Shown: positions 1 to 32,000 of the stretch, one piece after another | Numbering within the stretch: position 1 is the first letter of the stretch | Layout of the letters: each line of letters starts with the position of its first letter | Source: Candidatus Saccharimonadota bacterium | GTDB taxonomy: Bacteria; Patescibacteriota; Patescibacteriia; 2-12-FULL-60-25 | Length of the DNA: 32,000 nucleotides | Assembly: GCA_016699205.1 (NCBI GenBank) | Contig: CP064964.1 | Location: forward strand, 1,050,255-1,082,254 | Reading direction: 5' to 3' | Program-made: the position numbers and the translations under genes | Notes under the pieces: model-generated | The model's database searches: none | Told to the model about the DNA's origin: nothing | What the model saw: only the letters and a program-made list of their open reading frames with translations

Positions 1-599
1 ATGGAGAAGTTTTCTCGACCGGTGGTCGCTGTCGGAAAGCATGGGGATCATTGGATTGGGTCGGGGAGATCGATATCGACTTATAATATTACGGATGCCG
101 TGAAAGCTTCTGGTGAAGGAATTCTGACAAGAAGCGGTGGTCATGTGCAGGCTTGCGGATTTGCATTGACAGACGGTGATCAGTTGTCAGTTTTCAGTGA
201 TCGGTTAAAGAGCATGCGCGATCGATTTCTGCCGAAGAGCTGACGCCGTTGCTTTCTATCGATGCAGAAATGACGCTGGCTGCGGTTGCGATGGATGTGG
301 CGGAAGCGGTGAAGCGATTGGAACCATATGGAATGGGAAATGCGCTTCCGATTTTTTTATCCAAGCGCTGCAAGATTCTTTCTTCCGACACGATGGGTTC
401 GACGGGAAATCATTTACGGATGCAGCTTGCGGATGGTTCGGGGAGAGCGGTGAAGGCGGTTGGTTTTAAGATGGGTGGTCGAATTCTTGAAGCTTTGATG
501 GGGAAAGAGATTGATGTTGTTTATAATCTTTCGATTAATGAGTGGAATGGGCGGAGGACGGCGGAATGTCGATTGATTGATTTTCGGGCGAGCGCATAA
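1..599 (+). CDS. recJ: RecJ single-stranded-DNA exonuclease, C-terminal part (5' end outside window; apparent 1-nt frameshift near 207-210)
   Basis: ORFs 1-243 (frame 1) and 249-599 (frame 3; its listed M is a TTG inside an open frame) read together as the RecJ C-terminal region (GGHVQACGFAL, LEPYGMGNALPIF, NEWNGRRTAECRLIDF). Frame 3 is open from 201. Joining at the A-run 207-209 gives FSDRLKEHARSISAEELTPLLSIDAEM. Confidence 0.75.
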
Positions 600-616
600 A
601 TAGAAAATGCTTTGCG

Positions 617-692
617 TTAGCCAAGAATTTGACAAAATAGCTGTTTTTTAGTATAGTTGATCGTTAGTCAAAATTTTCACTATTTTGGCTAA
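617..692 (+). promoter_or_regulatory. Operator-like repeats: three TTAGyCAArAAT half-sites bracketing the ORF 808 promoter
   Basis: ttagccaagaat at 617-628 lies just upstream of the -35. ttagtcaaaat at 664-674 and its inverted partner attttggctaa at 682-692 form an 11-bp arm palindrome (7-nt gap, one T-G position) at the predicted +1 to +29. It is followed by ttttagtt. Confidence 0.45.
629..657 (+). promoter_or_regulatory. Near-consensus sigma70-type promoter TTGACA-N17-TATAGT for ORF 808
   Basis: TTGACA at 629-634, a 17-nt spacer, then TATAGT at 652-657. The predicted TSS near 664 leaves a leader of about 144 nt before ATG 808. Confidence 0.6.
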
Positions 693-807
693 TTTTAGTT
701 CGGAAGTGGTCCTTGGAGGTCGACTTGTGGGCGCGGATGGTCTGTGTCCATGATTGAGTGCCTTTCAAAGGACGCGGTTCACGGCAATACCGTGACGGGA
801 GGCTGAT

Positions 808-1671
808 ATGAGCTGGAGCACACGTAGTCCTCTGGAAGCGGCGGCGCTATCGAGGGCGGAGACCGCAGAAAAGACTTACGAAGCAGATCAGCGCTATCGT
901 CTGAGCCAGCAGGTTCCGATGGCGAGTGAATCTGGCCTGAGAAGCGAGTTCGACCAGGGGAGAAAAGATTTTCTCAAAATGAACTTCGATGACTATCTTC
1001 ACAGGATCGTTGTCGATATCGATGCGGATCTCCCTACCTTGCGCCGTATCGTCCGATGTCCATTTCACCCCCCGACCAAGAATGGGTTCGGCTGCGATCA
1101 GCCATGGTTTGAGAATGACGAATTCTTTTCTTTGAGAGGATATCGTTACAATTGGACTCGGCACAGATCCTGCAAGGATGAGGTTCTGTACAAGTCAAAC
1201 CCTGATCGCGACTGCGCGCCTCATCTTGATTGCGATCAGAATCGCGATGTGTTCATTGCGCCGGTTCCCCACCACTTTTTGGCTTCTGGGATTTGCGATG
1301 TCTTGGAGCCTCTTGCTGCCTATGCAGACCGGCGAGGATTCCGGTTTGCAATGGAGTTGGAGATGGCCGCATTTGCGGCACAGCACCCTTGGTCTGTGAA
1401 CAACGGGAATTCGATCATCGCGCTCGGCGCATCCAGGCTGCACTCATCGCCGTACTCATTTCGTCATGAAGATGTGGATGTCTATCTTGAGATCCACAAT
1501 GAGGGTGCTATTCGCCACCTTCACCGGATGAGCGGCCCATCGCTTGATCGGCATTGTGATGCTGTCCGTCGTTTTGCAAACGACAGCTTGAACTGTGGTC
1601 TCGTGTACCGTAATCATGTCCTGCAAGAAAACGACCGAATTCTCTTGGTCAAGAAGACGGGTCCGTTGTAG
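808..1671 (+). CDS. Hypothetical protein, 287 aa, Cys/His-rich, no family recognised
   Basis: Long ORF with a GGGAGG Shine-Dalgarno 5 nt upstream of the ATG, its own strong promoter, and a terminator at 1691-1729. Central segment is RCPFHPPTKNGFGCDQPWF...SCKDEV...DCAPHLDCDQNRD. No signal peptide or TM helix. Confidence 0.6.
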   Translation: MSWSTRSPLEAAALSRAETAEKTYEADQRYRLSQQVPMASESGLRSEFDQGRKDFLKMNFDDYLHRIVVDIDADLPTLRRIVRCPFHPPTKNGFGCDQPWFENDEFFSLRGYRYNWTRHRSCKDEVLYKSNPDRDCAPHLDCDQNRDVFIAPVPHHFLASGICDVLEPLAAYADRRGFRFAMELEMAAFAAQHPWSVNNGNSIIALGASRLHSSPYSFRHEDVDVYLEIHNEGAIRHLHRMSGPSLDRHCDAVRRFANDSLNCGLVYRNHVLQENDRILLVKKTGPL

Positions 1672-1690
1672 GTTGAGCGTTTCTACTTGG

Positions 1691-1729
1691 CAGTCCGTAC
1701 CGACTTACTGGTACGGGCTGTTTTCGTTT
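1691..1729 (+). terminator. Rho-independent terminator after ORF 808
   Basis: 11-bp stem cagtccgtacc (1691-1701) / ggtacgggctg (1710-1720) with one G-T pair, an 8-nt loop, then ttttcgttt. Confidence 0.7.
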
Positions 1730-1761
1730 GTGATATCGATGCCAGATCGACTACAGAGCGG

Positions 1762-1791
1762 TTGACAAAATTGATGAAATATGATTAAAAT
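1762..1791 (+). promoter_or_regulatory. sigma70-type promoter TTGACA-N18-TAAAAT for ORF 1820
   Basis: TTGACA at 1762-1767 and TAAAAT at 1786-1791. It shares the string TTGACAAAAT with the 629 promoter. Confidence 0.5.
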
Positions 1792-1819
1792 ATTTTTGTC
1801 CTTTTCAAAGGAGGTGCTC

Positions 1820-2299
1820 ATGGAGCGGGTCTATCCGATCAATGTCGAATTGATCGAGTGGCCGACGTACCAGATGTATCAATCGCTGTTCTATGGCGTT
1901 TGCAGCCAGCTCGATCGTCGGGTCAATGGCGGAGTGCTTCATCCTGCAATTGCCCATATCAAGCCTGTCACAGGAAGGATTGATGTCGTTAGTGCTGTTA
2001 TCGATCCAACACGGATCGTTGCTTCAGATGATGTGATTCGTTGGGGCCGTTCGCACTCACTGCGTCCGTTGTTTCCTTGGGAGTATTACACGTTCATCGC
2101 TCAATACGTTGAGAAGATGCGTGATGTCCGGACTGTTTGCCTTGGTTTCCAGTATCGCAAACGTGGAAGTCTGTTCTTTTCCAGAACCAAGTACTTTGTT
2201 CCGCATGCGTATCAGATCGGACAAGATCTCTGTCTTGACTCGGCTGAATATGAGCATCTTTGGCTTAACGGAACCCACTTTCTTTTTACGAGTTACTGA
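1820..2299 (+). CDS. Hypothetical protein, 159 aa, no family recognised
   Basis: I prefer the internal ATG at 1820 (MERVYPINV) over the listed 1781 start because AAAGGAGG sits 6-7 nt upstream. The ORF is open to 2299. A weak terminator-like hairpin cgcgtc/gacgcg plus T5 lies at 2339-2386. Confidence 0.6.
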   Translation: MERVYPINVELIEWPTYQMYQSLFYGVCSQLDRRVNGGVLHPAIAHIKPVTGRIDVVSAVIDPTRIVASDDVIRWGRSHSLRPLFPWEYYTFIAQYVEKMRDVRTVCLGFQYRKRGSLFFSRTKYFVPHAYQIGQDLCLDSAEYEHLWLNGTHFLFTSY

Positions 2300-2384
2300 T
2301 CCAGGAAATATCGTGCTGTTTGTAACGTCGTAAGTTCTCGCGTCTCTTGTTCTCCTGAAAAAGGATTGAGCATGGGACGCGTTT

Positions 2385-2413
2385 TTGGTTATTGACGATT
2401 TTCGCGCTAGAAT
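2385..2413 (+). promoter_or_regulatory. Putative rnhA promoter TTGGTT-N17-TAGAAT ending 6 nt before the ATG (leaderless-type)
   Basis: TTGGTT at 2385-2390, a 17-nt spacer, TAGAAT at 2408-2413, ATG at 2420. No SD lies between them. Confidence 0.45.
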
Positions 2414-2419
2414 CCCGCC

Positions 2420-2827
2420 ATGCATGTCATTATCCGTACCGATGGAGGTGCTCGAGGGAATCCGGGACCGGCTGGGATCGGTGTTGTTATCGAGGACGCA
2501 AAAGGGAAGGTGTTGGAGGAACATGCCAAGTTTTTGGGTGTGAAGACCAATAATCAGGCAGAATATGAAGCCGTGATTCTGGGATTGCAGCGCGCGAAGC
2601 ATTTGAAGGCGGAGTCTGCGGAAGTTGTGGCTGATAGCGAGCTCGTGATCAAGCAGGCGAATGGCGAATATAAAGTGAAGCACGTAAATATTAAGCCGCT
2701 TTTTGCCCAAGTTCAGGATTTAGTGCGGCAGATCGGATCGGTGAAGTTTAGGCATGTGAAAAGAGCTCAGAATGAACATGCGGATGCCTTGTCGAATAAG
2801 GCGATGGACGAGGGTATCACAAGGTAA
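2420..2827 (+). CDS. rnhA: Ribonuclease HI (RNase H type 1 fold)
   Basis: 135 aa with the DEDD pattern: IRTDGGARGNPGPAG (D), NNQAEYEAV (E), VADSELV (D), NEHADALSN (D). Confidence 0.85.
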   Translation: MHVIIRTDGGARGNPGPAGIGVVIEDAKGKVLEEHAKFLGVKTNNQAEYEAVILGLQRAKHLKAESAEVVADSELVIKQANGEYKVKHVNIKPLFAQVQDLVRQIGSVKFRHVKRAQNEHADALSNKAMDEGITR

Positions 2828-2845
2828 AGATGGTATTATTGGGGT

Positions 2846-4294
2846 ATGTCGAATCCATTTGAGCTATCGCATCACGCAACATCCCCCGCGACGAAGAGTG
2901 GGCGCTTCATGGAAGTTCGATCTGCCGTCGAGAGTACCCCTGCGTTAACCAAGTCATTTGGCTCAACGGTTGAACTTCATTTCTCGGGGGCAGAGCAGCA
3001 GCGGTATATGTCGAATGCTGTATTTGGTGAGGCGCTCCAGGATAGCCTGACTCATTTGTTTGATTCGGGTTTTAGTCCATCGGTTGAAGAGCTTGATCAG
3101 AAGATGGATGAGATTGGGACTGAGTTGAATACGAGTCAGAGAAAAATTCTCACCGGCAGCATGCATCGGATGAAAGAGGCGATACAGTCCGTTAGTCCTG
3201 AGTATAGGGTCCGTTGCCAGTCGCTCGCTCAAACGTTTTACGAGGGGCTTGCGGGGTCGGTGGAAGAGCTTGGCGGATTTCCCCCGGAGATAGAAATTAC
3301 ATCACTTGGTGCCGTTATGATTCGTGTTCAGGATCTGGGCGCATGGCGACGGATCTGCGATTTTCAAGGATTTGAACCCGGGCTCGCTGGCATAAAAATT
3401 CTTTCTCCGGAAGGTCAGTCAGCCGTTTCAGATGACGACGCAAAGGATTTCGGACGCATGATCGTTCTTGCGCCTGAATATATTACACATATGGGCGGAG
3501 AATCGAGTGATGCGTTTGCGAAGCATGAACTATTCCATGATGTTTATCATCTCGCGATTGCGCCCGAGCAGACCGTTTCGTATCGAGATCCTTTTGAAAA
3601 GGAGGTCTTCATTTCGGTGAAAAATGAACTGTTGGCGTATCTTATTGGGAATTCCCGCTGGAATTCAAATTTGAACGACACAGCCGGTTCTGTGATCGTG
3701 CGTGAAACATTGGATCCTCAATTACAGAACCGCAGGCCTGAGGAGATTATCGCCTTCGCTTCTTATTCGAGCAGACTTCAGAGAGAGGGCGCGACCCCAG
3801 AACAGGCTCGGGAGCGTACAAGACAGTTTTCAAATGAGCTATTTTCTGCCATGCACGCGATTACAAAGCTTGCCCTGCTTCAGGATCGGTCGTTTGAGCA
3901 AGGCGTTTCACGTCTTTTGGTTTCGCAGTCATTTAAGGAGATTGCGTTCCATGCTTCAGAGCTCAGCGGTGAGCGCGAGGTGGTGGCTGAAGACCTTTTG
4001 AAGGATTCCGAGACTCAAGAGCCTGCTTCTTTCGCATATATCATCGAGGCTTTAAGCAATGCTGTGCGCTTTAGTATTCCCATCCAATCTCTCGAAGCTG
4101 TACTAGTTCTCGTCGAGCAAGCTATAGACCAATTTCGTGGTTATGACTCGCGAGATGTACCGCCTCAAATACTACAACTACAACGACTTGCTCAACTGGC
4201 TCGAGAAAGCGTTATGAAGCCACAACATGAAAAGAATGCCCAGGCGAACGCCCTCTCGAATAAGGCCATGGACGAGGGGCAGGGTGTGCTATAA
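2846..4294 (+). CDS. Hypothetical 482-aa protein with HExxHxxxH metallopeptidase-like motif; C-terminal 15-20 aa are a diverged copy of the RNase H C-terminus
   Basis: HELFHDVYH is encoded at 3524-3550. The tail NAQANALSNKAMDEG matches the rnhA tail NEHADALSNKAMDEG. The ORF is in the same frame as rnhA, separated by one TAA plus 6 codons. TGgTATTAT at 2831-2839 ends 6 nt before the ATG. Confidence 0.7.
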   Translation: MSNPFELSHHATSPATKSGRFMEVRSAVESTPALTKSFGSTVELHFSGAEQQRYMSNAVFGEALQDSLTHLFDSGFSPSVEELDQKMDEIGTELNTSQRKILTGSMHRMKEAIQSVSPEYRVRCQSLAQTFYEGLAGSVEELGGFPPEIEITSLGAVMIRVQDLGAWRRICDFQGFEPGLAGIKILSPEGQSAVSDDDAKDFGRMIVLAPEYITHMGGESSDAFAKHELFHDVYHLAIAPEQTVSYRDPFEKEVFISVKNELLAYLIGNSRWNSNLNDTAGSVIVRETLDPQLQNRRPEEIIAFASYSSRLQREGATPEQARERTRQFSNELFSAMHAITKLALLQDRSFEQGVSRLLVSQSFKEIAFHASELSGEREVVAEDLLKDSETQEPASFAYIIEALSNAVRFSIPIQSLEAVLVLVEQAIDQFRGYDSRDVPPQILQLQRLAQLARESVMKPQHEKNAQANALSNKAMDEGQGVL

Positions 4295-4305
4295 TCGACC
4301 TAACT

Positions 4306-5379
4306 ATGGGGCTTTTTTCTTCTGCGCCGGTTTCGACGAGTTATTTGGGTGTGGATATCGGTTTTGCCGGGATGAAACTGGTCGAACTTAAGAATGAGAA
4401 AGGACGAGCGCGACTCGTGACTTACGCGTATGCCAACGTGGCTTCCGATAGTCTTGAGAAGTCGCTTTTGAATGATATTCCAAATGCCGCCGATCTTTTG
4501 AAGAAGATGGTTGGTAAGAGTAAGGCTACGGCAAAGAAGGCTGTTGCCGCATTGCCGATTTCTTCCGTTTTTTCATCGATTCTTTCTGTGCCGACGACGA
4601 ATGATAAAGAATTGAAAGAGGCGGTGCAGCTTCAGGCAAAGAAATTGATCCCGCTTCCGTTGGAAGAGGTTTCGCTTGATACAAAAGTGATCGACAAGAC
4701 AGAGAAGGGTGCGGATGGCGGAAAACCATCGACGCGTGTTCTTGTGACAGCTGCTCCAAAGACATTGGTTTCAAAGTATGTCGAGATTTTTAAACAGGCT
4801 GGACTTGAATTGATATCGCTTGAGACGGAAGCGTTTGCGGAGATTCGCGCGCTGATCGGAAAAGATCGTTCTACGATCATGGTGGTTGATATCGGATCGC
4901 TTCGTACAAATATTATGGTGGTGGAGGGCGGAATTCCTTTCATTACGCGTTCGATCGCTACGGGAGGAAATGCCATTACGCAGACGATTGCCAAGACGCT
5001 CGGTATTCCGATGGATCAGGCGGAGAGCATGAAGCGCGATATCAAGTCGATGCAGGCTTTTGCACCGACGGGCGATCTTTCGCCGATCCTGACGGTGCTC
5101 GTAAAACCGATTTTGGATGAGATCAAATATTCTTTCACATTGTATCAGCAGCAAGCTAACGGAAGCGGGAAGCGTATCGAGAAAATTATTTTGACCGGAG
5201 GTTCAGCACTCTTGCCGCGTTTGCCGGAATTTTTGACGCAGCAGATGAATGTGAATTCGTATTTGGGAAATCCATGGGCGCGTGTTGTCTATCCGCCGGA
5301 TTTGCGACCTTTGCTTGATGAGCTCGGACCTCGTTTTGCGGTGACGATCGGTTGTGCGATGCGTGATCTTGATAACTAA
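4306..5379 (+). CDS. pilM: Type IV pilus assembly protein PilM (actin-like ATPase fold)
   Basis: 357 aa. YLGVDIGFAGMKLVEL at the N-terminus, VVDIGSLRTNIMVV, ATGGNAITQTIA and ILTGGSALLPRL match the PilM/FtsA-like pattern. Confidence 0.85.
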   Translation: MGLFSSAPVSTSYLGVDIGFAGMKLVELKNEKGRARLVTYAYANVASDSLEKSLLNDIPNAADLLKKMVGKSKATAKKAVAALPISSVFSSILSVPTTNDKELKEAVQLQAKKLIPLPLEEVSLDTKVIDKTEKGADGGKPSTRVLVTAAPKTLVSKYVEIFKQAGLELISLETEAFAEIRALIGKDRSTIMVVDIGSLRTNIMVVEGGIPFITRSIATGGNAITQTIAKTLGIPMDQAESMKRDIKSMQAFAPTGDLSPILTVLVKPILDEIKYSFTLYQQQANGSGKRIEKIILTGGSALLPRLPEFLTQQMNVNSYLGNPWARVVYPPDLRPLLDELGPRFAVTIGCAMRDLDN

Positions 5380-5381
5380 CC

Positions 5382-6197
5382 ATGAAGCGGAAATTGGCTA
5401 AAGCCCGTAGCCGCGGGCGTGTCTCGCGACGCGATTCTGCGGCGGCGGAATCTTTGCATCGCCACGGCTTATTGCCTTCGCAGGCTGTGGTTGGTACGGG
5501 TTTGCTTGAAGCGGATGAGGCTCGTGATCTTGGTTTTGAATTGCCGAACTTTAGCTCAGTGACGCCGGCTCAGGATACAAATCGATTACTGCGCATTATT
5601 TTGCATGATGCTGATGTTGTGCGCGCGCATCAGATCCGTATTTTGCCGACAGATCGAGAAGCCGATATTTTATTTGATAATGGCGGCGAACGACGCATTC
5701 CGGCTTCTGTGCTGCCTGCGCTAGCGATGCGCGCTCAGCGCATCGGTGGAAGACTTGGCTGGCATGTGCAGGTTATTCCGGCTGGAACGGGTCCTGCGCT
5801 ACAGCTGATTCGCAAACGATCAACAGGGGAACAGCATCATCCAGCCGACTGGTCTGGTGTTTTGGATGGTTTTCGCGGGAAGCCGGAGGGTTTGCTTGTG
5901 ATCATCGCGCCTGATGCGTATGTGTCGAGGCATTTTCTTGCCAAGTATCCACTGGTTGAATCTGTTGATGATTGGCGCGAGATGAAAGGCGATAAGCCTG
6001 TTTTATATGATGCGGATCGTGATGAGGGGCGTGAGCTGGCTTTGCATGCGGCGATTTCTGGTCGGATCACCATCGCTTTGATGGCTCGTTCTGCGAATGA
6101 CTGGTGGAGTCAGGCTTCGGAAGCGGGTATTCCTGTACGCGTGGTGCGCTCGCGCTTGACGACACTTGGCCCGGCATGGGAATCATTCCAGATATGA
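5382..6197 (+). CDS. PilT/PilB (GspE-family) ATPase-like protein, truncated and catalytically degenerate
   Basis: 271 aa, colinear with the secretion-ATPase core. LLRIILHDADVVRAHQIRILP corresponds to the ASDIHxEP region. EGLLVIIAPDAYVSRHFL replaces GLxLVTGPTGSGKSTTL (Walker A lost). DRDEGRELALHAAISGRITIALMARSAND replaces MRDxETxxxAxxAAxTGHLVxxTLHT (His box lost). Most of the segment between Walker A and Walker B is missing. Confidence 0.6.
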   Translation: MKRKLAKARSRGRVSRRDSAAAESLHRHGLLPSQAVVGTGLLEADEARDLGFELPNFSSVTPAQDTNRLLRIILHDADVVRAHQIRILPTDREADILFDNGGERRIPASVLPALAMRAQRIGGRLGWHVQVIPAGTGPALQLIRKRSTGEQHHPADWSGVLDGFRGKPEGLLVIIAPDAYVSRHFLAKYPLVESVDDWREMKGDKPVLYDADRDEGRELALHAAISGRITIALMARSANDWWSQASEAGIPVRVVRSRLTTLGPAWESFQI

Positions 6198-6703
6198 AGC
6201 GCACCGTGCTCAGCGTCGAGGATGATGCTGTCTTTGCGGATATTCTTGCCAAGAATTTGGAATCGGGTGGTTTTGCCGTGATGAAATCGAGTAACGGGGA
6301 AGATGGTTTTAAACGTGCCGTAAATGACAAACCGGATGCGATTTTGCTTGATATCGGTTTACCAAGAAAAGATGGATTTGAATTGTTGGAAGCGCTCAAG
6401 ACCACGCCTGAGACCTCTTCGATTCCGGTTTTCATGCTGTCGCGCCTTTCATCACGCGAGGATGTTGATAAATGTTTCTCATTGGGGTGTGCTGATTATA
6501 TGATTAAGTCACAACATCATCCGGAAGATGTGGTTCGCCGGTTGAATCGACATTTTGGATTGGAAGATGGTTTTGCGCGCTGGGAGGTTTTGGTGGCCTT
6601 GGGCGTTGTTTTGCTTGCCGCGAGTCTGTTGTGGTGGCAGCTGGGTCATCCAAAGGCTACGCCAGAGCCACAGGCGCCTGGCGTCGAACTTCAGTCGCCG
6701 TAG
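6194..6703 (+). CDS. Response-regulator receiver domain protein with C-terminal transmembrane helix
   Basis: Start ATG 6194 overlaps the upstream stop (ATGA). Receiver residues are intact: SVEDD, ILLDIGLPRKDG (phospho-acceptor Asp), FMLS, DYMIKS. The C-terminus has the hydrophobic helix WEVLVALGVVLLAASLLWW. There is no output domain. Confidence 0.8.
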   Translation: MKRTVLSVEDDAVFADILAKNLESGGFAVMKSSNGEDGFKRAVNDKPDAILLDIGLPRKDGFELLEALKTTPETSSIPVFMLSRLSSREDVDKCFSLGCADYMIKSQHHPEDVVRRLNRHFGLEDGFARWEVLVALGVVLLAASLLWWQLGHPKATPEPQAPGVELQSP

Positions 6704-6719
6704 TGGTATAATCGGATAT

Positions 6720-7178
6720 ATGACGTTTCGACGTGGATTTACGGTGCTTGAAGCATTGATCGTGCTCGCGGTGTTTGGTTTGCTGGCGACGCTCGCGGTT
6801 TTATCGCTCAATAGCGCGCGTGCGAGTTTGCGTGATGCGCAGCGACTTTCTGATGTGAGCGTCGTGCGTTCCGCTCTGAGTCAGTACTGGTTGGAGAACG
6901 CAACGTATCCGCAATCGGCCGGAATCGATCTTGGAATGCCGGGAGCAAATGCAGAGAAATTGTCTGCAGCCGGATTTGTGGCGAGTGCCGATCCGACGCA
7001 GCCGGTTTATTTGACGCGTATTCCGACGGGACCAAAAGTAAATGAATATTATCGCTACCGTGCGGGTCCGAATGGTTACTCGATCCGATTCCAGACGGAA
7101 ACCAGAACAGACTTGGGTCCGGCAAATGTTTACTACGCACATGCGACCGGAATCGATCTTGAGGACGTAGAAAAGTAA
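6720..7178 (+). CDS. Type IV pilin / pseudopilin (prepilin-type N-terminal cleavage-methylation domain)
   Basis: I prefer the internal ATG at 6720: MTFRRG/FTVLEALIVLAVFGLLATLAV has Gly at -1, Phe at +1 and Glu at +5. TGgTATAAT at 6704-6712 ends 7 nt before this ATG. Confidence 0.8.
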   Translation: MTFRRGFTVLEALIVLAVFGLLATLAVLSLNSARASLRDAQRLSDVSVVRSALSQYWLENATYPQSAGIDLGMPGANAEKLSAAGFVASADPTQPVYLTRIPTGPKVNEYYRYRAGPNGYSIRFQTETRTDLGPANVYYAHATGIDLEDVEK

Positions 7179-7203
7179 TGCTCACGCAACATAGTCACAC
7201 ATC

Positions 7204-9660
<2,457 letters not shown>

Positions 9661-9661
<1 letters not shown>

Positions 9662-9689
9662 TCCCGCCGATCAGCGGGATTATTTTTTA
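9661..9689. terminator. Bidirectional Rho-independent terminator between convergent ligA and ORF 9687-10775
   Basis: Stem atcccgc (9661-9667) / gcgggat (9674-9680), flanked by an A-tract upstream and tattttttat downstream. Confidence 0.75.
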
Positions 9690-10775
9690 TTCAGCGGTGA
9701 GTGTTTGGAGGAGCGGATCTTCTGCGATTGGCGCTGGGGCTGGCATCAGGAGGTTGTGGATCTCTTCAATGGTTTTCCAGATGAGCGGGGCGACGATCGG
9801 TTCATTCCCGGTTGAGGCGATGTTGATGCCGAGGGAAATCTTGTAGGTGCGGACAGAGGCTGTTTTGCAGACGTCGCGCTTGAGGCGTGCGTTATAGGTG
9901 CAGGTTTCAACCGGTTCCTCGATGTTGCCTCCTACTTCCATGCGTTCCACGCGATTTTTGGTGACGTTTAAGTTTACGACCATGAAGAGTTTGCTGAGAT
10001 TTTTGCGGAGCTCGACGTATCGCTTGTTGATCGCCGTTACTTCCTCGCGATAGTATTTGTCGCGCTTCAAGGCTTTGATCTCGGCTTGCTGTACGGCGTT
10101 GATAAGGCTTGGGTTGATGCGGACGCGCAGACGGGTGATGTCATCGCCAGCGGCGTTCTTCATGCGCTTCTCGACGGCGATGACGCGGAAGATTGGAAGT
10201 TTGCGGATGGCGGCTTGGGCGGTGATTGATGCCGGGAGCTCGCCGGTGATGTTTTGGGAGGAAATGAGCGGGAGATTTTTCAAATCGTTTACGCCATTTG
10301 GAGCGTCCATCCCAACCCACGTGCCAATGATGGGAGCGATATCGACTTCAAAGTTGGACTTGAGGAAATCGACAACCATGGTCGGAACTTGGGCGAGGCG
10401 GAAGTAGAGTTTGTCGCCGGTCATTTGCCATTCGATCGACATTGGCTGATCAAGCGCGAAAGCGATTTCTGATCCGCTTTCTACGCCTTTCATCGAGAAG
10501 CGTTCAAGCGAGAGCCGACCTTCTCCATTCTGTTTGTCCAAAACGCGCGTGCCGAGCTTGATGGCGATTTGGCCCGTCATGCCGCTGCCAGGCTTTCCGA
10601 TCACGCGCTCGCCAATATCGAGCTTCATGTCCAAGTCGAGCTTGTAGCTGGTCATGGAATCCATGGCTTTGACGGCTTTGTCGAGAGATTGTTCAGGGGT
10701 GGCAGCGATTGCTGTCCATGGGAGGACAAGGGCGGTAAGACTCGCTGCGGCAAACCAACGCTTAAAGTGGATCAT
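9687..10775 (-). CDS. Secreted hypothetical protein (362 aa) with Sec signal peptide
   Basis: The N-terminus MIHFKRWFAAASLTALVLPWTAIA/ATPEQ has an n-h-c structure with an AxA site. The rest shows no recognisable motif. Confidence 0.7.
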   Translation of the reverse strand: MIHFKRWFAAASLTALVLPWTAIAATPEQSLDKAVKAMDSMTSYKLDLDMKLDIGERVIGKPGSGMTGQIAIKLGTRVLDKQNGEGRLSLERFSMKGVESGSEIAFALDQPMSIEWQMTGDKLYFRLAQVPTMVVDFLKSNFEVDIAPIIGTWVGMDAPNGVNDLKNLPLISSQNITGELPASITAQAAIRKLPIFRVIAVEKRMKNAAGDDITRLRVRINPSLINAVQQAEIKALKRDKYYREEVTAINKRYVELRKNLSKLFMVVNLNVTKNRVERMEVGGNIEEPVETCTYNARLKRDVCKTASVRTYKISLGINIASTGNEPIVAPLIWKTIEEIHNLLMPAPAPIAEDPLLQTLTAE

Positions 10776-10841
10776 ATGGCGGCAGTTTAACAGAGGGAAT
10801 CGCCTTTACCAAACAGCTCAGGGACGGTATTCTCATGCGGT

Positions 10842-11141
10842 ATGGCATTGACTCGAGACGAGATTACTCGCTTGGCAGAATTGTCCCGTTTGGCGCTCAC
10901 AGACGAGGAATTGAAGCGTATGGAGGAAACGATCGATCCGGTACTTGAGTATGTCGGACGATTATCCAAGATCGATACGACTGGTGTTCCTGAAACTGAA
11001 GGCGATGTTTTGGTGCGTTTGCGCGATGATGTTGTTGATGGCAGCTCGGAAGGCGAGCGTACGGCGATTCTTTCTAATTTTCCGGACAAGGCTGGCGATG
11101 TTTTGCGCGTGCCTGGTGTCTTTGAAAAACCAAAAGGCTAA
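10842..11141 (+). CDS. gatC: Asp/Glu-tRNA amidotransferase subunit C
   Basis: 99 aa. MALTRDEITRLAELSRLALTDEELKRMEETIDPVLEYV is the typical GatC N-terminus, and gatA follows directly. Confidence 0.9.
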   Translation: MALTRDEITRLAELSRLALTDEELKRMEETIDPVLEYVGRLSKIDTTGVPETEGDVLVRLRDDVVDGSSEGERTAILSNFPDKAGDVLRVPGVFEKPKG

Positions 11142-11143
11142 TT

Positions 11144-12571
11144 ATGGGACTTCTTCTTGAGCAGACGATTCGATCCGCTGCGGACGGTTTGGCGTCCAAG
11201 GCGTTTTCGTCGATGGAATTAACGAAGGCGTATCTCGCACAGATTCGCGGATTGGATTTGGGCGTGCATGCCTACTTGGACGTTTTTGAGGGTACAGCGA
11301 TGGATCAGGCGCATGCATCGGATGAGCGCCGCGCGGCAGGGAAATCGGCTGGCGTTTTGGATGGAATCCCGCTCGCGATCAAGGATAATATTTTGATACA
11401 AGATCAGCGCGCAACGGCCGGATCGCAAATCCTTGCCAATTATCGCGCCGCTTATGATGCGACGGTGATTACAAAATTGCGCGAGGCTGGGAGCGTATTT
11501 TTGGGCAAAACCAACATGGACGAGTTTGCCATGGGTTCATCGACTGAACGCTCTGCATTTGGTCCAACAAAGAATCCGCGCGACTTGGCCCGTGTTCCGG
11601 GAGGTTCGAGCGGCGGAAGTGCTGCAGCGGTTGCCGCTGATATGGCGATTGCTTCCCTTGGTTCTGATACGGGAGGATCGATTCGTCAGCCGGCTTCATT
11701 TTGCGGAATTGTCGGATTCAAGCCGAGCTATGGATCTGTTTCTCGCTCGGGATTGATGGCAATGGCTTCTTCACTCGACCAAATCGGGCCAATGACCAAG
11801 ACGGTTGAGGATGCTGCTGTGTTGTTTGAGACGATTCGCGGAACGGACAAACTGGATCAGACGACGGTTGATTTTGGTCAGATCAGCTATGAGACGCGAC
11901 AAGACATGAAGGGTATTCGCGTCGGGATTCCGCGTCAGGCTTGGGGTGAAGGGATGACGGCGGGTGTACGTCGTCAGACGGAAGAGGCTTTGGAAACGAT
12001 GAAGAAAGCCGGAGCCGAGCTGATTGAGATCGATTTGCCTTATGCGGATGAAGCGCTTGCTGTTTATTATGTCTTGATGCCGTGCGAGGTGTCGGCTAAT
12101 TTGTCGCGTTTTGACGGCATGCGTTACGGACAGCGCGAGACTCGTCCGACATTGATTGAAACGTATCTCAAGTCGCGTTCGGAAAATCTTGGTGAAGAAG
12201 TGCGACGCCGCATCATGCTTGGGACGTACGCTTTGTCGAAGGGTTATTATGATGCGTATTATCGACAAGCTCGAAAAGTGCAGACGCTGATCAGACGCGC
12301 TTATGCATCGGCTTTTGAACAGGTTGATGTGATTGTGACGCCGACGGCTCCATCCACGGCGTTTAAGCTGGGTGAGAAAATGTCTGATCCGCTGGCGATG
12401 TATTTGGAAGACGTATACACGGTTGGCGCAAACGTGGCAGGTCTTCCGGCGATTTCCGTACCTTGCGGAACGGATGAGGGCTTGCCGGTTGGATTGCAGT
12501 TTATCGGCAAGATGGGTGCGGACGGCGGATTGCTTTCAACGGCACGCGTGTTTGAGCATATTAATTTGTGA
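11144..12571 (+). CDS. gatA: Asp/Glu-tRNA amidotransferase subunit A (amidase signature family)
   Basis: 475 aa with the amidase signature GGSSGGSAAAVAADMAIASLGSDTGGSIRQPASFCG. Confidence 0.95.
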   Translation: MGLLLEQTIRSAADGLASKAFSSMELTKAYLAQIRGLDLGVHAYLDVFEGTAMDQAHASDERRAAGKSAGVLDGIPLAIKDNILIQDQRATAGSQILANYRAAYDATVITKLREAGSVFLGKTNMDEFAMGSSTERSAFGPTKNPRDLARVPGGSSGGSAAAVAADMAIASLGSDTGGSIRQPASFCGIVGFKPSYGSVSRSGLMAMASSLDQIGPMTKTVEDAAVLFETIRGTDKLDQTTVDFGQISYETRQDMKGIRVGIPRQAWGEGMTAGVRRQTEEALETMKKAGAELIEIDLPYADEALAVYYVLMPCEVSANLSRFDGMRYGQRETRPTLIETYLKSRSENLGEEVRRRIMLGTYALSKGYYDAYYRQARKVQTLIRRAYASAFEQVDVIVTPTAPSTAFKLGEKMSDPLAMYLEDVYTVGANVAGLPAISVPCGTDEGLPVGLQFIGKMGADGGLLSTARVFEHINL

Positions 12572-13068
12572 TGTTATTTCAATTCGTATTTGACGGTGGC
12601 AACCTCACTAATTCTGTTCTTCCGAGCGGAACTGTTAATTTTGGTTCGGTACTGGGTATTGTTTTGCTAATTATTGTTGTTGGCTTGGTCCTCGTTATCG
12701 GCATTGCAACGGCGTTTCGCGCGTTTACTCGACCCTCACTTGAGGGATTGGATCCAAAGCGTTTGACTGCTATGTGGGCGGAGATTGAGAAGACATCGGA
12801 TCATGGATTGATGGGAGCAAAGCTCGCTGTTGTCGAGGCGGATAAATTGCTCGACACGGTTTTGCGCAAACTGCACTTTCCGGGAGAGACGATGGGGGAG
12901 CGTCTCAAAACGGCTGCGTATAAATATCCAAATATTTCTAAAGTTTGGGGAGCGCATAAGCTACGCAATCAGCTCGTGCATGATGCAACGTTTGAGATCT
13001 CGATCCGTCAGGCCAAGTCGGCTGTCAGGGATTTTTATGCTGCGCTAAAAACACTAAATGTCTTTTAA
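12571..13068 (+). CDS. Membrane-anchored hypothetical protein with HEPN-like (DUF4145-type) C-terminal region
   Basis: The start (GTG 12568 or ATG 12571) overlaps the gatA stop. One TM helix (VLGIVLLIIVVGLVLVIGIATAF). The C-terminal helical region carries AHKLRNQLVHD, an Rx4H motif. Confidence 0.6.
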   Translation: MLFQFVFDGGNLTNSVLPSGTVNFGSVLGIVLLIIVVGLVLVIGIATAFRAFTRPSLEGLDPKRLTAMWAEIEKTSDHGLMGAKLAVVEADKLLDTVLRKLHFPGETMGERLKTAAYKYPNISKVWGAHKLRNQLVHDATFEISIRQAKSAVRDFYAALKTLNVF

Positions 13069-13140
13069 TGTCATTGCGAGTAGCAGCGAAGCAATCTTGA
13101 ATCGCAGGATTGCTTCGTCGTCGGACTCCTCGCAATGACA
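13069..13140. repeat. 72-nt nested perfect palindrome (12-bp outer stem, 10-bp inner stem)
   Basis: Outer arms are tgtcattgcgag (13069-13080) and ctcgcaatgaca (13129-13140). Inner arms are cgaagcaatc (13087-13096) and gattgcttcg (13108-13117), with an 11-nt loop. It fills the gap between ORF 12571-13068 and lgt. Confidence 0.8.
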
Positions 13141-13148
13141 ATGGATAT

Positions 13149-13924
13149 ATGATTCCCTATTTTGAACTGACTTCGTTTCCTATTCTTGGCGTGACATTCC
13201 AGACATGGGGAACGATTGTTGCCTTGGGGTATGCGCTTGGTACTTATGTTGCTTGGAGACGGGCTAAAGAGAAGGGTCTTGATCCTGAGCGGATTTTGGA
13301 TCTGGCTTTTGGATTTTCATCGGGGCGTTTTTAGGGGCGCGTATTTTTCATGTGGTGTTTTATGATCCGATGCATTATCTGGATCAGCCGCTTGATGCAT
13401 TGGATCCGCGTAAGCCTGGATTTGCGATGTTTGGCGGGCTGCTCGGTGCAGCCGGTGTATTTTTCTATTACTGCCGATCGCGCGCGATTAGTTGGATTGC
13501 GTATGCTGATACACTGGTTTGGGGATTGCCGTGGGGCTGCGGGGTCGGTCGCATTGGTTGCTTTTTGATTCATGATCATCCCGGGACGCTTACGCATTCG
13601 TTTCTGGGCGTAAAATATCCGGATGGCCAGACGCGTCATGATCACGGTTTGTATTTGTCGATTATCGGTTTTGTAACAGGCTTTTTGTTTCTTTGGTTGA
13701 ATCGCAAACAGCGACGTCCGGGTTTCTGGTTCGGTAGCTATATGGTGATCGAGGGTATTACGCGTTTTGGATTGGATTTTTGGCGTATTGTCGACAAGAC
13801 ATACTTGGGATTAACGCCAACGCAGTATGTGGCGATACCGATGATCGGGTTGGGCTTGTGGTTGATTCTTCGGAATACCTCACCCTCGGTCCCTCTCATT
13901 CGTAAGGAGAGGGAGGTCGTGTGA
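13149..13924 (+). CDS. lgt: Prolipoprotein diacylglyceryl transferase Lgt (apparent 1-nt frameshift in T-run 13307-13310)
   Basis: ORF 13110-13334 (real start MIPYFEL at 13149) and ORF 13352-13924 are the two halves of Lgt. The second frame is already open upstream and reads WIFIGAFLGARIFHVVFYDP. One extra T in cttttgg would give LDLAFWIFIGAFLGARIF. The GRIGCFL motif is present. Confidence 0.85.
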
Positions 13925-13936
13925 TAGAATGTCGGC

Positions 13937-14851
13937 ATGTTTGATTGCATCGTGATTGGTGGAGGACCGGCTGGAATGGCGGCGTCTGTCTATCTTGCGC
14001 GTCAAAAAATGAACTTTGCGATGTTCGCCGGAAATCTCGGCGGACAGGTGATTTGGTCGTCGGATGTCGAGAATTATTTAGGTATCCACCAGATTAGCGG
14101 TATCAAGCTGGTTGAGGCATTTGATAAACATTTGGAAGATTATCGTGAGGCGATGGAATTGCATGAGGGGGAGAAGGTAAAGCGCGTGACGAAAACCAAG
14201 GGCGGTTTTTCCGTTGAGACAGAGCGCGGCGCTTATCCGACAAGAACCGTTTTGATTGCGACCGGTGCCGATCATCGCAAGCTTGGCGTTCCAGGAGAGG
14301 ATGAATATACAATGAAAGGTATTTCGTATTGCGCGACATGCGATGCGCCTTTATTTGCCAACAAGGTCGTACATATTGTTGGTGGAGGGAATAGCGCTAT
14401 GGATGCAGCGTTGTTTGCCGCTAAGTACGCGAAAGAAGTTCACTTGGTAACGATCAATGCCGAGCTTATGGGCGATGAGGTTATGAAGCAGCGTTGTTTA
14501 TCGCAGGCTAATGTTCAGGTGCATGTTTCAACCAAGACGGTCGGATTTGCGGGTAAGGCGATGTTGGAATCAATTATTTTAGCTGGAGCTGATGGAAAAG
14601 AGCGGGAAGTGCCTACGGAAGGTGTTTTCATTGAAATTGGTCTTATGCCGCAGTCAGAGATGATCGACTTTGCGGCAAAGGATAAGTCGGGGCAGATTAT
14701 TATCGATTCCCACAACCGCACGAATGTTGACGGGGTTTGGGCGGCCGGAGATGTTACTTCCGTGGCCTTTAAACAGATCGCGGTTGCGGTCGGAGAGGGG
14801 TCAAAGGCGGCTCTTGATATCATTCGTTACCTTCAATCTACGCAGGCTTGA
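13937..14851 (+). CDS. trxB: Thioredoxin-reductase-like flavoprotein (CATC redox motif; NADPH-specifying HRRxxxR motif absent)
   Basis: IVIGGGPAGMAAS (FAD), SYCATCDAPLF (redox-active CxxC), VGGGNSAMDAALF, AAGDV. Where E. coli TrxR has HLIHRRDGFRA, this protein has HLVTINAELMG. Confidence 0.8.
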   Translation: MFDCIVIGGGPAGMAASVYLARQKMNFAMFAGNLGGQVIWSSDVENYLGIHQISGIKLVEAFDKHLEDYREAMELHEGEKVKRVTKTKGGFSVETERGAYPTRTVLIATGADHRKLGVPGEDEYTMKGISYCATCDAPLFANKVVHIVGGGNSAMDAALFAAKYAKEVHLVTINAELMGDEVMKQRCLSQANVQVHVSTKTVGFAGKAMLESIILAGADGKEREVPTEGVFIEIGLMPQSEMIDFAAKDKSGQIIIDSHNRTNVDGVWAAGDVTSVAFKQIAVAVGEGSKAALDIIRYLQSTQA

Positions 14852-14916
14852 CAATAGAGCTGAAATTCTATGGCTGGCGTTGCGTAGTAAGGGTTGTCAT
14901 GCCATTCTTTTAACCT

Positions 14917-15561
14917 ATGCAAGATGCTTCCAACAAGAATTTATTGATCGGTGTTGCTGTAGTTGCGGTGCTCGTTTTTGGAGGGTTGGTGTGGGCGATT
15001 ATGTCGGCTCCGACATCTGCCCCGCTAGCCAATGGTGAACTCATTTTTGATGACGTGAACGATCCGTTCATCGGACCTGAGAATGCTACGACGGTCGTCC
15101 GTCTGTACAGTGATTTCCAGTGTCCCGCGTGTCGAGCGGCCGAGGGTGGAGTCAATTACGCTATCGAAAAATACAAGGACAAGATCAAATTTGTCTGGAA
15201 AGATTTTCCTCTCATGACGATACACCCGAATGCGCGTCTTGCGGCCAATGCCGGACGATGCGCACAGGACCAAGGTAAGTTTTGGGAGATGAAGTCCAAG
15301 CTCTATGACGGACAGTCTAGCTGGGACTCGAGCCGCGACCCTTCAGCGGACTTTAGAGCTTACGCCTTACAGATCGGATTAAATGTCGATCAATTCAATA
15401 CCTGTCTTGATAGCCGGGCGAATGATGCAAAAGTCATGGCCGCTTACCAAGAAGGCGTACGGAACAATGTCGATCGGACGCCTACGACGTTTGTTGGCAC
15501 GGAACGCTTGTTTAGCCTGACGCCGACCGAATGGGATCAAGCACTTGCCAATAAGCCGTAA
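14917..15561 (+). CDS. Membrane-anchored DsbA-family thioredoxin-domain protein (CPAC)
   Basis: N-terminal TM helix (LLIGVAVVAVLVFGGLVWAIM), then YSDFQCPACR and the DsbA-like helical insert. The C-terminal part has the TPTTFV cis-Pro region. Confidence 0.8.
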   Translation: MQDASNKNLLIGVAVVAVLVFGGLVWAIMSAPTSAPLANGELIFDDVNDPFIGPENATTVVRLYSDFQCPACRAAEGGVNYAIEKYKDKIKFVWKDFPLMTIHPNARLAANAGRCAQDQGKFWEMKSKLYDGQSSWDSSRDPSADFRAYALQIGLNVDQFNTCLDSRANDAKVMAAYQEGVRNNVDRTPTTFVGTERLFSLTPTEWDQALANKP

Positions 15562-15606
15562 ATAGATAGACGGCCCCTTTCATAACTGCTATTCTTCTAC
15601 AAATTT

Positions 15607-16338
15607 ATGTCTCAAAACTTTTTTGACGGCGGTCCAAAAACAATGTTCTTTACCGGGCTTTTTCTCGGAATCGCCGTGTCGGCGGTTGTCGGGTTAGGGG
15701 TGACGTTGAATCTTGTCATGGGTGGTAACGCTTTAGCTGTCGGCGGTAATTCCGGTGCGTATGTTCCTCCGAGCGGAGCGCAGGCTCCGGCTGCTCAGGC
15801 TCCCGTCGCTGCTGGACCGTTGAAGCCAGTGAGTGCCAACGATCATCTTTTGGGGCCTAAGAACGCAAAGGTTACCTTGGTTGAGTACTCGGATTTCCAG
15901 TGTCCGTTCTGCTCACGTCATCTCCCGACAGTGAAACAAGCGCTGAAGGATTTTCCGAACGAAGTAAACTTGGTTTATCGCCACTACCCGCTTTCCTTTC
16001 ATCCGGAAGCTCAGAAGTCAGCTGAAGCTTCGGAATGTGCAGCTAAACTCGGCGGCAACGATGCTTTCTGGAAGATGCATGATGAATTGTTCACGAATCA
16101 AGCAACTCTTAGCCGATCTCTTTATACCGAGCTTGCCAAGAAAATTGGTTTGAACACGGTTAATTTTGACAAGTGTCTCGATGGAGGTGAAATGGCAGCC
16201 AAGGTCAATACGGATTTGCAAGATGGTACAACGGCAGGTGTTGAAGGTACGCCGGCAACCTTTGTTAACGGTCAGCTTATTTCTGGCGCTGTACCGTACA
16301 GCGAGTTGAAAGCTGCTATCCAGGCTGCTCTTAAATAA
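15607..16338 (+). CDS. Membrane-anchored DsbA-family thioredoxin-domain protein (CPFC), paralogue of 14917-15561
   Basis: N-terminal TM helix, an Ala/Pro-rich linker, YSDFQCPFCSRH, and the GTPATFVNG cis-Pro region. Confidence 0.8.
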   Translation: MSQNFFDGGPKTMFFTGLFLGIAVSAVVGLGVTLNLVMGGNALAVGGNSGAYVPPSGAQAPAAQAPVAAGPLKPVSANDHLLGPKNAKVTLVEYSDFQCPFCSRHLPTVKQALKDFPNEVNLVYRHYPLSFHPEAQKSAEASECAAKLGGNDAFWKMHDELFTNQATLSRSLYTELAKKIGLNTVNFDKCLDGGEMAAKVNTDLQDGTTAGVEGTPATFVNGQLISGAVPYSELKAAIQAALK

Positions 16339-16348
16339 GACCTCATAA

Positions 16349-16382
16349 TAAAAAAATTCCTCCGGCCGGAGGAATTTTTTTA
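16349..16382. terminator. Bidirectional Rho-independent terminator (perfect palindrome)
   Basis: aaaaaaattcctccgg/ccggaggaattttttt lies between the convergent DsbA-like and ZIP genes. Confidence 0.85.
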
Positions 16383-17159
16383 TTATTCGAGCCCTGCCGT
16401 GAGATACATGATGGCGAGACCGAGGAACATCGCCAGTGTTTGCCAGGCACGCGTGCTAAGTTTTGGCTCCTCTTTAATTTCTGCAAACAAGTTTGTGCAA
16501 GCCATGTAGATCATGAATCCGGCGGCAAGCGGGATCGTCCACGTTGTCAGACGTGTCACAAATCCGGCGGCAAACCATGTTCCGACAACGCCTGCAATCA
16601 TGGCCAAGGAAACCAGCAAGTTAAGCCAGAGCGCTTTCTTTTTGGAAAATCCAGAAGAAAGGAGTATGCCAAAATCGCCGAGCTCTTGTGGAATTTCGTG
16701 TAAACCGATCGCGACGGCGGTATTAAAGCCGAGCGTAGGATTCACAAGAAATGCCGACATGACGGTAATGCCGTCTGTAAAATTGTGTACGGCGTCTCCG
16801 ATGAGATTCAGATAGCCGACCGGTTTTGCGGGAGTGTGATCATGTTCGTGATCGTGTAGTTCACGGCCTGCGTGGCTGTGATAAATCCAGAGCATGGAAT
16901 CGAGGACAAAGAAGAGCAGGATGCCTGCTAATGCCCAAGTCAGTGCGTTAGGGGACGCTTCAATCGATTCAGGTAGGAGATGAAAGAACGCATTTCCGAG
17001 GAGCGCGCCGGCAGCAAAAGCGACAACAGCATGCTGAATAAACGCGGTCTGGCTCTTTTTCCACGCGAGACTGGCGTAACCCAGTAACGATAGAAGGCTC
17101 ATGATGATGGCGGCTGATAAAGCTGGTAGCAGGGTTTCCATATGTGGATAACCTAGCAT
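16383..17159 (-). CDS. zupT: ZIP-family divalent metal (zinc) transporter, ZupT-like
   Basis: Polytopic membrane protein with the His-rich loop HSHAGRELHDHEHDH and the ZIP signature GLHEIPQELGDFGILL. An alternative start is ATG 17141 (METLLPA). Confidence 0.85.
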   Translation of the reverse strand: MLGYPHMETLLPALSAAIIMSLLSLLGYASLAWKKSQTAFIQHAVVAFAAGALLGNAFFHLLPESIEASPNALTWALAGILLFFVLDSMLWIYHSHAGRELHDHEHDHTPAKPVGYLNLIGDAVHNFTDGITVMSAFLVNPTLGFNTAVAIGLHEIPQELGDFGILLSSGFSKKKALWLNLLVSLAMIAGVVGTWFAAGFVTRLTTWTIPLAAGFMIYMACTNLFAEIKEEPKLSTRAWQTLAMFLGLAIMYLTAGLE

Positions 17160-17165
17160 AGGTCC

Positions 17166-17194
17166 TTGACAAATGCAACTCTGTTGCGTTAAAT
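17166..17194 (+). promoter_or_regulatory. Promoter TTGACA-N17-TTAAAT with a GCAAC-N3-GTTGC dyad in the spacer (candidate Fur/Zur operator); -10 ends 6 nt before the fur ATG
   Basis: TTGACA at 17166-17171, TTAAAT at 17189-17194, ATG at 17201. The dyad aaatgcaactctgttgcgtta is centred near 17181 in the ZIP-fur divergent region. Confidence 0.5.
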
Positions 17195-17200
17195 AGGTTC

Positions 17201-17593
17201 ATGCAAGAACGCCAAACCAAGTCCAAGCTCGCCATACGGGAGGTCCTGTCAGCTTCTCAGAAGCCGATGGCGGCTATGGAATTGGTTGAGGCTTTAGGAG
17301 GGCGCGGTTTATCGGTTAATAAAACGACGGTTTATCGAGAGCTTGAGAAATTGCTTTTGAAAGGCGAGATTTCGGAGGTTGATTTTGCAGATGGTCAGAA
17401 GCGTTACGAGATGACGCATGGCGATCATCACCACCACGCGGTTTGTATGAGCTGTGAAGCGGTTGTCGAGCTTGAGATTGAGCCGCAATTGGAACAGATT
17501 CAGTCCTCGGTAGCCAAGCAGAGCGGGTTTCGTATTCAGAAGCATTTGGTTGAGTTTTTTGGGATGTGCGGATCCTGTTCTAAAACCGTATGA
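17201..17593 (+). CDS. Fur-family metalloregulator (probable Zur, by context)
   Basis: 130 aa. Winged-helix N-terminus (NKTTVYRELEKLLLKGEISEV), then HGDHHHHAVCMSCEAV and a C-terminal CGSC, which are the Fur-family metal sites. It is divergent from the ZIP transporter. Confidence 0.85.
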   Translation: MQERQTKSKLAIREVLSASQKPMAAMELVEALGGRGLSVNKTTVYRELEKLLLKGEISEVDFADGQKRYEMTHGDHHHHAVCMSCEAVVELEIEPQLEQIQSSVAKQSGFRIQKHLVEFFGMCGSCSKTV

Positions 17594-18549
17594 AGATTGC
17601 ATTTGTCGGAAAAGGCGGAAGCGGGAAGACGACGATGTCGTCATTGTTCTGCCGACATCTTGCTTCCCATGGCAAGACGGTTTTAGCGATCGACGCCGAT
17701 ATTAATCAGCATCTTGCCGGGGCTCTTGGTGTTCCATCTGACCAAGCTGCCGCGATTCCTGCGATGGGAAATCTCTTAACCGAGATTAAAGATTATTTGC
17801 GCGGGACAAATCCATTGATTGGCTCTGCTTCACAAATGGTCAAAACAACGCCGCCAGGGAATGGATCCCGGCTATTGCGTTTGAGTACGGTCGAGGCTTT
17901 TTTTGATCGTTTCGCCATCAAGCATGAAGGTATGCGTGTGTTGGCGACTGGCGGATTTCAGGAAGAAGATTTGGGCGTCAAATGTTTTCATGCCAAAACC
18001 GGTGCAGCAGAATTGGTGCTGAATCATTTGGTTGATCGCAAGGATGAGTTTGTGATCGTCGACATGACGGCTGGCGCTGACGCATTTGCATCGGGTCTTT
18101 TTACCAAGTTTGATCTTACGCTGATTGTCGTGGAGCCGACCCTGGCCTCCGTAAGCGTTTATCGACAATACAAAGGCTACGCTTCCGAGTTTGGCGTTCC
18201 ATTGGCGGTCATTGGAAACAAAGTCGTCGACTCGGAGGAGGAGGCGTTTTTACGAGAACAAGTGGGGGATGATTTGCTCGCCATTATTCCGTATTCAAAA
18301 GCGGTGAAAGCGCGTGATCGCGGAGATGCAACAGCTGCTGACGCGGATCGTGAATTACTGGCAGCGTTCCATGTCCTTGAAGAGCGTTTGCAGCAGACGC
18401 AAAAAGACTGGAACCGTTTTTATCGTCATGCGGTTGAATTTCACCTGCGAAATGCCAAGAGTTGGGCAAATGCGAGTACGGGTATTGATCTCGCAACACA
18501 GATCGATCCGGACTTTGGTCCAGAGAACTTTGTCGCCGCATCAACTTGA
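17590..18549 (+). CDS. CooC/MinD-class P-loop ATPase (deviant Walker A), possible metallochaperone
   Basis: The start overlaps the fur stop (ATGA). MKIAFVGKGGSGKTTMSS (KGGxGKT) and AIDADINQHLAGALG match the CooC-like DADPxxNL. GVKCFHAKTG sits where CooC has CxC. VIVDMTAGADAF is Walker B. Confidence 0.7.
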   Translation: MKIAFVGKGGSGKTTMSSLFCRHLASHGKTVLAIDADINQHLAGALGVPSDQAAAIPAMGNLLTEIKDYLRGTNPLIGSASQMVKTTPPGNGSRLLRLSTVEAFFDRFAIKHEGMRVLATGGFQEEDLGVKCFHAKTGAAELVLNHLVDRKDEFVIVDMTAGADAFASGLFTKFDLTLIVVEPTLASVSVYRQYKGYASEFGVPLAVIGNKVVDSEEEAFLREQVGDDLLAIIPYSKAVKARDRGDATAADADRELLAAFHVLEERLQQTQKDWNRFYRHAVEFHLRNAKSWANASTGIDLATQIDPDFGPENFVAAST

Positions 18550-18644
18550 TCGTATCCGGCCCTTTTGTCACGCGAAAGCGTGGCTGAAGGGTCGGACGCG
18601 ATCGCGCTTATGCGACGCGAGGCCGACACCTCAAAGGGGGTTCC

Positions 18645-19412
18645 ATGTCCCTGTCTGTTCCTTTCGAGATCACCGAGCGCATCAAGGGTGCCACGGACGA
18701 GATCGTCGATCACGACACGTTCGTGAGCATCTGTAAGACGTCCTTGCCCGGCGCCGTGAAGATGTACGAGCTCATGTGCGAGCGCCTCAAGAGCGAGCCG
18801 AGCGGCTCGTATCGCAAGTGCTTTCACGGCTTCACCGATGTCGAGCGCGGCCATGTCATCCGCGCCTGCTACGGTGATGCGATCAATCGCGAGCTGAATC
18901 TCCACTACGGCATCGTGCTCGTGCGGACGGCATCCGGACGCGTGGTCGGCTTCACGCCCGAGTCATTCTCGCGCGAGGACTTCCGTTCCCGCGTCTTCAA
19001 CCTCTCTGCGCAGAAGGCACATGGCGACGATCCGGTGGAGACGTCGGCGATCATCGACCACGCGGACACGCTGCGCGAGATCGAGCGGCTCTACCCGCTC
19101 GCCTACGCCTGCATCGCATCGCACGAGGGTCGTTCGTTCAACCACCGTGCTACCGAGCAGCCGCTCTTTGGGCAGCTGGTCGAGATGATCTCCATCCGTC
19201 CGTACCGCTTCCTGCTCGAGGATGCGTTCGGTCCGATCGCCACGGTCAACTGCTGCAAGCAGGCGGGACGCGGCAAGAAGGGCAAGGAGAAGTCCAAGGA
19301 CGAGAATACGCCGTCCAAGCCCAGCGACACGCTGGGCGAGCTGTCCTGGGACTTCATCGTGAGCCGGACGCATCAGCTCCAGATGCAGGAACCGGCGATG
19401 TTCGACTGCTGA
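18645..19412 (+). CDS. Hypothetical protein A (255 aa) of the GC-rich island; distant paralogue of 19555-20316
   Basis: The SD AAGGGGG lies upstream and the codons are strongly C/G-ending. A strong terminator follows. Lys-rich linker GRGKKGKEKSKDE near the C-terminus. No family recognised. Confidence 0.65.
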   Translation: MSLSVPFEITERIKGATDEIVDHDTFVSICKTSLPGAVKMYELMCERLKSEPSGSYRKCFHGFTDVERGHVIRACYGDAINRELNLHYGIVLVRTASGRVVGFTPESFSREDFRSRVFNLSAQKAHGDDPVETSAIIDHADTLREIERLYPLAYACIASHEGRSFNHRATEQPLFGQLVEMISIRPYRFLLEDAFGPIATVNCCKQAGRGKKGKEKSKDENTPSKPSDTLGELSWDFIVSRTHQLQMQEPAMFDC

Positions 19413-19436
19413 TCAGTCCGCCTAGCGGACTTCCTC

Positions 19437-19476
19437 GCCGACCCACCCGTAGAAGCCGGGTGGGTCGGCTTTTCTT
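19437..19476 (+). terminator. Rho-independent terminator after island ORF A
   Basis: 13-bp perfect stem gccgacccacccg (19437-19449) / cgggtgggtcggc (19457-19469), a 7-nt loop, then ttttctt. Confidence 0.8.
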
Positions 19477-19554
19477 ATCGTCTGGACAAGGGCGAAAGCT
19501 CGGCGTAGCGTTAATCCTTGTCGCCGGCTCTTGACTGGCGATAACGAGGCAAAC

Positions 19555-20316
19555 ATGCACATTCCGAGTGTGTCACCTGAGCTTGCTGAAAGCGTTCGCG
19601 TCAATGGTGCGATCAATGATCAGGAGTTTGGAGGCCTTATCCTGCACTGGTTTCCGGCGGCTTGGACGCTGTGTTTTACGCTCAGGCGTCAGACACATCC
19701 GAGGCCCGTGTCAGACAGACGCGAGGAGGATGAGACCGTGCCGGTGAGGCTCTTGAATGCTCTTCTGCATAAGTCCGAGCATCATAGCCCGCGGCCGGTT
19801 GAACCGATGATCAGACGGGTCTCGATTCCCGAGATGGTCGGTATCAAGGCTGTGTCCCAGGTGTACCAAGTCATGGCCAGCGATGCGATGCATCGATGCG
19901 CACAAACCGTTCATGAGGGAATGTTCCGACTGGAGTCGGAAGAGATCCTCGTGATGATTCCTGAAGGTCTCAAGGCTCCTCCGATCGAGCTTCCTCCTCT
20001 TGCTTTCATTGAGGAGCGCTATCATCTTGCCTGCGACCAGATCCGCATCGTCCTCGCGGACATGGAGGATTCAGACCGAGGGTACGGTCTTCTCGACTGT
20101 TCCAAGGCGCCGCGCAGTCTCGAACAGCTCGTGATGCTGATGGCGATTTATCCGTATCGTATGCGCATCGAGCGCGAGTACGGCGTTGAGCTGGCCTATC
20201 AGTGGCCGGGTATCCTCGCTGCCGCACCAGCTGGTACGAGAGGCCGTCTGCGCGAGTTCCGATCTGCCGCCGAGCAGATCCTCGCGATCCATCGCAATCC
20301 CAAGAGCACCGTCTGA
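19555..20316 (+). CDS. Hypothetical protein B (253 aa) of the GC-rich island; distant paralogue of 18645-19412
   Basis: I prefer ATG 19555 (GAGG 6 nt upstream) over the listed TTG 19531. It shares colinear motifs with ORF A (see findings). The start is uncertain because the N-terminal ~90 aa are Pro/Arg-rich. Confidence 0.6.
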   Translation: MHIPSVSPELAESVRVNGAINDQEFGGLILHWFPAAWTLCFTLRRQTHPRPVSDRREEDETVPVRLLNALLHKSEHHSPRPVEPMIRRVSIPEMVGIKAVSQVYQVMASDAMHRCAQTVHEGMFRLESEEILVMIPEGLKAPPIELPPLAFIEERYHLACDQIRIVLADMEDSDRGYGLLDCSKAPRSLEQLVMLMAIYPYRMRIEREYGVELAYQWPGILAAAPAGTRGRLREFRSAAEQILAIHRNPKSTV

Positions 20317-20322
20317 ACGATA

Positions 20323-20356
20323 AGAGCCCCGTCATGTATTCTGCTGACGGGGCTCT
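20323..20356 (+). terminator. GC-rich hairpin after island ORF B (terminator-like, poor U-tract)
   Basis: 12-bp perfect stem agagccccgtca (20323-20334) / tgacggggctct (20345-20356) with a 10-nt loop. It is followed by gatgttat. Confidence 0.5.
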
Positions 20357-20466
20357 GATGTTATCCAAAATGGAATACAGTATCCGGACTTATTGCGTAC
20401 GCTTGACGTATCCGACTGAATATAGTAAGCCTAAAAAGCGTTGCATCGTGGAAAGGATAGGTCGGT

Positions 20467-20661
20467 ATGTTTTCATCGTGGAGAGACGGTATGCCTTCAT
20501 CGCGTGAAGAAGGGGAAGGCGAGTCAGACAAGAGGGTTCTCTACGACAGCGCTGTCGAGCTGAATCCCAGTTCCAACTACACGACGGTCATCGAGGAAGA
20601 GCCGGACGGCCGTATCTTGATCCATGACCGGACAAAGTCGGGGAGCGGGCATTCCGCATGA
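20467..20661 (+). CDS. Small acidic hypothetical ORF (64 aa), island-associated
   Basis: GGATAGG lies upstream of the ATG. The stop overlaps the next ATG (ATGA at 20658-20661). It may fuse with the next ORF if the A-run 20634-20636 is one base short. Confidence 0.35.
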   Translation: MFSSWRDGMPSSREEGEGESDKRVLYDSAVELNPSSNYTTVIEEEPDGRILIHDRTKSGSGHSA

Positions 20662-20726
20662 GCAAGCTCGAGTTTCAGCAGCTGCTCGCTCATGCCCCGA
20701 ACATTCTCAACAAGCTCAACAGGTAG
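20658..20726 (+). CDS. 22-aa ORF (MSKLEFQQLLAHAPNILNKLNR), possibly the C-terminus of the preceding ORF
   Basis: Its frame is open upstream to 20625 (PDKVGERAFRMSKLEF...). A terminator follows at 20764-20800. Confidence 0.25.
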   Translation: MSKLEFQQLLAHAPNILNKLNR

Positions 20727-20763
20727 TTCAAGACGGGTCGGTTGGTACCTTTGTTTTTACGAG

Positions 20764-20800
20764 CCCCGTCCCGCAGCTGCGGAATGGGGTTTTTTGTTTT
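20764..20800 (+). terminator. Rho-independent terminator closing the GC-rich island
   Basis: Hairpin ccccgtcccgcag/ctgcggaatgggg (20764-20789; one mismatch and one G-T pair), followed by tttttgtttt. Confidence 0.75.
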
Positions 20801-20806
20801 GGTCTA

Positions 20807-21366
20807 TTACGATGAGAGCAGGATAATGCTGGCGGTAATGCCGTAAATCAGAACGCTTAGCGTATCTTGAATGACGGTGGCAATTGGTCCTGCGCCGACG
20901 GCTGGGTCGAGGTGCTCCATTTGGACAAGTTTTGTGACGATAAGCGCTGTATGCGGCGCGATGGCAACGGCGATGAACATGGATATACCAACAACCATCG
21001 CAAGCATGGAGTCTTGGAACCAGATATATGCCGCGATACCGCTCAGTATGCCAGATATCGATCCAAGTATTATTCCGACGCCTGCTTCTTTCAGAAGGTA
21101 ATTTTTGAATTTTGCTTTACGTGATCGGAGGTCGCGGCTAAAGATGCTTTGTGTTTGTGAACCCACGGCTGCGGCAATATAGACGACGAATGGAACAAAG
21201 AAGGCGATGCGAATGTCTTTGGCCAGCACGTCTTCAAAGGTAGAAAAGACAACGGCCAAGACAACGCCAAGAAATAGACCGACTAGAATGGATGGTAAGC
21301 GAAGACGAACAAGTTTTTTACCGACTCGGTATCGTCGTCGGCGTAGATGATGCGTTTCCAGCTCAT
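20807..21366 (-). CDS. MgtE-type divalent cation transporter, membrane domain only (apparent 1-nt frameshift in homopolymer 21314-21319)
   Basis: ORF 20807-21259 carries MgtE TM-domain motifs (PFVVYIAAAVGSQTQSI, DPAVGAGPIATVIQDTLSVLIY). Its frame stays open upstream with no ATG. ATG 21366 (MSWKRIIYADDDTESVK) is one frame off. One extra A in gtaaaaaac joins them as ..SVKKLVRLRLPSILVGLF.. Confidence 0.7.
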
Positions 21367-21367
21367 A

Positions 21368-22374
21368 TTAATCTCCTGTCATCTGTTTCTTTAGAAGCGT
21401 CACATTTGGAACCGGCCAAGGATCGATCTTGTGACGTCTGGCCAAGGCGACGCTTGTCGAGGCTCCCAGGGCAATAGCGGTCCACGCTTCTTGCAGACGG
21501 TTTTTGCCGATCACATCGATGGTGATGGCACGAATGCCGTTTTTCTGCAGGATTTCTGCCGTTAGCTTGATGCGTTTGTGATTGCGCGGATGATAATGCT
21601 CGGATTGAAAGAGAACAGCGACGAGCTGTTTTTTGACGGAGTGGGGAAATGTAATACCTTCCAAAAAATGATGGTCGAGTTCTGGAATCACTTGTGCTGC
21701 GGAAAGCTGTTTTCCATTTTCGTTTATTTGATTATTGAATACATGCGCCGCGCCAACGAGATGCTCGGCCGACATGAGTAAGACAAAAGATTTTTCCAGA
21801 TGTCGAGCAAGATCAAAAGCCAAGCCCTGATCCTGGTTTTCAATAAGCTTCGCGACTTCATTGATTTTCCGTTCATCGATTTTTATGATTCCGGTTTTGG
21901 CGAGGATTCCGGCGATGCCAATCGTCATATAGCCGATGGCCATGCGCGGTTGATTGGAGGGATTCTCAACGGGATCGATCACGAGTGTTGGGAATTTGTG
22001 TTTTTGGCTAGCGCAAGTAACTCGCCGCCATTGGTCATGACGATGATGCGGGCTTTGCGGCGGATGGCTTCACGGGCTGCGGAAAGCGTCTCTTCTGTTG
22101 TGCCGGAATAGCTAGAAAGAATGACGAGCGTGTCGCGGCCTACGTGGCTCGGGAGACGATAGTCATTGCTGATTTCAAAAGGGATTGAGATCTCATCACG
22201 GAAGACGGACTGAATCACATGCGCGCCCAAGGTTGATCCGCCCATGCCAGAGACAACGATAGAAGCCGGCTTGTGATGACTTGTAGGAATGTTAAGGCTT
22301 GAGACTTGGCGCCAGGCATCGCGTAGCTGCGCGCCGAGACGCAAATCGTCGGATAAAAGAATAGGAGCCTTCAT
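21368..22374 (-). CDS. Bifunctional phosphoglucose/phosphomannose isomerase (SIS domain; apparent 1-nt frameshift at T5 run 22001-22005)
   Basis: ORF 21979-22416 (real start MKAPILL at 22374) has SGMGGSTLGA and LSSYSGTTEETL. ORF 21368-21982 is the C-terminal PGI/PMI half. One extra A in gccaaaaacac gives ELLALAKKHKFPTLVIDPVENPS. Confidence 0.8.
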
Positions 22375-22385
22375 GGCTCCTATTC
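22351..22385 (-). terminator. Terminator hairpin of the DUF1761 gene that also contains the SD and start codon of the PGI/PMI gene
   Basis: On the minus strand: gaataggagcc (stem) atgaa (loop) ggctcctattc (stem), then ttttatcc. The ATG at 22374 is in the loop and AGGAG is in the 5' arm. Confidence 0.6.
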
Positions 22386-22406
22386 TAGCACAAATAATTA
22401 GATTTT

Positions 22407-22832
22407 TTAGCGCCAAACAGCGAGGATCACTCCCATGATGATGAGTGAGACCAAGCGGTATCCGGTGTTGATGAAGTAGAGCTTCCAGGGTTTATTGCCC
22501 CAGAGCTGCTCATCCATTTGCACAGGCGCAAAAAATCCGAGCCAGGTCCAGAAACCAGACATGACGCCGCCGACCCAACCAAATGTCTGCGTATAGGTCA
22601 TCGCAAATTCTGTTGTAAATGATAGGACGTAGGCTAAAACAAGCGAACCAATGCTCATCAGGGCATAGGTCTTATTCATGCCTTTCATCGCCTCCTTGCT
22701 CATTTTGGATGGATCAATACCCATTAGTTTCATCCAAGGTTTGCCAAATAAAGGGCCGTACCAAAGGAACCCGAGAACGACGGTGGAAATGGCGGCGACG
22801 AGTATAGCGAGGTAGTTGGGGGTAAAAGTCAT
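22407..22832 (-). CDS. DUF1761-family membrane protein
   Basis: 141 aa, four predicted TM helices. LGFLWYGPLFGKPWMKLMG at the N-terminus is typical of DUF1761. Confidence 0.75.
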   Translation of the reverse strand: MTFTPNYLAILVAAISTVVLGFLWYGPLFGKPWMKLMGIDPSKMSKEAMKGMNKTYALMSIGSLVLAYVLSFTTEFAMTYTQTFGWVGGVMSGFWTWLGFFAPVQMDEQLWGNKPWKLYFINTGYRLVSLIIMGVILAVWR

Positions 22833-22847
22833 ATGGACAGCATTCTA

Positions 22848-24575
22848 TCAGCTTTTACGTTTTCCGTGCATCAACATGTCGACAGCTTTGTCGAGTGTAC
22901 CGGCAGCCGTCAGTTCGCCGTTGTTTACAAAGAAGATGCCGTCAGCTTTTTCGATCGTGTTCAAGCGATGGGCGATGATGACCTTTGTTGTCGATCCTGG
23001 AAGCTGATCGAGGGCTTCTTGGAGCAATTGCTCCGTGACGGTATCGATGTTGGCGGTGGCTTCATCGAGAATCAGGAGTTCTGGCTTGCGCAAGACGGCA
23101 CGCATGAAAGCGATGAGCTGCTTTTGACCCAAGCTGATGGAGTCGGCGCCGGAGACGGGCGTGTCGACGCCTTTTTCAAAGCGGGCGAGGAGACGCTCAA
23201 GGCCCATCGAGTTGATCGTGTCGATTTTTCTTGGTGGCTTGCTGCGGCAAAATCAGGATTGGCGTAGAAGATGTTTTCCAGGACGGTGCCCGTGAACAAG
23301 AATGGTTCTTGCAAGATGAAGCCGATTTTTTGGTGCGATCGCTTTCAGGGTAGGAGCGCAGATCGCGGCCATCGAGCAGGATGGTGCCGGAGGTTGGATC
23401 GTAGAGACGCGCCATGAGCGAGGCAGTTGTGGTTTTGCCGCCGCCTGTCGGACCGACGAGTGCGTAGGTTTTGCCGCGTTCCAAATCGATGTTGATGTTG
23501 CGCAAGACATCCGGACGCTCTGGATAGCCAAAGTGTACGCCTTGGAATTGTACAAGGGCTGGATTGGCGGCCTTTTCGCCTTCAATCGTCGGCAAGTCCA
23601 TTGTTTCATCCATGATTTCGAGACGCGATCCCAGGCGGCTAATGCGAGCTGGAAGGAGTTCCAGAGCATGGCGATTTGGCGGAGCGGACCGTAGAAGCGC
23701 TCGACATAGATCAAGAAACTCAAGAGTAAGCCAAGCGTAAGGCTTTGTTGGGAGACGAGCAGGATGCCGTAGCCGAGAACGATCAGAATCGCCAAGTTGG
23801 AGAAAAGATCGTAAATCGGGGAGTAGAGGGCGCTGGCGATGCCGGCGCGTGTTGCTGCTTTGAAGTTGATTTTGTTGGCGATGGCAAAGCGGTCGCGGAA
23901 GAAGTCGCGGCGATCAAATGCGACAACGACTTTAAAGTGTTCCAAGCTTTCTTGAATTTCTGCGCTCAAACCGCCGGTTGCACGCAAACTTTCTGCATTG
24001 CGCTTTTAACCCAGCCGGAAGTGGCTTGCGTAAAGAGATAGAGTGCTCCGGCCGGGACTAGCGCGGCGAGGCCAAGATGCCAGTTCAATGAGAGCAGGAA
24101 GATACCGGAACCGACAATCATCACGATGCTCATCGTGAAACGCACCAAGGTTTCGAGAAGAATTGGTTGAGTTTGTCCGTGTCGTTGTTGATGCGGGAAA
24201 TCAAATCGCCAGCTTTATTTCGGTTGAAGAAGGCGATTGGTAGCGATTGAGTTTGGCAAAATCATGTTGCGCAAACGGAAGAGCATGCGCTGACCTACAC
24301 GGCCCATGAGCTGCATCTGCCAATAGCTTGTGCCGAGGGCGATCAAGAATGCGACGAGAAGCGCTGCGACGGTTGTAAAGATGCCTGGATAGTTTGCGGT
24401 GCGTACATAAGCATCGATGGCGTGACCAAAATGTAAGGCACGCTCAAGTTGATGCCGGAAGCGATGAAGATCGTAAGCGCCGTCAATGCCAAAGGACCAA
24501 TCTCCGGTTTGAGATAGGGGAGAAGCTTGCGGACACCGACGAGCGCGGATGTCTTTTTGCGGGCTTATCGTTCAT
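22848..24575 (-). pseudogene. ABC exporter (fused permease + ATPase), disrupted by at least 9 single-base frame disruptions
   Basis: Fragments 22848-23207, 23072-23314, 23197-23613, 23253-23987, 23966-24148 and unlisted pieces up to ATG 24575 can be stitched into one about 575-aa ABCB-type protein (MNDKPAKKTSALVGVRKLLPYLKPEIG ... GPTGGGKTT ... ISLGQKQ ... LLILDEATA ... IIAHRL). Shift sites (+ coordinates): 24554-24558, ~24426, 24258-24261, ~24240, ~24152, ~24001, ~23620, 23326-23331, 23225-23229. Confidence 0.85.
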
Positions 24576-26300
24576 ATTGGTTGGTGCTGCGCTGGGAATT
24601 GTAGATCTGGACGTATTCCGGAGAGATTTCCATCAATTTGTCGTGCGTGCCTTGAGCCAAGACCTCGCCCTCCATCAAAAAGGATGATGTGGTCGTAATC
24701 GCGGACAGAAGAGATTTTGCGTGACCGAGACAAGTGTGACGCTTGGATAGTTTTTGCGGACATTCTCGAGAATGCGGTGTTCCGTGTTGGAATCGACGCG
24801 GGCGGTGAAGTCATCGAGCAAGAGGATTTTTGGTTTGATAGCGAGAGCTCGTGCGAGCATCAAGCGCTGCTTTTGTCCGCCAGAGAGACTTGTCCCGCGT
24901 TCCGAGACGAGGGTGTCGAGACCGTTGGGGAGTGTATCGAGGAAATCTTTGAGTTCTGCGGTTTCAATCGCTAAGTCAAAATCTTCTTTGGCCACCTCAC
25001 GACCAAAGGCGATGTTTTCACGAACGGTTAAATTGAAGACGATGCTGTCTTGGAAGACCATGCCGATTTGCGAGTGCAGGCTGCGGCTATCGTATTCTGA
25101 GACGGATTTACCATCGTACAGAACTTCGCCGGAAGTTGGCGGCGTGAGTCCGGTGAGGACATTGAGGAGCTGGGTTTTTCCAGCAGCTGTCGGACCGAGG
25201 ATGGCGGTACGGGTTTTGGCCGGAAGGGAGAAACTGACATGCTTCAAGACAGGCGTTTCGCCAAAACGGATGTTGACGTCGCGCATCTCGATATGGCCGT
25301 CGATCGCTGCTTTCCATTCACCGTCGTTCTTGATTTCCGGAGCATCGAGCACTTCTGCGATACGGATATAGGAGGCGTTTGAGCGGGCCATCATGTTGCT
25401 CATAAAGCCGAGCATCAGCATCGGGAAGATGAGAATGCCGACATAGCTATTGAAGGCGGCGAGCTGGCCAATCGTCATTTCTCCCACGATCACAAAATGT
25501 CCGCCAAGACCAAGGATGACGAGTGTCGCAAGGCTGGAGATAAAGGTAATGAGCGGGATCAGGCTTGCAAAGACGCGCAAAATTTTGAGACCGTTTTCTT
25601 TCGCGTCCGTATTCACGACGAGAAATTTTTCCGTTTCCGATTGCTGGCCATGCAGAACGCGAATCAAGGTCGCGCCCAGAATACTTTCATTTATGGTTTT
25701 GTTCAGACGATCGATGATCATCTGCGATGCTCCAAACAATGCGCCGACTTTGGAGAAGATTCCGTAGAACATGAAGCCCATGATCGGAATGATAAGAAGA
25801 ACGGTTAAGCCAAGCTTCCAATCTGTGGAAATAAGCATGACGCTCGCACCAATCAAAATGAAAAGCGAAGACACGACAATGACCATGCCTTGCGAGACGA
25901 ACATTTTGATGGCGTCGATGTCGCTTGTGAGATTGGTGAGGAGTTTGGATGCCGTCGTGTTTTGGACAAAGGCAAAGCTTTGGCGGGAGATTTTGGCGGC
26001 CAACTGCTCGCGCAAATCGCTCGCGACACGTTCGGATGCAAATGCCTGGATGATGCCGAGGATGTAGTCGGAAATGAGCATCGTGGCACAGATCGCCAAA
26101 AAGGGGAGAGCGATGGCGACAAGGTTAAAACTTCCGCTCGTGTATGCGTCGATTCCGCCGGCAACCATACGGGGCAGCATTAAGCTCAAGCCTTTGCCGA
26201 ATATCGACAGGCCAAGCAAACCGATGATCCAGCCCTTGTATTTAGGGAGGAGGCTCATCAACGTATTTTTCTTTTCAGCAGGAGTCTTCTTGTTGTTCAT
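24565..26300 (-). CDS. ABC exporter (fused permease + ATPase), intact for about 530 aa, with two frame disruptions in the last ~50 codons
   Basis: I prefer ATG 26300 (MNNKKTPAEKKN) over the listed GTG 26321. GPTAAGKTQ (Walker A), LSGGQKQR and LLLDDFTA are present. After VTLVSVTQ the true frame moves to KISSVRDYDHIIL (shift near 24715-24718), then to MEGEVLAQGTHDKLMEISPEYVQIYNSQRSTNQYER* (shift near 24677-24681). The stop is at 24565-24567 and overlaps the next gene's start. Confidence 0.85.
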
Positions 26301-26314
26301 AAATAGGGTTAACT

Positions 26315-26661
26315 TCAGCACTTTCCAAAATATTTTTCGCCCCAGACAGCCATGTGCTTGAGGACGGGGAGCAGGTCTTTTCCTTTTTGGGTCAGATTGT
26401 ATTCCGTACGCGGAGGGACCTCAGAATAGATTGTTTTAGTGATAATGCCGAGTCGTTCCAGGTCGGAGAGCCGGTCGGAGAGGGTGGTTGGATTTACGCC
26501 ACCGGCTTCCGTTTGTAATTCATTGAAACGCAGGGTTTTAGCGAGAGCGCAAATAATAGCCTCGGAGTCCATTTGTCTCCGAGGACGGTTGTAGCAAAGG
26601 CTACGCATTTGGATTTGTTGTCTGATTCTTTGGGCATGATCTTGACGGTTTGGCGATCCAT
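26315..26661 (-). CDS. HxlR-family transcriptional regulator (apparent 1-nt frameshift near 26557-26561)
   Basis: ATG 26661 gives MDRQTVKIMPKESDNKSKCVAFATTVLGDKWTPRL (the HxlR N-terminal C..A...lGdKW motif). The listed ORF 26315-26608 continues IICALAKTLRFNELQ...VPPRTEYNLTQKGKDL. Total length with one added base is 116 codons. Confidence 0.8.
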
Positions 26662-26678
26662 GCTATATTTTTTATAGC
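26662..26678. promoter_or_regulatory. Palindrome GCTATA-N5-TATAGC in the hxlR/nitroreductase divergent region (candidate HxlR operator)
   Basis: gctatattttttatagc lies directly upstream of the hxlR ATG and 40 nt upstream of the nitroreductase ATG. Confidence 0.35.
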
Positions 26679-26717
26679 TAGTCAGTTTTTTTATAGGAAT
26701 TTAAGGACATTGTCAAT

Positions 26718-27353
26718 ATGAATGGTCAAGAAATCATTAAAGCGATGAACTGGCGTTTTGCTACCCAAGTATTCGATGCTTCAAAAAAGGTTTCCGATGA
26801 AGACTTGAAAACGATCCTCGAGGCCGCTCGATTGACTCCGAGTTCATTTGGTATCGAGGCTTGGAAATTTCTTGTTATCGAGAATCCGGAATTACGAGGA
26901 AAAATCCGCGAGGCAGCTTGGGGTCAGCCCAAAGTTACGGAAGCATCGCATTTGATTGTGATCGCACGTCGTACGGATGTTCGCGAGCACATTACGGATG
27001 AATTGCTCGCTCGCACCTCAAAGGCGCAGGGTGTCGGTCTTGAGGCTTTGGATGGTTTAAAGCAGATGGTGAATGGAAATATGGCAGGCCGATCAGATGC
27101 GGAGATTGATGCATGGACCAAGAGTCAGGCGTATATCGCGCTCGGGGTAATGATCGAGACAGCTTCATTGCTTGAAGTCGATAACGGACCGATGGAAGGT
27201 TTTGATCCGGCAAAAGTTGATGAGATACTCGGCTTAAAGGCTAAGAATCTTACCTCGACCTTGCTGCTTGCTCTTGGATATCGCGATGAACATGCTCCCG
27301 TGCGTCCCAAGTCCCGCCGTTCGATGGAAGAGGTGGTTGAATTCATCAAATAA
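26718..27353 (+). CDS. NAD(P)H nitroreductase family protein
   Basis: 211 aa. RFATQVFD, LEAARLTPSSFGIEAWKFLVI, and PMEGFD near the C-terminus are typical of the NfsB/FRase-type nitroreductase fold. Confidence 0.85.
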   Translation: MNGQEIIKAMNWRFATQVFDASKKVSDEDLKTILEAARLTPSSFGIEAWKFLVIENPELRGKIREAAWGQPKVTEASHLIVIARRTDVREHITDELLARTSKAQGVGLEALDGLKQMVNGNMAGRSDAEIDAWTKSQAYIALGVMIETASLLEVDNGPMEGFDPAKVDEILGLKAKNLTSTLLLALGYRDEHAPVRPKSRRSMEEVVEFIK

Positions 27354-27364
27354 ATTATATTCTT

Positions 27365-27883
27365 ATGCAACCAATGTACGCATTTAGCGTTCCTGTTTTT
27401 CAAAAGATGTTGAAGACGGCGTTGAATCTTTTGGATAAGGCCGAGGCGCATGTAAAGACGAATGGGGGAACGGAAGCGGATTTGTTGGAAGCTCGATTGG
27501 CGCCGGATATGTTTCCATTTGTGAAACAGGTGCAAATTGTTTGTGACAATGCCAAAGGTGCATCATCGCGTCTCGCGGGAGTGGAGAATCCATCTCATCC
27601 AGACACGGAGACGACGATTGCGGAATTGAAGGCGCGCGTAGAAAAGACGATGGCGTTTCTCGATACATTGAAAGAAGAGCAGTTTGCGGACGCGGCTGAT
27701 CGAAAGATCGTGCTGCCGTATTATCCTGACAAGCATCTCCTTGGAATGGATTATTTGCAGAGCCAAGCACTTCAGAATTTCTTTTTTCACGTCAACATGA
27801 TGTACGCGATCTTGCGTATGAAGGGCGTGCAGATTGGAAAAGCGGACTATATTGTTGATGTTCCGTGGCAGGCTGGTGCGTAA
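27365..27883 (+). CDS. DUF1993-family (DinB-like helical bundle) protein
   Basis: 172 aa. The FSVPVFQKML.....LLDKAEAH N-terminus, DMFPFVKQVQI, and NFFFHVNMMYAILRMKGVQIGKADY match DUF1993. Confidence 0.75.
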   Translation: MQPMYAFSVPVFQKMLKTALNLLDKAEAHVKTNGGTEADLLEARLAPDMFPFVKQVQIVCDNAKGASSRLAGVENPSHPDTETTIAELKARVEKTMAFLDTLKEEQFADAADRKIVLPYYPDKHLLGMDYLQSQALQNFFFHVNMMYAILRMKGVQIGKADYIVDVPWQAGA

Positions 27884-27911
27884 AGTAGCTATATAGAGAG
27901 AAAATAACCTA

Positions 27912-27942
27912 TTGACCCTGACATTGCGTCAGGGTTTATAGT
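27912..27942 (+). promoter_or_regulatory. MerR-type promoter: TTGACC-N19-TATAGT with a perfect dyad in the spacer
   Basis: TTGACC at 27912-27917 and TATAGT at 27937-27942, separated by a 19-nt spacer. The dyad accctgac (27915-27922) / gtcagggt (27928-27935) is the classical over-long-spacer MerR operator architecture. Confidence 0.75.
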
Positions 27943-27965
27943 ATGCAAAGGTTCAGGCCAAACCT

Positions 27966-28731
27966 ATGCCATATACGGTTAATCAATTAGCGAAGCTCGC
28001 CAGTATCAGCGTGCGCACGCTGCATCACTACGACCAAGTCGGGTTGCTTAAGCCTGCCCTGCTTCGCAAAAATGGTTATCGTGAATATGGGGAGACGGAG
28101 CTGCTTAAGCTTCAGCAAATTCTGTTCTTTCGCGAGTTGGATTTTCCGTTGGAGGATATTAAACGGATTATGTCCTCGCCGAGTTTTGATACACGGCAGG
28201 CGCTGCTGGATCATCGGAATATGATCGAGCTGAAAAAGAAACGTCTTTCCGGATTAATCAAAGCGATCGATAAAACATTAATTCAACTAGAAAAAGAAAC
28301 CTATGGACGAGCAAGACTTGAAGGAGACGTATGACACTTTTGGTGAAGATACCGTCAAGGAGTACGCCGATGAGGTGAAGCAGCGTTGGGGGAATACGGA
28401 AGCGTACAAGCAGTCGATGGAGCGCTATAGCAAAATGACTAAGGCGGACATGGAGGAATATAAGAAAGGTGCGGACATCTTCATGAAGAAGGCGGCGGAA
28501 GTCTCTGAAAAGGGTGCGCTTAGCCCGGAGTTTCAAGAGATGATTGACCAACACTTCAAATCGTTAAGCGCTTGGTATGAGCCGAACTTTGAGATGTATC
28601 GTGGATTGGCCAAGATGTATGTAGAGGATCCGTGGTTTGAGGCTTATTATGAGAAGTATAAGCCGGGGTTGGCGAAAGTGTTTAGTGAGGGGATGATCCA
28701 TTACGCGGATAAGAATGAGCCGAATAAGTAA
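27966..28731 (+). CDS. MerR-family regulator with TipAS-type C-terminal domain (split by a frame disruption near 28291-28302)
   Basis: ORF 27966-28334 is the MerR HTH plus coiled coil (YTVNQLAKLASISVRTLHHYDQVGLLKP). ORF 28303-28731 is a TipAS-like domain (FGEDTVKEYADEVKQRWGNTEAYKQS...). In TipAL/Mta-type proteins these are one chain. The second frame has a TAG at 28288-28290, so the shift lies in the A-rich run just after it. Confidence 0.8.
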
Positions 28732-28734
28732 AAT

Positions 28735-28765
28735 AAATCCCCGCTCTTGCGGGGGATTTATTTAT
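28735..28765. terminator. Bidirectional terminator between the MerR/TipAS gene and the convergent HEPN-motif gene
   Basis: aaatccccgc (28735-28744), tctt, gcgggggattt (28749-28759; one bulged C), with T-rich flanks on both strands. The minus-strand stop codon at 28758-28760 lies in the stem. Confidence 0.75.
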
Positions 28766-29248
28766 CGATGTAAGCAAAATACTTTCTTAAGAACGCGTTT
28801 GATGCCTCACTTATTGCGTCGAGTGAGATGTTCCAGAAGCCTCCATCGTCTGTGCCATGTGCGATATCTCCTTTATTTCTGAAATCCCATGCCTTTAGCG
28901 CCATGTTTATATCGCTTTTCTGACTTTGAGCAGTTTGCCTGTAAATATCATTCTGTCTTTACTGTTTATAAGATGATCCGAGGTACTCTTTCTTCTATCA
29001 ATGCTGGCACTTATTAGCTCAATACATTTAATAAAGTTTAGGGCAATCTCTAAAGTATTAAAATTGCCAGTATATCTATTTCGAGATGCGATCGTTATGT
29101 ATTTTATGCATCGCCTAAATACCCGATCAGTGCAGGCGAGATAGCGTTTGGATTTTGCAAGAAAGCCATTGGGTAAGTCCTTCGGAAAAAAATTTCTAAC
29201 GTTAATTAATGGTGCTGGTGGGCTTATTCTGATCAAACGTCCCCTCAC
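28758..29248 (-). CDS. Hypothetical protein with C-terminal HEPN-like RNxxxxxH motif (frame disruption between 28909 and 28958)
   Basis: ORF 28907-29248 (GTG start) ends at 28907. A second frame, open from 28958, reads RQNDIYRQTAQSQKSDINMALKAWDFRNKGDIAHGTDDGGFWNISLDAISEASNAFLRKYFAYIDK* and carries FRNKGDIAHG (Rx6H). The region is AT-rich relative to its neighbours. Confidence 0.5.
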
Positions 29249-29264
29249 TTTAAAAAGATTCCTA

Positions 29265-29678
29265 CTATCTCATAATCAAAATAGTTTTGGCGTCGAATAC
29301 GTTTCTTGCCAAGTTGTTGAGTTGTCGTTTTAGGGCGAGGGATAGGGAGGCTATTAGGTCAGTAAAGCGATCTTCTGCTTCTTTGAGAACGAAGTATAAA
29401 TTTTCTTCGCTGATCTCGGTGCTTACAAGGTAGGAAGATTCGAAAGTACGTATTGAAACTGGTTGTTGAGGATAATGTATGAAAGCATCCACGCCCTTAC
29501 TTAAAGAATGGCTAGCGCTTCTTTTTTCAATAATAGGAATCTCTGGCAGATCCCTTTCTAAAAAGGCGGTTGTCTTTTCAATATGACATTCTCCAATCTT
29601 CACTTTTCGCTCAGGTAAAAAATCGCCTAAGATTTTTGCGTAGACGATATATTTTGTTTTTTTTCGCTGCTCACTCAT
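29265..29678 (-). CDS. Hypothetical protein (137 aa), upstream partner of the HEPN-motif gene
   Basis: ATG start, ending in TAG TAG. It is AT-rich with no recognisable motif, and sits 16 nt upstream of the next gene's GTG. Confidence 0.55.
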   Translation of the reverse strand: MSEQRKKTKYIVYAKILGDFLPERKVKIGECHIEKTTAFLERDLPEIPIIEKRSASHSLSKGVDAFIHYPQQPVSIRTFESSYLVSTEISEENLYFVLKEAEDRFTDLIASLSLALKRQLNNLARNVFDAKTILIMR

Positions 29679-29797
29679 AGAATTTTTTCACTTCATCCGT
29701 TATCGCAACAACCATATCTCGATCCAGCTTTTCGCATGTCCAGCAGACCGGCATCGCATGGTTCTGATCCTTCTATATTTTGGATCCCAGAAGCGAT

Positions 29798-30216
29798 TCA
29801 TGTATTACTTTTTCGATCTCTATATTTCTGGACCAAGAATCCAATGAAGGTTCCGATCACATAATACCCAAGAAACAAGATCAGTGTCCTGAAGACAAAA
29901 GAATATCTCAACCGTATTGCGACAATTTGCTTCCCGGTGTCATTACTTGTTTTTCACAACCGTTTTCTTCGGTCCAATAGGTGCAGACCGGAACGGTGTT
30001 GGGACAATATGGTTCCGTGTTAACCATGAATCCGTTCAGTAGAGAATAGCTATGGCCAGTAATGAAAGAAAGATAGATCGTTCCGTTAGTTAAAACGGGA
30101 CTCAGACCGACGCGTGGCGCCGATATAAGAACGATCAAGAAAAACACATAGAGGCTGGCGCATGCCGCTAGCCCCGCGAGTCCGCCTTTGAGCCAAAGTG
30201 ATCCCGACTTTTTCAT
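29798..30216 (-). CDS. Small Cys-rich membrane protein (N-terminal TM, Cys-rich middle; possible C-terminal TM after a frameshift at ~29909-29912)
   Basis: I prefer ATG 30216 (MKKSGSLWLKGGLAGLAACASLYVFFLIVLI), 1 nt after the DUF1428 stop. The Cys-rich segment is EPYCPNTVPVCTYWTEENGCEK. The listed stop is at 29908. The overlapping frame from TTG 29911 to 29798 encodes a TM helix (RYSFVFRTLILFLGYYVIGTFIGFLVQKY). Confidence 0.5.
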
Positions 30217-30217
30217 C

Positions 30218-30607
30218 TTATTTCTTCCAAAGCTCCACCACTGGCTTGAATCCACCAACAGCCATACGTTTTTCATCAAATGGCATGACCATCTTTTCTT
30301 TAGGATGCTTTTCAATCCAGTCGTTCATTTCTTTCATGACCTTTTTATTTACTTGATCGCGATGCTTGCGCGACTTGTAGATGATAAAGGAATACCAGAT
30401 TGTTTCACTTGGCTTGGGTTTGACGAGCTGCATGAAGGTCGTTGGCTTTTGTCCACCCATGCTTGGGTTCATGTCATCGCCGATACATTCAACGTAGGCG
30501 ACGGCGCCATGTTTCATCCAGGATTTACCACCTTCTTGGGCCATCTTGCGATACGCGGCAATATTCTTCTTTGGAACCATGAGTACGAAACCGTCGATGT
30601 AGGACAT
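30218..30607 (-). CDS. DUF1428-family protein
   Basis: 129 aa. MSYIDGFVLMVPKKNIAAYRKMAQEGGKSWMKHGAVAYVECIGDD is the characteristic DUF1428 N-terminus. Confidence 0.8.
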   Translation of the reverse strand: MSYIDGFVLMVPKKNIAAYRKMAQEGGKSWMKHGAVAYVECIGDDMNPSMGGQKPTTFMQLVKPKPSETIWYSFIIYKSRKHRDQVNKKVMKEMNDWIEKHPKEKMVMPFDEKRMAVGGFKPVVELWKK

Positions 30608-30611
30608 AGGT

Positions 30612-30944
30612 TTAAGGATGATGATTAACTCTTCTTTTATCCAAGCGGTCGAGGCGGAGAATTCTAACGGCGGCGTAAATCACGAGGGCGATGACGAGGA
30701 AGTCGACAAAAGCCATGATGAACTCGCCGTAGAGGATCGAGGCACTGCCAATCGTCCAAGTGGCTGTTTTGAGACCGGCTGCTTTGCCCAGAGCCAGGCC
30801 GATAAGCGGGTTCAGTATATTCGTTACCAATGAGGAGACGAATTTTGAGATAGCTCCGCCGAGAATAAAGCCCACCGCCAAACCGACAACGCCTTGCTCG
30901 CGGATGAATTCCAAGAATCCATTCATGGGAGAGATTTTTTCCAT
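30612..30944 (-). CDS. mscL: Large-conductance mechanosensitive channel MscL
   Basis: FLEFIREQGVVGLAVGFILGGAISKFVSSLVTNILNPLIG, then a second TM helix and a charged C-terminal helix (RLDRLDKRR). An alternative start is ATG 30926. Confidence 0.9.
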   Translation of the reverse strand: MEKISPMNGFLEFIREQGVVGLAVGFILGGAISKFVSSLVTNILNPLIGLALGKAAGLKTATWTIGSASILYGEFIMAFVDFLVIALVIYAAVRILRLDRLDKRRVNHHP

Positions 30945-30970
30945 AGTGCTATCAGTATAGCGTTATGTTT

Positions 30971-31207
30971 TCAAAAATCTTCTTTTTCCTGCTTGCTCCA
31001 ACGTTTGATTTTGCCTCACGTTTACGTGCGGCTGATTCTGTTTTTGACGGCCGGCTCCAAGCGAGTGTGACAGGTCGATGGCTGCGCGTGTATGCCGCGC
31101 CTTTGCCGGCATTATTGCTTGAGAACGCGCTCGGCAACATTGGTCGAGATTCCCGTGTAGAGGCTGCTGTCACTGCAGCGCAGGATGTAGACGTGCCAGC
31201 GCTTCAT
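30971..31207 (-). pseudogene. GIY-YIG (UPF0213/YhbQ-like) small nuclease gene with two frame disruptions
   Basis: ATG 31207 gives MKRWHVYILRCSDSSLYTGISTNVAERVLKQ*. The next frame continues NAGKGAAYTRSHRPVTLAWSRPSKTESAARKREAK. The first frame then resumes IKRWSKQEKEDF*. Shift sites are ~31111-31118 and the T4 run at 31009-31012. Confidence 0.7.
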
Positions 31208-31209
31208 AA

Positions 31210-31866
31210 TTATTGGGGCGGCAGAGCTCCGGTGCAACGCCAGTTGATGCTGGCTGTTTCTGTCTGTTCATTGACGACGCACGCAGGGAAACAGCCGGGC
31301 TGAGTTGCATTCAAGTTTGCATCGAACCACCACGTTTTCGAATTTGGATTGTAAGTACCTTTTCCGATGGCGCCGCCTCCTTTAATACACGTGTTCTCCG
31401 CAATTTGTCTTGCATCTGTTTCCGACATGACGCTTTTTGGTATTGGATTTGTTATGGGAGCTGTCTCCGGTTGTAGATTCAAGCTCGTGATTGTCAACTG
31501 GAGGACGGTAGCGAAAATCACCCAAAGTAAATAGGGGATATTGATGAGAGCGATCCATCGCTGATGGGGATAGATTGATATGAGCGCCCAAATGAGCGTC
31601 GCAAGCACCAGTAGTATATCGAGAGCTGCGAGTAGGTTGTTCTGTAATCCAAACTGCAGTGGAGTAAAGATTGCATTGAAGCAAAGATTGAGGAGAAATG
31701 GCCAAATAATGTTGATCGGAAGCCGTTTTTTCGCTGCGAGATAAAAGACGTAACCAAACGAGATGGCGATGACGATATAAAGGACGGTCCAAACCGGTCC
31801 AAAAAGATATGAGGGAGGTGCCCAACTCGGTTTTATAAGGGTTTGATACCAAAGGTAGGTGTCCAT
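31210..31866 (-). CDS. tspO: TspO/MBR-family tryptophan-rich membrane protein fused to a C-terminal ~65-aa four-Cys soluble domain
   Basis: The N-terminal ~150 aa carry WYQTLIKPSWAPPSYLFGPVWTVLY and NIPYLLWVIFATVL (TspO hallmarks). The C-terminus is DARQIAENTCIKGGGAIGKGTYNPNSKTWWFDANLNATQPGCFPACVVNEQTETASINWRCTG. Confidence 0.8.
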   Translation of the reverse strand: MDTYLWYQTLIKPSWAPPSYLFGPVWTVLYIVIAISFGYVFYLAAKKRLPINIIWPFLLNLCFNAIFTPLQFGLQNNLLAALDILLVLATLIWALISIYPHQRWIALINIPYLLWVIFATVLQLTITSLNLQPETAPITNPIPKSVMSETDARQIAENTCIKGGGAIGKGTYNPNSKTWWFDANLNATQPGCFPACVVNEQTETASINWRCTGALPPQ

Positions 31867-31876
31867 AGAGCTATTC

Positions 31877-31905
31877 TTGCACGATCTGACTTATTCCGCT
31901 AAGAT
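31877..31905 (+). promoter_or_regulatory. Putative tRNA promoter TTGCAC-N17-TAAGAT
   Basis: TTGCAC at 31877-31882, a 17-nt spacer, TAAGAT at 31900-31905. The tRNA 5' end is at 31925. Confidence 0.5.
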
Positions 31906-31924
31906 TCTGCCGCAATGAATGTCC

Positions 31925-32000
31925 GGAGGGGTCGCATAGTGGCCTAGTGCACTTGCTTGGAAAGCAAGCATACCGCAAGGTATCGAGAGTTCGAATCTCT
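31925..32000 (+). tRNA. tRNA-Ser (anticodon GGA), truncated by the window end in the T-stem
   Basis: Acceptor GGAGGGG; D-arm gcat/agtggccta/gtgc; anticodon arm cttgc/ttGGAaa/gcaag; long variable arm atacc-gcaa-ggtat (class II); T-arm gagag/ttcgaat/ctct... Confidence 0.8.

Follow-up and report, generated by a model that had tools for sequence, protein, structure and literature searches.

Introduction

Several described mobile elements use the 3' ends of housekeeping genes as integration targets. In E. coli K-12, e14 (and phage 21) is integrated in the 3' end of icd; e14 is 15 kb long, encodes its own integrase and excisionase, and carries the displaced original gene end, icdC, at its far junction, and its excision recombines the two copies (PMC13626634). 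ICESt3-type elements occupy the 3' ends of fda, rpsI and rpmG, and in streptococci the same gene ends carry CIMEs, which are 1.2-13 kb stretches of att-flanked cargo without recombination or conjugation genes; by definition, CIMEs have arisen from ICEs or IMEs by decay, and they usually lie in tandem with an element whose integrase uses their att sites (PMC7563491). The tRNA-targeting islands and the tycheposons of Prochlorococcus insert at tRNA genes; they encode a tyrosine recombinase and, in many cases, genes for replication (bioRxiv 10.1101/2020.12.28.424599).

We analyzed a stretch of 32,000 nt of DNA (hereafter, the window) from a host that is named Candidatus Uhrbacteria in this analysis. 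To our knowledge, few mobile elements are known in the small, tightly packed genomes of Patescibacteria (candidate phyla radiation, CPR). Between rnhA and pilM, this window contains a gene, ORF482, which we consider likely to be the cargo of a strain-variable single-gene insertion that arose by reciprocal recombination within a short core sequence at the rnhA-pilM junction. We read its acquisition as similar to that of att-flanked elements at gene 3' ends, such as e14 in icd and the CIMEs.

Like e14 in icd, the inserted unit occupies the last part of a housekeeping gene and brings a diverged gene end that leaves this gene intact with few substitutions. Unlike e14, the unit is only 1.46 kb long, contains one non-recombinase gene and resides in a CPR host, and the displaced rnhA end, in contrast to the icdC pseudogene, gives ORF482 its stop and its final ~20 codons. 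The locus shares with CIMEs an att-flanked cargo at the 3' end of a housekeeping gene and the lack of recombination or transfer genes, but no partner ICE or IME, integrase or conjugation gene is present at the site in the loci examined. As in tycheposons, one attachment copy is host-derived and the other element-derived, and plug-in cassette cargo is found in a streamlined genome without classical mobile elements; however, the target is the end of a protein gene and no recombinase is present. Of the features of 3'-end integrative elements, we observed an att core repeat, a rebuilt target gene, a displaced end with a diverged arm, and an empty site, whereas an element-encoded integrase or recombinase next to the att site was absent.

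Results

The end of rnhA occurs on both sides of ORF482

The two copies of the rnhA end (Table 1) form a gap-free direct repeat in which 38 of 46 nt (83%) are identical. Recomputation gave the same values as the hand alignment in a first-pass annotation of this DNA, which had counted 36 matches in 44 positions between 2771-2814 and 4235-4278 and 22 in the last 23; we place the single difference in these 23 nt at position 2803/4267. The 1,464-nt spacing of the copies and the arrangement of rnhA and ORF482 around an 18-nt spacer that it had described also hold. That annotation had left the statistical significance of the repeat to be assessed, and the repeat proved highly significant, with a local alignment score of 52 compared to 21.3 ± 2.1 in 300 shuffles (maximum 31; ~14 standard deviations above) and with none of 5,000 constrained shuffles attaining the observed score. 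Furthermore, the 20-mer AATAAGGCNATGGACGAGGG is found at only two sites within the window, which are the two repeat copies (0 expected).

An extension of the similarity further upstream across a 3-codon gap, which had also been proposed, was unsupported, as an RNase H profile scored 2.4 bits on ORF482 residues 380-462. The true upstream extension is ~9 nt (CGC/CAT-GAA-AAG, encoding R/H-E-K), and it matches rnhA of other clades, not the window's own rnhA. We also rejected a longer RNase H-like region indicated by tblastn (ORF482 residues 389-482 against rnhA residues 42-135) on the same 2.4-bit profile score, which is obtained when the tail is left out. The common frame of rnhA and ORF482 needs only an 18-nt spacer that is divisible by three, and no feature favored read-through of the rnhA stop codon into ORF482. 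As the occupied structure is present in five independent assemblies, it is not an assembly artefact.

Table 1. Coordinates of features at the rnhA-pilM locus (positions of the window).
Feature	Position	Strand	Description
rnhA	2420..2827	+	135-aa RNase HI, RVT_3 type; present end NEHADALSNKAMDEG-ITR, then stop
Repeat copy 1 (attL-like)	2769..2814	+	Resident rnhA arm 2769-2791 plus core 2792-2814
Core O, copy 1 (TCGAATAAGGCGATGGACGAGGG), crossover segment	2792..2814	+	Switch from resident to foreign sequence exactly after 2814
P' arm, imported	2815..2845	+	New rnhA codons ITR, stop TAA 2825-2827, promoter-like box
Promoter-like extended -10 box TGGTATTAT	2831-2839	+	In P' arm, 6 nt 5' of the ORF482 ATG
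ORF482, cargo gene	2846..4294	+	Residues 1-462 family sequence; residues 463-482 rnhA-derived
P arm, imported foreign rnhA-like 3' fragment	4224..4255	+	Encodes (H/R)EKNAQANAL; catalytic Asp changed to Asn
Repeat copy 2 (attR-like)	4233..4278	+	Foreign arm 4233-4255 plus core 4256-4278
B' arm, resident	4279..4305	+	Original rnhA end QGVL, stop TAA 4292-4294 (now that of ORF482), pilM box
pilM extended -10 box TGCTATAAT	4287-4295	+	In B' arm; original rnhA stop falls inside the box
Inserted unit	2815..4278	+	1,464 nt, counted between the ends of the two core copies
pilM	4306..5379	+	Pfam PilM_2, E 6e-49

Related strains carry empty sites

In most of 43 related genomes, pilM lies directly 3' of rnhA. 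The empty site that the first-pass annotation had named as the comparison to make, with rnhA leading directly into pilM, is present in the close relatives L045, L176 and L177 and in L003, where rnhA ends in NEHADALSNKAMDEGQGVL followed by the stop codon (...MDEGQGVL) immediately before pilM. The rnhA body of two of these empty strains (L176 and L177) is identical to that of the window at 345 of 349 positions. When the window was compared with L045 by blastn, window 1691-2814 aligned with L045 3229-4395 and window 4233-7995 with L045 4350-8087; these two alignments overlap on L045, such that both repeat copies correspond to one single 46-nt stretch of the empty site.

The terminal residues of RNase HI follow the state of the site, being QGVL in empty strains and ITR in carriers. 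Within a 90%-identity rnhA cluster, 7 of the 15 listed members, all with a window-type body, end in QGVL, and among the members listed the ITR end is confined to cassette carriers. We distinguished three carrier haplotypes (window, L175 and L046-type), and cassette presence is patchy even within sub-lineages of close relatives. No tail duplication was detected at the other occupied rnhA-pilM slots (L014, L017, L022, L023, L025, L027, L031, L032, L034, L037 and L043), or around a member of the ORF482 family that adjoins ligA in L027.

The rnhA-pilM and recJ-rnhA slots contain different genes in different relatives, which suggests that import of DNA at this locus is frequent. A weaker relic of the recJ tail is present in front of rnhA.

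The two repeat copies are reciprocal mosaics

Up to the core, copy 1 matches the empty site of L176 and L177, which belong to the same sub-lineage, at 49 of 50 positions, while 30 of the 40 positions directly after its core mismatch the empty site. Copy 2 has the opposite structure: left of the core it contains 9-11 mismatches in 27 positions to every resident arm, compared to 0-1 in 63 positions across the core and downstream (Fisher p = 3e-6 to 7e-6). Over all tests of the mosaic junctions, Fisher p values were about 1e-6 to 1e-14. The B' arm is identical to the empty sites of L045, L176 and L177, and the resident part of copy 2 comprises the stop codon, the four codons before it (QGVL) and the core. 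The perfect core repeat is 26 nt long in the L046 haplotype, and in the window it is 23 nt with one mismatch.

These data bear on whether the repeat could have formed by duplicative insertion followed by decay, in which a long target-site duplication of ~46-60 nt at the resident rnhA end would have formed when foreign DNA entered a staggered break, or through a replication slip, and the unselected half of copy 2 would then have drifted. Both copies do fall on a single 46-nt stretch of the empty site, and selection could hold the right half of copy 2 constant, as it overlaps the pilM promoter region. However, the sharp reciprocal pattern of mismatches in the two copies argues against decay, as do the near-identity of the diverged arm in carrier haplotypes with flanks 8% apart, the double synonymous change TTG to CTC in this arm, and the lack of terminal inverted repeats. 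In addition, the arm is nearer to rnhA of other clades (REKN..., 26 of 33 to L007) than to the resident gene, which random decay would not yield. We know of no transposase that makes 46-nt duplications. Duplication with decay is therefore largely refuted, and we regard it as extremely improbable.

A second possibility is import by transformation, with a homologous anchor in rnhA and an illegitimate junction (homology-facilitated illegitimate recombination) joining codon 462 of ORF482 to the recipient rnhA tail. The native C-terminus of the cargo is truncated exactly at this junction and DNA import at the locus is frequent, given the different genes in its two slots. This process predicts that all of copy 2 should be of recipient type, but the real break is at the core, ~30 nt 3' of the junction between ORF482 and rnhA-like sequence, and a swapped core polymorphism (see below) is left unexplained. 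Such an import may well be the origin of the first fusion of ORF482 to an rnhA tail in the donor clade; for the lineage of the window the mosaic refutes it, and overall we consider it quite unlikely.

The left half of copy 2 resembles rnhA of another clade

As judged from its sequence, the P arm was probably taken from another Uhrbacteria clade, and the closest relative is the rnhA tail of the L007 clade. Among all loci, its best match is the L007 rnhA tail, with 26 of 33 positions identical at the orthologous position, and it encodes REKN, as in other clades, where the resident gene has KRAQN. The arm is near-identical in the window, L175 and L046-type cassettes, with differences only at 4225-4228. 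By comparison, a search of all loci gave no rnhA-downstream match for the P' arm, and it shares with the rnhA-pilM intergenic regions of L005 and L035 only the 7-mer TAAAGAT and the promoter box.

The Asp in the C-terminal N-x-x-A-D motif of RNase HI is its last catalytic residue. Copy 1 retains this residue (NEHAD), whereas copy 2 reads NAQAN; a natural RNase H tail with NAQAD is found in L170. The initial interpretation of the locus, a cassette inserted in the 3' end of rnhA that brought a replacement end along, is supported by these data, as is the assignment of copy 1 as the functional tail with the catalytic Asp and a complete RNase H domain. Its view of copy 2 as a relic was correct in that this copy serves as the C-terminus of ORF482, but the Asn came with an imported foreign arm and is not the product of resident decay.

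The cassette is less diverged than its flanks

Synonymous divergence in the cassette (dS = 0.082) is about five times lower than that in rnhA (0.453) and pilM (0.405), and the step in divergence is located exactly at the core. From these values, we conclude that the cassette is younger than the sequences that flank it. Even strains with an empty site share the 120 nt that follow the core, which conceals where the transferred tract ends on the right. The G+C content of the cassette (0.50) equals that of the genome, which makes base composition uninformative on foreign origin.

The window and L175 are members of one lineage (3 mismatches in 351 positions of rnhA), and they carry the core polymorphism at 2803/4267 in swapped positions: the window has G in attL and C in attR, and L175 has C in attL and G in attR. 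This swap is very unlikely to result from two point mutations; a reciprocal exchange inside the core would explain it. Together with the patchy presence of the cassette within sub-lineages, the swapped polymorphism gives indirect support for a probable excision of the unit.

We also considered whether the cassette is what is left of a larger integrative element, for example a tyrosine-integrase prophage or genomic island, that had integrated in the 3' end of rnhA and was deleted down to one cargo gene between attL and attR. Such elements are characterized by att-like junctions, a rebuilt target gene and a foreign copy of its end (PMC13626634, PMC7563491), and the cargo ORF is truncated where it is joined to the att arm. 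Nevertheless, no longer version and no integrase were present at the site in the five occupied assemblies and about 60 related loci, and viral contigs contained neither a relative of ORF482 nor the P-O sequence. Moreover, the 1,464-nt unit is found in lineages with five-times-more-diverged flanks, indicating that the short form is what spreads. We therefore view this origin as unlikely.

A model for insertion by exchange within the core

In the model that we favor, reciprocal recombination in the core, the crossover would occur inside the 23-26-nt segment O, which encodes ...L-S-N-K-A-M-D-E-G at the end of rnhA. Incoming DNA from another Uhrbacteria clade would carry its own diverged rnhA 3' end (P-O-P'), and exchange would convert the chromosomal B-O-B' into B-O-P'-cargo-P-O-B'. 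The substrate could be a circular form of the cassette, or a tandem or linear repeat-flanked one, and the predicted circle or tandem junction is GCCCAGGCGAACGCCCTCTCSAATAAGGCSATGGACGAGGGWATCACRAGGTAAAGATGG. An identical product would be expected if linear DNA were imported from a diverged locus that was already occupied and crossed over once in each of the two core copies. Neither an excised circle nor a P-O-P' junction was observed. The unit would have moved between lineages, probably by excision and re-integration. We predict that the donor locus has an rnhA ending in REKNAQ(A)DALSNKAMDEGITR and a stop, followed by a full-length ORF482 homolog. Our searches did not recover such a donor locus. 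In metagenomes, an 18-mer of the P arm gave, among the matches listed, chance hits only, and no close homolog of ORF482 was found outside carriers.

The exchange could be catalyzed by host homologous recombination acting on the sole near-identical stretch, or by a site-specific recombinase supplied in trans. On a core of 23-26 nt, recombination of the RecA type would operate at its lower length limit. The absence of a recombinase, noted at the outset, was borne out in ORF482 and the 38 other ORFs scanned across 32 kb, and no recombinase domain adjoins the site in any related locus examined. Integrase and conjugation genes were likewise missing from the site and its vicinity in the window, in the gene tables of L045-L053 and L175-L177, and in tblastn searches of L002-L044.

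Both neighboring genes remain intact

In carriers, rnhA keeps the whole RNase H domain and the catalytic Asp. The product is matched above cut-off by Pfam RVT_3 (E 2e-23, 83 bits) and RNase_H (E 7e-13, 49 bits) over residues 3-128, which comprise the complete domain, and also by the NCBIfam RNase HI models. The imported part of the present gene is limited to the last three codons and the stop, and the dN/dS of rnhA relative to L046 is 0.014.

The promoter-like box of pilM overlaps the ancestral rnhA end, and the duplication leaves this pilM promoter intact. A TGnTATAMT box upstream of pilM is conserved in most relatives, and all four matches to TGNTATWMT in the window are on the + strand, 6-11 nt 5' of ORF starts. 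The cargo gains a promoter-like box from P'. The surroundings of the cassette contained no canonical -35/-10 promoter and no terminator. Duplication of the overlap between the rnhA end and the pilM promoter, with both neighbors still working, illustrates how packed genomes can tolerate an insertion.

Relation to gene cassettes and to gene gain in CPR

As in integron cassettes, a single ORF of ~1-1.5 kb is movable and strain-variable at a fixed site. Unlike these, the present cassette seems to bring its own promoter, and its integration duplicates part of a coding end. The reconstructed P-O-P' sequence did not behave as an attC hairpin (z = +1.06; folding was as good or better in 173 of 200 shuffles), and the IntI integrase, attI and Pc platform is absent, as the upstream gene is rnhA and the window contains no integrase. 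We rejected a transposon or insertion sequence, as there are no terminal inverted repeats or transposase domain and the repeat is 46 nt long and mosaic.

With its empty sites, three carrier haplotypes and foreign att arm, this locus provides a base-pair-resolved case of gene gain in CPR, in which one gene would move between strains by way of a 23-26-nt housekeeping-gene end without a recombinase of its own. A far more speculative proposal, to which we assign little probability, is that CPR may shuffle single genes by means of cassettes that lack a recombinase or use one in trans, with att sites formed by short conserved gene ends overlapping the promoter of the following gene. If so, each cassette would carry a spare end of the upstream gene plus a promoter, such that both neighbors survive insertion, and the recJ-tail relic, the varied cargo at two slots and the swapped core polymorphism would reflect one system.

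ORF482 is a predicted zinc-dependent hydrolase with a captured rnhA tail

ORF482 is the sole gene in the inserted 1,464 nt. The homology of its 482-aa product to its family covers residues 16-462 and stops where the rnhA-like tail starts. After residue 462, the native C-terminus is missing, and the reading frame continues across the foreign rnhA relic and core O as far as the resident rnhA stop. It had been suggested that homologs be checked for this tail, and 0 of 42 other retrieved family proteins end in EKNAQANALSNKAMDEG. A by-product of the insertion is thus a chimeric protein with a former RNase H helix as its C-terminus, a natural example of gene-end capture.

We found no significant match to ORF482 among Pfam, NCBIfam, PHROG, PADLOC and PDB sequence profiles, including the peptidase families of Pfam. 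Its AF2 model is confident (pLDDT 88, pTM 0.89), and Foldseek searches of PDB and BFVD with this model gave nothing significant (collagenase G, E 1.2) and no recombinase fold. All full-length family members contain HExxH, and residues H227, E228, H231, E261, Q98 and E365 are invariant in 33 aligned members. On these sequence features, the cargo is most likely a zinc-dependent hydrolase (HExxH...E), and most likely not the mobility enzyme; in a bolder variant of the shuffling proposal, this orphan-fold HExxH protein may itself promote exchange. With its HExxH...E motif, a confident model and no known fold relative, the family is uncharacterized and merits structural study and an assay. The gene appears to be under purifying selection, with a dN/dS of 0.22.

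Insertion of a cassette at the rnhA end

The first-pass annotation had described a duplication of the rnhA 3' end around an in-frame cassette carrying the 482-aa open reading frame ORF482. We recovered this repeat as a gap-free match at 38 of 46 positions, with the two copies 1,464 nt apart and one mismatch within their last 23 nt (the core, O). Its local alignment score of 52 compares with 21.3 ± 2.1 for shuffled sequences (maximum 31), none of 5,000 junction-restricted shuffles equalled it, and the core 20-mer has no third occurrence anywhere in the window. The similarity that had been thought to extend further upstream was not significant: with a profile made from the RNase H sequences of 36 Uhrbacteria entries, ORF482 residues 380-462 scored 2.4 bits.

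Features of the rnhA-pilM region and of related loci. Mismatches are counted against an empty site of the same sub-lineage.
Feature	Position	Strand	Remarks
rnhA, 135-aa RNase HI	2420-2827	+	Pfam RVT_3 and RNase_H
ORF482, 482 aa	2846-4294	+	
pilM	4306-5379	+	
Repeat copy 1	2769-2814		mismatches: left 1/27, core 0/23, right 30/40
Repeat copy 2	4233-4278		mismatches: left 9-11/27, core 0-1/23, right 0/40
TGNTATWMT extended -10-like boxes	2831-2839, 4287-4295, 6704-6712, 15587-15595	+	
Terminator-like hairpin	window 1691-1735; L046 2736-2816 and 3461-3505; L045 3229-3275		
rnhA-pilM inserts	L050/L051 3908-4371; L053 3899-4047; L002 7849-8001		

A PilM scan with one genome per species yielded 43 loci, most of them filed under the name Candidatus Uhrbacteria or Patescibacteria group bacterium, and recJ, rnhA and pilM are contiguous in the majority. 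Much closer relatives were obtained from 90%-identity protein clusters. Among the listed rnhA cluster members, 7 of 15 end in QGVL (136-140 aa, with the window-type body ...KRAQNEHADALSNKAMDEG), and the ITR end is restricted to strains that also have the ORF482 gene. The empty site proposed as a check on the insertion exists: at the related loci L045, L176 and L177, rnhA ends QGVL* 11 nt before pilM, and the rnhA bodies of L176 and L177 are identical to that of the window at 345 of 349 positions. In blastn, window 1691-2814 aligns with L045 3229-4395 and window 4233-7995 with L045 4350-8087, and the two window copies therefore fall on a single 46-nt stretch of the empty site. The occupied structure is present in five independent assemblies (the window, L046, L047, L048/L049 and L175).

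With the empty site written as B-O-B' (B and B' being resident arms, P and P' imported ones), the window junctions read B-O-P' ... P-O-B' (Fisher p ~1e-6 to 1e-14 for the mosaics). These mosaic junctions support and sharpen the earlier interpretation of a cassette in the rnhA end. The present rnhA is resident through ...MDEG, with only ITR, the stop and the next 18 nt imported. In ORF482, the final 13 codons (S-N-K-A-M-D-E-G-Q-G-V-L + stop) are the resident rnhA end in its original position, and the codons just before it, (H/R)-E-K-N-A-Q-A-N-A-L, are imported.

The P arm is near-identical in the window, L175 and L046-type cassettes, with differences confined to 4225-4228, despite flanks that differ by ~8% among these genomes. 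Its best match among all loci is the orthologous part of rnhA at L007 (26/33). In other carriers it reads R-E-K-N, resembling the R-R-E-K-N of other Uhrbacteria clades, where resident rnhA has K-R-A-Q-N. We rejected a decayed resident tail as its source, as the arm is near-constant among carriers and closest to the rnhA of another clade. The view of copy 2 as a relic stands, and the Asn found in place of the catalytic Asp accordingly belongs to a relic captured from another lineage. That NAQAD is a natural variant is shown by an unrelated RNase H ending REENAQADAMSNRAIDERL*.

Horizontal spread and probable exchange within the core

Comparing the window with the carrier L046 gives a dS of 0.453 for rnhA and 0.405 for pilM, against 0.082 for the cassette, and mismatch density falls exactly at the copy 1 core. 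Both carriers have closer cassette-free relatives (L176, L177 and L051 for the window; L045 for L046). Together with the low cassette dS, this indicates that the unit spread horizontally after the carrier lineages split. L175, from the window's own lineage, differs at 3 of 351 positions in rnhA and 20 of 1,441 in the cassette, and the sole polymorphic core position, 2803/4267, is swapped between the two strains (window GGCG/GGCC; L175 GGCC/GGCG). Two independent mutations at exactly homologous core positions are a very unlikely cause of this swap, which is the trace expected from reciprocal exchange within the core. Possible routes to it are excision with re-integration at another crossover point, independent integrations, or heteroduplex segregation.

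The best-supported mechanism is integration by reciprocal recombination, in which the chromosome and a DNA with P-O-P' and the cargo would have crossed over in the 23-26-nt core. One crossover would suffice for a 1,464-nt circle, and linear DNA from an already occupied, diverged locus would need one per core copy; the two routes would give identical products. The variable side of the crossover relative to 2803 fits homologous recombination or a recombinase with that base in its overlap region. As previously noted, no recombinase is present, the domain being absent from ORF482 and 38 other window ORFs scanned, and none was found beside the site in any related locus examined. Neither an attC-like hairpin at the cassette junction nor terminal inverted repeats of the cassette were found, and we rejected its identity as an integron cassette and as a transposon on the defining tests for each. 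Our simplest guess for how a truncated ORF482 first became fused to an rnhA tail in the donor clade is illegitimate joining beside an rnhA-ORF482 locus.

The arrangement has the architecture of elements that integrate at the 3' end of a protein-coding gene, providing it with a replacement end. In the case of e14, which sits in icd, the displaced end is represented by the icdC fragment, and the two copies recombine on excision (PMC13626634). The genes fda, rpsI and rpmG have ICESt3-type elements and cargo-only CIMEs (1.2-13 kb) at their ends (PMC7563491), and tycheposons, which target tRNA genes, have a host copy of the attachment motif on one side and an element copy on the other (bioRxiv 10.1101/2020.12.28.424599). 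Unlike these, the rnhA cassette lacks an integrase and a partner element, is very small, resides in a different host phylum, and has a displaced end that serves as the C-terminus and stop of the cargo. Active excision in read-level data, or gene-end duplication at many loci in genome-wide scans, would raise the importance of this cassette.

A tract of ~120 nt, from the core to the first 90 nt of pilM (window 4259-4397), shows 0-1 differences from L045, L046 and L176. The conservation includes synonymous sites, and around the tract the strains differ by 5-8%; a recent sweep, a recombination tract or nucleotide-level constraint may lie behind it.

Promoter-like boxes at the junctions

The four TGNTATWMT boxes in the window all lie 6-11 nt upstream of start codons, those of ORF482, pilM, a pilin gene and a DsbA-like gene, and these distances suggest leaderless or near-leaderless transcripts. 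Most relatives have a similar box (usually TGNTATNNT) ~10 nt before pilM. The ancestral rnhA stop TAA falls within the pilM box TATAAT, and the core occupies the place where its -35 region would be. By this promoter logic, rnhA and pilM would both survive insertion only if their common segment were duplicated, as found, and the imported P' arm would supply the cargo with a second promoter-like box (2831-2839). Around the cassette, neither a canonical -35/-10 pair nor a terminator was found.

The cargo protein ORF482

Searching 5.8 billion clustered proteins and, separately, 1.84 billion representatives retrieved a small family of 42 other proteins, mostly 420-530 aa, of which 41 are 50%-identity representatives. 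Homology covers ORF482 residues 16-462 and ends where the rnhA-like tail begins; none of the 42 has an RNase H-like end, the result the insertion reading had called for. Family members in L001 and L027 (adjoining ligA in L027) lie away from rnhA without duplicated gene ends flanking them. H227, E228, H231, E261, Q98 and E365 are invariant in the 33 aligned members and appear to form the HExxH...E signature of gluzincin-type metal sites; family members also have an AQSFKEIAY-LS-I motif. The AlphaFold model of ORF482 is confident (pLDDT 88, pTM 0.89), with the rnhA-derived tail as a low-confidence terminal helix. Foldseek with this model gave no significant relative in the PDB or viral models (BFVD), and ORF482 had no match in Pfam, PDB sequence profiles, NCBIfam, PHROGs or PADLOC. 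Its dN/dS of 0.22 between the window and L046 indicates that the gene is maintained by selection.

Other insertions and apparently interrupted genes

Strains differ in what they carry at the rnhA-pilM junction, a hot spot for insertions. L050 and L051 (GCA_963851785.1), where rnhA ends QGV*, have a minus-strand gene of the bAvd/23S-rRNA-IVS type (113 aa) between inverted repeats GCATAGAGCATGGAGCATAGAGC; the L053 and L002 inserts hold long hairpins or a 48-aa ORF; and more distant relatives (among L017, L023, L043, L031, L032, L034 and L037) have 430-470-aa or ~640-aa ORFs. No tail duplication was found at any of these inserts.

The recJ-rnhA slot is a weaker second case of the cassette architecture, with repeats at 571-591 and 2390-2409 and an insert at 600-2419. 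In relatives such as L002, L005 and L053, recJ and rnhA overlap at the stop of the former and the start of the latter; in the window ~1.8 kb separates them, with ORF287 (808-1671) and ORF172 (1781-2299). Just 5' of the rnhA ATG, a recJ-tail relic (ATTGA-CGATTTTCGCGCTAG) matches the real recJ tail ATTGATTGATTTTCGGGCGAG at 17 of 21 positions (constrained shuffle p = 0.004); L045 and L051 have such a relic and L046 does not. Window 1736-2415, including ORF172, occurs in L045, L051 and L176 and is missing from L046-L048. Different small ORFs in this slot are followed by one conserved terminator-like hairpin, CAGTCCGTACCGACTTACTGGTACGGGCTGTTTTCGT, of which L046 has two copies, behind two paralogous ~155-aa ORFs.

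The window recJ is in two ORFs (1-243 and 249-599) with a break at ~205-210, where an A run is one base shorter than in the closest relative, L176 (GGTTAAAAGAG vs GGTTAAAGAG), whose recJ is intact at 573 aa; the break is either a homopolymer sequencing error or a real frameshift. The pilM of the empty-site locus L045 (4423-5495) was called as two overlapping genes of 205 and 166 aa, and the inflated dN of its first 600 nt against the window suggests a frameshift in that assembly. Several further window genes look split or truncated: MerR and TipAS domain ORFs overlap by 32 nt in different frames (27966-28334 / 28303-28731), a phosphoglucose-isomerase-like gene consists of SIS and bact-PGI_C ORFs (21368-21982 / 21979-22416), and a 243-aa ORF (23253-23987) that adjoins a full ABC transporter has just the C-terminal portion of an ABC membrane domain.

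Follow-up and report, generated by a model that had tools for sequence, protein, structure and literature searches.

Double-length SCO5389-family paralogues beside a Fur-family regulator and a CooC-like ATPase in Patescibacteria: proposed members of an ancient metal-homeostasis locus

We analyzed two neighboring genes, called here A and B, in a stretch of DNA of 32,000 nucleotides (the window). The explanation that best accounts for the data as a whole, and to which we give a probability of about 0.6, is that A and B are ancient paralogues of a metal-homeostasis locus and that the CooC-like ATPase encoded directly upstream would exchange a metal ion with A. From profile matches, both proteins are predicted to be Patescibacteria-specific, double-length paralogues within the uncharacterized SCO5389/PF20704 family, and the ATPase and A likely constitute a metal-handling accessory pair under the control of a Fur-family regulator. 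The two genes are old, vertically inherited residents of this locus and not a recent import. The features are listed in Table 1.

Table 1. Features of the locus (window coordinates).
Feature	Position	Strand	Evidence or description
ZIP-family metal importer, divergent from fur	16383-17159	-	Pfam Zip, E 2.7e-43
fur promoter with embedded candidate operator	17166-17200	+	direct sequence reading
Fur-family metalloregulator	17201-17593	+	Pfam FUR, E 1e-23
CooC-like deviant-Walker-A ATPase	17590-18549	+	Pfam CbiA; GKGGSGKT; C-[FY]-H at residues 132-134
Structured leader of A	18550-18644	+	95 nt; RNA covariation, covariance model
ORF A	18645-19412	+	SCO5389/PF20704 protein of 255 aa, expanded and Cys-bearing, GC3 0.86
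Intrinsic terminator of the predicted fur-ATPase-A operon	19437-19476	+	13-bp stem (19437-19469) then TTTTCTT
Promoter-like element of B	19483-19511	+	TGGACA-17 nt-TAGCGT; putative function
Short 5' UTR of B	19520-19554	+	small hairpin TCGCC..GGCGA, GAGG SD
ORF B	19555-20316	+	253-aa Cys-less paralogue of A, GC3 0.65
Hairpin after B	20324-20355	+	11-bp stem, weak T tail; kept in the window, L012, L008, L014
Lineage-specific insertion, ~430 bp	~20380-20806	+	between hairpin of B and mgtE
Short MgtE-type cation channel, TM domain only	20807-21367	-	Pfam MgtE, E 1.9e-20

Family and architecture of A and B

The original prediction recognized no family for either protein. Both in fact exceed the gathering score of Pfam PF20704 (27 bits), A with 52.6 bits over residues 1-115 and B, marginally, with 29.1 bits over residues 187-244. 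With the NCBIfam model NF040488 ('SCO5389 family') they reach 45.7 and 23.8 bits, respectively, both under the equivalog cutoff of 75 bits, and by these scores they are divergent relatives of the SCO5389 family, not equivalogs. Profile-profile comparison with the 130-aa SCO5389 profile matched the N-terminal half of A (Prob 99.2%, E 1.5e-19) as well as that of B (Prob 96.7%, E 3.3e-10). The paralogy of A and B and their colinear motifs, first proposed by eye, are upheld by this common match and by hhalign of the two families, which aligned A142-197 with B148-211 (Prob 86%, E 4.7e-6); BLASTP of A against B matched a 20-aa motif alone (E=0.002). The SCO5389 family comprises more than 7,000 clusters at 90% identity, mostly actinobacterial. 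Its Pfam entry is named KH_NucS_shadow; formerly kept in AntiFam as ANF00096 'NucS shadow ORF', it has been restored to Pfam as real (PMC9710616). The one expression datum for the family, a two-fold increase of a Streptomyces member under redox stress (PMC7602649), points toward redox as much as metal.

Canonical members are single-domain proteins of ~130 aa. A consists of the family core plus an insertion of ~125 aa, sited between 'HFGV' and 'LAFQNC', by which the central helix-strand unit is duplicated. The insertion of ~55 aa initially ascribed to A is inaccurate: the architecture of B matches that of A and is of similar length, and B has an extra ~35-45 aa within its N-terminal domain. A starts with MSLSVP, which fits the family MSLxVP, and keeps the invariants M1-S2-L3-V5, S33-L34, G69, R73, N202-C203, Q244, Q248 and C255. 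N202-C203-C204 corresponds to the family motif NC[H/C] and C255 is the terminal cysteine of the ending ...FDC; besides C203 and C255, cysteines are found at positions 30, 59, 75 and 204, and residues 205-230 form a disordered Lys/Gly-rich stretch. B starts with MHIPSV, which does not fit, has QWPG in place of NC[H/C], ends with ...KSTV without a terminal cysteine, and possesses one invariant cysteine, C115. Because a MHxPSV start is kept in 19 homologues, the ATG at 19555 is the true start of B. The AlphaFold2 model of A has a pLDDT of 84.7 and a pTM of 0.83, and Foldseek found no related solved structure in the PDB (best E 0.84). The dN/dS of A, judged from pN and pS, is well under 1. In a set of 1.84 billion representatives, the long A type accounted for only ~6 representative clusters.

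The fur-ATPase-A operon and its neighbors

A ZIP importer lies beside fur not only in the window but also in the compared loci L008, L012 and L014-L017. The fur promoter is made of TTGACA (17166-17171), the palindrome ATGCAAC-N3-GTTGCGT (17173-17189) and TTAAAT (17189-17194); the fur ATG follows 6 nt past the latter, so the mRNA would be near-leaderless. In 20 Patescibacteria loci, the palindrome (ATGCAAC-N3-GTTGCRT) is present in one copy per locus, in the fur promoter every time, and it was not found in the promoter region of B. It is probably an operator, and to our knowledge it is unlike any classical box. The regulator scored under every cutoff of the NCBIfam Fur, PerR and Zur models, and is not typed as Fur, Zur, PerR or Nur.

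The fur stop codon overlaps the start codon of the ATPase, whose N-terminus, MKIAFVGKGGSGKTT, carries the deviant Walker A motif GKGGxGK[ST] of the MinD/CooC class. The best PDB match of the ATPase is CooC1 (3kje, E 1e-15), with CFH aligned with the CyC of CooC1. This C-[FY]-H motif is invariant in 59 orthologues and is a predicted variant ligand set at the CooC1 metal position. The protein is 52-59% identical to actinobacterial orthologues sited directly upstream of SCO5389 genes.

A comes third and last in the predicted operon, after fur and the CooC-like ATPase; the operon begins at the fur promoter and stops at the terminator behind A. It had been suggested that A lacks a sigma-70 promoter and is read through from the fur operon. 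Our scan of 17000-21400 likewise found no sigma-70 consensus, and read-through is supported by the fur/ATPase overlap, by the lack of a terminator between the ATPase and A, and by the conserved leader of A. This leader, which spans the 95 nt from the ATPase stop to the start of A, comprises P1, a long hairpin of 23 bp (18550-18601), then a mini-hairpin (18602-18615), a mutually exclusive alternative hairpin (18591-18627) and a strong SD (18633-18640, AAAGGGGG). RNAalifold detected 11 compensated pairs in it. In P1+P2, 92% of cells are paired with double changes at 10 pairs, when 0/500 shuffles were as good and slid controls were paired at 27-47%; the alternative hairpin is 97% paired with 2 compensated pairs. 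The covariance model of the leader (R1) matched upstream of A only, in all A-bearing loci, and an Rfam search of the leader gave no match.

The hairpins first noticed after A and B are both confirmed. The terminator after A is kept in L008 and L017, and L014 has a different hairpin and T-run. The promoter-like element of B falls under the consensus threshold of the scan and is kept, by inspection, in the window, L008, L014, L016 and L017. The 5' UTR stem of B covaries, with TCGCGG..CCGCGA in L014 (two sequences only). Considering that the promoter of B has no operator and that B is present in L015 where A and the ATPase are absent, the role of B may be unrelated to the ATPase.

Downstream of B, the ~430-bp insertion is found in L011-L013 and is missing from L008 and L014; it is the sole recent, lineage-restricted insertion at the locus. 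It ends in a terminator (20764-20800) and contains a small ORF whose intact form has 86 aa; in the window, a 1-nt deletion at 20648 splits this ORF. It has no Pfam, PHROGs or PADLOC match and shares 39% identity (E 7e-13) with a 63-aa ORF sited between the ATPase and B in L016. The only repeat is the 5' arm GAGCCCCGTC, common to both hairpins bracketing the insertion. The MgtE-type channel beyond it has 185-186 aa in L008 and L012; in the window, a homopolymer indel at 21313 masks its start.

Codon usage of A and age of the locus

The anomaly of composition and codon usage on which the original prediction was built is real for A and milder for B. GC reaches 0.60-0.63 in 18501-19500 and 0.54-0.56 in 19501-21000, for ~0.50 elsewhere. 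With the 38 other window ORFs as reference (mean GC3 0.525, sd 0.064), A is a strong GC3 outlier (0.859, z=5.2) and B only a moderate one (0.645, z=1.9); GC1 and GC2 are ordinary. In A, the bias sets in sharply just past the ATPase stop codon, stays even throughout the gene (30-codon blocks range over 0.80-0.97) and touches every degeneracy class. AAR/GAR/CAR codons end with G at a frequency of 0.98 in A and 0.49 in the ATPase, NAY/TTY/TGY codons end with C at 0.75 and 0.27, and four-fold sites are G+C at 0.84 and 0.57, the ATPase having a host-like GC3 (0.45-0.49). The leader of A and the A-B spacer are likewise GC-rich (0.60-0.63), though non-coding. GC3 of A is 0.72-0.89 in nine lineages, where neighboring genes range from 0.40 to 0.80; that of B is far lower, with no enrichment in L015 and L016. 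The excess is seen for the A-type gene in mid-GC Patescibacteria and is absent in Ktedonobacteria. Identical codons exceed the saturation expectation by +0.04 to +0.17 in A and to the same extent, +0.01 to +0.15, in the ATPase. Since GC3 stays at this level across lineages despite a synonymous turnover equal to that of the ATPase, the preference of A for codons ending with G or C is old, and it is being actively maintained. A test of mRNA structure as regards this bias had an inconsistent outcome.

One could assume that A is very highly expressed and that translational selection keeps it on the optimal codons of the organism. The bias is gene-wide, sharp-edged and kept across lineages, the gene has a strong SD and a strong terminator, and C-ending NAY codons are often optimal. 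We nevertheless consider this unlikely. Within four-fold boxes, too, G is the commonest third base (0.45, with C at 0.39), and AAR/GAR/CAR codons end almost exclusively with G; this is a blanket preference for G/C and not a subset matched to tRNAs. High GC extends to the leader and spacer, which are non-coding, and the A protein evolves 4-5 times faster than the ATPase, which is unusual in top-expressed genes.

GC-biased gene conversion or local recombination, whereby A and B would be recombination-prone and fast-evolving with AT-to-GC changes preferentially fixed, seems to us rather improbable. It fits the accelerated evolution of the A protein (L008-L014 identity 0.80 for A, 0.96 for the ATPase) and the reach of the GC enrichment into non-coding spacers and all third-position classes. 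It also fits the uneven divergence seen at equal flank identity, as A of the window is 0.81 identical to that of L008 and 0.70 to that of L014, and B 0.63 and 0.80, respectively. On the other hand, GC1 and GC2 are not raised, and B is equally uneven in divergence but far less GC3-rich, or not enriched at all (L015, L016). Moreover, we know of no biased-gene-conversion effect in bacteria that comes near +0.3 GC3.

A more speculative idea, which we consider improbable, is that selection has made the blanket use of G/C-ending codons into a regulatory device, as opposed to a relic of history. It could keep the A transcript translatable when tRNA wobble modifications that depend on metal or sulfur (s2U34, queuosine) fail, or render RNase-resistant the mRNA segment flanked by the two-state leader at its 5' end and by the strong terminator. 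If this were true, metal starvation would be precisely the condition under which the cell makes the metal-handling partner of a previously unrecognized CooC-like C-x-H ATPase system, and the Cys-less B would be its metal-independent counterpart.

The 'foreign island' first envisaged fares worse. A recent joint import of A and B from a GC-rich donor, for example an actinobacterium, not yet ameliorated, would explain a GC 10-13 points over the flanks, the GC3 of A, a codon usage of actinobacterial appearance in an overwhelmingly actinobacterial family, and the GC-rich leader and spacer. This reading is largely refuted and we hold it for very improbable. At least 8 diverged Patescibacteria lineages, with ATPases 55% to 98% identical, have fur, the CooC-like ATPase and A in this order (followed by B), and in all related genomes examined A comes directly after this ATPase. 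The identity matrix of A is broadly congruent with that of the ATPase, and its synonymous sites are as near saturation, while the co-functional ATPase next door has a host-like GC3. B is old too: lineages at 41-99% identity carry it, some of them lacking A. When presence/absence polymorphism was examined, all A-type lineages had A at this site, and many lineages had B. The long forms (218-271 aa) with a named source come from Patescibacteria. As the original prediction had it, mobility genes are missing: no integrase, transposase, flanking repeat, adjacent tRNA, or PHROGs or PADLOC match was found for the A-B stretch. A chimeric mis-assembly is excluded because independent assemblies carry the same arrangement.

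Outside Patescibacteria, the ATPase and SCO5389 genes are adjacent, on the same strand and with a 50-90 nt gap, in 36/80 actinobacterial loci, no ATPase being present within 4 kb in the other 44/80. The pair is also adjacent in Ktedonobacteria, at L105 (Ktedonobacteraceae) and at L104, where two ZnuABC systems neighbor the SCO5389 gene. Within 4 kb of the actinobacterial genes, ZnuA was found in 8/80 loci and a Fur-family gene in 5/80, and metal-transporter neighbors occur in only ~10% of these loci. An ancient transfer of an ATPase+SCO5389 module between Actinobacteria and Patescibacteria is possible.

Finally, the idea that A and B are shadow ORFs of a real feature on the minus strand can be set aside with near certainty: long antisense ORFs do exist (18441-18905, 18963-19373, 19711-20025, 20006-20368), the codon-aligned antisense frame of A has 0-1 stops in 8/8 orthologues and none in 5/8, and the family was once in AntiFam, but the antisense ORFs have no Pfam match, the antisense frame is stopped in the window, L017 and L001, the sense frames are under purifying selection with kept start and end residues and whole-codon indels, AlphaFold2 gives a confident model, SD sites and terminators read in the sense direction, and avoidance of three codons would suffice for an open antisense frame, yet all A/T-ending codons are depleted. 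The lack of NNA codons in A is enough to leave that frame nearly stop-free, so the antisense ORFs are, as initially supposed, a side effect of high GC3.

Proposed mechanism and likeness to known systems

If A and B are ancient paralogues of a metal-homeostasis locus, the following mechanism can be proposed. Scarcity of the cognate metal would release the Fur-family repressor from its operator. The ATPase dimer would bind a metal ion at its Cys-x-His interface and, in an ATP-dependent manner, hand it over to A or take it up from A, in which Cys203 and the flexible C-terminal Cys255 could form the partner site for delivery to clients. Given the ZIP and ZnuABC neighbors, zinc is the most plausible metal, and nickel, iron, manganese and cobalt are also possible. 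B, devoid of the ligands of A, might be a metal-independent variant or an adaptor. The long leader hairpin may uncouple the expression of A from that of the ATPase, by processing, stabilization or a two-state switch.

Several parallels can be drawn. A shares with the SCO5389/PF20704 family the motifs MSLxVP, SLP, RGxxxR, NC[H/C] and QxxxQxP, the terminal cysteine and its typical neighbor, the C-x-H ATPase. A and B differ from the family by their length (~255 aa versus ~130) and the insertion repeating the central unit, and B by the loss of the invariant start, of NC[H/C] and of the terminal cysteine. The adjacency of SCO5389 genes to the ATPase is an association found in this analysis, not a published definition of the family. 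Among solved structures, CooC1 is the closest sequence relative of the ATPase, with a deviant Walker A and a Cys motif exactly at the dimer-interface metal site. However, the nickel site of CooC1 is C-x-C and not C-[FY]-H, the ATPase carries a C-terminal extension of ~70 aa, and its conserved partner is a SCO5389-family protein, not CooS, CooT or CooJ; no CO dehydrogenase/acetyl-CoA synthase genes were found in the window or the fetched loci.

The Zur-regulated zinc metallochaperones of COG0523 (ZigA/YeiR/ZNG1) also combine a Cys/His P-loop NTPase with a nearby Fur-family regulator and zinc-type importers, which are ZIP here and ZnuABC in Ktedonobacteria and some Actinobacteria. In our case, the NTPase is of the MinD/CooC and not the G3E branch, and the regulator is not typed as Zur. 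A Cys-bearing A beside a Cys-less B recalls the Cys-plus/Cys-minus pairs of the ribosomal proteins L31, L33 and S14, but the classical Cys-less copy is Zur-repressed whereas the promoter of B has no operator. As for compositionally atypical islands, the locus shares with them a sharp local rise of GC and GC3 and a codon usage unlike that of the flanks. It differs from them in having no mobility genes, repeats or tRNA target, and in that its position and content are kept over deep divergences, the deviation having outlasted a near-saturating synonymous turnover.

Family membership and architecture of A and B

The original prediction assigned the GC-rich paralogues A (255 aa) and B (253 aa) to no family, which does not hold. 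Both lie above the Pfam gathering score for PF20704 ('KH_NucS_shadow'), A with 52.6 bits over residues 1-115 and B with 29.1 bits over residues 187-244, and both match NCBIfam NF040488 ('SCO5389 family protein'), under its equivalog cutoff. PF20704 originated as the AntiFam entry ANF00096, a supposed shadow ORF, and was reinstated as a real family on the grounds of a confident AlphaFold model, protein-like conservation and expression evidence (PMC9710616). The single expression datum for the family comes from Streptomyces tsukubaensis, whose orthologue rises two-fold under redox stress (PMC7602649). Our profile search gave 7,234 clusters at 90% identity; members were detected in at least 592 species genomes, chiefly of Actinobacteria.

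The family-wide alignment gives canonical members of about 130 aa, whose invariants are an MSLxVP start, an SLP motif, RGQLLR and an Asn-Cys-His motif, with a C-terminus QxxxQxP...[DH]C in which the Cys is the very last residue. A retains all of these and consists of the SCO5389 core plus about 125 residues between 'HFGV' and 'LAFQNC', an insert that duplicates the central helix-strand unit (ERGHVIRACYGDAINRELNLHYGIVLVR, then LFGQLVEMISIRPYRFLLEDAFGPIATVNCC). B has the length and layout of A, but its start is MHIPSV, QWPG stands where the family has NC[H/C], and there is no terminal Cys. Profile comparison with the 130-aa family gave Prob 99.2% (E 1.5e-19) for A and Prob 96.7% (E 3.3e-10) for B, and the suspected paralogy was borne out by profile alignment of the C-terminal halves (Prob 86%, E 4.7e-6). 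Long A-type forms are scarce: when 1.84 billion representatives were searched exhaustively with a profile, no more than about six clusters came up, all Patescibacteria where the source is named, and a metagenome scan for further A-type loci yielded two only, both resembling the Patescibacteria locus L017.

With a 22-sequence family alignment, AlphaFold2 produced a confident model of A (pLDDT 84.7, pTM 0.83), disordered in a Lys/Gly-rich stretch (205-227) and in the final three residues; a 9-sequence alignment gave a pLDDT of 47 only. A sequence search of the PDB with A returned no match, and Foldseek found no relative of the model there (best E 0.84). A phage or defence origin of A, B and the small ORF downstream of them was rejected, PHROGs and PADLOC having returned nothing for any of the three.

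Composition and history of the locus

The announced anomaly of composition and codon usage was strongly confirmed for A and to a moderate degree for B. From a window mean of about 50%, GC rises to 0.60-0.63 in 18501-19500 and then stands at 0.54-0.56 as far as 21000. GC3 reaches 0.859 in A (z=5.2) and 0.645 in B (z=1.9), against a mean of 0.525 (sd 0.064) for the remaining 38 window ORFs; in the per-gene analysis the anomaly lies nearly all at third codon positions, GC1 and GC2 being ordinary. The bias is uniform along A (0.80-0.97 per 30-codon block), sets in abruptly past the gene of the CooC-like ATPase, whose last blocks stand at 0.37-0.45, and affects all degeneracy classes. Compared with the ATPase gene, the G-ending share of Lys/Glu/Gln codons is 0.98 versus 0.49, the C-ending share of NAY/TTY/TGY codons 0.75 versus 0.27, and G+C at four-fold sites 0.84 versus 0.57. 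Antisense ORFs, Shine-Dalgarno sites and the two hairpins likewise all proved to lie where they had been placed. A minus-strand gene was rejected, the antisense ORFs having no Pfam match and being open because NNA codons are scarce.

This composition has been kept for a long time. The GC3 of A is 0.72-0.89 in 9/9 lineages examined, including a locus of different synteny, L001 (A 56% identical, neighbour GC3 0.40-0.57), and the A-like gene of L101 (about 35% identical, neighbour GC3 0.46-0.64); in the GC-richer L004 and L007, A stands at 0.88-0.89 among neighbours at 0.70-0.86. Raw synonymous divergence is lower for A (pS 0.41-0.54) than for the flanks (0.64-0.82), as a skewed codon set gives at saturation. 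The excess of identical codons at identical residues over the saturation expectation is similar for A (+0.04 to +0.17) and the ATPase (+0.01 to +0.15), so the silent sites of A have turned over as much as those of its neighbour while its composition was held. This excludes a recent, un-ameliorated import of A, whose codon anomaly is, judging from these sequence comparisons, old and maintained. Although the ATPase is just as 'actinobacterial', at 52-59% identity to orthologues from Actinobacteria, its gene has a GC3 like that of the host. Since the Ktedonobacteria SCO5389 gene has no GC3 excess (0.60 vs 0.55-0.67), the bias belongs to the long forms of Patescibacteria and not to the whole family.

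As to its cause, biased gene conversion would fit the fast and uneven way in which A and B evolve, but the effect is very large. Translational selection would fit poorly with the blanket G/C pattern and with the GC-rich non-coding leader. With regard to selection on mRNA structure, minimum free energies relative to codon-shuffled controls were inconsistent, the z-scores of A running from -3.8 to +0.1 and those of the ATPase from -2.0 to +0.7. An antisense frame could be kept open by avoiding three codons only.

All related contigs have a common backbone: a ZIP importer (minus strand), fur (encoding a Fur-family regulator), the CooC-like ATPase, A, optionally B, then a cation transporter and PGI (minus strand). 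The order fur-ATPase-A-B occurs in the window, L008, L012, L014 and L017, and fur-ATPase-A in L004 and L007; L001 has ATPase-A-fur, L015 fur and B alone, L016 fur-ATPase-small ORF-B, and L101 fur-ATPase followed by a 233-aa A-like gene. The pairwise identity matrices of A and the ATPase are broadly congruent, A evolving 4-5 times faster (L008-L014 identity 0.80 for A vs 0.96 for the ATPase). Mis-assembly, raised at the outset as a possible objection, is excluded because independent assemblies show the same arrangement, and no integrases, flanking repeats or tRNA were found. Congruent identities, independent assemblies and the lack of mobility features argue for a long vertical residence of the locus. 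Of all the tests for a foreign island, composition alone was positive: A and B are a real feature that was misread as such an island. We give the identity and history of A and B a probability of about 0.9.

Recent insertion is limited to about 20380-20806. This segment is found in the closest relatives of the window and is missing in L008 and L014, where the conserved hairpin of B abuts the mgtE stop. It carries the small ORF, which has 86 aa in L012 (9823-10083); in the window, loss of 1 nt at 20648 breaks it in two. A homologue of 63 aa (39% identity, E 7e-13), Cys-rich (C-H-x3-C-C...C), takes the place of A between the ATPase and B of L016 (5624-5815). By eye we take the small ORF to recall DUF397; a Pfam search gave no confirmation.

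Some observations concern the surroundings. MgtE is short (about 185 aa) and TM-domain-only in the clade of the window, measures 331-332 aa with CBS domains in L004 (6853-7851) and L007, and is replaced by a P-type cation ATPase in L016 and L017; the cation-transporter position is therefore evolutionarily plastic. When the window is compared with contig L012 (98% identity), 20 indels of a single base appear over 14.3 kb (13306-26692), mainly in T/A homopolymer runs. The one at 22000 splits PGI, that at 21313 removes the mgtE start, and others break ABC transporter genes (23224-24714). Such a pattern is characteristic of homopolymer errors in long reads, not of gene decay, and since there are zero indels between 13307 and 20647, fur, ATPase, A and B are unaffected. 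Finally, a low-GC stretch at 28900-30000 (0.39-0.40) holds two minus-strand ORFs (GC3 0.35-0.38) with no Pfam match; deviating oppositely in GC, it makes a stronger case for recent acquisition than the A/B region does.

Regulatory elements

Features of the locus and its surroundings in the window
Feature	Position	Strand	Detail
fur promoter	17166-17203	+	TTGACA, ATGCAAC-TCT-GTTGCGT, TTAAAT, ATG 6 nt further
fur	17201-17593	+	
CooC-like ATPase	17590-18549	+	
Main hairpin, leader of A	18550-18601		23-bp hairpin, plus mini-hairpin
Alternative leader hairpin	18591-18627		mutually exclusive; 97% paired; GTCGG/CCGAC covaries with GCCGG/CCGGC
A	18645-19412		
Small perfect hairpin	19415-19431		AGTCCGC-CTA-GCGGACT
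Terminator of A	19437-19476		strong, intrinsic
Promoter-like element of B	19483-19511		TGGACA-17-TAGCGT, conserved
B	19555-20316		
Hairpin after B	20324-20355		conserved
mgtE	20807-21367		
PGI, two parts	21368-21982 / 21979-22416	-	
ORFs of low-GC stretch	28907-29248, 29265-29678	-	

The palindrome ATGCAAC-N3-GTTGCRT occurs once per locus in 20 Patescibacteria loci, always in the fur promoter, and is absent upstream of A or B in these loci. It appears to differ from the classical Fur, Zur and PerR boxes. The -10 element TTAAAT lies 6 nt before the ATG, which points to a leaderless or near-leaderless fur mRNA. fur overlaps the start codon of the ATPase gene, and the 95 nt between the latter and A hold no terminator.

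These 95 nt form a structured leader. Across seven sequences, 92% of cells in the 23-bp hairpin and the mini-hairpin together are paired and 10 pairs have compensatory double changes, a result reached by 0/500 shuffles; in slid controls the paired share is 27-47%. The leader's covariance model matches this position alone, in all A-bearing loci, with 66-110 bits. Rfam, at gathering and permissive thresholds, gave nothing relevant in the window and eight related loci; a match to sX6 (29.9 bits, gathering score 40) was rejected, as it covers the terminator only. In Actinobacteria, 31 ATPase-SCO5389 spacers have no common motif and the model no matches.

The small perfect hairpin directly after the A stop, before the main terminator, has a counterpart in L008 (AGTCCGC-TTAT-GCGGACT). 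In three lineages the leader in front of B is longer (about 75 nt), GC-rich and conserved, GGAGCYRGCGCC...GGCGCCGGTCCTGAAYCGGCGGAGG (L008 8880-8969, L015 5930-6000, L016 5900-6000), with no Rfam match and possibly a second cis-regulatory RNA; in the window and L014 its place is taken by a short covarying hairpin.

Pairing with a CooC-like ATPase and comparison with known systems

The ATPase has a deviant Walker A motif. Among solved structures it is closest to CooC1, an ATPase for nickel insertion (3kje, E 1e-15), whose metal-binding C-x-C aligns with C-F-H (HMMER alignment). C-[FY]-H is invariant in 59/59 orthologues from Patescibacteria, Actinobacteria and Ktedonobacteria. In 36/80 actinobacterial loci the gene of an orthologue directly precedes the SCO5389 gene in the same orientation, as it also does in the Ktedonobacteraceae locus L105. 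In another Ktedonobacteria locus, L104, the SCO5389 gene adjoins two ZnuABC-type uptake systems; among the actinobacterial loci, ZnuA homologues occur within 4 kb in 8/80 and Fur-family genes in 5/80. Our literature search found no description of the ATPase-SCO5389 pairing. A contig labelled Candidatus Melainabacteria (L036) carries a 69%-identical actinobacterial-type SCO5389 gene adjoining ZnuABC; its GC3 of 0.71-0.90 throughout suggests a mis-binned actinobacterial contig and not a member of the cyanobacterial lineage.

We tentatively propose a metal-handling mechanism, to which we give somewhat less than an even chance. By way of the palindrome in the fur promoter, the Fur-family repressor would control fur-ATPase-A and probably also the ZIP gene that diverges from it. 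On derepression, the ATPase dimer would take up metal at its Cys-x-His interface and swap it, ATP-dependently, with protein A, where the invariant Cys203 and the flexible C-terminal Cys255 would be the obvious ligands; A could then serve clients. Zinc is our best guess for the metal, from the ZIP and ZnuABC neighbours, the alternatives being nickel, iron or cobalt, or a redox role instead. B, which has neither ligands nor operator and persists without A in L015, could be a metal-independent variant or adaptor, or may have an unrelated role. The leader hairpin would probably uncouple the level of A from that of the ATPase, be it through processing of the RNase III type, stabilisation of the 5' end or a switch in conformation.

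Three leads appear worth following. The first is the ATPase-SCO5389 module: in a family of more than 7,000 clusters, entirely uncharacterised and once dismissed as a non-gene, the tight cross-phylum pairing with a CooC-like ATPase whose invariant Cys-x-His falls at the metal site of CooC is the first concrete, testable functional lead, towards a new metal-centre or metal-trafficking accessory pair that is genetically reachable in Streptomyces. The second is the maintained GC3 of A, whose excess of 0.2-0.4 over the genome is kept across lineages with near-saturated synonymous sites. This is hard to square with the common view that foreign DNA ameliorates after its arrival, and A lends itself as a clean natural test of selection, or of biased conversion, acting on synonymous composition in bacteria with very small genomes; atypical composition is by itself no evidence of recent import. 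The third is the leader, whose two mutually exclusive, covarying folds make it a candidate new cis-regulatory RNA.

Several parallels can be drawn with known systems. The locus resembles a genomic island in composition only. Its ATPase may work like CooC but is not CooC: C-x-H replaces C-x-C, and no CO dehydrogenase gene lies nearby. The overall similarity is with Zur-controlled COG0523 chaperone loci and with Cys-plus/Cys-minus paralogue pairs; however, the NTPase class of the former differs, and unlike in the latter the operator does not stand in front of the Cys-less copy, B. With respect to PF20704, A and B are divergent, expanded members, A showing all sequence hallmarks except length and B the profile score only.

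Follow-up and report, generated by a model that had tools for sequence, protein, structure and literature searches.

Results

Features of the locus

The window, by which is meant the whole 32,000-nucleotide stretch of Candidatus Saccharimonadota contig CP064964.1 that was analyzed, carries a short AT-rich segment flanked by sequence shared with sister strains. The segment and its immediate surroundings contain the following features:

28734–29778, strain-specific replaced segment of 1,045 bp with a GC content of 39.4%, delimited by blastn break points and boundary sequences
28739–28754, minus strand, intrinsic-terminator-like hairpin 4 nt past the stop codon, with 6 G-C pairs followed by a T-run
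28758–29678, minus strand, gene of a rare HEPN-like family, recognized from fused, collinear homologues
29678–29265, minus strand, 137-aa ORF ending in TAG TAG
29248–28907, minus strand, 113-aa ORF with a GTG start, 16 nt past the TAG TAG
28904–28758, minus strand, 48-aa ORF in another frame, carrying LKAWDFRNKGDIAHGTDDGGFW
29671–29754, minus strand, 27-aa ORF with a CxxC, relic of a HIT-gene 3′ end, overlapping the start of the 137-aa ORF
29779–29801, minus strand, first ~23 nt of the resident HIT gene, the limit of the homology to the sister strains

GC content is 0.39–0.41 over 28.8–30.0 kb compared with about 0.50 for the window as a whole, bearing out the AT-richness described in an earlier interpretation made from the letters of this stretch (hereafter the sequence-only reading), and the flanks of the segment are 97.5% identical to the sister strains. 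Gene maps of these strains (L008–L012) show HIT plus other genes in the slot, which lies between the HIT gene and a MerR/TipAS regulator gene, and one of the strains (L011) carries a Ymh (PF09509) HEPN gene in this same slot. The segment is compositionally foreign and strain-variable; the gene that it carries came by horizontal transfer, replacing resident genes. The terminator-like hairpin belongs to the foreign segment; at this place L008 and L011 have another hairpin.

The 27-aa ORF, of which the sequence-only reading had doubted whether it was real, does not belong to the module. In tblastn searches it aligned with the C-terminal ends of the HIT genes of L008–L012 (48–60% identity over 25–27 aa), and the L008 gene was confirmed to encode a HIT domain. 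A CxxC micro-protein was rejected as a real gene, the ORF being what is left of the 3′ end of a HIT-family gene that has diverged. Within the window no restriction-modification (R-M) gene stands next to the HEPN-like gene, and a nucleotidyltransferase gene is adjacent neither there nor at the relatives' loci with typed neighbors, in agreement with the earlier statement that an MNT-type partner is absent; the supposed upstream partner belongs to the same protein.

A single gene spanning the ORFs

The ORFs were found as the sequence-only reading had listed them (137 aa, TAG TAG, a 16-nt gap), and from these it had proposed a two-gene toxin-antitoxin or defense cassette composed of a 137-aa partner and a ~160-aa HEPN toxin. 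Judged by its homologues, however, the minus-strand interval 28758–29678 is one gene, and what had been taken for a 137-aa partner forms the N-terminal domain of its protein. All of the full-length homologues are single proteins of 304–410 aa, collinear with the 137-, 113- and 48-aa pieces, and five of them (P0001–P0005, 304–321 aa) cover 96–97% of the fused query. The addition of one nucleotide at each of three sites yields a stop-free ORF of 307 aa, an outcome reached by none of 20,000 shuffles of the corrected sequence (307 codons, 39% GC). This corrected ORF aligns end to end in tblastn, with 35–46% identity over about 310 aa, and keeps all six family-invariant residues (6/6).

The remark in the sequence-only reading that the ORFs might be fused into a single-chain HEPN protein of ~300 aa was the correct one, the homologues being single proteins, though the removal of one base at the TAG TAG, proposed as sufficient, would not achieve it. 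Since the stretch joining the 137-aa ORF to the 113-aa ORF is read in the third frame for ~25 codons (LGKKRIRRQNYFDYEIVGIF), there are three frame breaks, one of which (28916–28919) falls within the disruption already suspected in the HEPN-motif part. Programmed frameshifting was rejected, as the homologues are plain single ORFs.

A genuine two-gene cassette is highly improbable. The deposited sequence does present two main ORFs 16 nt apart, and a small upstream partner is common for HEPN toxins (PMC3710099), but every full-length homologue holds both parts in one ORF, conserved residues cross the junction (EIVGIF, LIR), and the junction peptide itself is encoded in the third frame. The few short matches look like fragments; an exact look-up of the 137-aa ORF returned no record, and the library entry that matches it (P0018) is the window's own fragment.

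Frame breaks and the integrity of the gene

The three breaks fall in short A or T runs, given here on the coding strand:

29328–29331, minus strand, frame break 1, A4 (CCTAAAACG), probably A5
29252–29256, minus strand, frame break 2, T5 (ATCTTTTTAAAG), probably T6
28916–28919, minus strand, frame break 3, A4 (CAGAAAAGCG), probably A5

Breaks 1 and 2 flank the TAG TAG region, and each of the +1-nt repairs (to the A4, T5 and A4 runs) improves the match to the homologues. With one A added, break 1 reads LKTTTQQLGKKRIRR, matching LKTTYKKLRTIKIKR in P0001; with one T added, break 2 reads GIFFKVRGRLIR, equal in length to GVFFKKGKQSIR in P0002; and with one A added, break 3 reads KVRKSDINMALKAW, which returns the V-to-W spacing to the 11 residues seen in the homologues.

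The error profile of the assembly was taken from a comparison with L008, a 97.5% identical relative. Relative to this locus the window has 18 deletions and 4 insertions, and 13 of the 42 homopolymers of ≥5 nt are shortened (7/30 for runs of 5 nt, 5/11 for 6 nt and 1/1 for 7 nt), while none of the 321 runs of 3–4 nt is. The indels also disrupt housekeeping genes that are intact in L008, and they are unevenly spread, with half (11/22) occurring at 23.2–24.7 kb in one ABC-transporter gene. Most likely the assembly, which is error-prone, dropped one base from an A or T homopolymer at each of the three breaks, so that the organism itself probably carries an intact gene.

Homopolymers are also where real slippage mutations are expected, and the copy may be a true pseudogene, an acquired HEPN gene inactivated by three slippage deletions, for instance as a costly toxin. 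This appears unlikely, though it deserves consideration: the breaks stand in the deposited sequence, a further copy from the family (L029) likewise falls into two ORFs, the cluster of 11 of the 22 window indels in one ABC-transporter gene could be true decay, and the R-M partner of many relatives is missing beside the window gene. Against decay, the breaks belong to a run-length class that is shortened at 23–45%, including in conserved genes and intergenic DNA, the 307 corrected codons contain no stop in a sequence of 39% GC, and the invariant residues are retained (6/6). The sequence-only reading had suggested that the module might be inactive or mis-assembled; mis-assembly fits the homopolymer error profile, and inactivity is probably wrong. 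For annotation, the apparent "two-gene toxin module" and several neighboring "pseudogenes" are probably products of homopolymer under-calling.

Predicted HEPN-like C-terminal and alpha/beta N-terminal domains

Two conserved motifs and one domain were located in the corrected protein:

29012–29029, minus strand, KCIELI motif in the predicted HEPN helix 2, with K218 and E221 of the corrected protein, both family-invariant
28857–28880, minus strand, RNKGDIAH, an Rx6H HEPN-type predicted catalytic motif, with R268, N269, D272 and H275 of the corrected protein
29229–29678, minus strand, N-terminal alpha/beta domain, approximately residues 1–150, placed from the AF2 model of P0001

In an alignment of 30 sequences (P0001 numbering), the invariant residues include K214, E217, R269, D273 and H276, with A275 close to invariant, so that the RN-x5-H motif pointed out by the sequence-only reading is present with its R and H conserved throughout. 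The motif takes the form R-[N/S]-x2-D-x-A-H, some members having S in place of the N. The AF2 model of P0001 was built from the 30 sequences (pLDDT 82, pTM 0.80), a 5-sequence run being too poor (pLDDT 56), and has a helical C-terminal domain in which K214 and E217 lie on a helix spanning 205–222. An insert with a beta-hairpin and a short helix follows at 223–255, then a helix at 256–272 with R269 near its end, H276 in the next loop and a long helix at 289–308.

HEPN proteins led the Foldseek search of this model against the PDB, with alignments confined to the C-terminal half. The first, 2hsb, had a probability of 0.98 and a TM of 0.66 on target length, and it was accompanied by HepT (6m6u, 5yep, 7ae8), Csm6 (6tug), the sacsin HEPN domain (3o10) and YutE (1ylm), all at weak E-values (0.2–2). 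The search of BFVD viral structures gave no credible match. Neither the window protein nor 30 family members gave a sequence-profile match to the curated HEPN-clan families (Pfam, NCBIfam and PADLOC, E≤1), and hhalign of the family profile against single Ymh (L011) and DUF5677 (L001) sequences returned an uninformative probability of 0.2%. HEPN families are mutually very divergent (PMC3710099). In the published description the R of an Rx4-6H motif is followed at once by a polar residue (N, D or H), a further, acidic residue is conserved in helix 2, and helices 2 and 3 are separated by an insert that varies (PMC3710099). The present family has an Rx4-6H motif with its polar residue, a helix-2 acid, an insert between helices 2 and 3 and, in the predicted structure, the matching placement of the motif. 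By modeled fold and motif placement the C-terminal domain looks like a HEPN domain, and its predicted active-site residues are those of K-x2-E, on helix 2, and of R-[N/S]-x2-D-x-A-H, where helix 3 ends.

The N-terminal domain is modeled as strands and helices over residues 2–148 of P0001. Its only near-invariant positions in the 30-sequence alignment are A7, G11, P15, I27, A97 and Y130, and no polar residue is conserved family-wide; because of this a PD-(D/E)xK or other N-terminal enzyme was rejected. The domain would presumably serve as a sensor or regulatory domain.

Distribution and genomic neighborhoods of the family

The family is rare, comprising 45 clusters among 1.84 billion representatives, and the five matches in a collection of 185,579 genomes all come from ultra-small CPR/Patescibacteria. 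It is uncurated, lying outside Pfam, NCBIfam and PADLOC, and no structure of a relative has been solved. The window protein has no match in these three libraries at E≤1, and nothing meaningful came from searching them with the individual ORFs, with the fused protein or with 30 members of the family, the isolated library matches (E 0.002–0.8) being limited to one family member each. Pfam includes HEPN_Apea and ApeA_NTD1 models; these, if present in the Pfam copy searched, gave no match at E≤1, and no model in PADLOC-DB matched either. Matches in a PDB sequence-profile search were at chance level (E>1), no relative was found among IMG/VR viral contigs, and a plasmid megablast with the locus had no match. 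In the literature no description was found of an R-M-embedded HEPN family of this type, nor of HEPN defense in CPR bacteria.

Many relatives of the window gene are embedded in R-M loci. The order hsdM-x-hsdS-[family]-hsdR occurs at the P0002 loci (L014–L021), at L003 and at L028, with the family gene tightly embedded between hsdS and hsdR (genes overlapping or spaced by 5 nt), and on two short contigs (L026 and L033) the family gene is downstream of hsdS. The gap between hsdS and hsdR is also the place of prrC in the prr locus. Beyond type I systems, the family gene adjoins a C5 methylase, R.HinP1I and Vsr (L022), two C5 methylases and an HNH protein (L005) or an N6/N4 methylase (L031), and overlaps the end of the gene for an Eco57I-like type IIG enzyme (L037). 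Two copies (L001 and L029) lie inside integrase/recombinase islands, and about half of the family contexts have no recognizable defense neighbor. The R-M and mobile-island contexts fit a role in defense, as the sequence-only reading had proposed for the module.

The tight hsdS-hsdR embedding would also be expected of an R-M accessory protein without RNase function, such as a regulator, a factor for DNA-binding specificity or for assembly, or a protein whose helical domain resembles HEPN but is catalytically different. The missing profile similarity to any HEPN family and the weak Foldseek E-values point the same way. Such a protein is nonetheless improbable here, given that the sole family-invariant polar residues form the HEPN active-site pattern and lie in the right helices. 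Further, the gene also occurs without type I R-M (beside type II systems, within mobile islands and, in the window, on its own), which argues against an obligate subunit role.

Discussion

The best explanation of the locus, to which we give a probability of about 0.65, is a single horizontally acquired and probably intact gene for a single-chain HEPN RNase defense effector of ~307 aa. From analogy with characterized systems we infer RNase activity, dimerization, a trigger and a defense phenotype. On the model of PrrC, ApeA and DARNA, the HEPN domains would dimerize to form a composite metal-independent RNase site. This site would remain inactive until infection is sensed, either by the N-terminal domain or by an R-M complex with which the protein is associated; cleavage of tRNA or other RNA by the active enzyme would then abort the infection. 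The placement between hsdS and hsdR in many relatives suggests that the family gene may act as a back-up to, or guard of, restriction.

PrrC of the E. coli prr locus is genetically linked to a type I R-M system (type Ic EcoprrI) that keeps it silent, and a phage anti-restriction factor activates it (PMC1484252, PMC2610378); its C-terminal nuclease belongs to the HEPN superfamily, with essential R and H residues (PMC3710099). The family resembles PrrC in its position in type I R-M operons, a likeness that holds for the relatives and not for the window copy, which has no adjacent R-M genes. The two have no detectable sequence similarity, and whereas PrrC has an N-terminal ABC-type NTPase domain, the family has an alpha/beta domain of ~150 aa with no P-loop and no Pfam match.

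ApeA, a single-protein anti-phage system some members of which are found inside R-M operons, carries its HEPN active-site residues in helix H3 (PMC3710099) and cleaves the tRNA anticodon loop in abortive infection (bioRxiv 10.64898/2026.01.26.701840). Like ApeA, the family has a single polypeptide in which an N-terminal region with no catalytic part precedes a HEPN-type C-terminal domain, but ApeA has three domains (N-terminal 1–198, Mid 199–309 and HEPN, with the catalytic R at 502) and forms decamers or dodecamers, while the family proteins have about 320 aa and a single N-terminal domain. DARNA (PD-T7-3) is a single-chain HEPN tRNA anticodon nuclease with a separate sensing domain (bioRxiv 10.64898/2026.02.22.705581), a layout comparable to that proposed here, although its domain order is reversed, with an N-terminal HEPN domain bearing Rx4H and a helical C-terminal domain in a protein of 456 aa.

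Ymh is a HEPN family frequent in R-M operons (PMC3710099). The Ymh gene (PF09509, Hypoth_Ymh) of L011 occupies the same chromosomal slot as the window gene, yet the two share no sequence or profile similarity and their N-terminal parts are unlike. Among the structures that best match the C-terminal domain are those of HepT, but the family differs from HepT/MNT pairs in lacking an MNT partner and in having its predicted catalytic domain fused to an N-terminal domain instead of being paired with an antitoxin.

A broader reading can be offered only tentatively, as it seems to us somewhat less probable than even. The family would be an undescribed group of HEPN ribonucleases, largely confined to CPR/Patescibacteria, that fills the role of PrrC: an RNase kept latent and coupled to R-M systems of type I, in some cases of type II, which fires once restriction has been disabled. 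A small N-terminal alpha/beta sensor would replace the ABC ATPase, and the gene would be exchanged with other HEPN genes at a fixed chromosomal defense slot. Single-chain HEPN RNases in R-M operons are already established (PrrC, ApeA and families of the 2013 HEPN survey), and the defense repertoire of the ultra-small CPR bacteria is poorly known. A protein of ~320 aa with a strict hsdS-hsdR placement would provide a compact model for the coupling of an RNase to a restriction complex without an NTPase domain.

One gene read in three pieces

The sequence-only reading of this region described an AT-rich two-gene cassette at 28758-29760, and the ORFs that it listed are all present on the minus strand, with a GC content of 0.39-0.41 at the target locus against ~0.50 across the window:

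29678..29265, minus strand, 137-aa ORF terminating in TAG TAG
29248..28907, minus strand, 113-aa ORF with a GTG start, beginning 16 nt after TAG TAG
28904..28758, minus strand, 48-aa ORF in another frame, containing LKAWDFRNKGDIAHGTDDGGFW
29671..29754, minus strand, 27-aa CxxC ORF overlapping the start of the 137-aa ORF

An intrinsic-terminator-like hairpin follows the last stop of the target gene (28758..29678). A query of the concatenated pieces recovered only five proteins (P0001-P0005; 304-321 aa), each a single ORF covering 87-97% of the query, and the alignment to these homologues shows the N-terminal "partner" and the "HEPN protein" to be halves of one protein. The two-gene cassette was thus wrong, and sequence comparison indicates that the target locus is one gene. 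At the poorly aligned TAG TAG junction, the third frame encodes LGKKRIRRQNYFDYEIVGIFLK where the homologues have KLGKRRIKRGDEFYSFEIVGIFIKK, so the locus has three frame breaks, each equal to a 1-nt deletion and repaired by one additional base:

29328-29331, frame break in an A4 run
29252-29256, frame break in a T5 run
28916-28919, frame break in an A4 run

All three repairs improve the local match to homologues (e.g., LKTTTQQL then fits LKTTYKKL in P0001). The repaired ORF is 307 aa and stop-free (0 of 20,000 shuffles were stop-free), shares 46% identity with P0001 across 314 aa, and retains all of the family-invariant residues.

Origin of the frame breaks

Metagenomic contigs L008-L013 are 97-98% identical to the window on either side of the target locus and encode an identical copy of the neighbouring DUF1428 protein. 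Compared with L008 (97.5% identical; window 22897-32000), the window carries 22 indels, 18 deletions and four insertions, mostly in homopolymers. When tallied by run length in L008, runs of 5 nt were shortened in the window in 7 of 30 cases, runs of 6 nt in 5 of 11, and the single run of 7 nt was also shortened (1/1), with none of the 321 runs of 3-4 nt affected, amounting to systematic 1-nt deletions in homopolymers ≥5 nt (e.g., at 23229, 23331, 24007, 24261, 24558, 30638, 30977, and 31012). Indels of this set also disrupt genes that are intact in L008:

27966-28731, MerR/TipAS regulator gene, 255 aa in L008 and 122 + 142 aa in the window, with a 2-nt deletion at 28290
23197-24700, second ABC exporter, 578 aa in L008 and many fragments in the window
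29798-30315, small membrane protein gene, whole in L008 and split in the window

Half of the indels (11/22) cluster in 23.2-24.7 kb. A SIS/PGI gene (21368-22416), outside the stretch aligning to L008, is likewise split. The target gene had been suggested to be either inactive or mis-assembled; the breaks fit the homopolymer deletions seen against L008, favoring the second option, and the apparent decay is probably technical. Real slippage mutations in the target gene are a possible alternative, but judging from this comparison the three breaks are quite probably an assembly artefact. A family copy on an unrelated metagenomic contig (L029:3326-4239) also occurs as two ORFs (140 + 167 aa).

A strain-variable slot

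Sister strains share the order TspO, GIY-YIG, MscL, DUF1428, 137-aa membrane protein, HIT, variable genes, MerR/TipAS, DUF1993, nitroreductase, HxlR, and two ABC exporters. Homology to the sister strains ends 22-23 nt into the HIT gene (29779) and restarts where the TipAS gene ends (28733), delimiting a replaced segment of 1,045 bp (GC 39.4%) that holds the HEPN-like gene, its own terminator, and ~100 bp upstream. All sister strains have a HIT-family gene; what the window has of it is the first ~23 nt (29779-29801, minus strand) and a diverged 27-codon C-terminal relic. This relic is the 27-aa CxxC ORF, which matches the C-terminal end of HIT proteins from sister strains at 48-60% identity and is thus what is left of a diverged HIT gene that presumably came in with the incoming DNA. 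The same slot holds other cargo in syntenic contigs:

L008, HIT and, at 9379-10419, unknown proteins of 161 and 162 aa
L011, HIT, a protein of 180 aa, and a Ymh-family HEPN protein of 267 aa at 2084-2887, plus strand (PF09509, E 1.9e-30)

As the cargo differs per strain, the position between HIT and MerR/TipAS is a strain-variable slot. Two unrelated HEPN-type genes have entered it, and it resembles a small defence hotspot. The donor was likely a lower-GC genome, because family loci have 29-40% GC.

Other features of the window

The region 18800-20400 is GC-rich (0.57-0.64 vs 0.50), and two plus-strand ORFs (18645-19412 and 19531-20316) match the Pfam 'NucS shadow ORF' (PF20704), so the actual genes probably lie on the minus strand; they are possibly NucS-like and possibly foreign. 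Also present in the window are type IV pilus components (PilM, prepilin peptidase), a DUF5671 domain, and a tRNA gene truncated by the window end (31925-32000, plus strand; Rfam RF00005, 36 bits; no ARAGORN call).

Family distribution, conservation, and predicted fold

Among 1.84 billion representative proteins, a profile search identified 45 clusters at E ≤ 1e-3, 14 of them at E ≤ 1e-30. In a collection with one genome per species, all five family loci occur in CPR/Patescibacteria MAGs (Gribaldobacteria, Paceibacterota/Paceibacteria, and Saccharibacteria), and no family member was found on viral contigs. For the window protein and 30 family members, Pfam, NCBIfam, and PADLOC gave no meaningful match and a PDB sequence search only chance-level matches. 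Across 30 sequences with identity down to 17%, six residues are invariant (Y190, K214, E217, R269, D273, and H276; P0001 numbering), all in the C-terminal half and forming K-x2-E and R-[N/S]-x2-D-x-A-H; R269 and H276 bear out the R/H motif noticed in the sequence-only reading. Remoter members of ~400 aa have an extra C-terminal domain or extension of ~80-90 aa (columns ~470-590 of the alignment A4).

An AlphaFold2 model based on the 30-sequence alignment (pLDDT 82, pTM 0.80) has an alpha/beta domain (residues ~1-150) and a helical domain (helices 182-199 and 205-222, an insert at 223-255, and helices 256-272 and 289-308). The higher-probability Foldseek matches in the PDB are HEPN proteins, with weak E-values (0.2-2), among them AF_0298 (2hsb; probability 0.98, TM 0.66 on target length), HepT toxins, Csm6, the sacsin HEPN domain, and YutE; gyrase/topoisomerase fragments and kinases appear as low-probability noise. 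The published description of HEPN names four features, including a polar residue after R, a conserved acidic residue in helix 2, and an insert separating helices 2 and 3 (PMC3710099), and because all four agree with the model and the conservation pattern, the C-terminal domain is likely HEPN (a probability of roughly 0.85), though without sequence-profile support. In the N-terminal domain, no polar residue is conserved family-wide; the domain has no structural match either, and we infer a sensing or regulatory role for it.

Genomic contexts of the relatives

In roughly half of the distinct contexts, restriction-modification (R-M) genes directly adjoin the family gene. All contexts, with and without R-M neighbours, are listed here:

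P0002, at least 24 contigs (L014-L021 displayed): hsdM, 148-aa ORF, hsdS, family gene, hsdR, overlapping or 5 nt apart
L003: hsdM, Bro-N, hsdS, family gene, hsdR (HSDR_N, E 2.7e-40)
L028: hsdS, family gene, hsdR
L026 and L033 (short contigs): hsdS upstream of the family gene
L022: HTH, C5 methylase, R.HinP1I, 166-aa ORF, Vsr, family gene
L005: two C5 methylases and an HNH protein
L037/L038: distant member (L037:4974-6206) overlapping the end of the gene for a 906-aa Eco57I-like type IIG enzyme
L031: T5orf172 protein and N6/N4 methylase
L001: island with serine recombinase, HTH protein, and DUF5677
L029: island with AAA_21/AAA_15 ATPase, DUF5677, and integrase
L004, L023, L030, L032, L035, L036, and L039: transposases or nothing recognisable

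Family proteins only ~40% identical to one another recur in the position between hsdS and hsdR, which we take to be that of prrC. The conserved 148-aa ORF between hsdM and hsdS (L014:2951-3397 and equivalents in L015-L021) has no family match, and a Bro-N protein holds its position in L003 (6973-7794); both are further R-M-embedded genes. In both of the closest relatives of the window protein, a DUF5677 protein lies within two genes of the family gene (L001:11657-12289, plus strand; L029:4284-5075, minus strand), each pair inside an integrase/recombinase island, and in L001 an unknown 225-aa ORF overlaps the family gene's stop codon. The DUF5677 and 225-aa ORF proteins may be functional partners in this sub-branch.

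Possible mechanism and relation to known systems

What was observed is the architecture, the conservation, and the neighbourhoods; an RNase activity, a trigger, and a phenotype are inferred. By analogy with PrrC, ApeA, and DARNA, the protein would most likely dimerise via its HEPN domains, creating a composite R/H RNase site, would stay inactive until infection is signalled by the N-terminal domain or by an associated R-M complex, and would then cut tRNA or other RNA, aborting the infection. In the case of PrrC, the type I enzyme EcoprrI keeps the HEPN-class anticodon nuclease in a latent state, and a phage anti-restriction peptide activates it (PMC1484252, PMC2610378).

The family may work like the ApeA, PrrC/RloC, HEPN-MNT, and Ymh systems, but identity with each was rejected. 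ApeA has N-terminal and Mid domains, whereas the family protein is smaller, with a single N-terminal domain, and matched no ApeA model; PrrC and RloC carry an ABC NTPase domain that the family lacks; and the target locus is neither a HEPN-MNT pair nor a Ymh gene. The family is probably a separate, uncurated branch of the HEPN superfamily. With the cassette dismissed and the decay probably technical, the target locus itself is less interesting, and the family is still a reasonable target for follow-up.
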